From: Escherichia coli
Lineage (GTDB): Bacteria > Pseudomonadota > Gammaproteobacteria > Enterobacterales > Enterobacteriaceae
Length of the DNA stretch: 64,000 nt
Strand: one strand, 5' to 3'
Assembly: GCF_041248615.1 (NCBI RefSeq)
Contig: NZ_CP158426.1
Positions 1-64,000 of this stretch are shown one piece after another (within the stretch, counting starts at the first letter, position 1; every line of letters starts with the position of its first letter). A program made the translations under genes and the position numbers. The notes below the pieces were generated by a model, which saw only the letters and a program-made list of their open reading frames with translations, did not search any database and had not been told where the DNA came from.

Positions 1-806
1 ACTTCCCTGAACGTAACCCACAAGGGGAACAGACCTGGTCGAACAACGACAAACTGTCGCCATATACCAATAACATTATTCAGGTGTGGACCAGCGGCAC
101 GGGTGTCAACAAAGACCAGGAAGAGAACGGCTACGCGTACATTAAGAAACAGTGTATGCACTGCGTCGATCCGAACTGTGTCTCCGTGTGTCCGGTCTCT
201 GCGCTGAAAAAAGATCCGAAAACCGGCATTGTCCATTACGACAAAGATGTGTGCACTGGCTGCCGTTACTGCATGGTCGCCTGCCCATACAACGTGCCGA
301 AGTACGACTACAACAACCCATTTGGTGCGCTGCATAAGTGTGAACTGTGCAACCAGAAAGGTGTGGAACGTCTTGATAAAGGCGGTCTGCCTGGCTGCGT
401 AGAAGTGTGCCCGGCGGGCGCGGTGATTTTTGGTACGCGTGAAGAGCTGATGGCTGAGGCGAAAAAACGTCTGGCGCTGAAGCCAGGCAGCGAATACCAC
501 TATCCGCGTCAGACGCTGAAATCTGGTGACACTTACCTGCACACGGTGCCGAAATATTATCCGCATCTGTACGGCGAGAAAGAGGGCGGCGGTACTCAGG
601 TTCTGGTACTGACCGGCGTGCCTTACGAAAATCTCGACCTGCCGAAACTGGATGATCTTTCTACCGGTGCGCGTTCCGAAAATATTCAACACACCCTGTA
701 TAAAGGCATGATGCTACCACTGGCTGTGCTGGCGGGCTTAACCGTGCTGGTTCGTCGCAACACCAAAAACGACCATCACGACGGAGGAGACGATCATGAG
801 TCATGA
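1..806 (+). CDS. hybA: Hydrogenase-2 4Fe-4S ferredoxin-type subunit HybA, 5-prime truncated by window edge (frame begins at nt 3)
   Basis: The frame is open from the window edge and reads ..[32 protein letters not shown]... It has multiple CxxCxxCxxxCP iron-sulfur motifs. I recognise it as E. coli HybA, and hybBCDEFG follow in canonical order. Confidence 0.95.
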
Positions 807-1974
807 TCCACAACCGCTGGGCGGCAAAATCATCAGTAAACCGGTCATGATTTTTGGACCGTTAATCGTCATCTGTATGCTCCTGATTGTGAAGCGTCTG
901 GTGTTCGGTCTGGGCTCTGTCTCTGACCTGAACGGCGGCTTCCCGTGGGGTGTGTGGATCGCGTTTGACCTGCTGATTGGCACCGGCTTTGCCTGTGGCG
1001 GCTGGGCGCTGGCGTGGGCGGTATACGTCTTTAACCGTGGGCAATACCATCCGCTGGTGCGTCCGGCGCTGTTGGCGAGTCTGTTTGGTTACTCACTGGG
1101 TGGCTTGTCGATCACTATCGACGTGGGTCGCTACTGGAACCTGCCGTACTTCTACATTCCGGGTCACTTCAACGTGAACTCGGTACTGTTCGAGACGGCG
1201 GTCTGTATGACCATCTATATCGGCGTGATGGCACTGGAGTTTGCTCCGGCACTGTTTGAACGTCTGGGCTGGAAGGTGTCGCTACAGCGTCTGAACAAGG
1301 TGATGTTCTTCATCATTGCACTTGGCGCGCTGCTGCCGACTATGCACCAGTCTTCAATGGGGTCGCTGATGATCTCGGCGGGCTACAAGGTGCATCCGTT
1401 GTGGCAGAGCTATGAAATGTTGCCGTTGTTCTCGCTGCTGACGGCGTTCATCATGGGCTTCTCGATTGTCATCTTTGAAGGTTCGCTGGTGCAGGCGGGT
1501 CTGCGTGGCAACGGTCCGGATGAAAAGAGTCTGTTCGTTAAGCTGACCAACACCATCAGTGTGTTGCTGGCGATTTTCATCGTGCTGCGCTTTGGCGAGC
1601 TTATCTATCGCGACAAGCTGTCGTTAGCGTTTGCCGGTGACTTCTATTCCGTGATGTTCTGGATTGAAGTCCTGCTGATGCTCTTCCCGCTGGTCGTTCT
1701 GCGTGTGGCGAAGCTGCGTAATGATTCCCGCATGCTGTTCCTGTCAGCACTGAGCGCGCTGTTAGGTTGTGCAACCTGGCGTCTGACCTATTCGCTGGTG
1801 GCATTCAACCCGGGCGGCGGTTACGCCTACTTCCCGACCTGGGAAGAACTGTTGATTTCTATTGGTTTTGTGGCTATTGAGATTTGCGCTTACATCGTAC
1901 TCATTCGTCTACTGCCGATACTTCCTCCTTTAAAACAAAACGATCATAATCGTCATGAGGCGAGCAAAGCATGA
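796..1974 (+). CDS. hybB: Hydrogenase-2 integral membrane (cytochrome b-like) subunit HybB
   Basis: 392-aa polytopic hydrophobic ORF. It overlaps the hybA stop and the hybC start (translational coupling) and is recognised as HybB. Confidence 0.95.
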
Positions 1975-3674
1975 GCCAGAGAATTACTATTGATCCGGTA
2001 ACCCGTATTGAGGGGCATTTACGCATCGATTGCGAAATCGAAAATGGCGTCGTTTCGAAAGCATGGGCTTCCGGTACCATGTGGCGCGGCATGGAAGAGA
2101 TCGTGAAAAACCGCGATCCGCGCGATGCATGGATGATTGTGCAACGTATCTGTGGCGTATGTACGACTACTCACGCGCTGTCTTCCGTTCGTGCGGCAGA
2201 AAGTGCACTGAATATCGACGTTCCGGTTAACGCGCAATACATCCGTAACATCATTCTGGCTGCGCACACCACGCATGACCATATCGTTCATTTCTATCAA
2301 CTTTCGGCGCTGGACTGGGTGGATATCACTTCTGCACTGCAAGCTGACCCAACCAAAGCCTCCGAAATGCTGAAAGGCGTTTCGACCTGGCATCTGAACA
2401 GTCCGGAAGAGTTCACTAAAGTTCAGAACAAGATCAAAGATCTGGTTGCCAGCGGTCAGTTGGGTATTTTCGCCAATGGCTACTGGGGTCACCCGGCGAT
2501 GAAACTGCCGCCGGAAGTGAACCTGATTGCGGTAGCGCACTACCTGCAGGCGCTGGAGTGCCAGCGTGACGCTAACCGCGTCGTGGCGCTGCTGGGCGGT
2601 AAAACGCCGCACATTCAGAACCTGGCAGTAGGTGGGGTCGCTAACCCGATCAACCTCGACGGTCTGGGCGTGCTGAATCTTGAGCGTCTGATGTACATCA
2701 AGTCCTTCATCGACAAGCTGAGCGACTTTGTTGAGCAGGTTTATAAGGTTGATACCGCGGTTATCGCCGCGTTCTACCCGGAATGGCTGACGCGCGGTAA
2801 AGGTGCGGTGAACTACCTGAGCGTGCCGGAATTCCCGACCGACAGTAAAAACGGCAGCTTCCTGTTCCCGGGCGGCTACATTGAGAATGCGGATCTGTCC
2901 TCGTATCGCCCGATCACTTCCCACTCCGATGAATACCTGATCAAAGGCATTCAGGAAAGCGCGAAGCACTCCTGGTATAAAGACGAAGCGCCGCAGGCAC
3001 CGTGGGAAGGTACCACCATTCCGGCTTATGATGGTTGGTCTGACGACGGGAAATATTCCTGGGTGAAATCACCGACTTTCTACGGCAAAACGGTAGAAGT
3101 GGGTCCGCTGGCTAATATGCTGGTGAAACTGGCGGCAGGACGCGAGTCTACCCAGAACAAACTGAATGAAATCGTTGCGATTTATCAGAAACTGACTGGC
3201 AACACGCTGGAAGTGGCGCAGCTGCACTCCACGCTGGGCCGTATTATTGGTCGTACCGTTCACTGCTGCGAATTGCAGGATATCCTGCAAAATCAATACA
3301 GTGCACTGATCACCAATATCGGCAAAGGCGATCACACCACCTTTGTGAAGCCGAACATTCCGGCAACGGGTGAGTTCAAAGGTGTTGGCTTCCTCGAAGC
3401 GCCGCGCGGTATGCTCTCTCACTGGATGGTTATTAAAGACGGTATCATCAGCAACTACCAGGCAGTTGTTCCATCAACCTGGAACTCTGGCCCACGTAAC
3501 TTCAATGATGACGTCGGTCCTTACGAGCAGTCGCTGGTGGGTACACCGGTTGCCGATCCGAATAAACCGCTGGAAGTGGTGCGTACCATTCACTCCTTCG
3601 ACCCGTGCATGGCCTGTGCGGTACACGTAGTGGATGCCGACGGCAACGAAGTGGTTTCAGTGAAGGTTCTGTAA
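1971..3674 (+). CDS. hybC: NiFe hydrogenase-2 large subunit HybC
   Basis: 567-aa ORF with the N-terminal RICGVC and C-terminal DPCMACAVH NiFe-binding motifs. Confidence 0.97.
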   Translation: MSQRITIDPVTRIEGHLRIDCEIENGVVSKAWASGTMWRGMEEIVKNRDPRDAWMIVQRICGVCTTTHALSSVRAAESALNIDVPVNAQYIRNIILAAHTTHDHIVHFYQLSALDWVDITSALQADPTKASEMLKGVSTWHLNSPEEFTKVQNKIKDLVASGQLGIFANGYWGHPAMKLPPEVNLIAVAHYLQALECQRDANRVVALLGGKTPHIQNLAVGGVANPINLDGLGVLNLERLMYIKSFIDKLSDFVEQVYKVDTAVIAAFYPEWLTRGKGAVNYLSVPEFPTDSKNGSFLFPGGYIENADLSSYRPITSHSDEYLIKGIQESAKHSWYKDEAPQAPWEGTTIPAYDGWSDDGKYSWVKSPTFYGKTVEVGPLANMLVKLAAGRESTQNKLNEIVAIYQKLTGNTLEVAQLHSTLGRIIGRTVHCCELQDILQNQYSALITNIGKGDHTTFVKPNIPATGEFKGVGFLEAPRGMLSHWMVIKDGIISNYQAVVPSTWNSGPRNFNDDVGPYEQSLVGTPVADPNKPLEVVRTIHSFDPCMACAVHVVDADGNEVVSVKVL

Positions 3675-4168
3675 TGCGTATTTTAGTCTTAGGGGTTGGC
3701 AATATTTTGCTGACCGATGAAGCCATCGGCGTGCGGATTGTCGAAGCGTTAGAGCAACGATACATTCTGCCGGATTATGTTGAGATCCTCGATGGCGGCA
3801 CGGCGGGAATGGAGCTTCTTGGCGACATGGCAAATCGCGATCATCTGATTATTGCGGATGCCATTGTGTCGAAAAAGAACGCGCCGGGAACGATGATGAT
3901 CCTGCGGGATGAAGAAGTTCCGGCGTTGTTTACCAACAAAATCTCTCCGCATCAGCTTGGCCTGGCCGACGTATTGTCGGCCCTGCGCTTCACCGGTGAG
4001 TTTCCGAAAAAGCTGACGCTGGTCGGCGTGATCCCGGAATCGCTGGAGCCGCACATCGGCTTAACGCCGACGGTCGAAGCGATGATTGAACCTGCGCTTG
4101 AGCAGGTTCTGGCTGCGCTGCGCGAATCAGGCGTGGAAGCCATCCCACGGGAGGCGACTCATGACTGA
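3674..4168 (+). CDS. hybD: Hydrogenase-2 maturation endopeptidase HybD
   Basis: The ATG overlaps the hybC stop (TAATG). Translation reads MRILVLGVGNILLTDEAIG..., 164 aa. The longer ORF-track start at 3605 lies inside hybC and was rejected. Confidence 0.93.
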   Translation: MRILVLGVGNILLTDEAIGVRIVEALEQRYILPDYVEILDGGTAGMELLGDMANRDHLIIADAIVSKKNAPGTMMILRDEEVPALFTNKISPHQLGLADVLSALRFTGEFPKKLTLVGVIPESLEPHIGLTPTVEAMIEPALEQVLAALRESGVEAIPREATHD

Positions 4169-4649
4169 AGAGATAGCAGGTTTCCAGACCTCCCCGAAGG
4201 CGCAAGTGCAGGCAGCTTTTGAAGAAATTGCCCGGCGTTCGATGCATGATCTCTCTTTTCTGCATCCTTCAATGCCGGTGTATGTTTCTGACTTTACGCT
4301 GTTCGAAGGTCAGTGGACGGGGTGTGTGATCACCCCGTGGATGCTGAGTGCAGTTATCTTCCCCGGCCCGGATCAACTCTGGCCGCTGCGCAAAGTGAGT
4401 GAAAAAATCGGTCTGCAACTGCCGTATGGCACCATGACCTTTACCGTTGGCGAACTGGACGGTGTTTCGCAATACCTCTCCTGCTCGCTGATGTCGCCGC
4501 TTTCGCACAGCATGTCGATTGAAGAGGGCCAACGCCTGACGGATGACTGCGCACGAATGATCCTTTCGCTGCCAGTCACGAATCCGGATGTACCACACGC
4601 AGGGCGTCGCGCCCTGCTGTTTGGCCGCAGGAGTGGCGAAAATGCATGA
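4161..4649 (+). CDS. hybE: Hydrogenase-2 operon chaperone HybE
   Basis: The internal Met of the ORF-track entry gives MTEEIAGFQTSPKAQVQ..., 162 aa, overlapping the hybD end. Confidence 0.9.
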   Translation: MTEEIAGFQTSPKAQVQAAFEEIARRSMHDLSFLHPSMPVYVSDFTLFEGQWTGCVITPWMLSAVIFPGPDQLWPLRKVSEKIGLQLPYGTMTFTVGELDGVSQYLSCSLMSPLSHSMSIEEGQRLTDDCARMILSLPVTNPDVPHAGRRALLFGRRSGENA

Positions 4650-4983
4650 GTTGTCGCTTTGCCAGAGCGCCGTTGAAATTATCCAACGGCAGGCGGAGCA
4701 GCACGATGTTAAGCGCGTCACCGCCGTGTGGCTGGAAATTGGCGCGCTCTCCTGCGTTGAGGAGAGCGCCGTCCGTTTTAGTTTTGAAATTGTCTGTCAC
4801 GGAACGGTGGCGCAAGGGTGCGATTTACATATCGTCTATAAACCCGCCCAGGCCTGGTGCTGGGATTGCAGCCAGGTGGTGGAGATTCATCAGCACGATG
4901 CGCAGTGTCCGCTCTGTCATGGCGAGCGGTTGCGTGTCGATACCGGCGATTCGCTGATCGTCAAAAGTATTGAAGTTGAATAA
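4642..4983 (+). CDS. hybF: Hydrogenase nickel-insertion protein HybF (HypA paralogue)
   Basis: Translation reads MHELSLCQSAVEIIQ..., 113 aa, with the CxxC...CPxC zinc motif. Confidence 0.92.
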   Translation: MHELSLCQSAVEIIQRQAEQHDVKRVTAVWLEIGALSCVEESAVRFSFEIVCHGTVAQGCDLHIVYKPAQAWCWDCSQVVEIHQHDAQCPLCHGERLRVDTGDSLIVKSIEVE

Positions 4984-4995
4984 CCGGAGTTAACA

Positions 4996-5244
4996 ATGTG
5001 TATTGGCGTTCCAGGCCAGGTGCTGGCTGTCGGTGAAGATATTCACCAGCTTGCGCAGGTTGAAGTATGTGGTATCAAGCGCGACGTGAATATCGCCCTG
5101 ATTTGTGAAGGTAACCCTGCCGATCTGCTGGGCCAGTGGGTGCTGGTACACGTCGGATTTGCCATGAGCATCATCGACGAAGATGAAGCCAAAGCCACAT
5201 TAGACGCGCTGCGCCAAATGGATTACGACATTACCAGCGCGTGA
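4996..5244 (+). CDS. hybG: Hydrogenase maturation factor HybG (HypC family)
   Basis: 82-aa ORF starting MCIGVPGQV, the HypC family N-terminal Cys signature. Confidence 0.93.
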
Positions 5245-5270
5245 TGATTAAAGCCGGATGCGGCGTAAAT

Positions 5271-6025
<755 letters not shown>

Positions 6026-6129
6026 ATCAGCATACTTGTCCTTAGCCTTCTGCAGTGACAGCTGGTAGTACAGCGTGCTTCTGGCCAGCCCTGCAGCCTT
6101 TAACAGGTCAGACTGGCAGTGTCCGCACC

Positions 6130-7612
<1,483 letters not shown>

Positions 7613-7846
7613 TAGAGACTCAGAATGCCCGAGAGCATAAAGAACCACGCAAAGTTTATCTTCAGGAGAATAGCTACGCTTGTGTCTGCAATCCAGTGCC
7701 CGAGGACCGTGAAGAAGAAAAAGATTAATCCAGTGTGAGAGGCTGGTGTGAGAAAGTTGAAAGAGTTTTGCCGTAGAAATGATGCCTGCATGACCAGCCA
7801 GGTAATGATTTACAGCGGCAAGTTTTACTTCAAATGAATGTTTCAT
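7613..7846 (-). pseudogene. N-terminal fragment of the outer IS orfA (HTH part)
   Basis: Translation reads MKHSFEVKLAAVNHYLAGHAGIISTAKLFQLSHTSLSHWINLFLLHGPRAL..GHSESL, then runs into the inner IS end. The architecture resembles the N-terminus of IS150 InsJ. Confidence 0.7.
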
Positions 7847-8358
7847 AAACTGCACCTTCAGATGTCAGATTATGTCCAACATTTGGGGTGCAGTTCAATA
7901 TCATCCGGCTTCATTTACATTATTCTGTCTTATTAATGGGAAATCATTTCCTGCTTTATTATCCATGAAATAATAATATTTTGCGTTCAGATAACCTGCT
8001 AAATAATTAAGAGCGTGAGAACATCTGTTTTTTTATCACGCAAAACAAGCCTGTATTAATTATGTTCGCTTGATGAGCAAACACCGTTCTATCTGTTGCT
8101 TTTGCAATCTTAATCGTTAAAACTACCAACAAATTTATATAGTTACGTTGTGAAAGATTGTTAATTTTTTGTTTATTGAAATTCCGTAAAAATAACCAGA
8201 CAGACATCAAATAGGGGTTGTTCTTATAAATTTTACCTGTTTTTCTATCAGTGATGCCGTTTTCTTAAGAATGGAGGAAGTTATTAGAGAAGATAAAACA
8301 TAAAACTATTTCTCCCAGTTACGAATTTTTTAACATTGTTTTGTCACTTGCGTTATTA

Positions 8359-11300
8359 ATGAATAAGAAATTTAAATATAAGAAATCGCTTTTAGCGGCT
8401 ATTTTGAGCGCAACCCTGTTAGCCGGTTGTGATGGCGGTGGCTCCGGATCTTCCTCCGATACGCCGCCTGTAGATTCTGGAACAGGGTCTTTGCCGGAAG
8501 TGAAACCTGATCCAACACCAAACCGGAGCCGACGCCGGACCCAGAACCTACGCCGGAACCGACACCTGATCCTGAGCCAACACCTGAACCGGAGCCAGAA
8601 CCTGTTCCTACGAAAACGGGTTATCTGACCCTGGGCGGAAGCCAGCGGGTAACTGGTGCTACCTGTAATGGTGAATCCAGCGATGGCTTTACATTTACAC
8701 CTGGTGAGGACGTTACTTGCGTGGCGGGTAACACGACAATTGCCACCTTCAACACTCAGTCAGAAGCTGCGCGTAGCCTGCGTGCGGTTGAAAAAGTGTC
8801 GTTTAGTCTTGAGGACGCGCAAGAACTGGCGGCTTCCGATGACAAGAAAAGCAATGCGGTTTCGCTGGTAACGTCCAGTAACAGCTGTCCGGCGAATACA
8901 GAACAGGTTTGCCTGACGTTCTCCTCAGTGATCGAGAGTAAACGTTTCGACTCGCTGTATAAGCAAATCGATCTGGCACCGGAAGAGTTCAAAAAGCTGG
9001 TCAATGAAGAGGTGGAAAACAATGCCGCGACCGATAAAGCGCCATCCACTCATACTTCACCGGTCGTGCCTGTCACCACGCCGGGAACAAAACCGGATCT
9101 GAACGCTTCCTTCGTGTCGGCTAACGCGGAACAGTTTTATCAGTATCAACCTTCGGAAATCATTCTCTCCGAAGGTCGACTGGTAGATAGTCAGGGGGAT
9201 GGTGTAGTTGGCGTCAACTATTACACCAATTCCGGCCGTGGTGTAACCGGAGAAAACGGGGAATTTTCCTTTAGTTGGGGGGAAACCATCTCCTTTGGCA
9301 TCGACACTTTTGAGCTTGGTTCTGTGCGTGGTAACAAGTCGACTATTGCGCTGACGGAGCTGGGCGATGAAGTTCGCGGGGCAAATATCGATCAGCTTAT
9401 TCATCGCTATTCGACGACCGGGCAAAATAATACCCGTGTTGTGCCGGACGATGTACGCAAGGTCTTTGCCGAATATCCCAACGTGATCAACGAGATTATC
9501 AATCTCTCGTTATCCAACGGTGCGACGCTGGATGAAGGTGAGCAAGTTGTTAATCTGCCAAACGAATTTATTGAGCAGTTTAAGACGGGTCAAGCCAAAG
9601 AGATCGATACCGCGATTTGTGCGAAAACCGACGGTTGTAACGAGGCTCGCTGGTTCTCGCTGACGACGCGCAATGTTAATGACGGCCAGATTCAGGGCGT
9701 TATCAACAAGCTGTGGGGTGTGGATACAAGTTACAAATCTGTCAGCAAGTTCCATGTATTCCATGACTCCACCAACTTCTATGGCAGCACCGGTAATGCG
9801 CGCGGTCAGGCGGTGATGAATATCTCTAACGCGGCCTTCCCGATTCTGATGGCGCGTAATGATAAAAACTACTGGCTGGCCTTCGGCGAGAAACGCGCCT
9901 GGGATAAAAACGAGCTGGCGTACATTACGGAAGCGCCTTCTCTTGTTGAGCCGGAAAACGTTACGCGCGATACCGCCACCTTTAACCTGCCGTTTATTTC
10001 GCTGGGGCAAGTCGGTGAGGGCAAACTGATGGTTATCGGTAACCCGCACTACAACAGCATTTTGCGTTGTCCGAACGGTTACAGCTGGAACGGGGGCGTT
10101 AATAAAGACGGGCAGTGTACGCTCAGCGGTGATTCAGATGACATGAAGCACTTCATGCAGAACGTACTGCGCTATCTGTCCGACGATAAATGGACTCCGG
10201 ACGCGAAAGCCAGCATGACCGTAGGCACCAACCTGGATACTGTCTATTTCAAACGTCATGGTCAGGTTACAGGAAACAGTGCTGCGTTCGACTTCCATCC
10301 GGATTTTGCGGGTATCTCGGTTGAGCATTTAAGTAGCTATGGCGATCTCGATCCGCAGGAAATGCCGCTGCTGATCCTTAACGGCTTTGAGTATGTGACT
10401 CAGGTGGGGGGCGATCCCTATGCAGTGCCTCTGCGTGCAGATACCAGCAAACCGAAGCTGAGCCAGCAGGATGTGACCGATCTGATCGCCTATCTGAACA
10501 AAGGCGGTTCGGTGCTGATCATGGAAAACGTGATGAGCAATCTTAAGGAAGAGAGCGCGTCTGGTTTTGTGCGTCTGTTGGATGCTGCAGGTCTGTCAAT
10601 GGCACTGAACAAGTCGGTGGTGAATAACGATCCTCAAGGGTATCCGAACCGCGTTCGTCAGCAGCGCGCAACGGGCATTTGGGTCTATGAACGTTATCCT
10701 GCCGTAGACGGTGCGCTGCCGTACACCATCGATAGTAAGACAGGGGAAGTTAAGTGGAAATATCAGGTAGAAAACAAACCTGATGACAAACCGAAGCTGG
10801 AAGTTGCCAGCTGGCTGGAAGATGTAGATGGCAAACAGGAAACGCGTTATGCCTTTATTGATGAGGCCGATCATAAAACAGAGGATTCTCTGAAGGCTGC
10901 GAAGGAGAAAATTTTCGCCGCGTTCCCGGGGCTGAAAGAGTGTACTAATCAGGCATATCACTACGAGGTCAACTGTCTGGAATATCGTCCTGGCACGGGG
11001 GTTCCGGTTACTGGTGGCATGTATGTTCCACAGTATACGCAACTAAGCCTTAACGCCGACACGGCAAAAGCGATGGTGCAGGCTGCGGATTTAGGCACCA
11101 ACATTCAGCGTCTGTATCAGCATGAGCTCTACTTCCGGACCAATGGTCGCAAAGGTGAGCGTCTGAGCAGCGTCGATCTGGAACGTCTGTACCAGAACAT
11201 GTCGGTCTGGCTGTGGAACGAAATTGAATATAGCTATGACAGCAGCAAGGATGACGAGCTGGGCTTTAAAACGTTCACCGAGTTCCTGAACTGCTACGCC

Positions 11301-12905
11301 AACGATGCTTACACCAAAGGTACGCTGTGCTCCGCAGAGCTGAAACAATCGCTGATCGATAACAAGATGATCTACGGTGAAGGCAGCAAAGCGGGCATGA
11401 TGAACCCGAGCTATCCGCTCAACTATATGGAAAAACCGCTGACGCGCCTGATGCTGGGTCGTTCCTGGTGGGATCTGAACATCAAAGTTGATGTCGAGAA
11501 GTATCCGGGAGCAGTATCGGAAGAGGGGCAGGAGGTTACTGAAAGCATCAGCCTGTACTCGAATCCGACCAAATGGTTTGCGGGTAACATGCAGTCTACT
11601 GGTCTGTGGGCTCCGGCTCAAAAAGAGGTCACCATTAAGTCCAATGCGGACGTTCCTGTGACTGTCACCGTGGCGCTAGCCGACGACCTTACCGGACGTG
11701 AGAAGCATGAAGTTGCTCTGAACCGTCCGCCAAAAGTGACGAAAACCTATGAGCTGAAAGCCAATGGTGAGGTGAAGTTTACGGTTCCTTACGGTGGTCT
11801 GATTTATATCAAGGGCAACAGCAAGGAGAATAATAAATCTGCCAGCTTCACCTTTACCGGTGTGGTGAAAGCGCCGTTCTATAAAAATGGCGCATGGAAA
11901 AACGCTCTGAACTCCCCTGCGCCGTTGGGCGAGCTGGAATCAGACGCTTTCGTCTACACCACGCCGAAGAAGAACCTTGAGGCCAGCAATTTCACTGGTG
12001 GTGTAGCAGAATTCGCTAAAGATCTGGATACCTTTGCCAGCTCGATGAATGACTTCTACGGTCGTGATGGCGAAAGCGGTAAGCACCGGATGTTTACCTA
12101 TAAAAACTTGACGGGCCACAAGCATCGTTTCACCAACGATGTGCAGATCTCCATCGGTGATGCGCACTCGGGTTATCCGGTAATGAACAGCAGCTTCTCG
12201 ACGAACAGCACCACGCTGCCGACGACGCCGCTGAACGACTGGTTGATCTGGCACGAAGTAGGGCATAACGCCGCCGAAACGCCGTTGACTGTACCGGGCG
12301 CGACCGAAGTAGCGAACAACGTGCTGGCGCTGTACATGCAGGATCGCTATCTCGGCAAGATGAACCGTGTCGCTGACGATATTACCGTCGCACCGGAATA
12401 TCTGGAGGAGAGCAACAACCAGGCATGGGCACGCGGCGGTGCGGGTGACCGTCTGCTGATGTACGCGCAGCTGAAGGAATGGGCAGAGAAAAACTTTGAT
12501 ATCAAACAGTGGTATCCAGAAGGCTCTCTGCCAGAGTTCTACAGCGAGCGTGAAGGGATGAAAGGCTGGAACCTGTTCCAGTTGATGCACCGTAAAGCGC
12601 GCGGCGATGAGGTTGGCAATAACAAGTTCGGCAGTAAGAACTACTGTGCTGAATCTAACGGTAACGCTGCCGACACGCTGATGCTGTGTGCCTCCTGGGT
12701 CGCCCAGACGGATCTTTCGGAGTTCTTTAAGAAATGGAATCCGGGCGCGAATGCTTACCAGTTGCCGGGAGCGACGGAGATGAGCTTCGAAGGCGGTGTG
12801 AGCCAGTCGGCTTACAACACGCTCGCGTCACTCGATCTGCCGAAACCGAAGCAAGGGCCGGAAACCATTAATAAGGTTACCGAATATTCGATGCCTGCTG
12901 AATAA
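8359..12905 (+). pseudogene. sslE: SslE/YghJ secreted lipoprotein mucinase (M60-like metalloprotease), frameshifted near nt 8523
   Basis: The N-terminus MNKKFKYKKSLLAAILSATLLAGC carries a lipobox. The frame breaks in the Pro-rich repeat (..PDPTPN then out of frame). The downstream frame reads EPTPDPEPTPEPTPDPEPTPEPEPEPVPTKTGYLTLGG... and runs to 12905 with the HEVGHN zinc motif. The two frames differ by one nucleotide. Confidence 0.85.
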
Positions 12906-12908
12906 CCC

Positions 12909-13045
12909 GGATAAGGCGCTCGCGCCGCATCCGGCATGAAATAAGGCGCATCGGGTCAACACATATGCCCGATGCGCCAGCTTATCGGGCCTGGAGGAAA
13001 GCCGTATGGCATACACCTGCAGGCCCGCATCCGGCAAGTTACAAC
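12909..13045. repeat. Cluster of REP/BIME-type extragenic palindromes
   Basis: REP-like units seen by eye are ccggataaggcgctcgcgccgcatccggca, tgcccgatgcgccagcttatcgggcc and aggcccgcatccggcaag. Confidence 0.7.
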
Positions 13046-13060
13046 AAATAACCTTTAACC

Positions 13061-13870
13061 ATGTTTTTTGATGTTTTTCAGCAATACCCCGCGGCGATGC
13101 CCATACTGGCAACCGTCGGAGGATTGATTATCGGCAGTTTTTTGAATGTGGTGATTTGGCGTTACCCCATCATGCTGCGCCAACAAATGGCGGAGTTTCA
13201 CGGTGAAATGCCGAGTACGCAGTCAAAAATAAGCCTGGCGCTGCCACGCTCGCACTGTCCGCATTGCCAGCAGACCATCCGGATACGTGACAATATACCG
13301 CTGCTCTCCTGGCTGATGCTCAAAGGGCGCTGCCGCGACTGTCAGGCGAAAATCAGCAAGCGTTATCCGCTGGTGGAGTTATTGACGGCACTCGCTTTTT
13401 TGCTGGCGAGTCTGGTGTGGCCAGAAAGTGGATGGGGGCTGGCGGTGATGATATTATCCGCCTGGCTGATTGCCGCGAGCATCATTGACCTCGATAACCA
13501 ATGGCTGCCCGATGTTTTTACTCAGGGCGTATTGTGGACCGGGCTGATTGCGGCATGGGTCCAGCAGAGTCCGCTCACGCTACAAGACGCAGTTACCGGC
13601 GTACTGGTGGGATTTATCACTTTTTACTCCCTGCGCTGGATAGCCGGAATAGTTCTGCGTAAAGAAGCATTAGGCATGGGCGATGTATTATTGTTCGCTG
13701 CGTTAGGTAGTTGGGTGGGGGCGTTGTCGCTGCCCAATGTTGCTTTAATCGCCTCATGCTGCGGCCTGATATATGCCGTTATTACAAAAAGAGGATCAAC
13801 CACACTGCCTTTTGGACCGTGTTTAAGTCTGGGCGGTATAGCAACACTTTATCTACAGGCATTGTTTTAA
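13061..13870 (+). CDS. pppA: Prepilin peptidase (type 4 prepilin-like leader peptidase/methylase) PppA
   Basis: 269-aa polytopic ORF with paired CxxC motifs (CPHCQQ.., CRDCQA) and GMGDV. It sits between sslE and yghG as in E. coli. Confidence 0.9.
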
Positions 13871-13935
13871 TGATAACCACGTCATTATCGAAGTGACATT
13901 TTTACTCTTATTAATAACCTTAGAGATTATTTACC

Positions 13936-14346
13936 ATGTCGATAAAACAAATGCCAGGGAGGGTATTAATATCGCTATTGTTGAGCGTTACAGGATTATT
14001 AAGTGGCTGTGCCAGCCATAATGAAAATGCCAGTTTACTGGCGAAAAAACAGGCGCAAAATATCAGCCAAAACCTGCCGATTAAATCTGCGGGATATACC
14101 TTAGTGCTGGCGCAAAGTAGCGGCACGACGGTAAAAATGACCATTATCAGCGAAGCGGGTGCTCAGACCACGCAGACGCCTGATGCCTTTTTAACCAGCT
14201 ATCAACGACAAATGTGCGCTGACCCGACGGTGAAATTAATGATTACCGAGGGAATTAATTACAGCATAACGATTAATGATACACGTACAGGTAACCAGTA
14301 TCAGCGGAAACTGGATCGTACCACCTGTGGAATAGTCAAAGCATAA
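13936..14346 (+). CDS. yghG: T2SS-beta pilotin lipoprotein YghG (AspS/GspS-beta)
   Basis: 136-aa ORF with the lipobox LLSGCAS, in the canonical position upstream of gspC. Confidence 0.85.
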   Translation: MSIKQMPGRVLISLLLSVTGLLSGCASHNENASLLAKKQAQNISQNLPIKSAGYTLVLAQSSGTTVKMTIISEAGAQTTQTPDAFLTSYQRQMCADPTVKLMITEGINYSITINDTRTGNQYQRKLDRTTCGIVKA

Positions 14347-14363
14347 CGTCGGGTAGATATAAA

Positions 14364-15323
14364 TTGGCGCGGGTTGTTTTTCGTGACGCACGAATTTATC
14401 TCATTCAATGGCTGACAAAAATTCGTCACACTCTTAACCAGAGACAATCTCTTAATACAGACAAAGAGCATCTGCGAAAAATTGTACGCGCGATGTTCTG
14501 GCTGATGCTGCTTATTATTTCTGCAAAAGTGGCGCATTCACTCTGGCGCTATTTCTCCTTTTCTGCGGAATATACGGCGGTTTCCCCATCGGCGAATAAA
14601 CCGCCCCGTGCAGATGCAAAAACGTTCGATAAAAATGACGTGCAATTAATCAGCCAGCAAAACTGGTTTGGCAAATATCAGCCTGTCGCCGTGCCGGTAA
14701 AACAACCTGAACCTGCGCCTGTGGCAGAAACACGTCTTAATGTGGTGCTGCGCGGGATCGCCTTTGGTGCCAGACCCGGCGCGGTTATTGAAGAAGGCGG
14801 TAAACAGCAGGTCTATTTGCAGGGTGAAACGCTTGGCTCGCACAACGCAGTGATTGAGGAAATCAATCGCGACCATGTGATGCTGCGCTATCAGGGAAAA
14901 ATAGAGCGCCTGAGCCTGGCAGAAGAGGAGCGTTCCACCGTAGCCGTGACCAACAAAAAAGCCATCAGTGACGAAGCAAAGCAAGCTGTTGCTGAACCTG
15001 CTGTCAGTGCGCCAGTTGAGATTCCGACTGCCGTGCGTCAGGCACTGGCGAAAGATCCGCAGAAAATTTTTAACTATATCCAGCTTACGCCTGTGCGTAA
15101 GGAGGGAATTGTCGGTTATGCAGTGAAGCCGGGGGCAGATCGTTCTCTGTTCGATGCCAGCGGTTTCAGGGAAGGCGATATCGCCATTGCGCTCAATCAG
15201 CAGGATTTCACTGATCCACGAGCAATGATTGCTCTGATGCGGCAGTTACCTTCAATGGATTCCATTCAACTTACGGTTTTACGCAAGGGTGCGCGCCACG
15301 ACATTTCCATCGCGCTGCGCTAA
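14364..15323 (+). CDS. gspC: Type II secretion protein GspC (YghF-like); start codon uncertain (TTG at 14364 or ATG at 14493)
   Basis: It has an N-terminal transmembrane segment (FWLMLLIISAKVA) and a C-terminal PDZ-like region, and sits immediately upstream of gspD. Confidence 0.8.
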   Translation: MARVVFRDARIYLIQWLTKIRHTLNQRQSLNTDKEHLRKIVRAMFWLMLLIISAKVAHSLWRYFSFSAEYTAVSPSANKPPRADAKTFDKNDVQLISQQNWFGKYQPVAVPVKQPEPAPVAETRLNVVLRGIAFGARPGAVIEEGGKQQVYLQGETLGSHNAVIEEINRDHVMLRYQGKIERLSLAEEERSTVAVTNKKAISDEAKQAVAEPAVSAPVEIPTAVRQALAKDPQKIFNYIQLTPVRKEGIVGYAVKPGADRSLFDASGFREGDIAIALNQQDFTDPRAMIALMRQLPSMDSIQLTVLRKGARHDISIALR

Positions 15324-15352
15324 CCGCATTTAATCCAGGAGAATCATTCATC

Positions 15353-17413
15353 GTGTTTTGGCGTGATATTACGTTGTCGGTCTGGCGTAAGAAGACAACT
15401 GGCCTCAAAACAAAAAAGCGTTTACTGCCGCTGGTGCTGGCAGCGGCATTATGCAGTTCACCGGTCTGGGCGGAAGAAGCCACTTTCACCGCTAATTTTA
15501 AAGATACCGACCTGAAATCGTTCATCGAAACCGTCGGCGCTAACCTTAATAAAACCATCATTATGGGGCCGGGCGTACAGGGGAAAGTGAGTATTCGCAC
15601 CATGACCCCGCTCAATGAACGCCAGTATTACCAGCTATTCCTTAACCTGCTGGAAGCACAGGGGTATGCCGTCGTACCGATGGAAAACGACGTGCTGAAG
15701 GTGGTGAAATCCAGCGCCGCGAAAGTCGAGCCACTGCCGTTGGTCGGTGAAGGTAGCGACAACTACGCGGGCGATGAAATGGTCACCAAAGTAGTGCCGG
15801 TACGTAATGTGTCGGTCCGCGAGCTGGCACCGATCCTGCGCCAGATGATCGACAGCGCGGGGTCTGGAAACGTAGTTAACTACGATCCCTCCAACGTAAT
15901 TATGCTCACCGGACGCGCCTCCGTCGTGGAGCGCCTGACGGAAGTGATCCAGCGCGTGGATCACGCGGGTAATCGCACTGAAGAGGTGATCCCGCTGGAT
16001 AACGCCTCGGCTTCGGAAATCGCCCGCGTGCTGGAAAGCCTGACCAAAAACAGCGGCGAGAACCAGCCAGCAACGCTGAAATCTCAAATTGTCGCCGATG
16101 AACGCACCAACAGTGTGATTGTCAGTGGTGATCCCGCCACGCGGGACAAAATGCGCCGCCTGATCCGTCGGCTGGACTCAGAAATGGAACGCAGCGGCAA
16201 CAGCCAGGTTTTCTATCTCAAATACAGCAAAGCCGAAGATCTGGTCGATGTGCTGAAGCAGGTCAGCGGCACGCTCACGGCGGCTAAAGAAGAGGCGGAA
16301 GGCACGGTCGGTAGCGGGCGTGAGGTTGTCTCCATCGCCGCCAGCAAACACAGTAATGCCCTGATTGTTACCGCGCCGCAGGACATCATGCAGTCGCTGC
16401 AAAGCGTGATTGAACAACTGGATATTCGCCGTGCTCAGGTGCATGTCGAGGCGTTAATCGTGGAAGTTGCTGAAGGCAGCAATATCAACTTCGGCGTGCA
16501 GTGGGCGTCGAAAGATGCCGGATTAATGCAGTTTGCTAACGGTACGCAGATCCCTATCGGTACGCTGGGCGCAGCGATTTCTCAGGCAAAACCGCAGAAA
16601 GGCTCGACGGTGATCAGTGAAAACGGTGCTACCACCATAAATCCGGATACTAACGGCGATCTCTCCACGCTTGCTCAGCTTCTTTCTGGCTTTAGCGGTA
16701 CGGCGGTTGGCGTGGTGAAAGGCGACTGGATGGCGCTGGTACAGGCGGTCAAAAACGACTCCAGCTCGAACGTGCTCTCCACGCCGAGTATCACCACGCT
16801 GGACAACCAGGAAGCCTTCTTCATGGTGGGCCAGGACGTTCCGGTATTAACTGGATCTACCGTTGGCTCCAATAACAGCAATCCTTTCAATACGGTAGAG
16901 AGGAAAAAAGTCGGCATCATGCTGAAAGTCACGCCGCAGATTAATGAAGGTAACGCGGTACAGATGGTGATTGAGCAGGAAGTCTCGAAAGTGGAAGGGC
17001 AGACCAGCCTCGATGTCGTGTTTGGCGAGCGCAAACTGAAAACCACCGTGCTGGCTAACGATGGTGAGCTGATCGTGCTTGGCGGTCTGATGGACGACCA
17101 GGCGGGAGAAAGCGTGGCGAAAGTGCCGCTGCTGGGTGATATCCCGTTGATTGGTAACCTGTTTAAATCGACGGCGGATAAAAAAGAAAAACGTAACCTG
17201 ATGGTGTTTATCCGCCCGACCATTTTGCGTGACGGTATGGCGGCAGACGGCGTGTCGCAGCGCAAATATAACTACATGCGCGCTGAGCAAATCTACCGCG
17301 ATGAGCAAGGCTTAAGCCTGATGCCGCACACCGCGCAGCCGATATTGCCAGCGCAAAATCAGGCCTTACCGCCGGAAGTACGCGCGTTCCTCAATGCCGG
17401 GAGAACGCGTTAA
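15353..17413 (+). CDS. gspD: Type II secretion secretin GspD; start uncertain (GTG)
   Basis: 686 aa with a signal peptide ending ..SPVWAEEA. It has N0-N3 domains and a secretin C-domain (..[14 protein letters not shown]..). Confidence 0.92.
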
Positions 17414-18906
17414 TGGTGCCTGTAGCACAGGAAACCACCGCTAACACCGTGCGTCTGCCCTACAGTTTCAGCCGTCGGTTTAGCCTGGTGGCATGGTGCG
17501 AAGCGTCGCTGGAGATCCTCCATGTTCATCCGTTGTCGCTCTCTGTTTTGCAGGAGCTGCAACGGGGGCTGAACGCGCCCTTTACGCTGCGGCAAATCGA
17601 CGAGGCCGAATTTGAACAGCGGCTGAATGCGGTCTGGCAGCGGGACTCTTCCGAAGCTCGCCAGTTGATGGAAGATCTCGGTTCCGCCGAGGACTTCTTT
17701 ACCCTCGCAGAAGAGCTGCCAGAAACGGAAGATTTGCTGGAAAGTGACGACGATGCGCCGATCATCAAACTGATCAACGCCATGCTGGCAGAGGCGATTA
17801 AAGAAGGCGCTTCGGATATCCACATCGAGACGTTTGAAAAGAGTCTGGTGATCCGTTTTCGCGTTGACGGCACATTACATGAAATGCTGCGCCCGGGGCG
17901 CAAACTGGCCTCGCTGCTGGTATCGCGTATCAAGGTGATGGCGCGGCTGGATATTGCCGAAAAGCGCGTACCGCAGGATGGACGTATTGCGCTGCTGCTG
18001 GGCGGTCGGGCGATTGACGTGCGTGTCTCCACCATGCCTTCTGCCTGGGGCGAGCGCGTGGTGCTGCGACTGCTGGACAAAAACCAGGCCCGCCTGACGC
18101 TGGAACGTCTGGGGTTGAGTCAGCAACTGACCGTGCAGTTGCGCCAGCTGTTACACAAACCGCACGGTATCTTTCTGGTGACGGGGCCGACGGGTTCCGG
18201 CAAAAGCACCACGCTGTACGCTGGATTGCAGGAGCTGAACAACCATTCGCGCAACATTCTCACGGTTGAAGACCCCATCGAATACATGATTGAAGGGATC
18301 GGTCAGACGCAGGTTAACACCCGCGTCGGCATGACCTTCGCCCGTGGCCTGCGCGCGATTTTGCGTCAGGACCCGGATGTGGTGATGGTCGGTGAAATCC
18401 GCGATACCGAAACCGCAGAAATTGCCGTCCAGGCATCGCTTACAGGGCACCTGGTACTTTCCACGCTGCATACCAACACGGCGGTGGGGGCGATCACGCG
18501 TTTGCAGGATATGGGCGTGGAGCCTTTCCTGCTCTCTTCCAGTCTGACGGGCGTGATGGCGCAGCGGCTGGTTCGCACGCTGTGTCCCGACTGCCGCCAG
18601 GCCCTGCCTGCCACTGACGAAGAAAAACGCCTGCTGGGAATTACCGACGCCCGTACTGTCACGCTGTACCATCCACAGGGCTGTCCCGCCTGTAATCACA
18701 AAGGTTTTCGCGGACGTACTGCCATCCATGAGCTGATCGTGGTGGATGCCACATTGCGTGATTTGATCCACCGTCAGGCCGGGGAACTGGAGCTGGAACG
18801 TTATGTCCGGCAACACTCTGCGGGTATCCGCAGCAACGGCATTGAGAAAGTGCTCGCCGGAGAAACCTCTCTCGATGAAGTTCTGCGGGTAACCATGGAG
18901 GCGTAA
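17413..18906 (+). CDS. gspE: Type II secretion ATPase GspE
   Basis: 497 aa with Walker [10 protein letters not shown] and a tetracysteine motif (CPDC...CPAC). Confidence 0.95.
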
Positions 18907-20129
18907 TGGCACTGTTTTACTATCAGGCGCTGGAGCGTAATGGTCGCAAAACCAAAGGCATGATTGAGGCAGATTCCGCGCGTCATGCCCGCCAGTTGTT
19001 ACGCGGTAAAGAGCTTATTCCCGTGCACATTGAAGCCAGGATGAATGCTTCGGCAGGGGGAATGTTGCAGCGTCGGCGGCACGCACATCGTCGCGTGGCG
19101 GAGGCAGATCTGGCGCTGTTCACGCGCCAACTGGCAACGCTGGTGCAGGCAGCAATGCCGTTGGAAACCTGCTTACAGGCGGTCAGTGAGCAAAGTGAAA
19201 AACTGCATGTGAAAAGCCTCGGAATGGCGCTGCGCAGCCGGATTCAGGAAGGTTACACCCTGTCGGACAGCCTGCGCGAACATCCCCGCGTCTTTGACTC
19301 CCTGTTTTGTTCGATGGTCGCTGCCGGAGAAAAATCCGGACATCTCGACGTGGTGCTCAATCGCCTGGCGGATTACACCGAACAGCGGCAGCGTCTGAAA
19401 TCACGCCTGCTGCAGGCCATGCTCTACCCGCTGGTACTGCTGGTGGTGGCAACGGGCGTGGTCACTATTTTGCTGACGGCAGTAGTGCCGAAAATTATCG
19501 AACAGTTTGATCATCTCGGACACGCGCTGCCCGCCTCCACCCGAATGCTCATCGCCATGAGCGACGCGTTACAGGCCAGCGGCGTGTACTGGCTGGCGGG
19601 TTTGCTGGGGCTTCTGGTGCTGGGGCAACGGCTACTCAAAAATCCTGCGATGCGCCTGCGCTGGGATAAAACCTTGCTGCGTTTGCCCGTGACGGGGCGT
19701 GTTGCGCGCGGACTGAATACGGCGCGTTTTTCCCGCACATTAAGCATCCTCACCGCCAGCAGTGTTCCGCTACTGGAAGGCATTCAGACCGCCGCCGCCG
19801 TGTCGGCAAATCGTTATGTCGAGCAACAACTGCTGCTGGCGGCAGATCGCGTCCGCGAAGGAAGCAGCTTGCGCGCCGCGCTGGCGGAGTTGCGCCTGTT
19901 CCCGCCGATGATGCTGTACATGATCGCCTCCGGCGAACAGAGCGGTGAACTGGAAACCATGCTTGAACAGGCCGCAGTCAACCAGGAACGGGAATTTGAT
20001 ACCCGGGTGGGGCTGGCGTTAGGGCTGTTTGAGCCTGCTCTGGTGGTGATGATGGCGGGCGTGGTGCTGTTTATCGTCATCGCCATCCTCGAGCCGATGC
20101 TACAACTGAACAATATGGTTGGAATGTAA
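18906..20129 (+). CDS. gspF: Type II secretion inner-membrane platform protein GspF
   Basis: 407 aa with the duplicated GspF-type domain architecture, translationally coupled to gspE. Confidence 0.93.
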   Translation: MALFYYQALERNGRKTKGMIEADSARHARQLLRGKELIPVHIEARMNASAGGMLQRRRHAHRRVAEADLALFTRQLATLVQAAMPLETCLQAVSEQSEKLHVKSLGMALRSRIQEGYTLSDSLREHPRVFDSLFCSMVAAGEKSGHLDVVLNRLADYTEQRQRLKSRLLQAMLYPLVLLVVATGVVTILLTAVVPKIIEQFDHLGHALPASTRMLIAMSDALQASGVYWLAGLLGLLVLGQRLLKNPAMRLRWDKTLLRLPVTGRVARGLNTARFSRTLSILTASSVPLLEGIQTAAAVSANRYVEQQLLLAADRVREGSSLRAALAELRLFPPMMLYMIASGEQSGELETMLEQAAVNQEREFDTRVGLALGLFEPALVVMMAGVVLFIVIAILEPMLQLNNMVGM

Positions 20130-20145
20130 TTTACGGAGTTATCAC

Positions 20146-20601
20146 ATGAATTCGTTATCCCGCACACAAAAACCACGGGCAGGTTTTACCCTGCTGGAAG
20201 TGATGGTGGTGATTGTTATTCTTGGCGTCCTGGCAAGTCTGGTGGTGCCTAACCTGTTGGGCAATAAAGAGAAAGCGGATCGGCAAAAAGCCATCAGCGA
20301 TATCGTGGCGCTGGAGAATGCGCTGGATATGTACCGACTGGATAACGGGCGTTATCCGACTACCGAGCAGGGGCTTGAGGCGCTGATCCAGCAACCGGCC
20401 AATATGGCGGACGCCCGCAACTACCGTACCGGTGGATACATCAAACGACTGCCAAAGGATCCGTGGGGCAATGATTATCAGTATCTCAGCCCGGGTGAAA
20501 AAGGGCTGTTTGATGTTTACACCCTGGGGGCAGATGGTCAGGAAAACGGGGAGGGCGCTGGCGCAGATATCGGTAACTGGAATTTGCAGGAGTTTCAGTA
20601 A
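20146..20601 (+). CDS. gspG: Major pseudopilin GspG
   Basis: Translation reads MNSLSRTQKPRAGFTLLEVMVVIVILG, a prepilin leader plus the G/FTLLE cleavage motif. The ORF-track start at 20119 was rejected in favour of the ATG at 20146. Confidence 0.93.
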   Translation: MNSLSRTQKPRAGFTLLEVMVVIVILGVLASLVVPNLLGNKEKADRQKAISDIVALENALDMYRLDNGRYPTTEQGLEALIQQPANMADARNYRTGGYIKRLPKDPWGNDYQYLSPGEKGLFDVYTLGADGQENGEGAGADIGNWNLQEFQ

Positions 20602-20604
20602 TCA

Positions 20605-21168
20605 GTGCCTGAACGCGGATTCACACTTCTGGAAATCATGCTGGTGATTTTCCTTATCGGCCTTGCCAGTGCGGGCGTGGTACAGACGTTTGCGACCGCT
20701 TCAGAGCCGCCTGCGAAAAAAGCGGCGCAGGATTTTCTGACTCGCTTTGCGCAGTTTAAGGACAGGGTAGTGATCGAAGGGCAAACACTCGGTGTACTAA
20801 TCGATCCTCCTGGCTATCAGTTTATGCAGCGTCGTCAGGGGCAGTGGTTGCCCGTTTCTGCGACCCGGTTATCGGCACAGGTTACGGTGCCGAAACAGGT
20901 GCAGATGCTGTTACAACCCGGCAGTGATATCTGGCAGAAGGAATATGCGCTGGAGCTGCAGCGTCGTCGCCTGACGCTGCACGATATTGAACTGGAGCTG
21001 CAAAAAGAGGCGAAAAAGAAGACGCCGCAGATCCGTTTTTCGCCTTTTGAACCCGCCACGCCGTTTACGCTGCGCTTCTACTCGGCGGCGCAAAACGCAT
21101 GTTGGGCGGTAAAACTGGCACACGATGGCGCGTTATCCCTCAATCAATGTGATGAGAGGATGCGATGA
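20605..21168 (+). CDS. gspH: Minor pseudopilin GspH
   Basis: It has the prepilin N-terminus ERGFTLLEIMLVI and a GTG start. Confidence 0.88.
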   Translation: MPERGFTLLEIMLVIFLIGLASAGVVQTFATASEPPAKKAAQDFLTRFAQFKDRVVIEGQTLGVLIDPPGYQFMQRRQGQWLPVSATRLSAQVTVPKQVQMLLQPGSDIWQKEYALELQRRRLTLHDIELELQKEAKKKTPQIRFSPFEPATPFTLRFYSAAQNACWAVKLAHDGALSLNQCDERMR

Positions 21169-21536
21169 AGCGCGGATTTACCTTGCTGGAAGTGATGCTC
21201 GCGCTGGCGATTTTTGCGCTGGCTGCCACGGCGGTGTTACAGATTGCCAGCAGCGCGCTGAGTAATCAGCACGTTCTTGAGGAAAAAACGGTAGCGGGGT
21301 GGGTGGCTGAAAACCAGACCGCGCTGCTCTACCTGATGACCCGCGAGCAGCGGGCGGTCAGCCATCAGGGCGAGAGCGATATGGCAGGAAGCCGCTGGTA
21401 CTGGCGAACCACACCGCTGAGTACAGGCAACGCGCTGCTCCAGGCAGTGGATATTGAAGTCAGCCGTCACGAAGACTTTTCGTCGGTGATTCAGTCACGA
21501 CGCGCCTGGTTTAGCGCCGTGGGAGGCCAACAGTGA
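21165..21536 (+). CDS. gspI: Minor pseudopilin GspI
   Basis: The N-terminus reads MKRGFTLLEVMLALAIF, 123 aa. Confidence 0.9.
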   Translation: MKRGFTLLEVMLALAIFALAATAVLQIASSALSNQHVLEEKTVAGWVAENQTALLYLMTREQRAVSHQGESDMAGSRWYWRTTPLSTGNALLQAVDIEVSRHEDFSSVIQSRRAWFSAVGGQQ

Positions 21537-22138
21537 GAAGGACTTGCGCTGGTTTCACGTTACTGGAAATGCTGGTGGCAATTGCCATTTTTGCCTCGCT
21601 GGCACTGATGGCGCAGCAGGTGACTAACGGCGTCACACGCGTGAATAGCGCCGTCGCCGGACACGATCAAAAACTAAACCTCATGCAGCAAACAATGAGT
21701 TTTCTGACCCACGATCTGACACAAATGATGCCGCGTCCGGTAAGAGGCGATCAGGGCCAGCGTGAACCAGCGTTACTGGCGGGCGCTGGCGTTCTGGCGT
21801 CTGAGAGTGGAGGAATGCGTTTTGTGCGCGGCGGTGTGGTTAACCCGTTGATGCGTCTGCCACGCAGCAATCTGCTCACCGTCGGTTACCGCATTCATGA
21901 CGGTTATCTCGAACGGTTAGCCTGGCCGCTGACCGATGCCGCAGGCAGCGTGAAGCCGACAATGCAAAAGTTGATTCCGGCGGATTCGCTCCGCTTGCAG
22001 TTCTACGACGGCACGCGCTGGCAGGAGAGCTGGTCGTCAGTACAGGCGATCCCTGTGGCAGTGCGCATAACCCTGCATTCGCCGCAATGGGGCGAAATTG
22101 AACGCATCTGGTTGTTACGCGGGCCGCAATTATCATGA
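21533..22138 (+). CDS. gspJ: Minor pseudopilin GspJ
   Basis: It has the N-terminus AGFTLLEMLVAIAIF, 201 aa, and a GTG start overlapping gspI. Confidence 0.88.
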   Translation: MRRTCAGFTLLEMLVAIAIFASLALMAQQVTNGVTRVNSAVAGHDQKLNLMQQTMSFLTHDLTQMMPRPVRGDQGQREPALLAGAGVLASESGGMRFVRGGVVNPLMRLPRSNLLTVGYRIHDGYLERLAWPLTDAAGSVKPTMQKLIPADSLRLQFYDGTRWQESWSSVQAIPVAVRITLHSPQWGEIERIWLLRGPQLS

Positions 22139-23112
22139 TCACCTTACCACCAAAACGCGGAATGGCACTGGTCGTGGTGCTGGTATTGCTGGCGGTTATG
22201 ATGCTGGTGACCATCACGCTTTCCGGGCGGATGCAGCAACAACTTGGGCGAACGCGCAGCCAGCAGGAATACCAGCAGGCGCTGTGGTACAGCGCCAGTG
22301 CAGAAAGCCTGGCGTTGAGCGCACTCAGTCTGAGCCTGAAAAATGAAAAGCGCGTGCATCTGGCGCAGCCGTGGGCTTCCGGCCCTCGTTTTTTCCCACT
22401 GCCGCAGGGGCAAATCGCCGTCACTCTGCGTGACGCACAGGCCTGCTTTAACCTGAATGCCCTCGCTCAGCCGACGACGGCGTCGCGTCCGCTCGCGGTA
22501 CAACAACTGATTGCCCTGATCTCGCGCCTTGATGTACCTGCTTATCGGGCCGAACTGATAGCCGAAAGCCTGTGGGAGTTTATTGACGAAGACCGCAGCG
22601 TGCAGACGCGTCTGGGTCGTGAAGACAGCGAGTATCTCGCCCGCTCGGTGCCGTTCTACGCCGCTAATCAACCGCTGGCGGATATCAGCGAGATGCGCGT
22701 GGTGCAGGGAATGGACGCCGGGCTTTATCAAAAACTGAAACCGTTGGTCTGTGCGCTGCCGATGGCCCGCCAGCAAATCAACATCAATACCCTGGACGTC
22801 GCGCAAAGTGTGATTCTTGAGGCGCTGTTTGACCCGTGGTTAAGCCCTGTACAGGCGCGGGCGTTATTACAACAACGTCCGGCGAAGGGCTGGGAAGATG
22901 TCGATCAGTTTCTTGCTCAGCCGCTACTTGCAGACGTCGATGAGCGTACTAAAAAACAGCTAAAAACCGTCCTGAGCGTGGACAGCAATTACTTCTGGCT
23001 GCGTTCAGATATCACCGTGAATGAGATTGAACTGACGATGAATTCGTTAATTGTCCGCATGGGCCCACAACACTTTTCTGTTCTCTGGCATCAGACAGGA
23101 GAAAGTGAGTGA
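22135..23112 (+). CDS. gspK: Minor pseudopilin GspK
   Basis: 325 aa with an N-terminal hydrophobic helix (GMALVVVLVLLAVMML), in the canonical position. Confidence 0.88.
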   Translation: MITLPPKRGMALVVVLVLLAVMMLVTITLSGRMQQQLGRTRSQQEYQQALWYSASAESLALSALSLSLKNEKRVHLAQPWASGPRFFPLPQGQIAVTLRDAQACFNLNALAQPTTASRPLAVQQLIALISRLDVPAYRAELIAESLWEFIDEDRSVQTRLGREDSEYLARSVPFYAANQPLADISEMRVVQGMDAGLYQKLKPLVCALPMARQQININTLDVAQSVILEALFDPWLSPVQARALLQQRPAKGWEDVDQFLAQPLLADVDERTKKQLKTVLSVDSNYFWLRSDITVNEIELTMNSLIVRMGPQHFSVLWHQTGESE

Positions 23113-24287
23113 GTTCCATGCTTGAGATTTTTTTCCCGCTTTGCGCCGCTGATCCCATCCGCTGGCAGCGCCGTACACCCGACGTGGAGTGCGGCATCTG
23201 GCCTGACGTTGCTGATGAATGTCTCCAGCAATGGCTGCAAACTGATGCGATTCGACTCTATATTCCCGGCGAATGGATCAGCGTCTGGCAGGTTGAACTG
23301 CCTGATGTGCCCCGTAAGCAGATACCGACGATTCTGCCCGCCTTGCTGGAAGAAGAGCTGAACCAGGATATCGATGAACTGCATTTCGCCCCGTTGAAAA
23401 TCGACCAGCAACTGGCAACCGTAGCTGTGATTCACCAGCAGCATATGCGCAACATTGCGCAATGGTTGCAGGCAAACGGCATCACCCGCGCTACCGTCGC
23501 GCCAGACTGGATGTCCATTCCTTGTGGGTTTATGGCTGGCGATGCGCAACGGGTTATCTGCCGCATCGATGAATGCCGGGGATGGAGCGCCGGGCGGGCG
23601 CTGGCTCCGGTCATGTTCCGTGCACAGCTCAATGAGCAGAATTTACCGCTTTCGCTAACCGTGGTCGGCATTGCACCGGAAGAACTATCTGCATGGGCTG
23701 GTGCGGACGCCGAACGCCTGACCGTTACGGCTCTGCCAGCCATTACCACTTATGGCGAACCGGAAGGGAACCTGCTAACAGGGCCGTGGCAGCCTCGTGT
23801 CAGCTACCGAAAACAGTGGGCGCGCTGGCGGGTGATGATTCTGCCGATATTGCTGATTCTGGTTGCGCTGGTAGTGGAACGGGGCGTGACGTTATGGAGC
23901 GTCAGCGAACAGGTGGCGCAAAGCCGCACCCAGGCGGAAAAAAAGTTCTTAACACTGTTCCCGGAGCAGAAGCGGATTGTGAATTTGCGTTCCCAGGTGA
24001 CGATGGCGCTGAAAAAATATCGCCCGCAGGCCGACGATACCCGGCTGCTCGCAGAATTGTCAGCGATCGCCAGTACCCTGAAATCAGCGTCACTTACCGA
24101 CATCGAAATGCGTGGTTTCACCTTTGATCAAAAACGCCAGACGCTTCACCTTCAGCTACGGGCTGCAAACTTTGCCAGCTTCGACAAACTGCGTAGCGCA
24201 CTGGCGGCAGATTATGTTGTGCAACAGGACGCGTTACAGAAAGAGGGTGATGCGGTTTCCGGCGGCGTAACGTTGCGGAGGAAATAA
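23109..24287 (+). CDS. gspL: Type II secretion protein GspL (start GTG at 23109 or ATG at 23118)
   Basis: 392-aa bitopic protein with a central transmembrane segment (WRVMILPILLILVALVV), in the canonical position. Confidence 0.88.
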   Translation: MSSMLEIFFPLCAADPIRWQRRTPDVECGIWPDVADECLQQWLQTDAIRLYIPGEWISVWQVELPDVPRKQIPTILPALLEEELNQDIDELHFAPLKIDQQLATVAVIHQQHMRNIAQWLQANGITRATVAPDWMSIPCGFMAGDAQRVICRIDECRGWSAGRALAPVMFRAQLNEQNLPLSLTVVGIAPEELSAWAGADAERLTVTALPAITTYGEPEGNLLTGPWQPRVSYRKQWARWRVMILPILLILVALVVERGVTLWSVSEQVAQSRTQAEKKFLTLFPEQKRIVNLRSQVTMALKKYRPQADDTRLLAELSAIASTLKSASLTDIEMRGFTFDQKRQTLHLQLRAANFASFDKLRSALAADYVVQQDALQKEGDAVSGGVTLRRK

Positions 24288-24288
24288 C

Positions 24289-24825
24289 ATGTTACGCGAT
24301 AAATTTATTCACTATTTTCAGCAATGGCGTGAACGCCAGTTAAGCCGTGGCGAACACTGGCTGACACAACACCTGGCGGGGCGTTCTCCGCGTGAAAAAG
24401 GCATGTTACTGGCAGCGGCGGTGTTCCTGTTTAGCGCCGGATATTACGTCCTCATCTGGCAGCCGTTGAGCGAACGGATAGAACAACAGGAGACGATGTT
24501 GCAGCAGCTGGTGGCAATGAACACCCGACTGAAGAGCGCCGCGCCGGATATTATTGCAGCGCGAAAATCTGCCACAACAACGCCTGCGCAGGTATCGCGG
24601 GTCATCAGTGACAGTGCTTCCGCGCACTCGGTGGTCATCAAGCGGATAGCCGAGCGTGGGGAGAATATTCAGGTCTGGATAGAACCTGTGGTGTTTAATG
24701 ACCTTCTGATATGGTTAAACGCACTGGATGAAAAATATGCGCTGCGGGTGACACAAATTGATGTCAGTGCTGCTGAGAAGCCTGGGATGGTGAATGTGCA
24801 GCGGCTGGAGTTGATAAGAGGATAA
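24289..24825 (+). CDS. gspM: Type II secretion protein GspM (YghD-like)
   Basis: 178-aa ORF with a single N-terminal transmembrane segment. It is the last gene of the cluster. Confidence 0.88.
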   Translation: MLRDKFIHYFQQWRERQLSRGEHWLTQHLAGRSPREKGMLLAAAVFLFSAGYYVLIWQPLSERIEQQETMLQQLVAMNTRLKSAAPDIIAARKSATTTPAQVSRVISDSASAHSVVIKRIAERGENIQVWIEPVVFNDLLIWLNALDEKYALRVTQIDVSAAEKPGMVNVQRLELIRG

Positions 24826-24866
24826 GTGTTCCAGTAAATTCCTTACCTGTGAAATTCAGTCCGAAA

Positions 24867-24897
24867 GGTGAGTGTATAATCTTCTTATCCACTCACC
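24867..24897 (+). terminator. Hairpin downstream of gspM (possible operon terminator)
   Basis: An 8-bp stem GGTGAGTG / CACTCACC encloses a 15-nt loop. It is followed by an AT-rich tract but not by a clean U-run. Confidence 0.3.
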
Positions 24898-25175
24898 GAG
24901 TTAAATATTTTTGCAATAAGAAATATCCCACTTCCGCCATCACTGAATGTTCTGCAAAACGACAGATACGAGTTCTCTCCTGAAACAGCCCTGCGTCCTA
25001 TAAATATGCTTACGTGTGGCAATACATCATGATTATTAATAGATGCAATGAATCATTAGGTAGCAATTGATAGGTCAAAACATATAGGATAATTCTTGTG
25101 TGATCTGTATGTTGTGTAGCCTGGAAATTAGTAAAATTCCTGGAGATAATCAGAGAGGGAATTTCAAATAGTATA

Positions 25176-25840
25176 ATAATTTCCCAAGAAACTATTCGTC
25201 GATTTTAGGAAAAGTCTGCTCAGGTATATCTACCGAGGGATAATGCTGGCTGTAACGCTGGTTAAAATAGATACACAAAATAATCAAGATGTATATTTTA
25301 ATCGACGAAAATAATTACTTCCGGGATTATTGATGCGACTTAAATAACACCATTTAAATGTGATATAAATCACAAATATGGCTGTGAAGAGGGTGCTGTA
25401 GATATAAATAAGAAGTACATGAGTGAATTTTAAATAGGGGAATAGTTTCTCGCTAAACAATTTGTTGGTGATCAATCACATGCGTTCTGGTTTGAGGCAG
25501 ATTGCAGGTGTTGTTACGCATAAAATTCATAGGTGGTATTATAATCAAGTAGTTAACAGTAATAGTAAAAAATAATTTCTTGCGAAATTAGCAGCCCATT
25601 TTGAATAAGTGTGTTCCGGAGTAATCCAGAGCGCATGCTGCTTTACGTCTTTTTCAAGCCATGTTGGTTAAGCAAAAAGAGGTAGAAATAATTTCCTGAG
25701 AAATTAACTCAACATTCTGAAATGGCCAGTTTTCTGAAATTACCAGAAGACCGAATACATTCATGCCTGAAGAATGGATTAGAAGAAACGAGACGGAAAT
25801 AGATCTATTTATCCCTGCGGAAATAATTTCTGATGAAATT
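25176..25840 (+). repeat. Four dispersed copies of the motif ATAATTTC-N4-GAAAYT (palindromic core AATTTC-N4-GAAATT) upstream of kpsM
   Basis: The cores lie at 25178-25193 (one mismatch), 25574-25589, 25690-25705 and 25825-25840. Each is preceded by ATA or AATA. A TTCTGAAAT direct repeat lies at 25716 and 25732. Confidence 0.6.
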
Positions 25841-25908
25841 GTTTTCGGCTATTAAAAAGGTCAAACCGGCTGAGTGAATTTTATCCAGTTACAAACAAGT
25901 ATTACCTC

Positions 25909-25947
25909 CAGTGTATTGGTAGCTGTTAAGCCAGGGGCGGTAGCATA
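25909..25947 (+). promoter_or_regulatory. JUMPStart element with ops site (RfaH recruitment) upstream of kpsM
   Basis: The sequence cagtgtattggtagctgttaagccaggggcggtagcata contains GGCGGTAG at 25936-25943, about 30 nt upstream of the kpsM ATG. Confidence 0.85.
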
Positions 25948-25975
25948 CCTGAAGAGAATAGGATCACATCACCAA

Positions 25976-26752
25976 ATGGCAAGAAGTGGATTTGAAGTCC
26001 AGAAAGTCACCGTAGAGGCATTATTTCTACGAGAAATACGAACACGCTTTGGTAAGTTCCGTCTGGGATATCTGTGGGCGATTCTCGAACCCTCTGCGCA
26101 TTTGCTGATACTGTTGGGCATTTTTGGTTACATTATGCACCGCACGATGCCAGACATCTCATTCCCGGTGTTTTTACTTAATGGCCTGATTCCCTTTTTT
26201 ATCTTTAGCAGTATCAGCAATCGTTCTGTAGGTGCTATTGAAGCGAATCAGGGGCTGTTTAATTATCGACCAGTAAAACCCATCGATACGATCATTGCGC
26301 GTGCATTGCTTGAGACACTGATTTACGTTGCTGTTTATATATTGCTTATGCTTATCGTCTGGATGGCAGGCGAATATTTCGAAATAACAAACTTTTTACA
26401 ACTTGTGCTCACCTGGAGTCTGCTGATCATTCTTTCATGTGGCGTCGGCTTAATATTCATGGTCGTTGGCAAAACCTTCCCTGAAATGCAAAAGGTCCTG
26501 CCGATACTGCTTAAGCCGCTGTATTTCATCTCCTGCATCATGTTCCCTTTACACTCGATTCCAAAGCAATACTGGTCATATCTACTCTGGAACCCATTAG
26601 TGCATGTCGTAGAGTTAAGCCGCGAGGCAGTTATGCCTGGCTATATCAGCGAAGGCGTGAGTCTGAACTACCTTGCAATGTTCACTCTGGTCACCCTGTT
26701 CATCGGTCTGGCGTTATACCGAACGCGTGAAGAGGCAATGCTGACATCATGA
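25976..26752 (+). CDS. kpsM: Capsule export ABC transporter permease KpsM (region 3)
   Basis: Translation reads MARSGFEVQKVTVEALFLREIRTRFGK..., 258 aa. The longer ORF-track start at 25874 covers the ops element and was rejected. Confidence 0.95.
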   Translation: MARSGFEVQKVTVEALFLREIRTRFGKFRLGYLWAILEPSAHLLILLGIFGYIMHRTMPDISFPVFLLNGLIPFFIFSSISNRSVGAIEANQGLFNYRPVKPIDTIIARALLETLIYVAVYILLMLIVWMAGEYFEITNFLQLVLTWSLLIILSCGVGLIFMVVGKTFPEMQKVLPILLKPLYFISCIMFPLHSIPKQYWSYLLWNPLVHVVELSREAVMPGYISEGVSLNYLAMFTLVTLFIGLALYRTREEAMLTS

Positions 26753-27426
26753 TTAAAATTGAAAATTTGACGAAGTCATATCGCACGCCAGCGGGTCGAC
26801 ATTATGTCTTTAAGAATTTAAATATTGAAATCCCTTCAGGAAAAAGTGTTGCCTTTATTGGTCGCAACGGAGCGGGTAAATCAACGTTACTGAGAATGAT
26901 TGGCGGCATTGACCGCCCCGACAGTGGAAAGATCATCACTAATAAAACAATATCATGGCCAGTCGGCCTCGCAGGTGGATTTCAGGGAAGTTTAACCGGA
27001 CGCGAAAACGTAAAATTTGTTGCCCGGTTATACGCGAAGCAAGAAGAACTAAAAGAGAAAATTGAGTTTGTCGAAGAATTTGCCGAACTCGGTAAGTACT
27101 TCGATATGCCGATTAAAACTTACTCATCTGGTATGCGATCGCGTTTAGGCTTTGGTTTAAGCATGGCATTTAAGTTTGATTATTATATCGTCGATGAAGT
27201 AACCGCAGTCGGTGATGCCAGGTTTAAAGAAAAATGCGCTCAATTGTTTAAAGAAAGGCATAAAGAGTCTAGTTTTTTAATGGTTTCACATAGTTTGAAT
27301 TCATTGAAAGAGTTTTGTGATGTGGCCATTGTGTTTAAGGATGATAATGCGGTTGGTTTTTATGAGGATGTTCATGAGGGGATAAAATCATACCAAATAA
27401 ATGAAAATACAACTATTAAGATTTAG
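26749..27426 (+). CDS. kpsT: Capsule export ABC transporter ATPase KpsT (region 3)
   Basis: 225 aa with Walker A GRNGAGKST, the signature YSSGMRSRL and Walker B YYIVDE. Confidence 0.95.
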   Translation: MIKIENLTKSYRTPAGRHYVFKNLNIEIPSGKSVAFIGRNGAGKSTLLRMIGGIDRPDSGKIITNKTISWPVGLAGGFQGSLTGRENVKFVARLYAKQEELKEKIEFVEEFAELGKYFDMPIKTYSSGMRSRLGFGLSMAFKFDYYIVDEVTAVGDARFKEKCAQLFKERHKESSFLMVSHSLNSLKEFCDVAIVFKDDNAVGFYEDVHEGIKSYQINENTTIKI

Positions 27427-27612
27427 GCCATTACGTGAAGATATAATTTACACTCCCCAAGTTAATACATATAAGTAATTATATTAATAAATATTTATAA
27501 AAGGCATCTAAAGAATAGATGCTTAGAGCCACTTAAACTGCTGTATTGTCTAAATGTAAGAAATAACGAAATGGGTTTTTGGTGATTACTGTACTCAAAA
27601 GGAGTCAAGAAT

Positions 27613-30600
27613 ATGAAATCAATATTGTATTATTTAGAGCCACGTACAGAATTAAATGACAAATTATTTCGCTATGCAACACTACGCTCTTATCTACTAC
27701 CTGAAATTGATGGCCTTAGGATAGCTGATAAGAGCCTCGATTTTAAAATGATCGTTTCTCGTACGATTTATAATAAAGCAAAACAAAATAATTTAAAAAT
27801 GGAGGGTATCGATTTTATAATTATTGATGAAGATGTATTTGAAAAGAACTCATATCTGAAGAATATTAATGTTAGTAATGAATTATATCATGGGAATTTA
27901 AATATAAAGGCTAATGAAGAACTAAAATCAATCATATCTGCTTGCCTTCCTGTTGATTATAAACCAGATATTATTATTTCATATGAAAGCCCAGCTCCAT
28001 TTTTTAAAGAGATATTTCCATCATCTTTACTTTTAAACGCTATGTTTGGAATTTTTTCAAGGGCACCATTTCCTGCATATGGGTTATTAGACCCATGTGG
28101 TTTGTATGAATATTCATATCAATATAAATATGCTGATAAAATTCGTGCTGAGGAGATTTCAGAAGAAGAAAAGGAAGTTATAAAATTACTCAGAAGACAA
28201 AGTTCAAGAGCACTTGCTGCTTATCATCCTCTCAAGAAATATATTTCATCATTATATGAAAAATATGATCGACTTGTTGTATTAGCATGTCAAGTGGATA
28301 ACTATTTTTCTTATAATAGTTGTACCAATTATCCATCACAATATGCGATGGTGGAAGATGTTCTTTCTCAAGTTCCATCAAATATTGGTGTTATAGTTAC
28401 AGAACATGGCTATAAAAGACAAATAAGTGACGAGCAAATTGAGTCTTTAAATGAAAAATACAGTAATTTTATATATTTTTCTAAAAAAGATGTATTCACA
28501 CCAAGTCAATTTATTCTTCCTTATGTAGATGGTGCTTTATCAGTCTCGTCATCGATTGGTTATCAGGCTGCTTTATGGCAGATTCCATATTTTGGTCTTG
28601 GAAAATCACAAGTCGATGTACTCTGTTCAAATACATCATTAATGAGCTTCGTTAATGATGTTGAAAAAGGCATAAAGATTGATCGTGATAATATTCTTTA
28701 TGTTTTACTTTCAAAAGTTCACTTATCACATAAAAATGATTTGTTTAATGGAAAATCTTATCTAAATAAGTTGAAGGATTTATTTAATAAGTTTACCTCT
28801 AATTGCGACGAATATGAGTATTTTAACACTAAAAAAAGTATTGATGAAGTTCGAAAAGATATCATCTGTGGCAACAGAGAATGGTTACTGAAAAAAAACT
28901 TTATTGACTCAAAATTAGTTCCTGAAGTAGACCATTTACGTGTTGCAATGTCGCATTCAAAAGCGATCTCTTATGATCTTTTTGATACTCTTGTTGAACG
29001 TGATTTTGTTGAACCTCATGAATTATTTAATCTAATTGAATCCCGTGTACGTAATGAGTTAAACAATAAAAACTTCCCTTTCTATTATGTAAGACGACAA
29101 GCCGAAATTGACTTGCGCAGAGAGACAAGAGGTGAGTTTGAAATTACTCTCGATGAAATTTACGAAAGATTTCCAAGATACTTTGATCTTACTTTAGAAC
29201 AACTAGAGAAGATAAAAAATATAGAAATAGATGCTGAAGTCGAACTCGTTCATCCGAAAAAAGAAATGGTTCGTGAATTTTATTTTTCTCAAATGATTTG
29301 TGAAAGTGTATCTATCATTACAGATATTTATCTTTCTCAGAATGTTATTGAGCGTATTTTACAAAAAGTAAAAATTAGTGGTTACAATAAATTATTGGTT
29401 TCAGCAGAAACTAAAACAAGAAAACATAACGGAACTATTTATCCTGAATATTTGAAATATATAAGAGATAATTTTGATATTAATGCAGGACAGGCTCTTC
29501 ATGTCGGTGATAATAAACAAGCTGATGGTGATATGGCTAAAAAACATGGCATAAAAACATATGTATTTCAAAAAGCGATTGATAATTACAAAAAATCTTT
29601 AATTGCTGATATTTTACGTTCCAGTATTAATCATCCAGGTATTTCGAGTTCTGTTATTAATGGTTTGTTTGCTAACAAATATCACGCAGGACACTGGTTT
29701 AAAATTAACAAGGAATCAATTTTTAATGCTGACGAATATAATTATGGCTATATGGCAATAGGGCCTCTTGTTGTTGGCTTTACTCAGTGGTTGTATCGGC
29801 GGGTTAATAAATTAGGTATCAAAAAATTATATTTCTTATCCCGCGATGGATGGATTCTTAAAAAAACATTCGATTATTTTTATCCTGAATCATCATCTGG
29901 CATCAAGACCGAATACCTGTACAGCTCTCGTCGAACTGCAATGGTAGCATCGTTAAGAAATATTGATGATATTATTGAAGTTGCCTCTCAAAACTTCAAT
30001 GCTAGAAAGCTAAGTGACTTTTTATCTACTCGTTTTGGGCTGGATGTGGATACTGTTAAAAAATCTGTTCTTGAAAAATATAATTACAAGCATGACACTA
30101 TTGTTTCTCCTTATTTTGAATTTGGAAAGCTGATTGGTTTTTTAAAAGATATTCATCATACAATATTGTCTAATGCAAAAAATGAACGTGAAAGCTATAT
30201 CGATTATTTACGAGAAACTGGATTTGAAAATGATTGCTTAAATGGCGGTGCTACTGTTGTTGATATTGGTTACAGTGGTTCCATGCAATATTATTTAAAA
30301 AAAATACTGCAATGCCCTTGTGTGAACGGATTTTATTTTTTAACACATCACCATAGTCGTGATTATTTTTCAAATGATCATTTTGAAGGTTTCTTGCAAA
30401 ATCTTGATGATCATAAGATCGCTTATAGACATGGATTAAATGATCATGTGTTTATTTTTGAAGCAGCATTAAGTTCCCCTGAAGGAAGTCTGATTAAAAT
30501 GGAAGGGAAAGGTCAAGAAAGAGAAATGATTTTTCTCGAGGCAGAAGAAGAGATTGTAAGAAAAAATGCTCTATTAGGAACACATCGTGGCGTAATGGAC

Positions 30601-31122
30601 TTTGTTCATGATATCAAAACTCGTTTTGGTTCTTACTTTAAATACATTGAATTTTCTCCTATTCTTTCTTCTCAACTTATTTTGAATTTTGCGAATAATC
30701 CCAACGGTATAGATGCAGGGATGTTTGCTTCTCATGAAGTCGAAAATGTTTTTGGTGGGGGGTCTGTATGCTTAATTTCGCCTTTACTAGATTGCTATAA
30801 GGACTCTAATGGCACCATTAACCCTAAAATTATCGATGAGTTATTAAAAGCATCTAAATGGAAGAGAGGTGCCAGTGCTTATTATAACTTAGTCAATGGA
30901 ACTCAACCGCGAGTTAATCCTGCTAAAATGCCAGCGCCATCTGTTAACCCAGTTGTTGTGAAGCAAACGCCACAAACTACTTATGCACATCCTTTAAAGA
31001 CAACTACGCAGCGTAAACTTGCTAAGTTAAAAAAAGACCCATATTTATTCTTTAATGATTCCCAAAAACCTCTTTTAAAAAGTTTACGATTGTTCTTCAA
31101 AAATACATCAAAGCTTAATTAA
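27613..31122 (+). CDS. Region 2 giant multidomain protein, putative capsule polymerase (KpsS/KpsC-like Capsule_synth-type domain, HAD-like domain, unassigned C-terminal domain, basic tail)
   Basis: 1169-aa ORF in very AT-rich DNA. Residues around 215-330 align by motif with the KpsS and KpsC of this same window (VLACQVDNYFSY vs VLQVYNDSQI / QVEDDASI; VIVTEHGYK vs VIKHHPMD; ALSVSSSIGYQAALWQIPYFGLG vs VVTINSTAGISALIHNKPLKVMG). HAD motif I (SYDLFDTLVERD) and motif IV (HVGDNKQADGDMAKKHGIKT) are present. Confidence 0.6.
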   Translation: MKSILYYLEPRTELNDKLFRYATLRSYLLPEIDGLRIADKSLDFKMIVSRTIYNKAKQNNLKMEGIDFIIIDEDVFEKNSYLKNINVSNELYHGNLNIKANEELKSIISACLPVDYKPDIIISYESPAPFFKEIFPSSLLLNAMFGIFSRAPFPAYGLLDPCGLYEYSYQYKYADKIRAEEISEEEKEVIKLLRRQSSRALAAYHPLKKYISSLYEKYDRLVVLACQVDNYFSYNSCTNYPSQYAMVEDVLSQVPSNIGVIVTEHGYKRQISDEQIESLNEKYSNFIYFSKKDVFTPSQFILPYVDGALSVSSSIGYQAALWQIPYFGLGKSQVDVLCSNTSLMSFVNDVEKGIKIDRDNILYVLLSKVHLSHKNDLFNGKSYLNKLKDLFNKFTSNCDEYEYFNTKKSIDEVRKDIICGNREWLLKKNFIDSKLVPEVDHLRVAMSHSKAISYDLFDTLVERDFVEPHELFNLIESRVRNELNNKNFPFYYVRRQAEIDLRRETRGEFEITLDEIYERFPRYFDLTLEQLEKIKNIEIDAEVELVHPKKEMVREFYFSQMICESVSIITDIYLSQNVIERILQKVKISGYNKLLVSAETKTRKHNGTIYPEYLKYIRDNFDINAGQALHVGDNKQADGDMAKKHGIKTYVFQKAIDNYKKSLIADILRSSINHPGISSSVINGLFANKYHAGHWFKINKESIFNADEYNYGYMAIGPLVVGFTQWLYRRVNKLGIKKLYFLSRDGWILKKTFDYFYPESSSGIKTEYLYSSRRTAMVASLRNIDDIIEVASQNFNARKLSDFLSTRFGLDVDTVKKSVLEKYNYKHDTIVSPYFEFGKLIGFLKDIHHTILSNAKNERESYIDYLRETGFENDCLNGGATVVDIGYSGSMQYYLKKILQCPCVNGFYFLTHHHSRDYFSNDHFEGFLQNLDDHKIAYRHGLNDHVFIFEAALSSPEGSLIKMEGKGQEREMIFLEAEEEIVRKNALLGTHRGVMDFVHDIKTRFGSYFKYIEFSPILSSQLILNFANNPNGIDAGMFASHEVENVFGGGSVCLISPLLDCYKDSNGTINPKIIDELLKASKWKRGASAYYNLVNGTQPRVNPAKMPAPSVNPVVVKQTPQTTYAHPLKTTTQRKLAKLKKDPYLFFNDSQKPLLKSLRLFFKNTSKLN

Positions 31123-31130
31123 TATAATGT

Positions 31131-31158
31131 GAGTCGCACTATGGTGTGACTCTTTTTT
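31131..31158 (+). terminator. Rho-independent terminator between the two region 2 genes
   Basis: A 9-bp stem GAGTCGCAC / GTGTGACTC (one G-U pair) with loop TATG is followed by TTTTTT. Confidence 0.7.
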
Positions 31159-31240
31159 ATATGTCAGTGATAGTTATTAATGAAATATTTAATGCGCGAA
31201 GGTGTACGATTTTTACAATATTTAGAGACTGGTGGGTCAA

Positions 31241-32230
31241 ATGAGTATTTCTTTGAAAAATATTGATTTTGCTAAAGGTCCTGTTGATTCCCTCCATCAT
31301 GATTATTACTTATGGCGAGGGAAGAACATTGAGGATAAAAGACTTTTTCTCGTTTTCTCATCTCGGGGAGCAGGTCCTGGAGAATTTAGTTTTTTCAAAA
31401 CTTTTGATGCGCTTAATGTAAATGTTTTGCATGTTACACCCTCTGATTTTTCATGGTACCAAAAAGGGTTAGTCGGTTTAGGGAGTGATTTGCCTTCTGC
31501 ATTTAAAGCCCTATCTGACCGAATAGATAATTTCTGTATTTATCATAAAATAAAACAAATTATCTGTGTAGGGGCTTCCATGGGAGGATATGGTGCTTTA
31601 ATTTATGGGGCTTTATCTAGTAGAAAAATAAAAACAACACTTATTCTTTTTGGCACCGAAACAATATTAAAACTTCCTTATTCTAAAAGTTCTGAGAGTG
31701 AATTTGATATTCTCAAAAAATTTAAAGATGTAAGGTTTCTAGATTATTCTGATCTTGATGTGAATATGATATTTGGTGAGTTTGATATTGTAGATACTTA
31801 TTGTGCTTTATCGATGCGACATGATCGAAATTTTTCATTTTTTTCATGCACTAGCGCCTCACATGTTGTTCCGGAATACTTAAATAGACAAATTGGAATT
31901 GTTAATTTTTTTACAGACTTCTTATCGGGTGGAAGATCTTTTATTGGAAGAGGCCACATTGCTTCTGAGCTTTATCCTGAGGATATTTCTCCTCTTCTGT
32001 TCTCGAAACAATTTACTGAGGAATACAATAATGCCCTCCTCTGTTGCTTGAAAAAATATCCTTCATTTGGGTTTGCATGGAATAGATTAGGCGTATATTT
32101 ACACAATATAGGAGATCTGGCTGGGTCTTTAGCAGCATTAAAAAGAGCATTTTTCATCAACCCTGATTATCCAAATACAATTGAGCATCTTAACTCGGTA
32201 AGAAATAAACTAAAAACTAAAAACTTTTAG
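31241..32230 (+). CDS. Region 2 alpha/beta-hydrolase-fold protein with C-terminal TPR-like repeats (possible capsule O-acyl/acetyl modifying enzyme)
   Basis: It has the nucleophile elbow VGASMGGYGAL, with later Asp (GEFDIVD) and His (SASHVVPE) in canonical Ser-Asp-His order. The C-terminus AWNRLGVYLHNIGDLAGSLAALKRAFFINPDYPN is TPR-like. The ATG at 31241 is preferred over the GTG at 31232 because a GGTGGG Shine-Dalgarno sequence lies just upstream. Confidence 0.55.
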   Translation: MSISLKNIDFAKGPVDSLHHDYYLWRGKNIEDKRLFLVFSSRGAGPGEFSFFKTFDALNVNVLHVTPSDFSWYQKGLVGLGSDLPSAFKALSDRIDNFCIYHKIKQIICVGASMGGYGALIYGALSSRKIKTTLILFGTETILKLPYSKSSESEFDILKKFKDVRFLDYSDLDVNMIFGEFDIVDTYCALSMRHDRNFSFFSCTSASHVVPEYLNRQIGIVNFFTDFLSGGRSFIGRGHIASELYPEDISPLLFSKQFTEEYNNALLCCLKKYPSFGFAWNRLGVYLHNIGDLAGSLAALKRAFFINPDYPNTIEHLNSVRNKLKTKNF

Positions 32231-32307
32231 TTTTTATGTATACTTGTGTGAGGAATGAATAGCAATATATCTCAATATCTAAGAGCTGGTTTTTATATCG
32301 TTCATAG

Positions 32308-33516
32308 TTATAATTTTTTTACTTTTATTTGTTTTCTTACTCTATCCCCATAATAAACCCCATTAACCTGCGTCTTCACCAATAAATACCCCCGAAACTT
32401 CTTAAACAGTTTCATATCCGGTTTAAAATCGGCCTGCCAGAACTGGTGCAAATGCCCTTGATACGTCAAGCCTTTGATGTCGTACAGGGCATTGCCCATC
32501 ACTTTGAGTGGTTTGTTGTGAATCAGCGCAGATATCCCCGCCGTACTGTTAATTGTCACCACCGCTTTTGCGTGGCGTAACAATTCCGGCATCGGGAGAT
32601 CGTGCACATAAATGACTCGTTCCCCTAAGCCATATTCCTTACTCAACCGCTTAATTAATGGTCGATAGAGTCTGTGACCACGATCCATTGGATGGTGCTT
32701 GATCACCAAATAACTTTCTTTCGGTGCTTTACGTGAAAATGAGTACATGACTTCATTAATATAGTCACGCACATCGTTATAATTGCTGTGGTTACGAATC
32801 TGGCTATCGTTATACACCTGCAAAACGGCAAGATAATAACGCTGATCCAGCTCATTCATTAACCTCGGCAATACCTTACGCTGTGTTACCTTGTAAAGTT
32901 GCTTGCGCCAGTATGCACGAACCCAGCAACGTGCTTCATACCAGGGGGAAAACGATTTATGGTGGCGGTAGCGAGGGAACTCATGGCGGTAATGCCAGCC
33001 CATCAGGTAATACCACATCGCATGACCTATACGTTTCATCGTTGAAGGTTTTAAGTTCTCAACGTGCGGCGCAGGCATATCTGGTAACTTACGATAAAAA
33101 TCCGGATCGCGCGGTAGCGATGAATATGCGTTTACTCCGCCTTCTTCAACGGTTATAAATTGCGGGCGTAAATATCCTTCTTCAAATGCCAGAAAGCGGA
33201 GCCCTTTCGACTTTGCCCAGCGTTTTGCTTCTTTATGCAATGGGCGACAGTCACCAAAACAGAGGATGGTATCAAAGTCATATTGCCGGTGGAGATCCCG
33301 TAACCATCCGGGGAACTCTTTCGGCGTTTGGTAGTAGGCCAGGTATTGTCGATGGCGGCAGTAAAAACGATCCCCACCGTTGAATACAACATTCACAGCG
33401 TTACGTCCTAATGACTCTAACCATTCGGCGACGTCATTGAAAAAAGGTCCCATCGGCCCCTGCAATAGCAGATATTTTTTACCGGATAATAAAACGGTTA
33501 GTGCATTACCTTGCAT
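32308..33516 (-). CDS. kpsS: Capsule beta-Kdo transferase KpsS (region 1)
   Basis: Translation reads MQGNALTVLLSGKKYLLLQGPMGPFFNDVAEWLE..., 402 aa, recognised as KpsS. Confidence 0.93.
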   Translation of the reverse strand: MQGNALTVLLSGKKYLLLQGPMGPFFNDVAEWLESLGRNAVNVVFNGGDRFYCRHRQYLAYYQTPKEFPGWLRDLHRQYDFDTILCFGDCRPLHKEAKRWAKSKGLRFLAFEEGYLRPQFITVEEGGVNAYSSLPRDPDFYRKLPDMPAPHVENLKPSTMKRIGHAMWYYLMGWHYRHEFPRYRHHKSFSPWYEARCWVRAYWRKQLYKVTQRKVLPRLMNELDQRYYLAVLQVYNDSQIRNHSNYNDVRDYINEVMYSFSRKAPKESYLVIKHHPMDRGHRLYRPLIKRLSKEYGLGERVIYVHDLPMPELLRHAKAVVTINSTAGISALIHNKPLKVMGNALYDIKGLTYQGHLHQFWQADFKPDMKLFKKFRGYLLVKTQVNGVYYGDRVRKQIKVKKL

Positions 33517-33550
33517 AAATAATTTGCGTAATAGTCAACTATGAAATTGT

Positions 33551-35578
33551 TTAGCCAAATCTGACCTTGCAGAACATAATTAATTTGCGGTAATAGCGTA
33601 TTACCCGTCCCGCTTTTTTTCGGGTAATAAACATCGGCTTACGCGGCGTCTGGATTAAATATTCCGCAGCTTCCTCAACCGTAATAGGCTGTAGCCGTGT
33701 TGGGTGAATATATGTTGGGTAAACAATCAACGCCTGATAGATCAAGTCTGCTATCGTTAATTTTTGCTCGCGGCGCGGGCAATGATGTTCATCAACGGTT
33801 AAACCCCAACCGGCATAGAAGGGCAGGCCGTAACAATGAACTTGCTTGCCATGTAATAACGCTTCAAACCCGGACAATGATGTCATGGTGTGCACTTCAT
33901 CTGCGCGCTGAATGCATTGAATAATATCGGCGCCCAGTGCCTGATAATCAGCGAGTTCAGCAGTCAGTTCTGCCGGAATATCGCCCTTGCGATTCCCCAC
34001 CAGTACATCCGGGTGCGGTTTATAAACAATGTAGGCGTGCGGATTGCGCTCGCGTACTGTGCGTAATAACTCAAGGTTGCTCTTAATCGAGACAGTGCCT
34101 GTTTTAATGGAGGCATCGTCCTCTACCTGACCCGGCACCAGGATAACTTTTTTATCTTTGGCTTCGGCTGGTAGAGAGAAATCGGCTCCCAGGTTGTACT
34201 TACTCAGTTTGCTTTCAACCAGTCGCTGGCGTAATTTTTCAGCTCGCATCTGCTGCGCCAGCGTTAACTGGCTGTGATTAAGCAGGACTTCCAGGTCGCT
34301 GGGGCGCGTGGCGTCATAGTAGATCCCGCGTTTATCCAGTACCAACGATAGCGGCGGCAGCAGGTCAGAGCCAAGTCCGGATGAACGCAGAAAACCATCT
34401 TCCATTCGCCATAACGGCAGTGATTTTTGTTGCGCTTCGGCTCGCCATTGCTGTTCTCCCTTTACACCCCATACCACGCAGGCGCTCGCCGCAGTACAGC
34501 GACGTGAAAAACTCAGCCGGTTTGTTGCCGTTTGCAAGAAAGGTTTCAGGATCGCTGACTTCCACAGCGTTAAGCCTGGCGCCCATAAATAACCATCACG
34601 CTGTTGCAGATGTCGACGTTGTAATTGCAGCCATTGCAGCACGGTAAATAGATCGCTTACTTCTCCCGTTTGCGGATCGATATAGCGACAGTAACGCAGG
34701 TATGCAGCGGCAAAAAGTTCCTCCAGCGTGGCAGAACCGCGTCGGGCAGATAACAAAGCGGACTGTGGATGACGATCGTCGGTTAAACCCCAACCTGCAT
34801 ACCAAGGCTGGCCGAAACATGTTACTGGTTTTCCTGCCAGCAAGGCTTCAAAGCCGTACTGGGAGGTCACGACGTAAACCTGGGAAACGTGTCGCAATAG
34901 CGACTGCGGGCTGACATTCTCGGCAATCAAACGTACTCGTTGCGTGGCACGCAGATCAGCGAAATAACCTGTTTTCTTTCCTTCCAGTACATCTGGGTGC
35001 ACCTTCACCCAAATTTCGGCTTGAGGATTTTCCGCCATCGCGGCTTCCAGCATGGCAGCAAACTCATGCGGGCCAGCATTGCCATACGTCACTGACATAT
35101 CATTAAATGTCTGATCGACAACCAGAACGATGTCTGCACGTTCTGACTCATCAGCCACAAACGCAGGTGCCAGGTTATATTTCGACAAATCTCCGGTCAC
35201 GATGGTGTGCATCGCTTCTCTGGCCTGGCTTATCAGAGCTGTATTTCCGGCTTTATCCTGTACCAGTTTCTCCAGTGCTGAAGGCTTGCTGGCATCGTAG
35301 TAAATGCCACAATCATCCACCACCAGAGAAAGCGGCGGCTCGCCATTGACGCCAAGATCCAGCGAACGCACAAATCCATCTTCCAGACGAATGACGGGTT
35401 TTCCCGCTGCTTTGGCGATGGCGACTGGTTTCGCCGCGCTGGGACGATGTCCCCACACGGCGATAGCATCAACTTCTTGCGGAACAGGGCGCAGCAGAGA
35501 AAGTTTCTGGCACGGTTGCGCCAGAAATTTCTCCAGATGCGGAATACGCCAGATGCCAGGCGAGTAAATGCCAATCAT
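33551..35578 (-). CDS. kpsC: Capsule beta-Kdo transferase KpsC (tandem Capsule_synth domains)
   Basis: 675 aa starting [19 protein letters not shown]..., with duplicated HPDV motifs. Confidence 0.95.
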
Positions 35579-36315
35579 GCGTTTTCAGCCAGTTCCTGTG
35601 CCATCAGGGCGCGCACTTTTTCCAGGCATGCTGGGGTGTCGACGCCCGGACCGGTTGCGGCAACCTCAAATGTGCGGATGTTGATCCCTGCGCTCATCAA
35701 CCGCAGCTGCTCCAGTGATTCTGCCTGCTCTGGCATGGACTCCGGTAACTGACTGTAGTTTTGCAGCACATCGCGACGATAAGCGTAAATACCAACGTGT
35801 TTCAGGTAGCGCGCTTTTTCAGCATTACGCGGATAGGGAATCGGCGAACGGCTGAAATAAAGCGCATCCTGGCGGGTATTTACCACCACTTTTACCGTGC
35901 TTGGCTCGGTCGCTTCTTCGGCAGAAATCGCGTGGCATAGCGTTGCCACTGGCAACGCGGGATCATCACGCATTCCTTGTAACAGCGTTTCTACATCCCG
36001 CGGGCGAATCATTGGTTCATCGCCCTGCAGGTTAATGTAGATATCTGCCTCGACTTTATGCATCACCTCGACCAGCCGATCGGTGCCGGATTCATGATCG
36101 TTGCGCGTCATGATGGCTTTCCCGCCAAACGCCTGCACGGCCTTTTCAACACGCGGGTCGTCTGTTGCCACCCAAACTTCCGCAACGCCCGCCACCTGTA
36201 ACGCACGCTCGTAAACATGCTGGATCATCGGTTTACCAACAATATCGAGCAGTGGCTTACCCGGCAGGCGCGAGGAGCCATAGCGAGCCGGAATGACAAT
36301 AACTGCTTTGCTCAT
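35575..36315 (-). CDS. kpsU: CMP-Kdo synthetase KpsU
   Basis: 246 aa starting [25 protein letters not shown], overlapping the kpsC start. Confidence 0.95.
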
Positions 36316-36324
36316 TTCAACTCC

Positions 36325-38001
36325 TTACAAAGACAGAATCACTTTTGCACCCACCGCCAACTGGTAAAGGATGGTGGAAATACCGCGAGTAACTTCAATG
36401 TTTTTCGATTCATATTTCGGCAGAACCATAATCTCATCGCCCGGTTTGAGTGAATCCACATCTTCTGCGTTGACGGCTGCACCGTTCTGACGAATGACGA
36501 TAATTCTGGCGTTACCCGATTTCTGCGTCAGGCCACCACATTTCTCGATGTAATCCTCGGTGGTCATACCCTTCTGCCAGCTCACCGCGTTCGGGAACAG
36601 CACTTCGCCATGAACCATAACCAGCGATGTTTTCTCCGGAATATTGATGACGTCGCCATCTTCAAGCAGAACAGAATCAATATTGGATTCGTTGAGGATC
36701 ACTTCACCTTTCGGAACAACGGTGCGTGCTTTCGCCACAAAGCGGCTGATCAGTTGTGCTTCCTGCATTCGCAGGCTGGCTTCTTCTTTGGTGGATGACT
36801 GGGCAGAAAGTGATGCTTCCTCCAGCTTTTGCAGCGAGAGATTCAGCATCTCTTTCTGACGCTGAGCCACTGATGGGCGATAAAGCTGAACTGCGTTCAT
36901 CTGCGACATGCTGTTCGGGCGGACTTTTTCCAGAACCGCACGCATAGTGGAACCATAAGGCAGTACCATGGCATGTTCACCGGAGTGTGCGCCTTCAACC
37001 CGCACCTGAATGGTGCCGGCATAGCGGTCAGTGCTCACGATTAAGGTATCGCCATTTTGCAACATACGGCCTGGCGCAGAACTGATCGGATAGTATTCGC
37101 TGCGTTTTTGCAGCCCCTGTTTACGCATAATCGTAATGTGAGTCGCGCCAGGCTTAGGGCGCGCCCAGCTCAACGCTTCCGTTACGGGAATGCTGCTTTC
37201 GCGGAACTCAAAGTCGTAGCTGTTAAAGACATCGCCCTGAACGCTGAAAGTATGCTGACGCGGCCCGACGATGATGGTGTCACCATCGGCGAACTGCGAA
37301 AGCCCCAGTTTGCCGTTCAGCAGGAAGTCGTACAGGTTGACGTTGGAGCGCACGCGGTTACCGCGCTTGACCACAATATCAACGTAACTTCCGCGCTCTG
37401 GATCAACGCCGCCAGCCTTGATCAGATAATTGAGTAACGAATCAGACGTCACACCGCCATACAGACCAGGATTACGCACAAATCCGGTCACGTACACTTT
37501 TACTGGCTGCGCCTGTAATAAGGAGGCGTAGACGTTGACGTTGGACTGGTATACTTCCTTCACTTTGGATGTGACCAGGGCATTTAGCTGACTATTACTG
37601 ACGCCAGCAACTTTCACCGGACCAACGTTCGGCAGGAAAATATTACCTTTGGGATCAACCTGTAACGCACCATCAAAGGTGAACGCACCCCACAAGCGAA
37701 CCTGAATGCTATCACCCGGATTCAGAATATAGTCAGGGTTGAATCCTACCGTCGCACCGCTATCTGCGCTGGTGCCGTTGAAAAGTTGAGCACCAAACAT
37801 ACGGCTCATTACCACCGGCGGTGCGGGCGGCGGGGTATTGTCGAAGCCGCTCATGTTTTGCGTATCCGACTGTTGCCCGTTCAGAATACCGGTAAGCGGC
37901 GCGGCTCCTGTAAGGTTTGGGTCGGCGTTAATATCAATGGCCGCGCTGGCCTGCGCCGCGTGACAGGCGGCAATCAGTAAAATTGATTTAAATAATTTCA
38001 T
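36325..38001 (-). CDS. kpsD: Capsule outer-membrane/periplasmic export protein KpsD (OPX family)
   Basis: 558 aa starting MKLFKSILLIAACHAAQASA (signal peptide), recognised as KpsD. Confidence 0.95.
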   Translation of the reverse strand: MKLFKSILLIAACHAAQASAAIDINADPNLTGAAPLTGILNGQQSDTQNMSGFDNTPPPAPPVVMSRMFGAQLFNGTSADSGATVGFNPDYILNPGDSIQVRLWGAFTFDGALQVDPKGNIFLPNVGPVKVAGVSNSQLNALVTSKVKEVYQSNVNVYASLLQAQPVKVYVTGFVRNPGLYGGVTSDSLLNYLIKAGGVDPERGSYVDIVVKRGNRVRSNVNLYDFLLNGKLGLSQFADGDTIIVGPRQHTFSVQGDVFNSYDFEFRESSIPVTEALSWARPKPGATHITIMRKQGLQKRSEYYPISSAPGRMLQNGDTLIVSTDRYAGTIQVRVEGAHSGEHAMVLPYGSTMRAVLEKVRPNSMSQMNAVQLYRPSVAQRQKEMLNLSLQKLEEASLSAQSSTKEEASLRMQEAQLISRFVAKARTVVPKGEVILNESNIDSVLLEDGDVINIPEKTSLVMVHGEVLFPNAVSWQKGMTTEDYIEKCGGLTQKSGNARIIVIRQNGAAVNAEDVDSLKPGDEIMVLPKYESKNIEVTRGISTILYQLAVGAKVILSL

Positions 38002-38024
38002 CACAAACTCATTCAGCGACAGCG

Positions 38025-39173
38025 TTAGTCTCGGTGATCTTCAATAACAGCCAGCAACAGTTTCAGGGTGCCGAATAGCAGGCAGCACACCAGTAACCAG
38101 CAGGCGATCAAATAAGGGATATTTGGAAAAGACGATTCCTGCGGCAACTGTGGCGAACTGATCACTGACAGCACCTTGAGCTTACGAGCCGCTTCTACAC
38201 GGGTCTTTTCAATGGAGGTCAGGGTCAGTTTGTACAGCTCGGTGTTGAACTCTACTTTTGATTTGATTTCTTCAAAATCCACCGCCATACGGTTTAGCTT
38301 GTCACCCTGCGGCGCTGTGATTTTGCTTTTTTCTTCGTCAATTTGTGCCTGCAATGACTGAATCGCATTACGCGCACTCACAACTTGCGGGGCGTCTTCA
38401 CGCAGATACGTCAGCAAGTTCCGCAGGTCCGCTTCCATCTGGATCTTCTGGCCCATCAGCGTATTGACTAACGTGCTCGCCGCCTGTGCCTGTGCCTGTG
38501 GATCCAGAACGTTGTTGTTGTCCTGATAAGAGAGCAATTCCGCTTTGCTGGCGTCCAGACGCTGGCGTGCCTTTTCCATCTCCGTTTCTGCAAAGGCAAG
38601 CTGGTCACGCGCGATGCGATGTGACATCTCATTGATAAAGCGCTCTGACTCTTTCAGCACGGTCTGGTTAAACTTAAGCGCAAACTCCGGGCTAAAGCCC
38701 TGCGTCTGAATATTCAGTAATCCGGTTTTATCGTCATACGAGACGTTGATACGGTCCTTGTAGTACTTCAGGAAGCCTTCTGCAGTTTCATCCTTGCTAA
38801 GATGATTAAGAAAATCGAGCCCGCTGTGGCTAAACGCTTCACGAAAATTTAGTTGCTTATCCAGTGCCGCCAGCATATCCGGCGAGTTGATGTACTCTTT
38901 CAGATACAACGCATCTTCTGCGGAACTGGGGTTAGAGGCACCCAGAAGCAGACCAAAATTCAGGCTGCCGCTGTTTAAATCATCCGAGCGTTTAATGGCG
39001 ACTTTCGACTCGCTCATATAGCGAGGCTGGCTGAAGATAGCCAGATAGATCAGCAGCACCGCCATCGGTGCCAGAATGATGATTTTCGCCAGGTGTTTTT
39101 GGATATCTGCCAGTGAGATGGCAGACAGACGAGCACGCATCCAGGATACGGCAGACTTCACTTTTATCAACAT
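38025..39173 (-). CDS. kpsE: Capsule export inner-membrane PCP-3 protein KpsE
   Basis: 382 aa with N- and C-terminal hydrophobic segments and coiled-coil-like middle, recognised as KpsE. Confidence 0.95.
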   Translation of the reverse strand: MLIKVKSAVSWMRARLSAISLADIQKHLAKIIILAPMAVLLIYLAIFSQPRYMSESKVAIKRSDDLNSGSLNFGLLLGASNPSSAEDALYLKEYINSPDMLAALDKQLNFREAFSHSGLDFLNHLSKDETAEGFLKYYKDRINVSYDDKTGLLNIQTQGFSPEFALKFNQTVLKESERFINEMSHRIARDQLAFAETEMEKARQRLDASKAELLSYQDNNNVLDPQAQAQAASTLVNTLMGQKIQMEADLRNLLTYLREDAPQVVSARNAIQSLQAQIDEEKSKITAPQGDKLNRMAVDFEEIKSKVEFNTELYKLTLTSIEKTRVEAARKLKVLSVISSPQLPQESSFPNIPYLIACWLLVCCLLFGTLKLLLAVIEDHRD

Positions 39174-39244
39174 GTAACGATTATCAAAGTTTCAGTGGGG
39201 CGCAAACTCAATGAGAGACTAACCTCTCGCACCCCGTTGCTTAA

Positions 39245-40228
39245 TTAGTCGAAAATGCGCACAAGGCCAGTGACTTTATTTGCCTTGTTGGTCACCAATA
39301 ACGTTGAGACGCGGTGCTTTTGCATTTTTTCTTCCGCTTCAATGATCATGGTGTCTTCCGGTAGCGTCAGCGGTTCACGTGTCATCATCTGCGCAGCCGT
39401 GGCGGATGTCAGAGAATCCTCTTTTTCCATAAAGCGACGCAGGTCACCGTCGGTGATAATGCCCGCTAGCCCACCTTCTGCGTCTTCTACCATCACCATT
39501 CCCTGGCATCCGCTGGTGATACGTTGAATCACGGTTTTAAATGACGCATCCAGCTGTACCGCAGGAACATCATGCTGCATGACATCAGCAACGCGGGTCA
39601 GCAGGCGACGACCTAATGAACCGCCCGGGTGATAGCGCGCAAAATCATTCGGCATAAATTTGCGTTGGTGGATCATGGCAATCGCCAGCGCATCGCCGAT
39701 CGCCATCGTCAGCGTGGTAGACGTTGTTGGTGCAAGATTATTCGGGCAGGTTTCATTCGCCATGTGGAGTTCCAGCACGGCATCAGCATTTTTCGCCAGC
39801 GTGGAATTTCCATTATTGGTAATGGCGATAATTCGGTTGCCGAAATTTTTCAGTGAAGGAACTAGCTTGAGGATTTCATCCGTTTCACCGCTGGCAGAAA
39901 TAAGGATCAGAAGATCGTAAGGCGTAATCATGCCCAGATCGCCATGGAAAGCTTCTGCAGGATGAATAAAGAAACTAGGCGTACCCGTAGAGGCCAGCGT
40001 CGCTGACATTTTACGACCGACATGCCCTGATTTACCCATTCCCGAAAGAATAACGTGCCCTTTACAGTTCATTATCAAATTAAGGACACGCTGGTACTGC
40101 CCGGAATCCAGTTGTTTAGACAAGTTTTGTAATGCTGCGCCTTGTTCTGCCAGAGTCTGGCGAACAGAGGTAATTAGATATGGATCGATAGTACTGCTCT
40201 GGTCATCAGGTAAATGTCTTTCAGACAT
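39245..40228 (-). CDS. kpsF: Arabinose-5-phosphate isomerase KpsF
   Basis: Translation reads MSERHLPDDQSSTIDPYL..., 327 aa, with SIS plus tandem CBS domains. The ORF-track start at 40264 was trimmed to the internal ATG. Confidence 0.93.
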   Translation of the reverse strand: MSERHLPDDQSSTIDPYLITSVRQTLAEQGAALQNLSKQLDSGQYQRVLNLIMNCKGHVILSGMGKSGHVGRKMSATLASTGTPSFFIHPAEAFHGDLGMITPYDLLILISASGETDEILKLVPSLKNFGNRIIAITNNGNSTLAKNADAVLELHMANETCPNNLAPTTSTTLTMAIGDALAIAMIHQRKFMPNDFARYHPGGSLGRRLLTRVADVMQHDVPAVQLDASFKTVIQRITSGCQGMVMVEDAEGGLAGIITDGDLRRFMEKEDSLTSATAAQMMTREPLTLPEDTMIIEAEEKMQKHRVSTLLVTNKANKVTGLVRIFD

Positions 40229-40880
40229 ATCAGCTCCTTTGCACGGAAATAATGCCACAGTCACAACAAACCCGAACCCACTATAATTTATTTATGCTAA
40301 ATCAATGGGTTGTAACAAAATTTTTAATGAATATAAAACCATGGTCAGTCCATGCTTATATGCAGGACTTATCACCTTCTTATTAAGTCGCAATGTCTCA
40401 TGGAGGTGCGAAGATGCTGCAATATTACAGGCGAGAAGGGGAACCAAATTTTGCCCACCTATTTAACACACCCCTACATTATGAACAAGGAATTTAGGAT
40501 TTTTATCATTTATTAAAATGTTTCCTACTTGACTATTAAACCAAAAAACAATTTATCAATTGATTATTTCCTTGTAAAAAAAGAACGTATGACCATGTTA
40601 TTAATAAATAAAACACGTAAATAATGGTGATGTTGTTTTGTGATTAACTATTTAAGAGTGGCATAATAAACAAGTTGACAATTTCTATGTAAAGAAGAAG
40701 AAAATAATAAAATTTTAGCGGTGACTATTGAATGATATGATAGTTGTGGTGTTGATTATTTCTGGTAATGAATGCGGAATTAAATCTGGCCGGATTGTAT
40801 TTTTGCTATATCTATTTTTCAGGAGATTATTATTAAATATAAAAATAACAATGGTGATTATCTCCGGTTGACCTGGAGTC
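40229..40880 (-). promoter_or_regulatory. AT-rich kps region 1 promoter region upstream of kpsF
   Basis: This is a very AT-rich noncoding stretch in the position of the described region 1 promoter. The exact -10/-35 elements and regulator sites were not mapped here. Confidence 0.5.
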
Positions 40881-41026
40881 ACGTATGCCAGCGAGTGCTT
40901 TCTTCCGGGCCTTCCTTCACTTCAGAGAAAAAGAGGCAATCATCAGGCTCTTTTTGAGTCATATGCGCCGATAATCAACTGTCTTGAACGTAAAAATTAT
41001 GGAGCAACATGATGCTACGATTCATT

Positions 41027-41231
41027 TCACTCTTCGTTCTTTCTGAGCATTGCGTTCAGGATGGTCAGCAATTTACGCATACTGTCAACCAGCGCCACTT
41101 TTTTGGTTTTTCCGGCTGCTGACAGATGCATGTAAAATGCCTTTATCACCGGATTAAACCAGGTTACCACAAGCGCTGCCATGTGCAGGGCTGCTCTTGC
41201 CTCCGTACGCGCACTGGCGTCGTTCGGCCAG
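41027..41231 (-). pseudogene. C-terminal remnant of an IS110-family transposase
   Basis: The minus-strand translation WPNDASARTEARAALHMAALVVTWFNPVIKAFYMHLSAAGKTKKVALVDSMRKLLTILNAMLRKNEE-stop matches the conserved IS110-family C-terminus. No upstream part is present. Confidence 0.75.
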
Positions 41232-41364
41232 CAGATATGTGTGGGATAACAGGGATGTTATGTGAACTGAACTGTGTTTTGTTAGCGGGGGGATGTTTAT
41301 TGATGATTCGGGAGTGTTTAAGACCTGATGGCGTTATGCTCCCAAGTTTATTTTATATAAAGAT

Positions 41365-41396
41365 CCAAAAGCAAAAACCCGCCTTGTGGGCGGGTT
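41365..41396 (-). terminator. Rho-independent terminator downstream of the DUF4942 gene
   Basis: The stem AACCCGCC / GGCGGGTT has a short loop. On the minus strand it is followed by TTTGCTTTTGG. Confidence 0.6.
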
Positions 41397-41407
41397 CTTT
41401 AGAATAG

Positions 41408-41429
41408 TGGTGCCGGAATCGGAATCGAA
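41408..41429 (-). repeat. Degenerate copy of the tRNA-Phe 3-prime end (island att-type direct repeat)
   Basis: The minus strand reads TTCGATTCCGATTCCGGCACCA. The E. coli tRNA-Phe 3-prime end, as I recall it, is TTCGATTCCGAGTCCGGGCACCA. That is one substitution and one missing G. Confidence 0.65.
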
Positions 41430-41539
41430 AATTTCTTTTATCATATTGATATTAATATAATTTGTTTGGTTTGATTAAAAATGTACCCTCAATTATACCC
41501 GCAGTCCCTTTTGATATCGAAAGGGAATCACACTCGGGA

Positions 41540-42382
41540 TCAGGCTGAGAGCACAGAAGGAAAGTACCTGGCTATTATATCGTTAATTCTGTCAATCAGT
41601 TCCAGCCTTTTGAAAGTGATGTGTGCAGATCCCTTCTTAAAGTATTTAATGATGAACATCTCGTCTTCATAGCGCTCTTTACCCTGAACGGACTGGATGT
41701 GACCATCCAGACGAATAGTGATGTTTTCCCGGTTGTCGGGGATCGGTTTGCCGCTGAACAGATGTAGCATTCTTTCCAGGTCGACGAGTCGGTCAGTCTG
41801 TTGCCCGGTGATAAGATGAAACCCCCACCGGTCCCACCTCACCAGGTTGTTGACGATAATTTTACTGCCAAATTTGCAGGGGCAATTGGTTTTGTAATTC
41901 CAGCTCAGTCCCCTGAAGACGTTGATCACCCCTCGCTCAAACACCTCATCCTTATTCTGGTGTAGTTGTTCAAATGTGATCAGAATGTTCGCTTCACTGA
42001 TTTCCGGAAAATTATCGTACTCCAGTGACCGGTACCATGTATCACGGGCCTGTGCATCCATTAAGGAAAGCATCCCTGAACGTTGCATCAGGTCACGCCA
42101 GATTTCGCGATCGAGATTGCGTGTGATGGCTTTCATTGCGGTTTCCGGTTTCTCCATCAGCCAGCAGCCGCAGCGAAAATCCTGTTTCATGGCCCAGCCC
42201 GGGGCGGCTTTACCGCCAATACTTTCTGTCATTGCTGATATTTCAGCCAGTTGCCGGATAAGTGTGTCGATTTGCAGCAGTGTACTCTTTCGTACAGCCA
42301 GAATGTGGCGGATATTGGTTGAGCAGATAACGTCCGTATGCCCGGTGACCACTTCCGGACGGGAGATTGTGATGTCTGACAT
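41540..42382 (-). CDS. DUF4942-family protein typical of CP4-like islands
   Basis: 280-aa ORF (MSDITISRPEVVTGHTDV...), in the usual position distal to the cbtA-like toxin. Confidence 0.7.
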   Translation of the reverse strand: MSDITISRPEVVTGHTDVICSTNIRHILAVRKSTLLQIDTLIRQLAEISAMTESIGGKAAPGWAMKQDFRCGCWLMEKPETAMKAITRNLDREIWRDLMQRSGMLSLMDAQARDTWYRSLEYDNFPEISEANILITFEQLHQNKDEVFERGVINVFRGLSWNYKTNCPCKFGSKIIVNNLVRWDRWGFHLITGQQTDRLVDLERMLHLFSGKPIPDNRENITIRLDGHIQSVQGKERYEDEMFIIKYFKKGSAHITFKRLELIDRINDIIARYFPSVLSA

Positions 42383-42466
42383 TATCGGTTTCCCTTTTGG
42401 TTTATAAACGAAAACGCCAGCCCTGTTCAGGCTGACGTCAGTGGAATGAAGTATGGTGAGTGATAT

Positions 42467-42889
42467 TTACCGGTTCTGGTGCAGAAGCTGCAGGTGACGA
42501 AGAGTACGGACATCCTCCCGGGCCTGTTCGATACAGGGCAACAGTGCTGCCGAATCCGTTTTATCCTCATCGTTGTCAAAGATAATTCCCGATTCGCAGT
42601 CGATATTGTCCTGCAGCCACGCAATGAGGATATCCAGCGCTGTTTCAGTGGTTAATGGCATCACGCTCTGTATCACTGTATTGTCTTCCGGCAACTGATG
42701 AGGGCTGGCAGAAGTCGCCGGTGTTTCGGTAGCGTCATGTTCATCCACCACGCGGAGTGAATAACCGTTTTCAGCGACTTTGTTAATCAGTTCAGCGAGC
42801 TTAATACCATCGACGTCAACGACAATGCGCCCCATGTTCAGCGCCTGCGCATTAATGCTGTCGGCTTCCAGCGTCAGGGCCAGTTTCAT
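42467..42889 (-). CDS. Conserved island protein (YeeW/DUF5983-like), acidic
   Basis: 140-aa ORF overlapping the stop of the cbtA-like gene. The assignment rests on synteny. Confidence 0.55.
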   Translation of the reverse strand: MKLALTLEADSINAQALNMGRIVVDVDGIKLAELINKVAENGYSLRVVDEHDATETPATSASPHQLPEDNTVIQSVMPLTTETALDILIAWLQDNIDCESGIIFDNDEDKTDSAALLPCIEQAREDVRTLRHLQLLHQNR

Positions 42890-43263
42890 TGTTTCGCCTC
42901 CGGATGCTTACCCAGAGTAATGTTATTTACTGTTCGGTAATTGTCGCGGGTCATCAGGCCGGTCGCCCTGCGAGCCCGGAGGATATCGATGCTGTTTATT
43001 AACTGAGAGCGGGTACAGGCGCTGAATCCCGGCTGGTCGGTACGCACCAGCGCGTATTTTTCCACGAGAAAGTTCACCGCATCACACAGTGAAATGCCTG
43101 CCTCAATATGCTGCTCAATCACACGTTCATCAGCGAACGGTGTGTCATTCAGTGTGAGGCCGTAATGCTGGTCCAGCAGTCGGGTGAGCAGTGTATGCCA
43201 GATGGTGACGGGAGACGGGCAGCACGATGCCTCCCGTACGTGTGTGTCAGGTAATGTTTTCAT
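42886..43263 (-). CDS. CbtA/YkfI/YpjF-family type IV toxin
   Basis: Translation reads MKTLPDTHVREASCCPSPVTIWHTLLTRLLDQHYGLTLNDTPF..., 125 aa. The ORF-track start at 43407 overlaps the antitoxin gene and was rejected. Confidence 0.88.
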   Translation of the reverse strand: MKTLPDTHVREASCCPSPVTIWHTLLTRLLDQHYGLTLNDTPFADERVIEQHIEAGISLCDAVNFLVEKYALVRTDQPGFSACTRSQLINSIDILRARRATGLMTRDNYRTVNNITLGKHPEAKQ

Positions 43264-43309
43264 CTTAAGTTCTCTGTAACTGGTAGTGCTAAAGGTGAGA
43301 TATTCGGGG

Positions 43310-43684
43310 TTATGAGGTGGTTGCGGGTGCCAGTGTCGGATAAACAGCCATATAAACGTAACCACAGGAGCCGAGGGTGTCGGCTTCACAGGCCAGCCCC
43401 TTCGCATACAGTGTCACGGTATGCTGATGGCGGGGATTCAGTTCACCGCTGGTGAGCATGAGCTCCAGTTGTTTCATCAGCAGCGGAAAGGCCTGGTCCA
43501 GGTGGTACGCATCTGCATCGCTGAACAGGCCTCTGATACCGGCGCGGTCGGCAAGGTAATGCAACCGGTTACCCTCCTGCACCAGACGTGCCCCGAAACA
43601 GGGCGTCACGGTGCAGGGCAGCCCCCACCAGGGGCGGTCGTGATTGTCGTCGGGAAGTGTTGTCCCGGGGAGTGTGTCTGACAC
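43310..43684 (-). CDS. CbeA/YeeU/YfjZ-family type IV antitoxin
   Basis: 124 aa (MSDTLPGTTLPDDNHDRPWWGLPCTVTPCFGARLVQEGNRLHYLADRAG...), immediately upstream of the toxin. Confidence 0.88.
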   Translation of the reverse strand: MSDTLPGTTLPDDNHDRPWWGLPCTVTPCFGARLVQEGNRLHYLADRAGIRGLFSDADAYHLDQAFPLLMKQLELMLTSGELNPRHQHTVTLYAKGLACEADTLGSCGYVYMAVYPTLAPATTS

Positions 43685-43759
43685 GATAAAATCCTCACAG
43701 AAAATCGGTTAAGAATGGTCCGGTAGTGGCGATAATTCTGCTCATCAGAATGCCCTGAC

Positions 43760-43981
43760 TCAGTTCAGGGTGACACTCATCAGGCGGACATACGGGCCAA
43801 AACTGTCCTTACGGCGTTCTGCAAATACAGCCAGCACACCGGGAATATCCTGCACTTCACGACCGGTATACGCCTCAGCACTGCCGTGCCAGCGGTATTT
43901 ACCGGTACAGAACGGAAAAAGACGGGATGTCGGATGTTGTTGGTGAATACGCATGGCTTCACCACGGGTGATGATTTTCAT
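43760..43981 (-). CDS. YeeT-like DUF987 protein
   Basis: 73 aa (MKIITRGEAMRIHQQHPTSRLFPFCTGKYRWHG...), in the canonical position. Confidence 0.8.
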   Translation of the reverse strand: MKIITRGEAMRIHQQHPTSRLFPFCTGKYRWHGSAEAYTGREVQDIPGVLAVFAERRKDSFGPYVRLMSVTLN

Positions 43982-44049
43982 GGTGTGATACCTCTGAAGA
44001 CAGAAGATAAAAGTGAAAACAGGTGTGATGTGGTGGTGACGGTGACGGG

Positions 44050-44526
44050 TTAAAGCAGACCGTGTTCCGCAAAGGAGAAAACCTGGCTGCCACCGACTAT
44101 CAGATGGTCCGGTACCCGGATATCCACCAGGCCCAGTGCCTGTACCAGACGTTCCGTGATAAGGCGGTCTGCCTTGCTGGGTGTGACTTCACCGGACGGG
44201 TGATTGTGTGCCAGCACCACGGCAGCGGCATTGTGGTGCAGGGCGCGTTTAATCACCTCCCGGGGATGGACTTCCGTGCGGTTGATGGTGCCGGTGAAGA
44301 GGGTTTCACCGGCAATCAGCTGATTCTGGTTATTCAGATACAGCACCCGGAATTCTTCACGCTCCAGTCCCGCCATGTTCAGAATCAGCCATTCCCGTGC
44401 CGCACGGGTGGAGGTGAAGGCCACGCCGGGTTCATGAAGATGGCGGTCCAGGGTTTTCAGGGCCCGCTGAATGAGACTGCGCTCGCCGGGCGTCATTTCT
44501 CCGGGCAGAAAGGAAATCTGTTGCAT
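44050..44526 (-). CDS. RadC-like JAB-domain protein (YeeS/YkfG/YfjY family)
   Basis: 158 aa with the HNHPSG JAMM-like motif. Confidence 0.88.
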   Translation of the reverse strand: MQQISFLPGEMTPGERSLIQRALKTLDRHLHEPGVAFTSTRAAREWLILNMAGLEREEFRVLYLNNQNQLIAGETLFTGTINRTEVHPREVIKRALHHNAAAVVLAHNHPSGEVTPSKADRLITERLVQALGLVDIRVPDHLIVGGSQVFSFAEHGLL

Positions 44527-44541
44527 TGTTCCTGCCCCCTT

Positions 44542-45027
44542 TCAGTCAATAATGCGCATAATGGCGTCGTATTCCGGATGTTGCAGGGCGTAATCCCGCA
44601 GCCGGTAATAATGGACCGTCATGGCATAACACTCCGTACGACAGGCATGATGACTGTACGTCATCAGACAGGCAGCAATGCCGGCGGCTTCCGGGCTCAT
44701 TTCAGCGCGGTTACTGTTCATGACATTGAACAGTACCCATGTTTCGTCATCATCGTCATCCGGTTCGGGTGCCATAAATGCCCCTCCGTTATTCAGTGTG
44801 TACAGATTCCAGATACCACCGCAGTAGTCTTCACACAGACGGTCCATCCAGCCGAAGACACGGGGCTCCAGGGTCACCCACTGTGGAATGAGGCCAAAGT
44901 GCTGTGGCCAGAAGCTGATGCACTGTTCATCAGGGACGGGAGTGGCAACCAGTTGAGACTGGTTATTCCCTGATGCAGTAGTTACGGAAACAGAAGGTGT
45001 GGTGGAATTATGTGAAACGGTTGTCAT
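44542..45027 (-). CDS. Antirestriction protein (YfjX/KlcA-like family)
   Basis: Translation reads MTTVSHNSTTPSVSV...FWPQHFGLIPQWVTLEPRVFGWMDRLCEDYCGGIWNLYTLNNGGAFMAPE. The start was trimmed to the internal ATG. Confidence 0.8.
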   Translation of the reverse strand: MTTVSHNSTTPSVSVTTASGNNQSQLVATPVPDEQCISFWPQHFGLIPQWVTLEPRVFGWMDRLCEDYCGGIWNLYTLNNGGAFMAPEPDDDDDETWVLFNVMNSNRAEMSPEAAGIAACLMTYSHHACRTECYAMTVHYYRLRDYALQHPEYDAIMRIID

Positions 45028-45117
45028 GATATTATTCCTTATAAAAAGCAAATGAATGAAGAAGGCTCGGGGGCAGGGACAGACGTGAGTCAGGACGGCG
45101 CTTTCAGGTAAACGGTA

Positions 45118-45936
45118 TCAGCGCATGTTCTCCAGCAGCGTTTCCGCCATCACCCATAATGCGCGATTGAGCTTAATATCGGTGTCGATGCTGTGAATGG
45201 CCCGGGTATGGATACGTTTTCCTCTGGCACTGCGGCCGGAAATTCCGCCTTTCAGCATATTCTCCTGGATGGTCTGATATGCGCTCCACAGGTCCTTACC
45301 GTAATCCTCCCTGCGTCGTGGCGTAAGAATGTCAGCGGTGGTGACGGGCTGATGTTCGTCACCATAACGGTAAGTCAGGGCCGCCTGTGCCAGCGCCTGG
45401 CGTGCCGGTGGCGGCAGGACCAGCGACTGCATGGCATCACGCTTCTCCTCTATCCGGTCAAACACGCCCACCACCTCGTAAGCCCCTTCGATAACTTTCT
45501 CCACTACATTTCCCCGGTGTGGAACACGCACTTCCCCCAGAGACTGGCCACAGACGCACCCGTTCTGGCAGACGAACCTGAAGTAACCCGGCAGCATCTG
45601 GTAGCTGGAGGTACCGTCATGAGAGTTGAGCAGAATAATTTCAGGGACATGTTCTCCGTTTATCTCTCCGGCCCGCCGCAGACGCAGCATGTGTTTGGTA
45701 TATTCCCGGCGGCTCTGGTCGCGCACACGGGTCTGGCAGGCGAAGAACGGCTGAAAGCCTTCCCGCTGCAGATTTTCCAGGACGGTAATGGTGGGAATGT
45801 ACGCATACCGTTCACTGCGGGAGGTGTGCCGGTCTTCCCCAAAAATACTGGGTACATGGCGTATCAGTTCTTCATGTGTCAGCGGACGGTCACGGCGTAT
45901 CTGGTTTACATGACCAAAACGACTTGCTAATCGCAT
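45118..45936 (-). CDS. DUF932 protein (YfjQ/YafZ family)
   Basis: 272 aa (MRLASRFGHVNQIRRDRPLTHEEL...), assigned by synteny. Confidence 0.8.
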   Translation of the reverse strand: MRLASRFGHVNQIRRDRPLTHEELIRHVPSIFGEDRHTSRSERYAYIPTITVLENLQREGFQPFFACQTRVRDQSRREYTKHMLRLRRAGEINGEHVPEIILLNSHDGTSSYQMLPGYFRFVCQNGCVCGQSLGEVRVPHRGNVVEKVIEGAYEVVGVFDRIEEKRDAMQSLVLPPPARQALAQAALTYRYGDEHQPVTTADILTPRRREDYGKDLWSAYQTIQENMLKGGISGRSARGKRIHTRAIHSIDTDIKLNRALWVMAETLLENMR

Positions 45937-46026
45937 GATTTGCTCCTTATGAATGAGTTAGCGGTATAAATGAAAAAGCCGCGTCTTCTGGAGAAGACGC
46001 GGCCTGATGGATCAAGTGAATGACGT

Positions 46027-46260
46027 TTATTGCCTGAGAATTCCCTCACTGGCGAGATACGGATTTAGCTGTTTTCCGGCATCAGGTTCAAAATTCCAGC
46101 ACCGCCAGCGTAGCTGCCCTTCAGCATTGCGAATAACCAACCGGGAATATGTTCCCTGGTCATCTTCAGTAAACACATTGCGGTAAGCTGTTTTGACGGC
46201 AACAGCCTGTTCGCGTGAGAAAGGGCCTTCGGGCAATAAACGTGATGTACAACCCGGCAT
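46027..46260 (-). CDS. DUF905-like small protein
   Basis: Translation reads [30 protein letters not shown].... The ATG at 46260 with a GGGAG Shine-Dalgarno sequence is preferred to the ORF-track start at 46296. Confidence 0.65.
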
Positions 46261-46330
46261 ATCTGTTGCTCCCTGAAAGTAAAAAGCCCCGGTCATGATG
46301 ACCGGGGCCTGAAGGAGAGTGACCTGATTA

Positions 46331-48448
46331 TCAGAAAGTCACATTCAGCGTGGCCTGACCGTTATAACCTTCAGCGCTGCTGCCGCTGACACTGTGGGCA
46401 TAACCGGCCTGAACGCCCAGGGTGATATTTTCCCGGACACGGGCTTCCAGTCCGGCCTGCAGGTCCAGTGACGTGCCATTCCGGGACGGTGAGAACGTCA
46501 TGTTACTGCCGGCGGCGGCTGTACCCATGCTCATGTCACCCCGGGAGCTGAAAGTGCGGATAACAGAAGGCTGTACCCACCAGTTCACCGGCAGTTCACT
46601 CACACGGTGTTTTGTACTGTCGCGCAGAGTGTCACGGGATGAGGTGCCTTCGCCAAAGGTCATATCGTTGTGGCTGCCCAGACGGAAGCCGGCACGCACA
46701 TGTTGTGTACTGCCATGCCCGAACTTCACATAACCGGCGTTATCCTGGCCGTCATCCAGGGAGAGCCCCTGCCAGGTGTACTGCAGTTGTGGCTCCAGCA
46801 TCAGGTTGTCAGTGATACTGAAGGGCAGACCGGTTTCCAGTGAGCCCAGCCAGCCCCAGCCCCGGGCGCGGAAGTCGTTATTGTCCGATGACGCTTTCAT
46901 GCTGTGGCGGGTTCCCTGTGCCACAATGTCAGCCCACAGGCCGGAGGACGTGTGTGTCAGATTCAGGTATCCGCCCAGGCTGCCGGCATCATCCCGGACC
47001 GTGCCGGCGCGGGAACCGTCATCATCCTTAACATCAACGGAAGAATGGCCTGCAGCACCATATACCCCTGTCGTCAGAGACATACCGGCAACCTCTGTTC
47101 TGAGCAGGTCACCCTCCAGATGGACGAAGCCATAGCTGCCGCTGCTTTCCGGCGTGGCTCCACGGGCAATACCGCCGTTGTTATCGTGACCGAGATGACC
47201 GCCCTGAATGCTGAGACGGACGCTGTTATTTTCACCGCTTACACCGGTCTGATGGCTGCGGGAGCCTGCCAGAATCCGGTCATAGTCCATTGCCTGTGTC
47301 AGCATGGAGGCATACAGGGGGACTTCAGCACGATAAGCATTTTCACTGCGCAGGTACCAGTCTTCATCGCTGTCACGGTTCAGGGTGTAGTTAAAGGCTC
47401 CGGCCTGAAGCGGGCGACTCAGGGCAAACGCACCTTCTTCTGTGGTGGCACCATTCTGTGCATCCACAACCCGGATACCCTGTCCGGAGGTTGCCACCCC
47501 GAGGTTACTGTTTCCGACATTTGTAAACGCAAGCCAGGTTTTGCCGGTTGCCTGACCACCATTAATCACCAGCTGGTCAGAGGTATTGCTGCCATCAAGG
47601 CGAACACGCATATTGATGGTGCCACCCTGACCGGTGAGGTTACTGGTTGTCAGTTTATGGAACGTTACCGGGGCGTTGCCTTTTGCAACAGCACGGCTCA
47701 GTACGGCATCCGGTGTTGTCTGATTGTCAAAGTAAATCTCCCCTGCGTTAACAATATCGCCGGTACTGACCACATCACCATTCAGTACCATGCTGGCGCC
47801 TTTACTGAGCTGTGTTCTGCCACTCAGACTTCCCCCGGCAGCCAGCATCAGTGTTCCACGATGTCCGACAGTGGTGTTGCTGGCCTGTCCCCCGGCATTA
47901 ACCGTAAAGCTGCCGCCATTTTCCAGCAGCAGGTCGCTGGCCTGACCGGATATGCCATCAATACTGAACTTACCGCTGGCATTGGTCCCCTCAACAGTGG
48001 CACCACTGTCTGCTATCAGGGCACCACCGGATGTCATGGTGACATCTGTTGCCTTACCACCGGCAGACACTGCCAGGGTACCGCCGTCATCCACCAGTGT
48101 TTTCTGCGCTGAATGGCCCTCCAGTACATCCAGGCGACCGCCGGACTCCAGAACAACGCCGTCAGCCTTACCGTTTTCCACTGTGAAATTGCCCAGACGG
48201 TTGCTGCCGGTGACGGTTGCCGCCGTACTGGTGACCAGTGCGCCGCCCTGCGTCAGGGTGACATTCGTGGCTGTACCACCGGCGTTCACCTGCAGTTTGC
48301 CTTTCTGGTTAACGGTGGTGAAATCCGCCAGACCACCTTCCTTGATAATCTGCCAGCCGTCACTGTTAACAACAGTGCCAGACGCCGTACCGCCGTTGTG
48401 CACATACTGGTACCCCCCATTCAGCGTGGTATCCAGTGCGTGACCATG
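46331..48448 (-). pseudogene. flu: Antigen 43 (Flu) autotransporter, distal part (rest of passenger plus beta-barrel), separated from its 5-prime part by an IS
   Basis: The frame is open from the IS junction (HG HALDTTLNGGYQYVHNGGTASGTVVNSDGW...). It ends in a beta-barrel with the terminal ..GQATLNVTF. Confidence 0.9.
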
Positions 48449-48533
48449 TGCGTATTACCGTGAAGGAGATCGGTGAGTAACATCGATGGAGATCGGTTCG
48501 TGTCACTTTCACAGAACCGTTTTTAAATTACCT

Positions 48534-49283
48534 TCACTGATCTCCTTCGGTCAACGGAGATTGTATTTTCCGCATTGATTCTCCTTTAAGTTCGATCTTG
48601 ATACTGCCATGAACCAGTCGATCTAGGATGGCATCCGCATGTGTGGAGTCTCCGATCATTTTGTACCAGTTTTCCACCGGCAACTGGCTCACTACGATGA
48701 TTGAGCCTCGTTGGTACATCAGATCCACTATTTCCAGCAGGTCGCTACGCTGTTCTGATGAGAGAGGTTCCAGCCCCCAGTCATCCAGAAGCAGCAGATC
48801 GCTATTATTCAGCCTGGTCAAAAGTTTGCTGTATCTTCCATCAGCATGCCCCTGATAGCACTGTTCCATCAGCGCTTTAAGGCGATAATAGTAGACCTTG
48901 TATCCCTGTCGGCAGGCATTATGACCAAGTGCACATGCCAGGAACGTTTTACCGCTGCCGGTGGCCCCGGTCAGTAAAATATTTTGTTTCAGGGTTAACC
49001 AGTTTCCCTGACTGAGTGAACGGATGAGGGCCCTGTCCAGCCCTCTATTGTTACGATAATCCAGCTTTGATAACTCAGCATTAAGTCTGAACCGTGCATG
49101 TTTGATCAGACGCTCTGCCTTCCTGTTTTCACGGCAGGTTAGTTCTTCTGCTGTCAGTAATGACAGGCGTTCTTCGAAGCCCAGCTCCTGGTATGTGCCC
49201 GGCTGAGCAAGTTGCTTTTTAAGCGCATCACGGAAGCCGGTGAGTTTAAGTGCGGTCAGTTGTTCGTAAAGATGATTCATCAT
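48534..49283 (-). CDS. istB: IS21-family helper ATPase IstB
   Basis: 249 aa with Walker A GATGSGKT and Walker B LLLLDDWG. Confidence 0.92.
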   Translation of the reverse strand: MMNHLYEQLTALKLTGFRDALKKQLAQPGTYQELGFEERLSLLTAEELTCRENRKAERLIKHARFRLNAELSKLDYRNNRGLDRALIRSLSQGNWLTLKQNILLTGATGSGKTFLACALGHNACRQGYKVYYYRLKALMEQCYQGHADGRYSKLLTRLNNSDLLLLDDWGLEPLSSEQRSDLLEIVDLMYQRGSIIVVSQLPVENWYKMIGDSTHADAILDRLVHGSIKIELKGESMRKIQSPLTEGDQ

Positions 49284-49294
49284 TGGATCCCGTA

Positions 49295-50836
49295 TCAGTG
49301 GTAATACTCACTGCCGCGTACGTTTTCGTGTTCCATCGTGGATAACAGATCTGGTTTTGGATCCTGAACAGGTTGTTTATCCAGACCTTTTTCCAGGATC
49401 GATTTAATACCTGACAGACGCCATACCTTTGTTTTCAGAGCTCTTGCACATGCTGCATTAAGTCTGGCTTTACTGTATTTTTTATGAAGGTTCAGGAGTC
49501 CAAGGCAGAAGCGATAGCTTTGTTCCGGATGTGGACGAGAGTTCAGTATATGAAGCACATAACTATGAGTTTCACTGCCTATGTGCCCCGCCCATTCCAG
49601 AAGACGCTCTGGCGTCCAGGTGGCATGCTGTCGATGAGCTTCAGGCATGTGCTCGTTGCGGGTACTGTAGCCATAAGTACGCTTGCGCGGGTGCACAGCA
49701 ACCTCCTGCCCCTGATTGAAGAGTCTTACCAGTTCTCCGGAGATCCATGCTTCCAGTTGCTGGCCTAACAGCGAACATGGAACCGAGTAGTAATGTTTGT
49801 CGATTTCCACGTGGTAATCGGCATGAACTCTGACTTTCTTCACCAGGGTGTAACTGTAACTGGCTTCAGGAAGAGGCTTCAGTGCGGGTTTATCAAGCTG
49901 GATGAAGAGTTCTGCACGTGAATAACCCAACTTCTGCATTATTTTGTTATTCAGTCTTTCCAGCAACTCCCGAATGCGCTGATTAAGCGATGCAAGGCTG
50001 TAGAAGATCTCATGCCTGATTCGGGCCATGATCCAGCGTTCAACAACCTGAACGCCAACTTCAGCTTTGGCTTTATCTTTCGGTTTACGTGGCCGCGCAG
50101 GCAAAACTGCGACATTATAATGCTCAAGCATCTGCTGGTAGGTAGGGTTAACGTCAGGATCATACTTACATGCCCTGGATGTGGCGCTTTTCAGATTGTC
50201 CGGAACAACAAGTTCAGGAACGCCACCCAACCACTGGAAGCAGCGAACATGACTCATCACCCAGTCTTCAAGCTGCTGAGACCAGGTGGCCTCTGCCCAT
50301 GTGTAACTTGATGCCCCGAGAACAGCTACGATGACCTGAGCAGTTCTTATTTCTCCGGTCTCAGGGTCGGTAACGCCAACGGTAGGTCCACAGTAATCAA
50401 CGAAAAGTTTTTCGCCAGCTTTATGTACCTGACGCATTGATGGTGAAGTGGTTTTGAGCCATTCACGGTACATCCGGCAGTAATGGTTATAGCTGTAAAA
50501 ACCGCCTGGATTACGCTCACAGTATTCTTCCCAGAGTAGCTGCAGCGTCACGCATTTATTACGCAGTTCCCGGTGTACTGTAGCCCAGTCAGGCAGAGAG
50601 TGCTTCTTCATCTTAACCTGGGTCTGAAGGAACGCATGTTTTAGTTTTGTATCATCCCATCCTGTAGGTAAGGGCCACTGCTTTATGCCAAGTTGAGCCG
50701 CCCGATTAGCATATCTGGATACAACGGAAGGGGAGATTGCAAGACTACGACCAATTTGTCGATGGCTGAGTCCAACACCGTATTTAAGCCTAAGAATTTC
50801 TTTAAGTTTTCTCATAGAAATTGGAACTGTTGGCAT
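49295..50836 (-). CDS. istA: IS21-family transposase IstA
   Basis: 513 aa with an N-terminal HTH (GLSHRQIGRSLAISPSVVSRY) and a DDE core. It lies directly upstream of istB. Confidence 0.9.
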   Translation of the reverse strand: MPTVPISMRKLKEILRLKYGVGLSHRQIGRSLAISPSVVSRYANRAAQLGIKQWPLPTGWDDTKLKHAFLQTQVKMKKHSLPDWATVHRELRNKCVTLQLLWEEYCERNPGGFYSYNHYCRMYREWLKTTSPSMRQVHKAGEKLFVDYCGPTVGVTDPETGEIRTAQVIVAVLGASSYTWAEATWSQQLEDWVMSHVRCFQWLGGVPELVVPDNLKSATSRACKYDPDVNPTYQQMLEHYNVAVLPARPRKPKDKAKAEVGVQVVERWIMARIRHEIFYSLASLNQRIRELLERLNNKIMQKLGYSRAELFIQLDKPALKPLPEASYSYTLVKKVRVHADYHVEIDKHYYSVPCSLLGQQLEAWISGELVRLFNQGQEVAVHPRKRTYGYSTRNEHMPEAHRQHATWTPERLLEWAGHIGSETHSYVLHILNSRPHPEQSYRFCLGLLNLHKKYSKARLNAACARALKTKVWRLSGIKSILEKGLDKQPVQDPKPDLLSTMEHENVRGSEYYH

Positions 50837-51029
50837 AGGTATCCTTTACCGGAATGGCAAAAGATACAGATCAACACACCTGTGAAGTTCCAATAACATT
50901 GATGGAGATCACTGAATAACAAAATGAGTCAAAAGTGATCTCCATCGATGTTATTCAGCGATCTGTTCAAATGTTATTACCCGATCTCGATGGAAGTTAT
51001 TGAGTGATCTCCTTTCATGAAAATACGCA

Positions 51030-51764
51030 ACCATGTACAGTCTGGTCGCCGCCGGCATAAACCACAGTGGTATTTGCCGTTCCTTCAGCAGCCACAATCT
51101 GACGACCATTTTTATTGATGGTGGTGCGTACGGCATCTCCGTAGACGGTCTGCCCGGTATCACCATTTTCCGCATCCGGTCCCCCTTCCGCGCCGGTATT
51201 CACAACCGTGTCGGTTGCCACTGCGCCGGATTTGACGGCCTGCCAGCCCTTCTCATTAATGACGGTACCCGTTGCAATCCCGCCTTCATGTACCCACTGC
51301 TCACCGCCGTTCAGCGTGGTGTTCACTGCCTGCCCCTGAAGGCTCTGTCCGCCTCCGGCACTGATAACCGTGTCTGAAACGCTTCCTCCGGCATTCACTC
51401 TCTGAAGACCACCACCGGTGACAGTAGTGTTGTTGGCGATACCGCCATTTTGTATCCATTGCCCGCCGGTATTGACCTCGTTATCCGGCCCATACTCCAG
51501 CCCGGTACTGATGGTCATTCCGTTGGTCGTACCGAAGACAATCTGGTTGTCATGATTTTCCAGTGCTCCGCCGCTCACGGTTTCTCCCGCCTGTACAACC
51601 GTGTCAGCAGCCAGTGCCGGGACTGATGTGACAGCAGCAAGAGACAGCGCAACCGCCACACCGGCGCGTTTTCCCCGTGAGCGGGCCAGTTCGGAGGCCA
51701 CCACCAGGGTGCCCGTAATGTGATTCCATACCAGCCTGTAGCTGGTGTTCAGATGTCGTTTCAT
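51030..51764 (-). pseudogene. flu: Antigen 43 (Flu) 5-prime part (extended signal peptide plus start of passenger)
   Basis: Translation reads MKRHLNTSYRLVWNHITGTLVVASELARSRGKRAGVAVALSLAAVTSVPALA ADTVVQAGETV... It runs into the IS after ..DQTVHG. Confidence 0.9.
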
Positions 51765-51981
51765 CAGCTTTTCCTTACAGAGGGTGAATAAAAAAGCCGG
51801 TACCCACAAATGTGGATACCGGCAGGTACAAAACAGCATGGTCAGATAAAGTGTTTTTTCCCGGACATAAATGCTTCCCCTCTCTCATCCGCCAGAGAAG
51901 TATCAGTCCGTTGTGTGCAATTCCGTTCTGCATGATGAAGAGATTCAGCTGCCTTTTCGCAGGCCATTAACCACTATAAAC

Positions 51982-52017
51982 GATCGATTGTGACGATCGA
52001 TACCTGTTTTATCGATC
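51982..52017 (-). promoter_or_regulatory. Three-GATC cluster upstream of flu (Dam/OxyR phase-variation switch)
   Basis: GATC sites lie at 51982, 51995 and 52014 within aacGATCGATtgtgacGATCGATacctgttttatcGATCGtttt, about 220-250 nt upstream of the flu ATG. This matches the known agn43 arrangement. Confidence 0.8.
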
Positions 52018-52136
52018 GTTTTATTCTATTAATAACAAGGCAGCCACGCAAGAGAAACAGGAGGAGTATGAGGGGTTTGTGTCATGTTTTCAGTTGGTTA
52101 ACGCAATGTAATCAGGCATTTCCTCTGGCAGAGTGT

Positions 52137-53009
52137 TCAGAAGAAAATCCAGTTCCATACCGCGCGGGCAACAGAGACCACGGTGTCACGGACGGCACGC
52201 AGAACCGTACGAGCCACAGAGGCAACACAGACGCTCTCCGCCGTGTCAAATATCCGGTCCACCGCACCGGTAAACTGTTCACGGGCCTGCCCCCGGACAG
52301 ATTCCGTGCACAGCTCGTCCTGCAGGCGGGTCATCAGGGGACTGGCGGCATGGTCGGGAAGTGCTGTCATGAGCGCACTGACCAGCGTATCCAGTTCCCA
52401 GCCGGTGCGGGCCGATACGGCCACAACCGGATGTACGGGCCGGAACAGCCGGAATACCGCATCTGTTTTCTCACGAATGTTCTGTTCCTGTGCGGGAGAA
52501 GGCTGAATACCTGCCATATCCCATTCATGGCAGGGCTCCGTTTTGTCGGCCTGCGTCACCACAAACAGCACCTGCTGATGTCCCCGGTGCAGGATGTGTC
52601 GCCAGAAATAGTCATCCACAGACAGGGCCCGGTCATCGGCTTTAATCAGCCACAGTACCAGGTCAAGTTCAGGCAGAATGTCACGGTACAGGGCTTCATA
52701 CTCTGCATCCCTGTCCCGGCTCTCGCCCACCCCGGGCAGGTCAGTGATAACCATGCTGTGACCATGGCCACTCAGACGGAAGCGCTGCACTTCCCGGGTG
52801 CCGGCGTGAACATCACTGACCGGGGTGACCTCCCCCTGAAACAGTGCATTACAGAGTGAGGATTTACCGGCCCCGCTTTTTCCCATAATGCCAATCACGG
52901 GTTCGTGGCTGGTGAGTTTGCGCAGATGTTCCAGGATGTGACGGGAAAGTGAGTAAGGCAGGGAGGAGAGCGGTTTTTCAATTGCCTCAATGGCATCAGA
53001 CGGATTCAT
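52137..53009 (-). CDS. YeeP/YfjP/YkfA-family small GTPase
   Basis: Translation reads MNPSDAIEAIEKPL... with the P-loop GKSGAGKSS and a DLPG G3-like motif, 290 aa. The ORF-track start at 53072 was trimmed. Confidence 0.85.
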   Translation of the reverse strand: MNPSDAIEAIEKPLSSLPYSLSRHILEHLRKLTSHEPVIGIMGKSGAGKSSLCNALFQGEVTPVSDVHAGTREVQRFRLSGHGHSMVITDLPGVGESRDRDAEYEALYRDILPELDLVLWLIKADDRALSVDDYFWRHILHRGHQQVLFVVTQADKTEPCHEWDMAGIQPSPAQEQNIREKTDAVFRLFRPVHPVVAVSARTGWELDTLVSALMTALPDHAASPLMTRLQDELCTESVRGQAREQFTGAVDRIFDTAESVCVASVARTVLRAVRDTVVSVARAVWNWIFF

Positions 53010-53238
53010 ACATGTATTCCCGGTGAAAAAAGACAAAACCCCGCGCACCGGAAAGGTGGCGGGGGGATTCACGGAGATAATATCTGCCTGAAATTATTTG
53101 GAATGCAGGTATATGTGGCTGATTTGTATCAGCTAATGAGTACAGGTCTGAATCTAATCTGACAGTCCGCTCTGTGCCAGGAGCGGACATTGTTTTCCAA
53201 CTATTACCTAAGCCTGCGAACCATCTCATCTTCACCCC

Positions 53239-54126
53239 TTAAATTCTCAATGTATCGATAACCGCTCGTAGGGCGGGTGACACATTGCGGTGCGGATAAT
53301 AGATATATGAACCCTCCAGGCGTTGGCTGTAGCATTGCAAAACTCTGATTAGCGCCCCCTGTTCTATATCATCAGACACTAATTCCTCCGGAACATAAGC
53401 CAGCCCCAGACCTAGCCTTGCGGCTTTGGCTTCCATATAACTGTCAGCAAAGGCCCATTGTCCCTGAGGCTGATGGGTGATCTTTTTACCGTCCTGATTG
53501 AGTTCCCAGGCATACAGACTGCCGTCGCCGAACTGGTAAGCGATGCAGGGATGACCTACTAAATCGGTGGGGGTTTGTGGAAATCCGTAGCGCTGAAAGT
53601 GCCCGGGCGTGCCGACAACAGCCATCTCCATATCGGGCGAAATGCGCACCGCAACCATACCGCTATCCACTTCCGAGCCCAGACGTATACCGGCATCGAA
53701 GCGCTCAGTAATAATATCGACAAACCGGCTTTCGCTGATGAGCTCCAGCCGAATATCCGGGTATCGTTGTTTAAACACCGCCAGCTTCGGCAGCAGCACT
53801 TTATCAATGGCGTGCTGGCTCGCATTAATTCGGACCGTACCCGATGGTGTATGGCGATAATGGGCCAGCGTGGCAAGCCCCATATCTAAGGCGTCAAATC
53901 CAGATTCGACGTTTCGATAGAGTAACTCGCCGGCATGGGTGAGCGATAACTTGCGCGTGGTGCGTACCAGAAGCTGCACGCCCAGTCGCTCTTCCAGCTC
54001 GCGCACTGCACGGCTAATTCCTGACTGCGCCAGGCCAAGCCTCTGCGCGGCGGCGGTAAAACTCCCTTCTCGCACGACCTGCATAAACAGATAGAGATCG
54101 TTATAGTTTTCCCGTTTCGCCATCAT
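53239..54126 (-). CDS. LysR-family transcriptional regulator
   Basis: 295 aa with an N-terminal wHTH (FMQVVREGSFTAAAQRLGLAQSGISRAVRELEERLG). It is divergent from the hydrolase gene. Confidence 0.9.
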   Translation of the reverse strand: MMAKRENYNDLYLFMQVVREGSFTAAAQRLGLAQSGISRAVRELEERLGVQLLVRTTRKLSLTHAGELLYRNVESGFDALDMGLATLAHYRHTPSGTVRINASQHAIDKVLLPKLAVFKQRYPDIRLELISESRFVDIITERFDAGIRLGSEVDSGMVAVRISPDMEMAVVGTPGHFQRYGFPQTPTDLVGHPCIAYQFGDGSLYAWELNQDGKKITHQPQGQWAFADSYMEAKAARLGLGLAYVPEELVSDDIEQGALIRVLQCYSQRLEGSYIYYPHRNVSPALRAVIDTLRI

Positions 54127-54293
54127 CCTTCCCCTGCTGCATCACAATTCAGAACAATATGTTATTAATCTTAGCATTTTTTACCCTCTAATTAGCACTA
54201 TTAATGCTAACTATAATGTGCGCGTTGCAACAAAGCACAGCAGTGTTATCCGTATGAAACCAGTATCTGGCACATTTTATGAGGGGGATTTTG

Positions 54294-55430
54294 ATGACTG
54301 CTTTCACCCAAAAATTGACAGCCGCGATATCCACCATGCTGTTATGCGTATCATTAAGTGGAGTCACAAATATGAGTTACGCTGATACAACCAATCCGAA
54401 CGCGCCCGTTTCGCAGGTCGAGAAATGGGATAAAACTTTTGCTGAGAGCACGAAAGTTGATCACCGTAAGGTGACCTTTCCGAACCGGTACGGGATCACC
54501 TTAGTCGGGGATCTCTATATACCGAAGGATCGTGGCGATCGCAAGATGGCAGCAATTGCTGTTAGTGGCCCCTTCGGGGCGGTGAAAGAGCAATCCAGTG
54601 GCCTGTATGCGCAGACGCTGGCTGAACGGGGGTTTGTCACTCTGGCTTTTGACCCTTCATACACGGGGGAAAGCGGCGGCTACCCGCGAAACGTCGCATC
54701 TCCGGATATCAACACCGAGGATTTCAGCGCGGCGGTTGATTTCTTAGGCCTGCAAAAAGAGGTGGATCGCAACCGTATCGGGTTGCTCGGCATCTGCGGA
54801 TGGGGTGGCATGGCCTTAAACGACGCCGCGATGGACACACGTGTCAAGGCGGTGGCGAGCAGCGTGATGTATGACATGAGCCGTGCAATGGGGCATGGCG
54901 TGGGCGATGGCAAAGACCGCTATACCACTGCCGATCGTCGTGCCGTATTGCAGTATTTGAACATGCAGCGCTGGAAGGATGCTGAAAATGGCGCTTTCGC
55001 GCCAGGCGGGCATGATATTTACGTTGATGAGAAGGGCAACGTCACCGCTTCCGATCGTATTTTACCGGAAACTTTGCCAGCGAATTCTAATCCGGTATTG
55101 AAAGAGTTCTTTGATTATTACCGCATGCCGCGTGGTTTCCATGCGCGTTCGGTCAACTCAACCAGTGCCTGGAATGCAACCATGCCGCTGTCATTTATGA
55201 ATATGCCGCTGCTGAGTTACGCTAATGAAGTTACTATCCCTACACTCATCGTGACCGGTGAAAAAGCCCATTCACGCTATTTTGCTGAAGATGCCTTTAA
55301 GGCAATCGGCAGCAAAGAGAAAGAGTTAGTGATTGTCCCCGAGGCAAACCATGTTGATCTGTACGACAACGTTGCGGGTAAGATCCCATTTGCCAAATTT
55401 GAGCAATTTTTCAAGGCAAACTTAAGATAA
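54294..55430 (+). CDS. Secreted alpha/beta-hydrolase (dienelactone-hydrolase-like, Cys nucleophile elbow)
   Basis: It has the signal peptide MTAFTQKLTAAISTMLLCVSLSGVTNMSYA and a GLLGICGWGG elbow (GxCxG). Confidence 0.7.
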   Translation: MTAFTQKLTAAISTMLLCVSLSGVTNMSYADTTNPNAPVSQVEKWDKTFAESTKVDHRKVTFPNRYGITLVGDLYIPKDRGDRKMAAIAVSGPFGAVKEQSSGLYAQTLAERGFVTLAFDPSYTGESGGYPRNVASPDINTEDFSAAVDFLGLQKEVDRNRIGLLGICGWGGMALNDAAMDTRVKAVASSVMYDMSRAMGHGVGDGKDRYTTADRRAVLQYLNMQRWKDAENGAFAPGGHDIYVDEKGNVTASDRILPETLPANSNPVLKEFFDYYRMPRGFHARSVNSTSAWNATMPLSFMNMPLLSYANEVTIPTLIVTGEKAHSRYFAEDAFKAIGSKEKELVIVPEANHVDLYDNVAGKIPFAKFEQFFKANLR

Positions 55431-55606
55431 CCCGAAAGGTTTACCAGGCCACCTGTCGTAAACGGGTGGCTTTTAACTGCCTGGTGTGATGCAGAATATG
55501 CCGCATCTCCCTATATTCTCACCCAACTATTATGTCGTTATTCCCTGAATAACTTCTGACCCGATTGCGCTTGAATCTGGCTGGTTCGATATTAAGGGGG
55601 CTAATA

Positions 55607-56800
55607 ATGTCCACTGTAAGTCTCAAACAATTATACGGAAAAACGCATGCATACTGGAGCGGCGTATTCGCCATGACGCTTTGCGTGTTTGTGCTGATCG
55701 CTTCTGAGTTTATGCCAGTCAGCCTGCTTACGCTCATTGCCCATGATTTGCACGTTACCGAAGGGCTGGCAGGGCAAGGAATTGCTGTCTCTGGTGCGCT
55801 GGCGGTGCTTACCAGTCTGACTATCTCCCGTATTACCGGAGACCTGAATCGAAAATATCTTCTGCTGGGGCTGACGGCCTTAATGGCCATATCGGGAATA
55901 GTTATCACCATAGCACCTGACTATCCGGTTTATATGCTGGGGAGGGCCCTGATTGGTATCGTCATTGGAGGGTTCTGGTCAATGTCGGCTGCAACCGCCA
56001 TTCGGCTCGTGCCGAAGCAGCATGTCCCCCGCGCACTGGCAATTTTTAACGGCGGAAACGCACTGGCCACCGTTGTGGCAGCGCCACTTGGTAGCTATCT
56101 GGGGACAACCATCGGCTGGCGTGGGGCCTTTTTATGTCTGGTCCCCCTTGCGATAGCTGCGTTCATCTGGCAATGGGTCAGTCTGCCTCCGATGGAAAGT
56201 GATAAAACACAAAAGCTACAGAGATCTGTGCTTCGCCTGTTCAGCGTTGCCATCGTACCAACGGGACTGCTGGCCTGCGGACTCTTCTTTATGGGACAGT
56301 TTGCTTTATTTACCTACGTGCGCCCCTTTCTGGAGAGCGTCACCAGAGTGGGACCTTCTGATCTTTCTCTGATTTTGCTCGCAATAGGTGTAGCAGGTTT
56401 TGTCGGCACAATGATCGTCTCAACATTCCTGAACACCATATTTTATAAGACCTTAATAATGATCCCGTTGCTTATGGCAGCGATTACCGGTGCGTTACTG
56501 CTGGTCGGACACCATATCTGGGCTGTTGCCGTTTTACTCAGCCTGTGGGGGCTACTTGCGACAGCTGCGCCAACGGGGTGGTGGACATGGATAGCACGCG
56601 CGTTACCCGAAGATGCAGAGACGGGGGGAGGCCTCATGGTTGCAGTGATTCAGTTATCTATTGCACTTGGTTCAACGGCTGGAGGTCTGGTATTCGACAG
56701 TCTGGGATGGAGAAGTGCTTTTGGTTTAAGTGGTTTGTTACTTCTGGGAGCGGTAGCGATGACATGTGCCACATCCCGTCAAAACAGGAAGGCGCAGTAG
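55607..56800 (+). CDS. MFS transporter, NepI-like (purine ribonucleoside efflux family)
   Basis: 397-aa protein with 12 predicted transmembrane segments. It aligns by eye with E. coli NepI (..FLPVSLLT.., ..GGFWAMSA.., ..GWRxAF..). The ATG at 55607 is preceded by AAGGGGG. Confidence 0.75.
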   Translation: MSTVSLKQLYGKTHAYWSGVFAMTLCVFVLIASEFMPVSLLTLIAHDLHVTEGLAGQGIAVSGALAVLTSLTISRITGDLNRKYLLLGLTALMAISGIVITIAPDYPVYMLGRALIGIVIGGFWSMSAATAIRLVPKQHVPRALAIFNGGNALATVVAAPLGSYLGTTIGWRGAFLCLVPLAIAAFIWQWVSLPPMESDKTQKLQRSVLRLFSVAIVPTGLLACGLFFMGQFALFTYVRPFLESVTRVGPSDLSLILLAIGVAGFVGTMIVSTFLNTIFYKTLIMIPLLMAAITGALLLVGHHIWAVAVLLSLWGLLATAAPTGWWTWIARALPEDAETGGGLMVAVIQLSIALGSTAGGLVFDSLGWRSAFGLSGLLLLGAVAMTCATSRQNRKAQ

Positions 56801-59262
56801 CGCAATCCTTTTATTTCTGGCGTACGCTCTTTAAGGCATCCGGCTGAGAGGCTAATGATCACTCCTCGCTCACAACGGACCTTCAGCTCAGCCGCTCCGG
56901 CCGCTTCATGCCATGAATGTACGCAGCCAGTCAGAATATTAAGGTGCGGATTTCAGTTCACTTGTCAGCCCAGTGATACAGGACAGTAATGACCAACAAT
57001 TTGGTATTGATACAACAAGTTGCGGCCCCGGTTCGTGGGGGAGATGAAACGACGGTAGCTGAAGTTACTGAAATGAAGAATTCAGAGAGACTGAATGATA
57101 TGCCTCACCTTTAGTGAATAGTGTAAAAACGGGAGACTCTCACCCGAGATTATCCACTCATGCTCAATGTATAATTTTCGTGCCCCTCACAGGTAAGAGC
57201 CGGATGCATTCGTTGTGTACGTTGCAGAATTGGTAACCGGGGACCCTGCAGTCTTTAACTCCGAGTCTTGTGCTGCTCATTTGCCACAAAATCCTGGTAC
57301 GCCAGCTCAATCATTTCATTCAACAGTTTTTTTGGGGGGCACCACGACTTCGGGCAATACTTTCAGGCTGTTTGTGGATTTTTCCGGACAGTTTCAGCGG
57401 AACGGAACCATCAGCACGTTCATCACGCCTTTTTTGTTGCTCCCGGGCACTTTTCAGTTCATCCACAATATAGCTGCTCTTCTCGCATTTTTGCCGATTT
57501 TAAAAATGCGAACAAAACATCCGTACATGATGTACAGATTAAACTGCCAGGGACTGGTGTCAGAAAGCCTCCGGTTAGCCTGCTCTTTCCGGAATGTGCC
57601 GGTTATGAAAAACCGGAAATTCAGTCTCTGTTGTAAGATGTACCCTCTGATACTACGTTTTCGTTTTCTCTGTGTATTTAACTCACTGTATTTATTGTCT
57701 TTTTAAGCCTGACTGATATTCTCCGGTCATAGTGTGCCGGATAGACATCCCGTAACCTTCTCATTTTTATATAAAAATACCTGCACTGTCTTCAGCGCAT
57801 CTGTCTCCTTTAAGTAAAAAATGTTTTCACGTATTGCTGTAAATTCATTTTAAATCAGTATGTTATCCTGATATTGCTGTCTCCTGGTTTGATGCGTAAT
57901 CGTTCTGCCTTTCTGGATGATTCTGGTGCTTCCGGGTGCATTCTCCTCTGCACATGCAACAGTTCGTCATCGCCACGTGCCCAAAAAGCATATAAAAACG
58001 AATCGAATCTGATCGTTTTTTCAATCGTTTTTCACAGGAATTTCGTAGGGTGTTCTCCGCTATAGCCTCCATATTTGCTGTCTTTTTCTTCATAAATCGT
58101 ATGCAATATAACCAGTCTGTCAAGACATCTTCCCTGCTGTTGAGGTGACGATCTCATTTCTGGTCTTTTCCGGGAGAGAGACGGTCAGATGAGCGAGCCG
58201 GATTTACTGCCAGAGGTACTCCCCGCGGCAGAAAATAGTGCTCCTGTTTCCGCAATCCGGGATCGGCAACGTCCCATGGTTAATGCCACTTGCAGCGTCA
58301 GGCACTGCAGGTTTACGTCGTGATCTGATTTCTTCTGCACTTATCCCGATCACGGAAGTTCCCCCTGCGCAGACATCGGTTCCTGCCGACATCTCACAAT
58401 ACCGCCAGGCTGTCATGCAGTAACACCCGCAATGCGGTCTGCGGTTTTAAGCGCACTCTCCTGTTTTCAGTGCACCGATAAGCGTTATAGAAAGTCTGGG
58501 GTGAGTTACTGAATGTCTGTTAAGTGGTGCCGTGGGTGGAGACTGCTTACTTTTCCACAGCAACTGCAGTCATTCAGGATGCTCAGGAGAGAATATGTCA
58601 ACGCCACGAGCCGGGCCATTTTCATGCCAGCCAGTATATTTTCTACACTGATGCAGTCTGATTTTCACCATTCCATCCTCACTGATTGTCGTGTTGTTTT
58701 GGGTCATCACCACAGCTTTCCGTTTCTCTTTTAATCGGTAACGCTCTCCTTTGATATTCAGCGTGGTTGAGTGATGCAGCAGTCAATCCAGGAGCGCTGT
58801 TGTCCGGCAACCACCATATCAACTTCTTCCCGGCGTGCCGGCGCTGGTATCCAGGCCGGGTTTCGAAGCGAAGCGTTCCTGACGGACTCATTGACATCCG
58901 GGCCGGATGTAGTCATGCAGCATGGAACGTCCGCCCGTATACACTGACGGCGTCCGGCCGTGTACAGAGATCGGTAAAATTCGTTACTACAACTGTTCCT
59001 GAATATCTGACGAAGAAACATTCAGCAATAACATCCGGCCGTGTACATCTCTTTTGCGGTGCAGGGAGCACTGTCGCCATGTACTTATTGTCACCAGGGT
59101 GAGGCATGTACCGCAGCATGCCAGCTCAGCAATGACAGGATGCCCTTAAGACATCCGTCATGGCTCAGTATGATGACGACGAACACGCTCTGCAGGTGAG
59201 CATGCAGGGCCGGGGGTATCATCATTTCCGTATTTTGCCGCACCTTCCGGAAACAACCGGCA

Positions 59263-59871
59263 TCAGTTACGGTTACCGTCAACCGTTGTGCGGTATGCCA
59301 GGAGCACGTACTGATCCATCAGATCCGTCAGTGCTGCGTTCTGCTTCTGACGGTCGATGATCCATTCCCCCAGCTCTTTTTCTGATTTCCGTTTCAGGTT
59401 CTCCGTCCAGTCGTCAAGGCTGTTTCCGGTCATTAAATCAAGCCAGCAAAGCCAGACCAGTTTGAGGCGCAACTCCGTGCCACCAAACTGACGGAAGAGG
59501 CTGATCAGTTTATTTGCCAGAGAACGCTGCCTCAGACGTTCACATTCAGACAGCAGAATCCCTTCCAGCATCGGATGATGAACCAGCAGATGTTCGCTGG
59601 TGCATAAGTTCACCACCAGATCATCATCCAGGGGCGGCGTGGCCCGTTTGTCAGAGCCATAAATCAGCCGGTGCAGACTCCGGGGTACGATGGCAATCTT
59701 CGGTTTTTCACCATTGAATGACACCCACCCGGGCGTCAGATTATGGAAGTAGTGGATATTCGGATGACACACGCCCCAGGATACGGCGTGCCGGGTGAAG
59801 CCGGTCAGCCATTTCTGGTAGCTTTCGTGGAGCAGCTCGTAACGGGTCTGATACTGTGGTTTCATTTTCAT
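59263..59871 (-). CDS. Hypothetical protein (about 202 aa), downstream of alpA-like gene
   Basis: It has a clean ORF with an AGGA Shine-Dalgarno sequence before the ATG at 59871. I recognise no motif. Confidence 0.55.
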   Translation of the reverse strand: MKMKPQYQTRYELLHESYQKWLTGFTRHAVSWGVCHPNIHYFHNLTPGWVSFNGEKPKIAIVPRSLHRLIYGSDKRATPPLDDDLVVNLCTSEHLLVHHPMLEGILLSECERLRQRSLANKLISLFRQFGGTELRLKLVWLCWLDLMTGNSLDDWTENLKRKSEKELGEWIIDRQKQNAALTDLMDQYVLLAYRTTVDGNRN

Positions 59872-59958
59872 ATTCCTCACGGGGGATAACAGGCAGCAGA
59901 GTGCCGCCGGCAGGCCGGAGATTGCGTCTGCTGTGGGCGAAGGGCCAGTGGTTAAAAA

Positions 59959-60165
59959 TTACGGACGGGACTGTGCAATACGCGCCTGCAGCCAGGCTTC
60001 CACTTCACTTTTCAGCCAGCGGGAGCTGCGGCCGAGTTTGATGGGAGCCGGAAAGGCCCCATCCTTGATGAGCTTGTAAAACCACTTATCGGTCAGGCCG
60101 GTCAGCTGAGTGATAAACGTCATATCGACCATCTGGTCATCCATCAGCGAAACTGGGGTGGTCAT
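59959..60165 (-). CDS. alpA: AlpA-family (prophage CP4-57 regulatory) DNA-binding protein
   Basis: 68 aa; FITQLTGLTDKWFYKLIKDGAFPAPIKLGRSSRWLKSEVEAWL matches the AlpA/MerR-like HTH pattern. Confidence 0.85.
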   Translation of the reverse strand: MTTPVSLMDDQMVDMTFITQLTGLTDKWFYKLIKDGAFPAPIKLGRSSRWLKSEVEAWLQARIAQSRP

Positions 60166-60548
60166 AAAAATCTTCTCCGGATGTTGTTAATCTCAGCCGG
60201 CGTTGATGATGAAAACAACGCACCACCTTCACCGGCATAACAACCGGGGAGAAACGTAAAAAATCAGTAGGGGAATATTCCTGCCAGGAGAGAAACTGTT
60301 GTGTACAGGCAATACAGGTTGTCTGTTTTGTCAGTGAAGCCGGTATAAACGGAAGATGATTTTGTGTTGCCGGAATATGGGATGGCGTTTTGCCGTGACA
60401 GGATCAGTATTTTCAGTGATGATTATTACTGTGCAGGGGAGTACCGGAGATAAACCACGCCCTGTACCTGCCAGAGCGGAGGTTTGTATTGACTGAACGG
60501 AAGATAAAGCGAGGTAAACACTGTTGCGGTGAGCGGAGAAGACTGAGA

Positions 60549-61340
60549 TTATTCTCTGTAATTACAAACAACAGTGATCTGATCCGGTTTTTTTACCGTT
60601 ACGGGTTTCCGGGGATCAATTTTATAGACCGGGGTAATGACCACGCCGGAATTTATGGAGAAAAGCGGGATCCAGCAATAAACGTCCGGATATTTCTGTG
60701 TCTCCGGAATACCTTTTGTGCCAGAGGCCATCAGATCTTTAACGCTCACGAAAAATGACTTCCGCAGATCAAAAAAGTACTCGTTATATATCACATCCTT
60801 TGCCAGCAGGATGACTGCATTACCAACAGCCGATTTTACAGGTGTTTCATCAGGTGGATTATCGTGATTGTATATTGTTCTTTCTATATAAATAAAACAG
60901 GCATATTTCGTCTTCTCCCCGGATAGTTGCATCTGGTATTCGCAAATGTCTTTGATATACCGACTTTCAACCCTTCCAATCATCTTATCCCGGCGATAGT
61001 GTCTTTTATGTTTCAGCGCGTACAGAACACCATTTGAACTGTCAAACTCCAGGACACTTCTGGTGAAAAGTTTGTTTTCCCAGATCTCCAGACAATACTT
61101 CTCTGCACTGACGACATTGCGTTTGTGGGGAAGATTCCGTTGATACACTCCATTTAATAAGCGTGACTGCAGTTCGCCTGCAAGTTGATAGTAACAGTTA
61201 ATGTCATTAAGGACAGGTGCTGTGGCGTTGAGTAATGTGTTGATTACCTTAGAGCGCGAAAGTTTGTGGGTATGACAGTACTCATCCACAATTCGCAGTG
61301 TCTCATCACTGGTCATATTGAAAGTTATACGTGTTGTCAT
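60549..61340 (-). CDS. Hypothetical protein with N-terminal ribbon-helix-helix-like segment fused to an unassigned domain of about 210 aa
   Basis: 263-aa ORF in AT-rich DNA. The N-terminus TTRITFNMTSDETLRIVDEYCHTHKLSRSKVINTLL has the beta-strand, helix, helix pattern of CopG/Arc/MetJ proteins. The rest has no motif I recognise. Confidence 0.55.
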   Translation of the reverse strand: MTTRITFNMTSDETLRIVDEYCHTHKLSRSKVINTLLNATAPVLNDINCYYQLAGELQSRLLNGVYQRNLPHKRNVVSAEKYCLEIWENKLFTRSVLEFDSSNGVLYALKHKRHYRRDKMIGRVESRYIKDICEYQMQLSGEKTKYACFIYIERTIYNHDNPPDETPVKSAVGNAVILLAKDVIYNEYFFDLRKSFFVSVKDLMASGTKGIPETQKYPDVYCWIPLFSINSGVVITPVYKIDPRKPVTVKKPDQITVVCNYRE

Positions 61341-61670
61341 GATGAAGTTTTCTGTTAATCATACTGGTTGATATGCATAACATTTCATAAAAAATACTGT
61401 TAATTCATATAATTGATTTTTTGACTGGTTTTATCCTCGTGTGGTGGAAAGCAGTATTACTGCCACTGTAGTCAGCATAAATCTATCACACAGAACCACC
61501 GAAAATGAAGCATTGCTCAGGGGGAAGCTGCCACTCGTATGAGTTCTCTGAACCATGATAACCAGTATTTTTCGTTTTGGGTGATTTGTTTATCGTTACA
61601 GCTACATACAGTTCATGTACCATTAAAAAATAATAAAGGTTAATTAGTATTATTTATAGAAGTATGTTTA

Positions 61671-61748
61671 TGTAATTCTACCGTGTAAATGAACCCTGTA
61701 ATTCTACCTTGTAAATACACCTTGTAACCAAGTCCTGTAGAAGTCTGT
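61671..61748 (+). repeat. Six phased 13-bp tandem repeats with TGTAA/TGTAG core (two near-identical 26-bp units, then diverging)
   Basis: TGTAA(G) starts at 61671, 61684, 61697, 61710, 61723 and 61736. The units are tgtaattctaccg / tgtaaatgaaccc / tgtaattctacct / tgtaaatacacct / tgtaaccaagtcc / tgtagaagtctgt. Further CTGTA(A/G) copies are scattered to about 61960. Confidence 0.8.
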
Positions 61749-62018
61749 CTCATAGAAGTATCTGTGCAGTGATATTCTCTGTAGTAGTACTTGTAACTCT
61801 GTTCTTAACTCTCTCTTCAGTAATGTAGTCCCGCAACACCTGAATATAAATCTGTAATGTTCACACACTGACTGTAACGTGCTTTGTTAAGTAATGTCTG
61901 CTATTTTTTTTCTGTTATTTTTCCTGTTGTTTTCTGTATTTTGTTGTATGGTGTAATAACTATTCTGAACCCGTCATCACCTTTATAGCTAAGAGTATGA
62001 CTTCGCCAGTGTTGATAC

Positions 62019-62027
62019 TGTGGATAA
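62019..62027 (-). promoter_or_regulatory. Perfect DnaA-box 9-mer (TTATCCACA on minus strand)
   Basis: TGTGGATAA is read on the plus strand. This is a single copy, so it may be chance. Confidence 0.3.
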
Positions 62028-62756
62028 CGGTGATTAAGGAATTACTGTTAATGATCTGTTCCTGCAGCTCACCTGATGAGTTTTGGTAGTAATACGTAAA
62101 AGAGTATGCCTCATGTCATTAAAAAGTCTTCCGGAGTGTTGTTTAACCCTGTACCTCTGTTACTCATGTAGTACGTTGCGGAAAGCTACGTTAATTGTAA
62201 TATCTGGTTATGGCGTTATGCCTTCAGTATTAAAAACATCTTTTACCGGAGAAACTGGGAAGTGGAAAGGCTTTCGGGATAACGTCAGGCCATTATGACG
62301 ATATTACGTTAATCACAGTACAAGATAACGAGAGGGTAATGGAATTTTAAACCAGAGTAGTTCCACTGTTGTTCACTGGAAAAAGTGATTTCCCACGCGC
62401 GTTATAAGCTTACTCCAGAGGAGATGGAAGCCTTCAACTCTGCGGTCGATCACCGGCTGGCAGAACTGACCATGAACAAACTTTACGATCGTGTTCCCGC
62501 TTCAGTCTGGAAATATGTTACCTGATAAATGTTTCTGATGAAGTACAGTCGTCACAATGACATCACTTCAGATATTATCTGCGCTGTGATTGACTGTCAC
62601 GTATGCCGTTCTCTGTATGGTTCTGATACCCGGGTGTGGTCCCACTTTCTCTGTGGCGCCCGGGGAGTTGTGAACCTGCACGTCTTCGTGTGATAACGTT
62701 TTCTTCAAAAATTACGCCAGCGCTTCTTCCTGTGTTACAGAACACGAGGAAGAAAC

Positions 62757-63356
62757 ATGAAGACTTACAACACCAATCCCGGTTACGAAATGGATCCCCA
62801 GCTCCTGACACACTTTAACCAGCATCTGGATTCATTATTCGGGGTATATTCGAAACTGTTACCGTTCAGAATGGATTTTGCTTACCGAAAAAACACCCTC
62901 AGCTACAGATGTGCCTGCAGGTACGCCATGTGCGCGGAGATACTGCGACTGATTAACGAAGTGGGAGAGAAACTGGTCGGGTATGCCTGGGTAATGGAAT
63001 ATACGGAACGTAAAGGGCTTCACATTCATTTTGTGGGCTATCTGAACGGTCAGAGCCACAGGAGTTCGTATCTGGTATCCAGATTGATGGGAGATATCTG
63101 GAGGCGGGTTACCGGGGGGGATGGTTACTACCACTGGTGCCGGTTTAATAAAAATTATCCGGTAAACATTAACCACGTCATTCACTATTCAGATCACAAA
63201 GCGGTGAATGCCTTACGCTATGCCATCAGCTACCTGGCCAAACGAGAACAGAAAGAATGTGGCATCATCCTGAAATGCAGCGGGCTTCCTGAAAAAAGTA
63301 ATCGGGGTCGACCGCGACTGGGCAGCCCCCTGCCGGAGACTTATTCTCTGGTGTAA
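62757..63356 (+). CDS. YfjJ/YagK-family (inovirus Gp2-like) protein
   Basis: 199 aa; ..LPFRMDFAY.., GLHIHFVGYL and RYAISYLAKREQK parallel the K-12 YfjJ motifs as I recall them (..HYHVVLFL.., ..ISYLAKAKTK..). Confidence 0.75.
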   Translation: MKTYNTNPGYEMDPQLLTHFNQHLDSLFGVYSKLLPFRMDFAYRKNTLSYRCACRYAMCAEILRLINEVGEKLVGYAWVMEYTERKGLHIHFVGYLNGQSHRSSYLVSRLMGDIWRRVTGGDGYYHWCRFNKNYPVNINHVIHYSDHKAVNALRYAISYLAKREQKECGIILKCSGLPEKSNRGRPRLGSPLPETYSLV

Positions 63357-63516
63357 GACCCTGAACGACAACTACGGGCTGGCGCTAATTGTTACAGTCG
63401 GTTCCGGAGGCCACTTCAGGGACTCTGCGCATTTTTTACGACATGAGCCTGTACATAGATTTGTGTAATTGCCTGATTTTGATATGTTCAATCCAGCATC
63501 AAATGAAGGTTAATTT

Positions 63517-64000
63517 ATGGACGAAAAACAGTTACAGGCTCTGGCTAACGAACTGGCCAAAAACCTCAAAACCCCTGAAGACCTCAGTCAGTTTGATCGG
63601 CTGCTGAAAAAGCTCAGCGTTGAAGCCGCTCTCAATGCAGAGATGACACACCATCTTGGGTATGAGAAAAATCAGTCCAGACCAGGAGCTAACTCCCGCA
63701 ACGGTTATTCCACAAAGACCGTTATCACAGGCGACGGTCCACTGGAACTGCGTACTCCGCGCGATCGTGACGGTACCTTCGAACCACAACTGGTAAAGAA
63801 AAATCAGACCCGTATTACCGGGATGGATAACCAGATCCTCTCGTTGTATGCCAAAGGGATGACCACCCGTGAGATAGCCGCTGCGTTCAAAGAACTGTAT
63901 GACGCAGATGTTTCACCGGCACTGATATCAAAGGTTACCGATGCCGTGATGGAGCAGGTTGTAGAATGGCAAAACCGACCACTGGATGCTGTTTACCCCA
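63517..64000 (+). CDS. IS256-family transposase (IS1414-like), 3-prime truncated by window edge
   Basis: The ATG at 63517 opens a frame that runs to the window end: MDEKQLQALANELAKNLKTPEDLSQFDRLLKKLSVEAALNAEMTHHLGYEKNQSRPGANSRNGYSTKTV.... It is absent from the ORF track because there is no stop in the window. Confidence 0.85.
   Translation, partial: MDEKQLQALANELAKNLKTPEDLSQFDRLLKKLSVEAALNAEMTHHLGYEKNQSRPGANSRNGYSTKTVITGDGPLELRTPRDRDGTFEPQLVKKNQTRITGMDNQILSLYAKGMTTREIAAAFKELYDADVSPALISKVTDAVMEQVVEWQNRPLDAVYP

Follow-up and report, generated by a model that had tools for sequence, protein, structure and literature searches.

In K1 lineages of Escherichia coli, a P4-like intB island has been described that extends from pheV to a 22-bp partial copy of this gene (pheV'), adjoins kpsF, is recurrently excised and has an intact pheV as its alternative state (PMC10272209). 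The same pheV' island arrangement is documented for K15 (PMC7387560) and species-wide (PMC11537424). The 22-bp pheV' itself is described in PMC7387560 and PMC10272209, and PMC11537424 gives the attR as TTCGATTCCGAGTCCGG-CACCA for 16 reference strains. For related islands, the literature gives evidence of integrase-dependent excision to a circle, restoring attB (PMC10272209; Hochhut 2006 as cited in reviews).

Here we analysed a stretch of 64,000 nt (hereafter the window), which an exact overlap check showed to be identical to positions 896001-960000 of NZ_LT599825.1 (E. coli NRZ14408). We conclude, with a probability of roughly 0.93, that positions 41408-41429 of the window are the attR core of a ~34.3-kb CP4/P4-like island (GI-pheV, alias PAI-V) inserted in the 3' end of pheV. 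This pheV' attR arrangement is correct but ordinary, and already published; our analysis adds to it the exact breakpoints, a missing G that would derive from attP, a rare G-to-T variant and corrected bounds of an IS110 remnant. The locus joins two mobile blocks once lumped as one pathogenicity island, namely a P4-type island capable of excision and a capsule locus that lacks an integrase, and their separation, which published work had already established, bears on the annotation of island boundaries and on the distinction between capsule switching and island loss.

The pheV' core and its chromosomal flank

The core is a 22-nt copy of the tRNA-Phe 3' end, TTCGATTCCGATTCCGGCACCA, on the minus strand at 41408-41429. 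A sequence-only reading of the window had pointed out this resemblance, and both a search with the first 17 nt of the core and an alignment with K-12 pheV agree with it. The last 23 nt of tRNA-Phe are TTCGATTCCGAGTCCGGGCACCA in K-12 pheV as well as in the strain's own pheV; 21 of the 22 core nucleotides match them, with one substitution (G to T at position 12) and a 1-nt gap (one G missing from the GGG run). Because of this gap, an ungapped 23-mer search allowing up to 3 mismatches returned no match within the window. ARAGORN detected no tRNA anywhere in the 64-kb window, and the 17-mer search found no second tRNA-Phe copy elsewhere in it.

Directly after the CCA end, alignment with K-12 identifies positions 41361-41407 (minus strand) as the native chromosomal 3' flank of pheV with its intrinsic terminator. 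The local alignment runs 47 nt past the tRNA 3' end (41407-41361) and stops at 41360/41361, and the flank is identical to that of the empty site in LF82. The terminator hairpin, AAGAACCCGCCCACAAGGCGGGTTTTT at 41373-41399, was located by a terminator scan and by the K-12 alignment, has a fold energy of -22.2 kcal/mol (z = -2.9) and also follows pheV in K-12; at this junction it is now parted from its tRNA. Since the 22-mer is still joined to the native pheV flank and terminator, we are dealing with a true island/chromosome junction. An Rfam scan of 40200-41700 gave two sub-threshold matches, P9 and Trp_leader, which were rejected as chance matches driven by the terminator hairpin.

The breakpoints were mapped with a 191-nt probe across the junction, whose BLAST matches fall into discrete classes. 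These classes separate the kps block from the pheV flank at 41360/41361, the flank from the core at 41407/41408 and the core from the island arm at 41429/41430. Full-length matches, combining the kps flank, pheV' and this island end, were counted in 639 genomes with a symmetric probe; matches starting at 41361 carry the same island end and pheV' followed by a K-12-type spacer and yghD, without kps (~780 genomes by subtraction, 1416 minus 639; e.g. Res13). Where matches start at 41408, this island end and its core are located at pheU (e.g. O145:H28), and those ending at 41429 have an intact tRNA or a different island arm (e.g. EcN).

The copy had been called degenerate in the sequence-only reading, a description that fits one of its two differences: the G-to-T change is a real lesion, but the lack of one G is shared by many islands as their canonical attR form. 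The GG core goes with this same island arm whether the right-hand context is pheV with kps, pheV lacking kps or the pheU tandem, and attL keeps GGG in all sequences read, including D8 and the strain's own pheV. The missing G travels with the island arm as the standard attR form and is not decay. In ATCC 8739, for which Table 1 of PMC11537424 states 'no direct repeat', we find a 22-nt pheV' copy adjoining the kps flank.

The G-to-T variant, on the other hand, is present in only 11 of 5426 complete genomes, as determined with a 41-nt probe requiring T, and we therefore regard it as a recent, lineage-specific mutation. Single mismatches can cut deletion frequency by orders of magnitude (PMC11537424), and this core substitution may weaken excision or prevent it altogether. 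At window position 41418 (core position 12), it converts ATTCCGAGTCCG to the perfect tandem ATTCCGATTCCG. A T is found at the same position in the unrelated intP4.1-type attR, and the two together could reflect a templated mutation that has arisen repeatedly and fixes islands at their site.

Integrase, attL and the island arms

From the orientation of the copy, the sequence-only reading had placed the tRNA and the integrase to the right of the window, outside it, and both are indeed present there in NZ_LT599825.1, on the minus strand and thus oriented like the copy. The intact pheV, a tRNA-Phe(GAA) with the full 23-nt 3' end given above, lies at 971752-971827 (window-equivalent 75752-75827) and is followed by yqgA and speC. 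An intact 420-aa tyrosine recombinase, the P4-type integrase, lies at 970292-971554 (window-equivalent 74292-75554); it contains the domains Arm-DNA-bind_3, Phage_int_M and Phage_integrase, and its PDB matches are solved fragments of CP4-like integrases. The DNA from core to core measures 34,322 bp (~34.3 kb), with attL ~11.7 kb past the right window edge. In K-12, the sequence shows that pheV adjoins yghD, as had been stated. Strain D8 has a 100% identical junction and the same layout, with a larger island.

The distal (non-integrase) arm of the island occupies 41430-41539 (minus strand), from the core up to the stop codon of a DUF4942 gene, and it also stands before the core at pheV loci lacking kps and at pheU. 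Within it, the motif GCGGGTATAATTGAGGGTACA at 41482-41502 is a putative arm-type integrase site, and the integrase would bind there; its near-identical counterpart at the integrase end, GGGTATAATTGCGGGTATAC, is ~130 nt away from the core, so that the 19-nt motif GGGTATAATTG(C/A)GGGTA(T/C)A is found near both island ends. Further inside are the DUF4942 gene (41540-42382, minus strand; Pfam PF13708, E 1.2e-65, and PGAP), which is the last of the CP4-like (yee-type) module of the island, and a small HTH protein of the AlpA family (59959-60165, minus strand; Phage_AlpA in Pfam, E 3.1e-9), a candidate excision (directionality) factor. The shared end motif and the AlpA homologue are consistent with an excision-competent P4-type system, which they fit without proving.

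The integrase-proximal third of the island is dense in IS elements. Within the window, at 46331-51764, an IS21-like ISEc12 (istA and istB, 48534-50836) cuts an Ag43/Cah autotransporter gene into two pseudogene fragments. At the pheU locus near cadC of O145:H28 strain RM12761, an integrase-proximal arm and a truncated integrase, not chromosomal flank, come after the same island end and GG core; this junction is a tandem, attP-like one between two islands.

In the mechanism that we propose, a P4-type tyrosine integrase would have recombined the attP of the island with the last ~23 nt of pheV, restoring the tRNA gene in full on the integrase side (attL) and leaving at the far end the 22-nt partial copy attached to the original pheV terminator. 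The missing G would be supplied by the island's own attP; with the GG taken as attP-derived, strand exchange would fall within the ~7-nt 3'-terminal stretch GGCACCA that the two partners have in common. The G-to-T change would arise afterwards, by mutation in one lineage. The kps cluster, the 238-bp IS110 remnant and 151 bp of other DNA make up a separate block that the island does not include; it occupies the interval from the pheV terminator to yghD and has no recombinase of its own. The sequence relationships, the places of the tRNA and the integrase and the empty sites are direct observations; the crossover position, the arm-type sites, the order in which this lineage gained its two blocks and the present capacity of the island for excision are inferred.

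The capsule block and its IS110 remnant

The whole kps-bearing segment extends from 24813 to 41360, with breakpoints mapped against K-12 and strain Res13, and in kps-negative strains it is replaced by a ~113-bp spacer from yghD to the pheV terminator. ORFs and PGAP names show region 1 (kpsFEDUCS) and region 3 (kpsMT) around a variable region 2 in the pheV-yghD interval, as also in D8 and LF82; the KpsM ORF carries ABC2_membrane, and the segment has the features of an E. coli group 2 capsule (kps) locus. The first gene of region 1, kpsF, is an ORF at 39245-40264 (minus strand; PGAP start at 40228). The AT-rich region upstream of it (40265-40971, minus strand), where the composition profile shows GC down to 21%, is conserved together with the IS110 remnant in 1478 genomes and, from its position, presumably holds the region 1 promoter.

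Region 2 (27613-32230) consists of just two ORFs, of 1169 aa and 332 aa. The 1169-aa protein has no Pfam match, and its residues 424-786 match Bcs3, the capsule polymerase of Haemophilus influenzae type b (PDB 8a0c/9h50, E 3.9e-28); this suggests a K antigen of the ribose/ribitol-phosphate type. The 332-aa protein has no match in Pfam or NCBIfam. Across the kpsF, IS110 and pheV' junction, strains D8 and NRZ14408 are 100% identical, yet they differ in their region 2 genes (window 27400-32300), which indicates that the capsule type was replaced in an otherwise conserved locus.

The right junction of the kps block is the same in 6 of 6 kps-positive sequences read. On the yghD/kpsM side, at 24813-24825 and onward to kpsM, the window has an alternative yghD C-terminus (GGAGTT|GATAAGAGGATAA), while D8 and LF82 have the K-12-type yghD end followed by unrelated sequence; an exact pattern of the yghD-side junction matched neither of these two strains, whose junction is truly a different one. 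Since this junction differs among strains, the history of kps is not that of one clean insertion.

The IS110-family remnant lies at 40972-41209 (minus strand) and comprises the last ~61-62 codons (stop at 41027-41029) and ~55 nt of the IS 3' end. The fragment proposed in the sequence-only reading at 41027-41231 is thus real, with its bounds corrected to ~40972-41209; positions 41210-41231 have no homology support. PGAP annotates 41027-41209 as a partial IS110-family transposase without N-terminus, the NCBIfam model transpos_IS110 is matched at positions 281-342 of 343 (E 3.6e-8), and DNA homology to a plasmid IS110 element spans ~41209 down to ~40972. BLASTP aligns the C-terminal 62 aa, with 74% identity, to residues 251-312 of a complete IS110 transposase from a plasmid. 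In that relative, DEDD_Tnp_IS110 occupies residues 9-154 and Transposase_20 residues 195-278, and the remnant aligns to 251-312 only: it retains the IS110 tail and the IS 3' end, the Transposase_20 core is mostly missing, and Pfam has no match at all in its 68-aa translation, the N-terminal DEDD (RuvC-like) domain included. With ~238 bp left and both the DEDD domain and the 5' non-coding end deleted, the remnant is therefore inert.

Between the remnant and the pheV flank, a 151-bp stretch (41210-41360) forms the rightmost part of the kps segment; it is absent from K-12 and near-identical in LF82, ATCC 8739 and EcN. In a distant BLAST against plasmids, this stretch had no homologue but one E. 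coli-like record, and the search gave only generic IS110 homology except for that record, a 29-kb 'K. oxytoca plasmid' resembling E. coli chromosomal DNA. The record, NZ_LR890315.1 ('Klebsiella oxytoca plasmid 4', labelled circular and non-mobilizable), combines the E. coli CP4-like module with the pheV terminator flank, the IS110 remnant and kpsFEDU (96% identity), and may be a contamination, a misassembly or a truly mobilised chromosomal segment. The IS110-remnant junction was sought twice among species-representative genomes, with 0 matches in the first scan and, in the second, 2 unrelated ones in metagenome-assembled genomes (MAGs) that were taken as chance, and the genomes scanned showed no trace of the kps right-end module outside E. 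coli. In the interval from the IS110 3' end to the kpsF promoter region, at ~40925-40935, a 12-nt sequence (TTCCATAGGCTC) shared by LF82, ATCC 8739, EcN and NZ_LR890315.1 is missing from the window.

All kps-positive genomes sampled have the IS110 fragment 151 bp inward from the right boundary of the kps block. It is conceivable, though we consider it improbable, that the fragment is a scar left by the vehicle which originally brought the group 2 capsule cluster to its site ~47 nt downstream of pheV, an event that the literature calls unexplained. We found no discussion of the remnant beside kpsF in the open-access literature; PGAP annotates it routinely.

To define the empty site we used as a query a chimera of the K-12 yqgA-pheV-terminator sequence and window positions 41360-41000, and required one continuous match. 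In this way, 209 complete genomes were found to carry intact pheV, the terminator, the IS110 remnant and kpsF without the island. LF82 presents the whole locus in this form (yqgA, intact pheV, terminator, IS110 remnant, kpsFEDUCS, region 2, kpsTM and yghD, with no integrase), and the unoccupied site of K-12 consists of pheV, terminator and yghD. Other genomes have the island end and pheV' without kps. Because the island and kps each occur without the other, kps lies outside the repeat-delimited element, as the sequence-only reading had maintained.

The parsimonious order is that kps was acquired before the island. The reverse, with the island first at this site and kps arriving later, perhaps by homologous recombination of the yghD/pheV-terminator flanks from a kps-positive donor, would make kps not the older block; we regard it as unlikely. 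The different region 2 genes behind the 100%-identical junction of D8 and the window, together with the variation of the yghD-side junction, speak for a region that recombines freely, and PMC10272209 infers multiple independent introductions of kps. The same study, however, dates kps before the PAI in CC95. Moreover, the flank allele of the window, CTATTCTAAAG, is that of LF82 (kps-positive, empty site) and not the K-12-type allele of Res13, the sole kps-negative island-bearing strain read; this allele does not strictly track kps, as the kps-positive EcN has the K-12-type terminator flank.

Very unlikely, in our view, is a single large composite pheV island of the kind classically described as the 80-kb 'PAI V536', in which kps would be internal cargo and the 22-nt copy a relic without meaning as a boundary. 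Such a view agrees with the absence of kps from K-12 at this locus, with reviews that give the K15 capsule as cargo of PAI-536-pheV and with PMC7387560, which counts kps within the pheV-PAI. It is contradicted by the 209 genomes in which kps accompanies an intact pheV with neither integrase nor island, by the ~780 genomes (by subtraction) with the same island end and pheV' and no kps, by the native pheV terminator between the copy and kps, and by the lack of a further tRNA-Phe copy elsewhere in the window.

Finally, a chance resemblance or a decayed tRNA-Phe pseudogene with no tie to integration would suit a short, imperfect match in which ARAGORN detects no tRNA, but can be set aside: the first 17 nt of the core have a single match within the window at 1 mismatch where 0.01 are expected from dinucleotide-preserving shuffles, the tRNA homology begins exactly at the published att core and runs on into the pheV terminator, and the sequence upstream of the core is an island arm found at pheU too.

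Comparison with described systems

With the cryptic prophages CP4-44 and CP4-57 of K-12 and with the satellite phage P4, which P4-family integrases insert into tRNA 3' ends, the island that ends at this attR core shares a module of DUF4942, cbtA/cbeA, radC-like, antirestriction, Ag43 and AlpA genes and the same integrase architecture. The tRNA target and the cargo differ from theirs, and no phage structural genes were seen here. The adjoining IS110 remnant is homologous to IS110-family elements, which encode RNA-guided DEDD recombinases, in its C-terminal 62 aa and its 3' non-coding end; unlike those elements, it is reduced to just ~238 bp.

The attR of GI-pheV islands of the intP4.1 type (CFT073, Nissle 1917, ST131) is TTTCATTCCGATTCCGGGCACCA, with T at the same core position as in the window, and in EcN it adjoins the same pheV terminator and IS110 remnant. 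In contrast to the window, it has another distal arm, keeps GGG and differs in the 5' part of the core.

The closest counterpart is the attR of GI-pheV/PAI-V in ExPEC (e.g. 536, APEC O1 and S88; PMC11537424 Table 1, PMC10272209), which has the same 22-nt core with one G deleted, the same place between the yee/CP4-like module and kpsF, the same P4-like integrase by pheV and the same alternative empty site. Compared to these islands, the one described here adds the G-to-T change at position 12 of the core, measures ~34.3 kb and is rich in IS elements.

Follow-up and report, generated by a model that had tools for sequence, protein, structure and literature searches.

A 2.4-kb stretch (56850-59262) of the 64,000-nucleotide segment of Escherichia coli DNA analysed here, which we refer to as the window, combines the absence of an intact open reading frame (ORF) with a cluster of short direct repeats and a perfect palindrome. 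We were interested in elucidating where this DNA comes from and whether the cluster represents a functional element. The first-pass annotation, made from the sequence by eye, considered decayed island genes on the one hand and a recombination site, a binding site, or a structured RNA on the other. Comparison with related E. coli islands makes it very likely that the stretch is non-functional wreckage, in which the repeats and the palindrome are lineage-specific by-products of decay and not a conserved signal.

Genomic setting and content of the stretch

The stretch lies within the variable slot of an E. coli island that is CP4-44-like but has no integrase, located between a YeeP-like GTPase and an AlpA-type regulator. 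The GTPase side also carries an acquired LysR/hydrolase/MFS module, which directly abuts the stretch. A tRNA scan of the 64-kb window found none, and neither an integrase nor a tRNA was found within the examined region of the island, where Rfam models matched isrC and IS102. E. coli A20 is 100% identical to the stretch, and E. coli Nissle 1917 carries it at 99.6-99.8% identity.

The description of the stretch as having no intact ORF, and only short overlapping ones, is essentially correct: the longest ORFs comprise 163, 122, and 111 residues with no credible Pfam match, and PGAP features inside the stretch are limited to two pseudogene fragments. A 66-residue ORF annotated by PGAP (59160-59360, plus strand) overlaps its end. 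Searches of Pfam, NCBIfam, PHROGs, and PADLOC returned no family for the 390-aa ancestor protein described below, the 200-, 263-, and 71-aa neighbours, or the repaired peptide from the MSEPDLL frames; the sole exception among the neighbour proteins searched was the 68-aa regulator, matching AlpA/HTH_17. The suggested search for protein homology, run with tblastn, identified the end of a 390-aa gene and remnants of istA and istB. The features of the stretch are as follows.

56866-57257, minus strand: non-coding tail downstream of the 390-aa gene, 92% identical (blastn) to 481-873 of the UTI89 locus L003, no PGAP feature
57258-57463, minus strand: 3' remnant with the last ~69 codons of the 390-aa orphan island gene (tblastn; PGAP pseudogene 57255-57466)
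57464-57488, minus strand: start codon (57486-57488), first few codons, and deletion junction of the 390-aa gene (junction read directly)
57489-58595, no strand: spacer of ~1.1 kb upstream of the 390-aa gene (ORF lists of relatives, identity profile)
58596-58647, minus strand: right terminal inverted repeat region of an IS21-family element (aligned with the right ends of IS21 and ISEc62)
58648-58803, minus strand: istB remnant, last 52 codons of the IS21-type AAA+ helper ATPase (tblastn, blastn, PGAP)
58799-58942, minus strand: istA remnant, about codons 85-133 of the IS21-type transposase (blastn, tblastn, codon reading, multi-homologue alignment)
58894-58910, no strand: perfect palindrome ACATCCGGGCCGGATGT, 8+1+8, over istA codons Y-I-Q-P-(K/G)-R
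58928-58943, no strand: repeat copy 1, spanning the junction, with istA codons G-Y-T-G-G-R (58928-58942) and one adjoining base, the first of the backbone
58943-59262, minus strand: island backbone, intergenic, downstream of the 200-aa gene (59263-59880, minus strand), by homology to the related loci L004, L006, and L005
58951-58966, no strand: repeat copy 2, backbone, repeat-like in the lineage of the window only
59032-59047, no strand: repeat copy 3, backbone, older than the junction and drifting among relatives

A truncated orphan gene and its spacer

Homology with islands lacking the LysR/hydrolase/MFS module starts at 56862-56866, and many genomes align only from query base 63-67 onward. 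The minus-strand peptide pointed out in the first-pass annotation (..IVDELKSAREQQKRRDERADGSVPLKLSGKIHKQPESIA..) is present, and 57258-57499 represents the C-terminus of a 390-aa island protein (family of WP_000263646.1 and WP_000263652.1). Residues 300-363 and 365-390 align at 69% and 92%, respectively, in two frames (tblastn, E 7e-29), and three-frame translation revealed an extra frameshift near 57336. The gene is intact in UTI89 and 2013C-3181. An internal deletion of 951 bp has removed the counterpart of 5866-6816 of the related locus L013, as 57474-58942 of the window corresponds to L013 5865-4434 and 57096-57463 to L013 7185-6817. The junction reads TATTGTGG followed directly by ATGAACTG, and the frame terminates after 9 codons. 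In a large protein search, the 390-aa protein matched only E. coli entries named "hypothetical protein".

The ORF lists of relatives contain no conserved or homology-supported ORF within the spacer. The identity profile delineates an AT-rich block in it (57574-58173), which is 93-100% conserved without gaps, found at an identity of at least 93% in 2,090 genomes, and carries a gene call in one of 40 sampled records. Because this block is as conserved as the neighbouring genes, the 2.4 kb need not be wholly functionless. None of its frames appears to be coding, and one possibility is that the block served the 390-aa gene as a leader, a regulatory region, or an RNA that has escaped annotation, and was orphaned when that gene was deleted. 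Two small candidate ORFs in the block (plus strand 57874-58065, minus strand 57863-58123) were rejected, as third-position bias is absent (6/4/6 and 12/6/5) and some genomes have frameshifts or stops in them.

The block 58174-58373 is poorly conserved and carries the MSEPDLL frames (58189-58423, plus strand), the least conserved part of the stretch with 48-81% identity and 44 gap columns against the UTI89 class. The plus-strand fragment MSEPDLL...QAVMQ had been read here as continuing from one frame into another; both frames are indeed present (58189-58323 and 58238-58423), beginning at 58189 and not at 58188. The fragment does not represent a decayed known gene: among 5.8 billion proteins searched, it matched five short E. 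coli ORFs, all from this same locus, with no homologue outside the locus and no match in Pfam, NCBIfam, PHROGs, or PADLOC. The window, L004, and UTI89 all show an interrupted frame, and a rare intact variant of 77 residues was seen in P0001, a single 3-kb contig. The proposal of decayed island genes thus holds for two of the three protein-like pieces, the end of the 390-aa gene and the IS21 remnant, but not for the MSEPDLL piece.

An IS21-family remnant next to a deletion junction

The right third of the stretch is decayed DNA as had been suggested, but its origin had gone unrecognised: 58596-58942 is an IS21-family remnant on the minus strand, consisting of istA codons ~85-133 followed by the last 52 codons of istB and the right end of the element. 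The right end shows the repeats R1 (...CGTGGCGTTGACA, terminating at 58596) and R2 (CATGAAAATGGC), which align with those of IS21 and ISEc62 and are separated by a small deletion, and nucleotide homology to IS21 extends down to 58615; the left end is deleted. The istB remnant is 71% identical to residues 214-265 of IS21 IstB (tblastn, E 3e-18) and 85% identical to IS21 by blastn, and PGAP annotates an "AAA family ATPase" pseudogene at 58648-58782. The istA remnant matches IS21 istA at 82% (blastn, E 9e-37; tblastn, E 3e-4) and was also aligned with ISEc62 and three remnants. Both pieces are fused directly by an old internal deletion common to the UTI89-type and L004-type islands, with the fusion point inside a single contiguous HSP in L003, L004, and L013. 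A closer intact relative was not found in E. coli genomes or PLSDB plasmids.

The istA remnant ends at the deletion junction 58942/58943, which has an ATAC microhomology and reads GTATAC followed by A. The backbone to its right shows 92-94% identity to L004 3629-3983 and 83% to L006, and homology to L005 starts from 59048. In relatives, including the layout of L013, this backbone segment sits upstream of a 71-aa ORF (WP_001327829.1), which is deleted in the window. The whole cluster occurs in 263 of 5,426 genomes, and all other matches break at 58941-58943.

These alignments delineate the history of the stretch. The ancestral island carried, on the minus strand, the 200-aa gene, the 71-aa ORF, the spacer of ~1.1 kb, and the 390-aa orphan gene. 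An element of the IS21 family entered the site separating the 71-aa ORF from the spacer; loss of its central part later joined istA codon ~133 to istB codon ~214, a state found in ~2,000 E. coli genomes. A second deletion at the ATAC sequence removed the 5' part of istA, the left IS end, and the 71-aa ORF, creating the 58942/58943 junction in a lineage of about 260 genomes that includes Nissle 1917. The 390-aa gene was gutted by the 951-bp deletion.

Origin of the palindrome and the three 16-mers

The palindrome and copy 1 of the repeats are leftover istA coding sequence, and copies 2 and 3 are intergenic DNA of the backbone. The positions given for the repeats and the palindrome in the first-pass annotation check out with small corrections. 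The outcome that it named as a refutation, alignment to known intact genes with the repeats accounted for as coding repeats, was observed in part: both copy 1 and the palindrome belong to the coding sequence left of a transposase.

The copies read CGTCCGCCCGTATACA (copy 1), CGTCCGGCCGTGTACA (copy 2), and CATCCGGCCGTGTACA (copy 3). They lie where the three copies had been reported, starting at 58928, 58951, and 59032, but the third is not identical to the others: it has an A at position 2, and the consensus is therefore CRTCCGSCCGTRTACA. Allowing up to two mismatches, the consensus matches only these three sites in the 64-kb window (0.21 expected; three reached in 0/100 shuffles), a test that is partly circular because the pattern was taken from the copies themselves. 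An independent count found 13 local 16-mer pairs with at least 14/16 identical positions within 150 nt in the window, compared with 1.85 in shuffles, and two pairs with at least 15/16, compared with 0.05. The repeats are therefore non-random, though not unique.

Copy 1 corresponds to istA codons 85-90, with GGAACGTCCGCCCGTATA identical in IS21 istA. The site of copy 2 reads AGCCCGGTCATGTGCA in L004 and L008, AGCCGGGCCATGTGCA in L006 and L009, and CGCCTGACCATGTGCT in UTI89. The 48 nt following copy 2 are 100% identical in six loci (the window, L007, L004, L008, L006, and L009), with UTI89 more diverged. Compared with L004 and L008, copy 2 differs at 5/16 positions, and all five differences are toward copy 1 or copy 3; three are unique to the lineage. 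As all three lineage-unique substitutions are transitions, their direction is weak evidence for templating (by our estimate ~0.04 to 0.2, varying with the substitution model). The site of copy 3 reads CATCCAGCCGTGTACA in L004 and L008 and CATCCTGCCGTGTGAG in L006 and L009, and is unrecognisable in UTI89 and L005. The copy-3 region was also considered as a second, older istA fragment, which was rejected because its similarity to IS21 istA (score 17) was reached by 125/500 shuffles. Within the window, the copy-3 and copy-1 regions align with a score of 24, reached by 0/500 shuffles.

The palindrome is perfect as described, over the codons YIQPKR in the istA remnant of the window. Perfect 8+8 palindromes with loops of 0-5 number 21 in the window compared with 6.1 in shuffles, corresponding to ~0.8 per 2.4 kb, so one in the stretch is unremarkable. 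In the homologues, the site reads ACGTTTGGGCTGGATGT (IS21, ISEc62, and the F-plasmid remnant) or ACGTCCGGGCTGAATGT (UTI89-type remnants), and it is imperfect in all istA homologues, with 4-6 of 8 arm positions complementary; only the lineage of the window has the perfect form. Among 185,579 species genomes, there was no exact match to the palindrome at 20 nt, and the 17-nt palindrome had 76 scattered exact matches, roughly the chance level by our estimate, none of them in a locus with IstA/IstB-like sequence.

Folding and regulatory signals

The suggested RNA checks of the cluster (58880-59060) gave no Rfam match at E<=1 or at gathering score. The sole Rfam hit in the stretch, CRISPR-DR13 at 58639-58668 (27.9 bits against a 37-bit cut-off, E 0.56), lies inside the istB end/right-end region. 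The plus-strand fold was no better than shuffles (z -0.49) and the minus-strand fold was marginally better (z -1.94, 6/200 shuffles). Promoter and terminator counts were at shuffle level; no promoter-like site was found on the minus strand near the cluster, and the only plus-strand one (59146-59174) lies downstream of the cluster, pointing away from it. As counter-points in their own right, we note that the 16-mers are more alike than chance and that the minus fold is marginally more stable than shuffles.

Competing explanations for the cluster

The suggestion of a recombination site, a binding site, or a structured RNA found no support, as the cluster spans the deletion junction of two unrelated blocks, and the palindrome and the repeats are not conserved at homologous loci. 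One such reading, that of a recombination site, takes the 16-mers as the multi-repeat end of a transposon, from the IS21 family or otherwise, with transposase binding sites of the L1/L2 type and the TGTACA termini marking the element boundary. The ends of IS21 are built from direct repeats spaced by about 23 bp with terminal CA (PMC10122671), copies 1 and 2 are spaced exactly 23 bp, all copies end in CA, istA and istB remnants lie alongside, and L005-type homology begins at 59048, directly past copy 3. However, copy 1 is istA codons 85-90 base for base when compared with IS21, ISEc62, and three other remnants, which all lack a partner repeat, and the surviving right end of the element is unrelated to the 16-mer. 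Backbone homology runs continuously across copies 2 and 3 in L004, L006, and UTI89, where the copies degenerate, leaving no element boundary at 58966 in the L004 and L006 comparisons, and the window contains no inverted partner of the motif at up to two mismatches. The L005 boundary is a mosaic breakpoint, at which the end of copy 3 and GCTGAGTGAG can still be aligned. A variant with L1/L2/L3 repeats of an IS21-like left end ending at 59047 was likewise rejected, since copy 1 and the palindrome align codon-wise with istA. This reading is thus already largely refuted, and we regard it as extremely improbable. Scarcely more plausible, and still very unlikely, is that the repeats are operators for a local regulator, e.g., the AlpA-type HTH protein or the 200-aa protein, retained or newly evolved in the promoter of a former downstream ORF. 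Direct repeats close to a promoter are a typical form of operator; the sites of copies 2 and 3 are intergenic, and in relatives the 71-aa ORF starts directly downstream of them; an HTH regulator gene is located about 1 kb away. Yet this ORF is deleted in the window, the repeats are not conserved in islands retaining it, copy 1 is transposase coding sequence brought here only through the deletion, and the motif is absent elsewhere in the 64-kb window. A structured RNA, either an sRNA or a cis-regulatory element, could draw on the minus-strand fold and on a possible hairpin of the palindrome, but the helix predicted for the minus strand joins copy 3 to one half of the palindrome, i.e., blocks adjacent in this lineage only, and its pairing positions are kept in no homologue. 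Together with the empty Rfam search, the plus-strand fold at shuffle level, and the lack of a nearby minus-strand promoter-like site, this makes an RNA hardly credible. The cluster is not expected to act as a site or an RNA.

Within the reading as a decay product, it remains to explain why the repeats resemble each other and why the palindrome is perfect. Both features would have arisen within the lineage, in unconstrained DNA, most likely by ordinary drift together with short-patch templated mutation, i.e., template switching at the quasipalindrome and between nearby quasi-repeats beside the deletion junction. Quasipalindromes in E. coli are known to mutate toward perfect palindromes by template switching (PMC7202029). 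That the likeness of the repeats results from drift plus such mutation is probable, judging from the alleles compared. Pure drift, in which likeness and perfection are neutral coincidences, is a serious possibility, though we do not favour it. With a divergence of ~15-20% between the IS remnant and every homologue, one expects 2-3 changes per 17 nt; the 21 palindromes and 13 repeat pairs of the window demonstrate that such features do occur; these particular ones were chosen by eye after the fact; and the lineage-unique changes in copy 2 are all transitions. Pure drift accounts less readily for substitutions that cluster, with about 7 differences within 30 nt to the right of the junction and none over the following 48 nt, for a pair of at least 15/16 within 150 nt that is expected only 0.05 times per window, and for the fact that each change in copy 2 and the palindrome raises repeat identity or self-complementarity. 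Under the templated reading, the quasipalindrome would have been perfected and a 16-nt patch converted toward the neighbouring quasi-repeat in neutral DNA; as the palindrome changed on both arms, more than one template-switch event or direction would be needed. Taken jointly, that the cluster is a record of templated mutagenesis beside a microhomology deletion, or that the AT-rich block is functional, seems to us rather unlikely, though not far-fetched.

Implications and comparison with known systems

The stretch is ordinary and already annotated in part by PGAP, and its importance beyond annotation hygiene is small. Appropriate labels are IS21-family remnant, truncated orphan gene, and island spacer. 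Clusters of repeats plus a palindrome, noticed post hoc, can form at deletion junctions in decaying mobile DNA and ought not to be taken for sites or RNAs unless conserved. As the stretch occurs in the probiotic strain Nissle 1917, functional claims are cheaply checkable there. The templated-mutation reading, if true, would provide a tidy natural example of a mechanism studied mostly with reporters.

Gene content and order around the stretch agree with the cryptic-prophage-like islands of the CP4-44/CP4-57 type (AlpA, YeeP/YfjP GTPase, Ag43, and CbtA/CbeA modules), from which the present copy differs by the lack of an integrase or tRNA in the examined region and by the extra LysR/hydrolase/MFS module. 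As in the IS21 family (IS21, ISEc62, IS100), the remnant keeps the canonical order of istA then istB on the same strand and an IS21-type right end, with 82-84% nucleotide identity to IS21 in the istA piece. Unlike an intact element, it retains only ~350 bp of ~2.1 kb and lacks the left end, the catalytic domain, and the ATPase core with the Walker motifs, and therefore cannot move or be mobilised as a two-ended element. Close counterparts are the orthologous or paralogous remnants in the islands of UTI89, 2013C-3181, and strain 720632, which PGAP calls as pseudogenes of an "IS21 family transposase" and an "AAA family ATPase" and which share the insertion site, the istA-istB fusion, the spacer, and the 390-aa neighbour with the window. 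In contrast to the window, they still have the left end and the 71-aa ORF, a longer part of istA, and the 390-aa gene in intact form, and UTI89 has an additional IS100 inserted at the position of the deletion junction of the window. With regard to the proposed mechanism, the palindrome resembles quasipalindrome template-switch mutation (Ripley model; thyA hotspot; PMC7202029) in that an imperfect repeat became perfect by 2-3 substitutions, each raising complementarity. It differs from that system in that the events here would be read from a comparison of natural alleles alone, for which chance drift in a pseudogene is also a possible source.

Island Decay and a Gutted Orphan Gene

The stretch 56850-59262 belongs to the E. 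coli chromosome and sits in a CP4-44-like island without an integrase, adjoining the gsp/yghD locus. The island genes are ordered as follows:

Before the stretch: DUF4942, CbtA/CbeA, RadC-like, antirestriction, Ag43, YeeP-like GTPase, LysR/hydrolase/MFS module
After the stretch: 200-aa gene, AlpA-type regulator, 263-aa gene, Hha, inovirus-Gp2-type genes

The longest ORFs of the stretch (163, 122, and 111 aa) show no family match, and a credible gene is absent. On a 100% identical genome, the only PGAP annotations are two pseudogene fragments and, at the right edge, a 66-aa ORF. Overall, the island and IS DNA of the stretch has decayed in an ordinary way, and part of this is annotated already. 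The 66-aa ORF predicted by PGAP (WP_096980503.1; 59160-59360, plus strand) overlaps the 3' end of the 200-aa gene in antisense; it encodes a product with no family match that shares 91% identity with the counterpart ORF of another island variant (L005).

The first-pass annotation interpreted the stretch mainly as decayed island genes, and its quoted peptide fragments were found in the translation. This interpretation holds for the minus-strand fragment because it is the surviving 3' part of a 390-aa gene. The islands of strains 2013C-3181 and UTI89 carry a more complete version of the slot, which reads along the window's minus strand: 200-aa gene, 71-aa ORF, istA pseudogene, istB pseudogene, unannotated spacer of ~1.1 kb, and intact 390-aa gene. 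The window aligns with the 2013C-3181 island in three blocks:

57096-57463: block 1, 94%
57474-58942: block 2, 86%
59279-61500: block 3, 95%

The 951 bp missing between blocks 1 and 2 are the body of the 390-aa gene, whose start codon and first codons are kept (57488 downward), with a stop after nine codons. The deletion junction reads TATTGTGG|ATGAACTG, and the last ~69 codons remain, split over two frames. The 390-aa protein is an orphan restricted to E. coli, without a domain. In different islands, the slot that separates the GTPase from the AlpA module is occupied by unrelated alternative orphan genes of 390, 305, or 290 aa (UTI89 locus L003, 874-2046; L005, 2201-3118; related locus L006, 992-1864), with C-termini appearing ribbon-helix-helix-like by eye, one with a faint RHH_7 match (E 0.075). 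This slot may be a swappable module without assigned function.

The plus-strand "MSEPDLL" fragment is not a decayed known gene. The repaired 78-aa peptide had five matches among 5.8 billion proteins, all short E. coli ORFs of this locus; conservation within the stretch is lowest in its region (48-81% identity and 44 gap columns relative to the UTI89 class), and the frame is interrupted in the relatives examined. In a rare allele without the window's extra G (P0001, one 3-kb ENA contig), the "MSEPDLL...QAVMQ" frame is open throughout (77 aa), and no homologue of this variant was found outside the locus.

An AT-rich block in the spacer (57574-58173, GC 0.32-0.49) aligns without gaps to the divergent UTI89 and 2013C-3181 islands at 93-100% identity, equaling the flanking genes and exceeding the adjoining IS remnant (75-92%) in conservation. 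It occurs at ≥93% in ~2,090 E. coli genomes, where it is almost never annotated. Features reported with it are:

58123->58096, minus strand: sigma-70-like site
57799-57782, minus strand: terminator-like hairpin
57539-57519, minus strand: terminator-like hairpin

Substitutions in its two small ORFs do not follow a coding-type pattern, and some genomes carry these ORFs in broken form. The block could serve the 390-aa gene as a leader or regulatory region, or it may simply be recently shared DNA.

A Lineage-Specific Deletion in the IS21 Remnant

The IS21 remnant comprises:

58596: terminus of the IS21-type right end past the istB stop, CATGAAAATGGC ... CGTGGCGTTGACA
58615-58802: 3' end of istB, 85% nucleotide identity, 71% amino-acid identity over IstB 214-265
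58799-58941: istA, about codons 85-133, 82% identity

The istA-istB fusion is older than the split of the UTI89, 2013C-3181, and L004 islands because all three share it as a single contiguous alignment. In the same island of strain A20, a nearly complete IS21-family ISEc62, its istA with an internal stop (L001, 15735-17701), lies ~0.5-2.5 kb past the window's right end and is a possible recombination or conversion partner of the remnant.

Homology to all sequences outside the lineage ends at 58941-58943: the left part alone (istA) is matched by thousands of records and the right part alone (island backbone) by others, whereas both parts occur in just 263 genomes. The junction reads GTATAC|A, and both parental sequences carry ATAC (istA ...CCCGTATAC-CATTGCC; backbone ...GCCATAC-AGACGG). 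The deletion took the 5' part of istA together with the left IS end and the 71-aa ORF, ~0.48 kb in 2013C-3181 coordinates. To its right, 58943-59262 is backbone, found at 92-94% in L004, at 83% in L006, and from 59048 on in L005. In UTI89, IS100 (3455-5410 of locus L003) is inserted in the istA remnant at the position matching the window's junction (58940-58942). Two independent events thus struck the same few bases, perhaps a fragile or preferred site.

Origin of the Repeats and the Palindrome

The three 16-mers (copies 1-3, at 58928, 58951, and 59032) and the 17-nt palindrome ACATCCGGGCCGGATGT (58894-58910) are present as first described, except that copy 3 starts with CA, not CG. The palindrome is unremarkable because the window has 21 perfect 8+8 palindromes. 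Local 16-mer pairs number 13 at ≥14/16 (1.85 in shuffles) and 2 at ≥15/16 (0.05 in shuffles); the repeats are non-random, yet not unique in the window. The motif itself was not found elsewhere in the window. The only other ≥15/16 pair belongs to a repeat array (61668-61880) located upstream of the 263-aa gene and built of TGTAA-containing units: two 22-nt copies, TGTAATTCTACC(G/T)TGTAAAT, 26 bp apart, followed by more CTTGTAAC and CTGTAA motifs. This array resembles a set of binding sites.

Read against intact IS21, copy 1 on the minus strand (TATACGGGCGGACG) is istA codons Y-T-G-G-R, and the palindrome is Y-I-Q-P-K-R. The palindrome position reads ACGTTTGGGCTGGATGT in IS21, ISEc62, and the F-plasmid remnant, and ACGTCCGGGCTGAATGT in UTI89-type remnants; among the aligned istA homologues, the perfect palindrome is confined to the window lineage. 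Across 185,579 species genomes, its 20-mer had no exact match, and the 17-mer had 76, scattered singly over unrelated taxa, with none in a locus with IstA/IstB-like sequence. Relatives carry copy 2 as AGCCCGGTCATGTGCA, AGCCGGGCCATGTGCA, or CGCCTGACCATGTGCT, and copy 3 as CATCCAGCCGTGTACA or CATCCTGCCGTGTGAG; over the 48 nt after copy 2, six loci agree fully. Both the family of repeats and the perfection of the palindrome are thus derived states of one lineage, on a junction unique to it.

The structured RNA proposed as an alternative found no support: the cluster had no Rfam match at E≤1, nor any at gathering score in the window scan, and fold z-scores were -0.49 on the plus strand and a marginal -1.94 on the minus strand. 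In the predicted minus-strand helix, copy 3 base-pairs with one half of the palindrome, a pairing that the deletion first made possible. Promoter-like and terminator-like counts were at shuffle expectation. Elsewhere in the window, Rfam gathering-score matches are isrC sRNA (6423-6545, 150 bits), a JUMPstart element (25909-25947), and "IS102 RNA" (51783-52019), the last directly upstream of the Ag43 gene.

IS21 ends are direct repeats ~23 bp apart with terminal CA (PMC10122671), and copies 1 and 2 share the 23-bp spacing and the CA at their ends. However, copy 1 is coding sequence common to all istA homologues, the true end of the remnant is unrelated to the 16-mer, and no element boundary exists at copy 2; we reject an IS21-type transposon end as the suggested recombination site. 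The likeness of the 16-mers and the perfect palindrome may have arisen by templated mutation. Compared with L004 and L008, copy 2 carries changes at 5/16 positions, each of which brings it closer to copies 1 and 3; three of the five occur in this lineage alone. Within 30 nt of the junction lie about seven differences, against none in the next 48 nt, and the palindrome gained 2-3 substitutions, each raising complementarity. This clustering and direction speak against pure drift, which we nevertheless consider about equally probable because the lineage-unique copy 2 changes are transitions without exception, the features were chosen after the fact, and intermediates are unsampled. The changes in copy 2 and the palindrome bear the signature expected from template switching at quasi-repeats and quasipalindromes, the latter a described mutation mechanism (PMC7202029).

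Follow-up and report, generated by a model that had tools for sequence, protein, structure and literature searches.

Genes and features of the intergenic region

The 64-kb window, by which we mean the whole stretch of E. coli DNA that was analysed, contains a divergent intergenic region between a 263-aa gene read leftward and a gene for an inovirus-type Gp2 protein read rightward, and this region is present in about 700 of 5,426 complete E. coli genomes. The features, in window positions, are as follows.

60549–61340, minus strand: 263-aa gene, Pfam PF27701 (UCP007319), first gene of the leftward set
61345–61385, minus strand: proximal upstream motif of the 263-aa gene, TTATGCA-N11-TATGATTAACA; blastn identity of 62–64% reaching 61405
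61451–61463, no strand: palindrome GCAGTA-T-TACTGC, perfect in this allele only
61630–61665, plus strand: element E, about 30 bp, with the core GGTTAATTAGTATTATT at 61638–61654 followed by TATAGAAGTAT; conserved in the lineage comparison
61657–61665, plus strand: left copy of the flanking direct repeat TAGAAGTAT, from repeat family search and allele comparison
61671–61748, plus strand: 13-bp array, six units with the core TGTA(A/G), from direct reading of the sequence, TRF, shuffles and allele comparison
61753–61761, plus strand: right copy of TAGAAGTAT, from the same two analyses as the left copy
61780–61957, plus strand: scattered, unphased TGTA(A/G) at 61780, 61792, 61824, 61853, 61873 and 61952, in T-rich DNA
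62019–62027, minus strand: DnaA box TTATCCACA, a single consensus 9-mer, lineage-specific
62191–62360, plus strand: DNA preceding hha, with 79% identity to an IncHI2 plasmid
62339–62525, plus strand: hha/YmoA-family gene remnant, whose ancestral ATG at 62339 runs into a TAA at 62348; the RefSeq CDS is 62376–62525
62723–62754, plus strand: hairpin CTTCTTCCTGTGTT-ACAG-AACACGAGGAAGAA, with the Shine-Dalgarno sequence of the Gp2 gene inside its 3' arm
62757–63356, plus strand: inovirus-type Gp2 gene, 199 aa, HUH-type and Rep-like by profile, alignment and fold searches

The 263-aa gene is followed by alpA and a 205-aa gene, and then by genes for a GTPase, Ag43, DUF932, antirestriction, RadC and CbeA/CbtA. 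Its orthologues in Citrobacter and Pectobacterium are 52–57% identical and have nearly the same N-terminus (RITF.xT), and the only intergenic parts common to these two genera are element E and the proximal motif of the 263-aa gene, the part kept across genera lying within 45 bp of the start codon. The gene had been labelled as encoding an RHH domain, a label that could not be confirmed. Its product shows a strand-helix-helix pattern at the N-terminus, with a weak match to DUF6364 (E 0.08–0.13), the AlphaFold2 model has a pLDDT of 45 and is too poor for a fold search, and no relative of solved structure was found in the PDB.

The preliminary description gave the region as 1.4 kb of noncoding DNA, but it contains the hha-family remnant, and the true intergenic part is about 1.0 kb (61341–62338). 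The remnant matches Pfam HHA (PF05321) with E=5e-20 over profile positions 16–57 only, the N-terminal third having been lost through deletions and an in-frame stop, and an intact counterpart is found as a 70-aa gene in strain F11. Together with its upstream DNA it is evidently a cassette inserted into the intergenic region. The DnaA 9-mer is present as described earlier, and the caution that it could be due to chance is upheld, with 0.44 expected per window, at least one in 38 of 100 shuffles, and none in the same region of other Gp2 lineages. The palindrome reported near 61450 is likewise present, but it is at chance level (about 0.3 perfect palindromes of this type in 1.4 kb, by estimate) and is not shared with related islands, all seven other E. 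coli variants having a G at 61456. All three, cassette, DnaA box and palindrome, were probably added later or are incidental.

Where about ten further copies of the repeat core had been reported after the array, six are present. Within 61746–61960 this compares with 2.0 expected (post hoc P=0.007), but TGTA shows no enrichment across the interval between E and hha once the array is left out (11 against 8.2 expected, P=0.16), and local base composition largely explains the copies. The strong strand bias (15:2) follows from the T-rich composition (AT skew -0.3), and no TGTA enrichment was found downstream of E in other lineages. Small ORFs in 61341–62338 were considered and rejected: the length of a poly-G run varies from 4 to 7, the ATG at 61539 is not conserved, and 61901–61951 is deleted in three of the eight E. 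coli variants. Rfam gave nothing relevant at E<=1 over 59–64 kb. Among the E. coli variants the intergenic region is about 95% identical, which is uninformative on selection because the flanking third codon positions are conserved to about the same degree.

Element E and the Gp2 gene

Element E, with the extended form TTAGGTTAATTAGTATTATTTATAGAAG, lies upstream of the Gp2 gene and co-oriented with it in all eight lineages examined, whose Gp2 proteins are 37–100% identical. These comprise two E. coli classes, class 1 with 45 loci besides the window and class 2 with about 30, together with Citrobacter, Pectobacterium, Hafnia, Orbus, Limnobaculum and one further lineage. In none of them is E on the strand opposite to Gp2, and about 1 Mb of unrelated loci gave no match, so that E shows the conserved sequence in fixed orientation to a rep gene that is expected of a rolling-circle origin. 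A BLAST search of E against plasmids and phages returned mostly AT-rich noise and recovered another AlpA-YfjI-E-Gp2 locus; a full-text literature search for the sequences of E and the array found no paper. The element is independent of the gene encoded on the other side, the 263-aa protein being absent from class 2, Hafnia and Orbus, all of which have E. Nor does E follow AlpA, its core being identical in the two E. coli classes although their AlpA proteins share 29% identity. In the compact lineages E is on the 5' side of the Gp2 gene, 198–225 nt from the ATG.

Gp2 has the motifs LHIHF (residues 88–92) and YAISYLAK (residues 155–162), both invariant in the alignment. The HUH residues 89–91 are followed by tyrosines 155 and 159, which is the order found in Rep proteins and not the relaxase order with the tyrosine N-terminal to the histidine triad. 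The protein is thus predicted to be a nuclease of the rolling-circle type, with an HUH motif and a tyrosine C-terminal to it. The match to PF23343 (E=3e-5, 24.7 bits) is below the cut-off of 27.8, Rep nuclease domains are weakly among the top Foldseek matches with a best E=2.6e-3 that is below significance, and no homology to IKe gpII is detectable (hhalign probability 0.2%). The K-12 gene yfjJ was tried as a model and rejected, being a distant family member that lacks E and shares only 24% identity with Gp2. These sub-threshold matches and the missing E at yfjJ were counted against a nick site at E.

Our tentative reading, which falls short of being probable, is that the HUH-type Gp2 recognises or nicks the DNA at E, and that the repeats beside E are accessory sites particular to each lineage or arose as a by-product of this activity. 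Gp2 would act as a Rep-type nuclease that recognises, and probably nicks, the excised island at E, which might serve as a rolling-circle double-strand origin or as an origin of single-strand transfer. HUH nick sites stay fixed while the initiator diverges, and the constant E core, a 17-mer identical in E. coli and Orbus whose Gp2 proteins are merely 41% identical, is the pattern expected of such sites. In both E. coli classes hypervariable short repeats begin directly after E, with TGTAA units in class 1 and GTTATGTTATCT-type units in class 2. They sit where rolling-circle origins would carry initiator-specific binding repeats, and for this reason may be either additional binding sites for Gp2 or a scar left by illegitimate recombination where the nick is made, the number of repeats being free to drift. 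A wider form of this proposal, which we regard as possible but doubtful, is that the inovirus-type Gp2 proteins form an uncharacterised family of two-tyrosine HUH initiators with E as their nick site, that the islands may replicate by rolling circle after their AlpA-driven excision or exit as single strands, and that the repeats could be specificity determinants or an illegitimate-recombination scar. The earlier suggestion of a regulatory, partition or origin-like module would thus survive in its origin-like part and in changed form, resting on E travelling with Gp2 and not on the array, which is not a conserved feature.

In many rolling-circle families, though not in phiX174, the nick site lies in a hairpin or cruciform. 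No hairpin around E is conserved or significant (z from -1.6 to +1.4), and folding of single-stranded DNA across the region found no origin-like hairpins, the only structured part being 62581–62700. The lack of a conserved hairpin round E, and of a structure like a single-strand origin in the intergenic region, was counted against a nick site, as were the natural array-less allele, the variable spacing and mutated cores of the repeats, and the lack of obvious repeats in the compact lineages Hafnia, Citrobacter, Pectobacterium and P0076.

Also counted against a nick site are the -10-like hexamers in E (TATTAT, TATAAT), by which E could be simply a promoter. That E is the promoter or operator of the rightward gp2 operon, read by a host factor or a conserved regulator, with the repeats in the early leader as operator, roadblock or spacer, is a possibility that we consider somewhat improbable. 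In its favour, E has a -10-like hexamer at an equivalent position in most lineages (reading TATAAT in Citrobacter and Pectobacterium, and TATTAT in Orbus and in E. coli, where it lies at 61648–61653), E is about 200 nt before the ATG in the compact lineages, and there is no other evident promoter for gp2-alpA, which form a rightward operon in Citrobacter, Pectobacterium and Hafnia. The hairpin at the end of the leader, which sequesters the Shine-Dalgarno sequence, suggests regulated expression, and an equivalent hairpin of different sequence is present in every lineage; RNAalifold was uninformative on these hairpins, whose sequences are unalignable. However, the -35 hexamers near E are poor in every lineage, Hafnia and P0076 have TGTTAT without the key A of a -10, and the best-conserved bases of E, GGTTAATTAG, do not resemble a promoter consensus. 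AlpA as the regulator was rejected, since class-2 AlpA is 29% identical to that of class 1 and yet the E core is the same. The Pseudomonas AlpA/ABE antitermination model was also set aside as a precedent, the P. aeruginosa 'AlpA' being a different and much larger protein with eight helices and contact residues numbered to 142.

The 13-bp array

The phasing noticed earlier is real and far above chance. TGTAA starts at 61671, 61684, 61697, 61710 and 61723 and TGTAG at 61736, in exact 13-bp steps, beginning 17 bp past the 17-bp core of E. Units of type A (TGTAATTCTACCK) and type B (TGTAAATRMACCY) alternate, giving also a period of 26 bp, and TRF reports 2.2 copies of period 26 (87% matches) and 3.7 copies of period 13. 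A run of four TGTAA cores with 13-bp spacing occurs once in the window and in none of 100 shuffles, and pairs of cores with this spacing number four against 0.08 expected. As a search pattern in the contig collection the four spaced cores are too loose, giving 120 unrelated tandem repeats from all phyla. The array has no phage match and no insertion sequence is annotated over the region, so there is no sign that it is the remnant of a known IS or prophage, which had been named beforehand as a refuting outcome.

When conservation in homologous islands was examined, as had been proposed, the array was not found to be conserved. The 46 related E. coli loci have 26 alleles with 0–10 cores spaced 13, 12 or 8 bp apart and with lengths of 2–175 bp, some with a nested (CTACCT)n microsatellite. 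In the commonest allele many cores are mutated, to TGTCA, CGTAA or TGCAG, and in one (L180) the entire array is missing, which recombination between the flanking copies of TAGAAGTAT would explain. The array is therefore a hypervariable, dispensable minisatellite of head-to-tail units with copy-number polymorphism, as in VNTR loci.

Whether such a minisatellite is neutral is a further matter. The array may have no function that depends on its sequence and may simply grow and shrink by slippage between TGTAA microhomologies in AT-rich foreign DNA silenced by H-NS and Hha, with any function residing in E alone, and we take this to be rather unlikely as a full account. The allelic diversity and the single loss through TAGAAGTAT fit it well, as do the mutated cores and the absence of the array from other genera, and core positions are protected only weakly (6 of 28 changes against 10.8 expected, P=0.045, in a biased sample). 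The G+C content of the region is 32–37%, and Hha and H-NS repress this island module in strain 042 (PMC6480617). Against neutrality, all four old unit types retain TGTA(A/G) while the other eight positions all differ among them, and the unrelated repeat at the same place after E in class 2 argues that position matters even if sequence does not.

It is quite improbable that the array is an operator or centromere-like site bound by the 263-aa protein through an N-terminal ribbon-helix-helix domain, an option put forward in the preliminary description and now weakened. In E. coli the array is always accompanied by the 263-aa gene and vice versa, the strand-helix-helix N-terminus and its DUF6364 match would suit such a domain, and the minus strand of the units has -35/-10-like pairs facing the 263-aa gene, for example ATTACA-N16-TAGAAT and ATTACA-N16-AATAAT. 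But the TGTAA array was not found in Citrobacter and Pectobacterium, where the 263-aa protein is present and divergent from Gp2, and the second E. coli island class has E with different short variable repeats and no 263-aa gene. The array is also 330 bp from the start codon, in contrast to the motif kept across genera, the RHH fold is unconfirmed, and no partition NTPase (ParA/ParM) is annotated within 12 kb on either side. That the 13-bp units are the iterons of a plasmid-like origin of theta type, dependent on DnaA, is extremely improbable: AT-rich DNA, direct repeats and one perfect DnaA box would suit it, but the box is at chance level and not shared by other lineages, iterons are 17–22 bp, and there is neither a RepA-type initiator gene nor a match to a plasmid replicon.

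Implications and comparison with known systems

Ag43, capsule-linked and toxin-antitoxin modules are among the cargo of such islands. If E is a nick site, widespread enterobacterial islands that are usually deemed inert remnants (tRNA-linked, pheV- or CP4-57-like, bearing Ag43 and CbtA) would gain an origin and an initiator. An element of 17–30 bp that is constant while Gp2 diverges to 37% identity offers assays of nicking, binding and origin function a definite target, and the natural alleles with 0–10 units could show whether repeat number tunes activity at E or at the divergent promoters. With 26 alleles in 46 loci the array is also a possible typing marker. Should E be merely a promoter and the array neutral, the finding would be an ordinary one.

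Rolling-circle double-strand origins include the nic and bind loci of pMV158, and in circoviruses and nanoviruses the nonanucleotide TAGTATTAC with hexamer iterons between divergent cap and rep. The region resembles these in having an HUH-type rep-like gene beside the short, conserved, AT-rich E in fixed orientation and in a divergent intergenic setting, with lineage-specific direct repeats directly after E, and TAGTATTAT within the E core matches the nonanucleotide at 8 of 9 positions. It differs in that E has no conserved stem-loop, the repeats range in number from 0 to 10 and several lineages have none, and the setting is a chromosomal island and not a small circle. The Reps of CRESS viruses have a single tyrosine, whereas Gp2 has two (YxxxY), as in phiX174 A and P2 A.

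The plus-strand origin of the Ff and IKe phages is similar in its layout, with the nick on the coding strand and gene II following 225 nt (M13) or about 320 nt (IKe) further 3', compared with 198–225 nt from E to Gp2 in the compact lineages. In M13 and IKe gpII-binding repeats are found immediately 3' of the nick, and AT-rich DNA precedes gene II. TTAATTAGT in E resembles the Ff nick sequence TTTAATAGT. Unlike these phages the island has no large hairpins for a minus origin or packaging and no phage structural genes, and Gp2 has no detectable homology to IKe gpII.

Transfer origins of conjugative plasmids, such as the oriT of RP4, R388 and F, share the divergent intergenic region between a nuclease operon and genes like those of a plasmid leading region (DUF932, antirestriction, RadC), and also an adjoining putative RHH accessory protein, here the 263-aa protein. 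They are set apart by the Rep order of the Gp2 motifs as opposed to that of a relaxase, and by the lack here of a coupling protein and of a known nic consensus; the region gave no match to a plasmid oriT in PLSDB.

RHH arrays (the omega heptads, parC of ParR, the 13-bp element of CopG) are likewise head-to-tail repeats upstream of a gene that possibly starts with an RHH domain, but in our case the array is not kept where the 263-aa protein is kept, spacing and copy number are unconstrained, and a partition ATPase is lacking. With bacterial VNTR loci the array shares tandem units of 13/26 bp, copy-number polymorphism between strains, a nested microsatellite and deletion by way of flanking direct repeats; it differs from them in its fixed position 3' of the conserved E, where the sister class has an unrelated repeat.

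The island and its intergenic region

The window shows 100% identity to E. coli NRZ14408 (NZ_LT599825) and lies in an island adjoining the kps/gsp region. Among complete E. coli genomes, about 700 out of 5,426 carry the region described here. The annotated genes and the two repeat-associated features are:

(-), 205-aa hypothetical gene
59959-60165 (-), alpA
60549-61340 (-), 263-aa hypothetical gene, family PF27701 (UCP007319)
61630-61665 (+), element E, core 61638-61654
61671-61748 (+), array of six TGTA(A/G) units
62376-62525 (+), Hha/YmoA-family CDS
62757-63356 (+), 'inovirus-type Gp2' gene, followed by IS1414

IS1414 (63518-64000) separates Gp2 from a zinc-ribbon (DUF7828) gene pair, which lies directly 3' of Gp2 in most related islands. 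The motif TTATGCA-N11-TATGATTAACA at 61345-61385 (-), immediately 5' of the start codon of the 263-aa gene, is kept in Citrobacter and Pectobacterium and may serve the UCP007319 gene as a core promoter or operator. A poly-G run at 61520-61525 varies from 4 to 7 bases across E. coli variants. The region gave no Rfam match, and neither a terminator-like site nor a conserved small ORF was found in it.

Described at first as 1.4 kb of noncoding DNA, the intergenic region contains the remnant of the island's hha paralogue (62339-62525). Strain F11 has an intact 70-aa hha gene in the same place, compared with which 26 nt are deleted, and the old ATG at 62339 meets a TAA at 62348; the CDS called by RefSeq is 49 aa long and begins at a codon other than ATG. 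Since about half of related loci have no hha at all, and its 170-bp upstream stretch matches an IncHI2 plasmid at 79% identity, we conclude that it came into the region as a cassette. The CCCGGG...CCCGGG inverted repeat at 62610-62665 (z=-2.9 when folded as single-stranded DNA) is the one part of the region with significant structure, and it is deleted in the hha-less variants.

The TGTA(A/G) array

The six cores recur with 13-bp spacing where the preliminary description placed them. TRF reports a period of 26 (2.2 copies, 87% matches) and one of 13; four in-phase cores are unique within the window and occurred in none of 100 shuffles, with 4 in-phase core pairs observed against 0.08 expected.

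The array is a minisatellite. Among seven diverged genomic copies and 80 metagenomic loci its position is constant, yet there are 26 alleles in 46 loci, 2-175 bp long with 0-10 strict cores, spaced mainly by 13 bp, also by 12 and 8 bp, and in some of them with a nested (CTACCT)n expansion (3 and 9 copies, at L008:2660-2720 and in the array region of a second locus, L005). In the allele of locus L180 the entire array is gone between flanking TAGAAGTAT repeats (61657 and 61753), and the commonest allele has mutations in three of its eight cores (TGTCA, CGTAA, TGCAG). TGTA(A/G) is common to the four old unit types, which differ from one another at every other position; core changes amount to 6/28 against 10.8 expected (P=0.045) in 28 distinct units, a sample biased by unit recognition. 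The flanking genes of the E. coli variants are about 95% identical, third codon positions included, so that features common to these variants reflect recent ancestry and not selection.

The scattered TGTA(A/G) copies noted earlier are in excess (6 against 2.0 expected) in a zone picked post hoc; from E to hha no enrichment of TGTA was found (11 against 8.2 expected, P=0.16), and the strand bias of the copies follows from T-rich composition. The palindrome at 61451-61463 is present, but perfect in this allele only.

Element E and its partner

Comparison of Gp2-upstream regions brought out a second common piece, GGTT(N1-3)TTAGTRTWATT, whose core in the window (61638-61654) stops 17 bp short of the first TGTAA. 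In a regular-expression search of 1.19 Mb of DNA, every hit to this element, E, was upstream of a Gp2 gene and on the coding strand of that gene. It is present in every metagenomic locus with enough upstream sequence, both of class 1 (E. coli islands like that of the window) and of class 2 (a second E. coli class, without the 263-aa gene), also in Orbus, Limnobaculum and one further lineage, and BLAST with E alone retrieved another AlpA-YfjI-E-Gp2 locus.

Distance from E to the Gp2 ATG
Orbus, Citrobacter, Pectobacterium, P0076 (a further Gp2 lineage): 198-225 nt
Hafnia: 304 nt
E. coli class 2: about 740 nt
E. coli class 1, with or without hha: 920-1150 nt

Beyond E, class 1, Citrobacter and Pectobacterium carry UCP007319 and class 2 carries the 3' end of yfjI (DUF3987); in Hafnia and Orbus the genes at this place encode unrelated 392-aa and 328-aa proteins. 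Class-2 AlpA is only 29% identical to that of class 1; the E core is nonetheless identical. The sole constant partner of E is Gp2. In class 2, short allele-variable repeats of different sequence (GTTATGTTATCT, TGTGGTATC) directly follow E. A hypervariable repeat directly adjoins a deeply conserved element that is linked to Gp2 and fixed in orientation, the array being its variable appendage; the original observation was real, with its centre now shifted from the array to E. A full-text literature search found no paper with E or array sequences, and papers on these islands or Gp2-like genes do not discuss this region.

The cassette [UCP007319 or other gene <- intergenic region -> Gp2] is reversed relative to alpA, which follows the 263-aa gene in E. 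coli and Gp2 in Citrobacter, Pectobacterium and Hafnia (window 59959-63356 against loci L009:4721-6798, L012:4745-6795 and L142:1652-4884); this looks like an ancient inversion or module reassortment. An E-like GGTTAATTAGTAATTTTTATATAA on Morganella plasmid NZ_MT701512 (L230:3015-3040), 160 bp 3' of an IS91-family (two-tyrosine HUH) transposase gene, may be due to chance in AT-rich DNA.

Gp2 and the possible role of E

Gp2 identity to the window protein is 61% in class 2 and 37-41% in other lineages. HxH is found in all lineages compared and YxxxYxxK in all except P0076, the HUH motif preceding the tyrosine pair as in Rep proteins and not as in relaxases. Pfam matches to PF23343 (REP_ORF2-G2P, E=3e-5) and PF11726 lie slightly below cut-off, the AlphaFold2 model is confident (pLDDT 82), and no relationship to IKe gpII was detectable; Gp2 is likely an HUH Rep-like nuclease. 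A mobilome study detected no activity of the cryptic prophages of K-12, but K-12 yfjJ (L233, MG1655, 2760395-2760546) is a distant relative, 24% identical to the window Gp2, and E was not found in its 152-bp upstream region, so that K-12 was rejected as a model for the module.

In every Gp2 lineage a hairpin lies just 5' of the Gp2 start codon with its 3' arm over the Shine-Dalgarno (window 62723-62754; equivalents in loci L138, L142, L228, L227, L009, L012 and L226). The hairpins vary in sequence from lineage to lineage, which suggests that translational control of Gp2 is conserved; they did not align in RNAalifold.

The main alternative for E is a promoter. Most lineages, Hafnia and P0076 being exceptions, have a hexamer resembling a -10 region at one position of E; the -35 hexamers are poor throughout. 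Read on the minus strand, ATTACA-N16-AATAAT arises from E together with the first repeat unit, and ATTACA-N16-TAGAAT from the array units themselves, so class 1 may have a promoter directed leftward at the 263-aa gene; class 2 has nothing in that direction. The proposal that the array is an RHH operator or centromere is weakened by Citrobacter and Pectobacterium, which keep a 263-aa orthologue (52-57% identity), again divergent from Gp2, across an intergenic region of only about 390 bp in which neither hha nor a TGTAA array was found and which aligns with E. coli solely over the 65 bp adjoining the 263-aa start. A DnaA-dependent origin is rejected: the box at 62019-62027 is single and, as already suspected, near chance (0.44 expected per window), and other lineages showed no such box at the corresponding place.

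An HUH-type, origin-like role, with E as the site of Gp2 action, is the best-supported reading, held with modest confidence. Against it count the array-less allele, the mobilome result (with the reservation made above for K-12), the lack of repeats after E in compact lineages, and the fact that neither a conserved hairpin around E nor a single-strand-origin-like structure in the region was found. In its favour, divergence of the protein has left the short AT-rich core unchanged, a typical pattern for the nick sites of HUH enzymes (CRESS-virus, pMV158-family and phiX174/pC194 origins). Nick sites are hot spots of illegitimate recombination, as seen in M13 and pC194 work, which would explain why two classes of island have unrelated repeats at one and the same position. 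The resemblance of TAGTATTAT in E to the circovirus/nanovirus TAGTATTAC, and of TTAATTAGT to the Ff nick TTTAATAGT, is a lead rather than a test. The layout also matches the plus-strand origin of M13 and IKe, where a core, lineage-specific repeats, AT-rich DNA and the initiator gene likewise follow on the same strand, with the nick 225 nt (M13) or about 320 nt (IKe) upstream of gene II.
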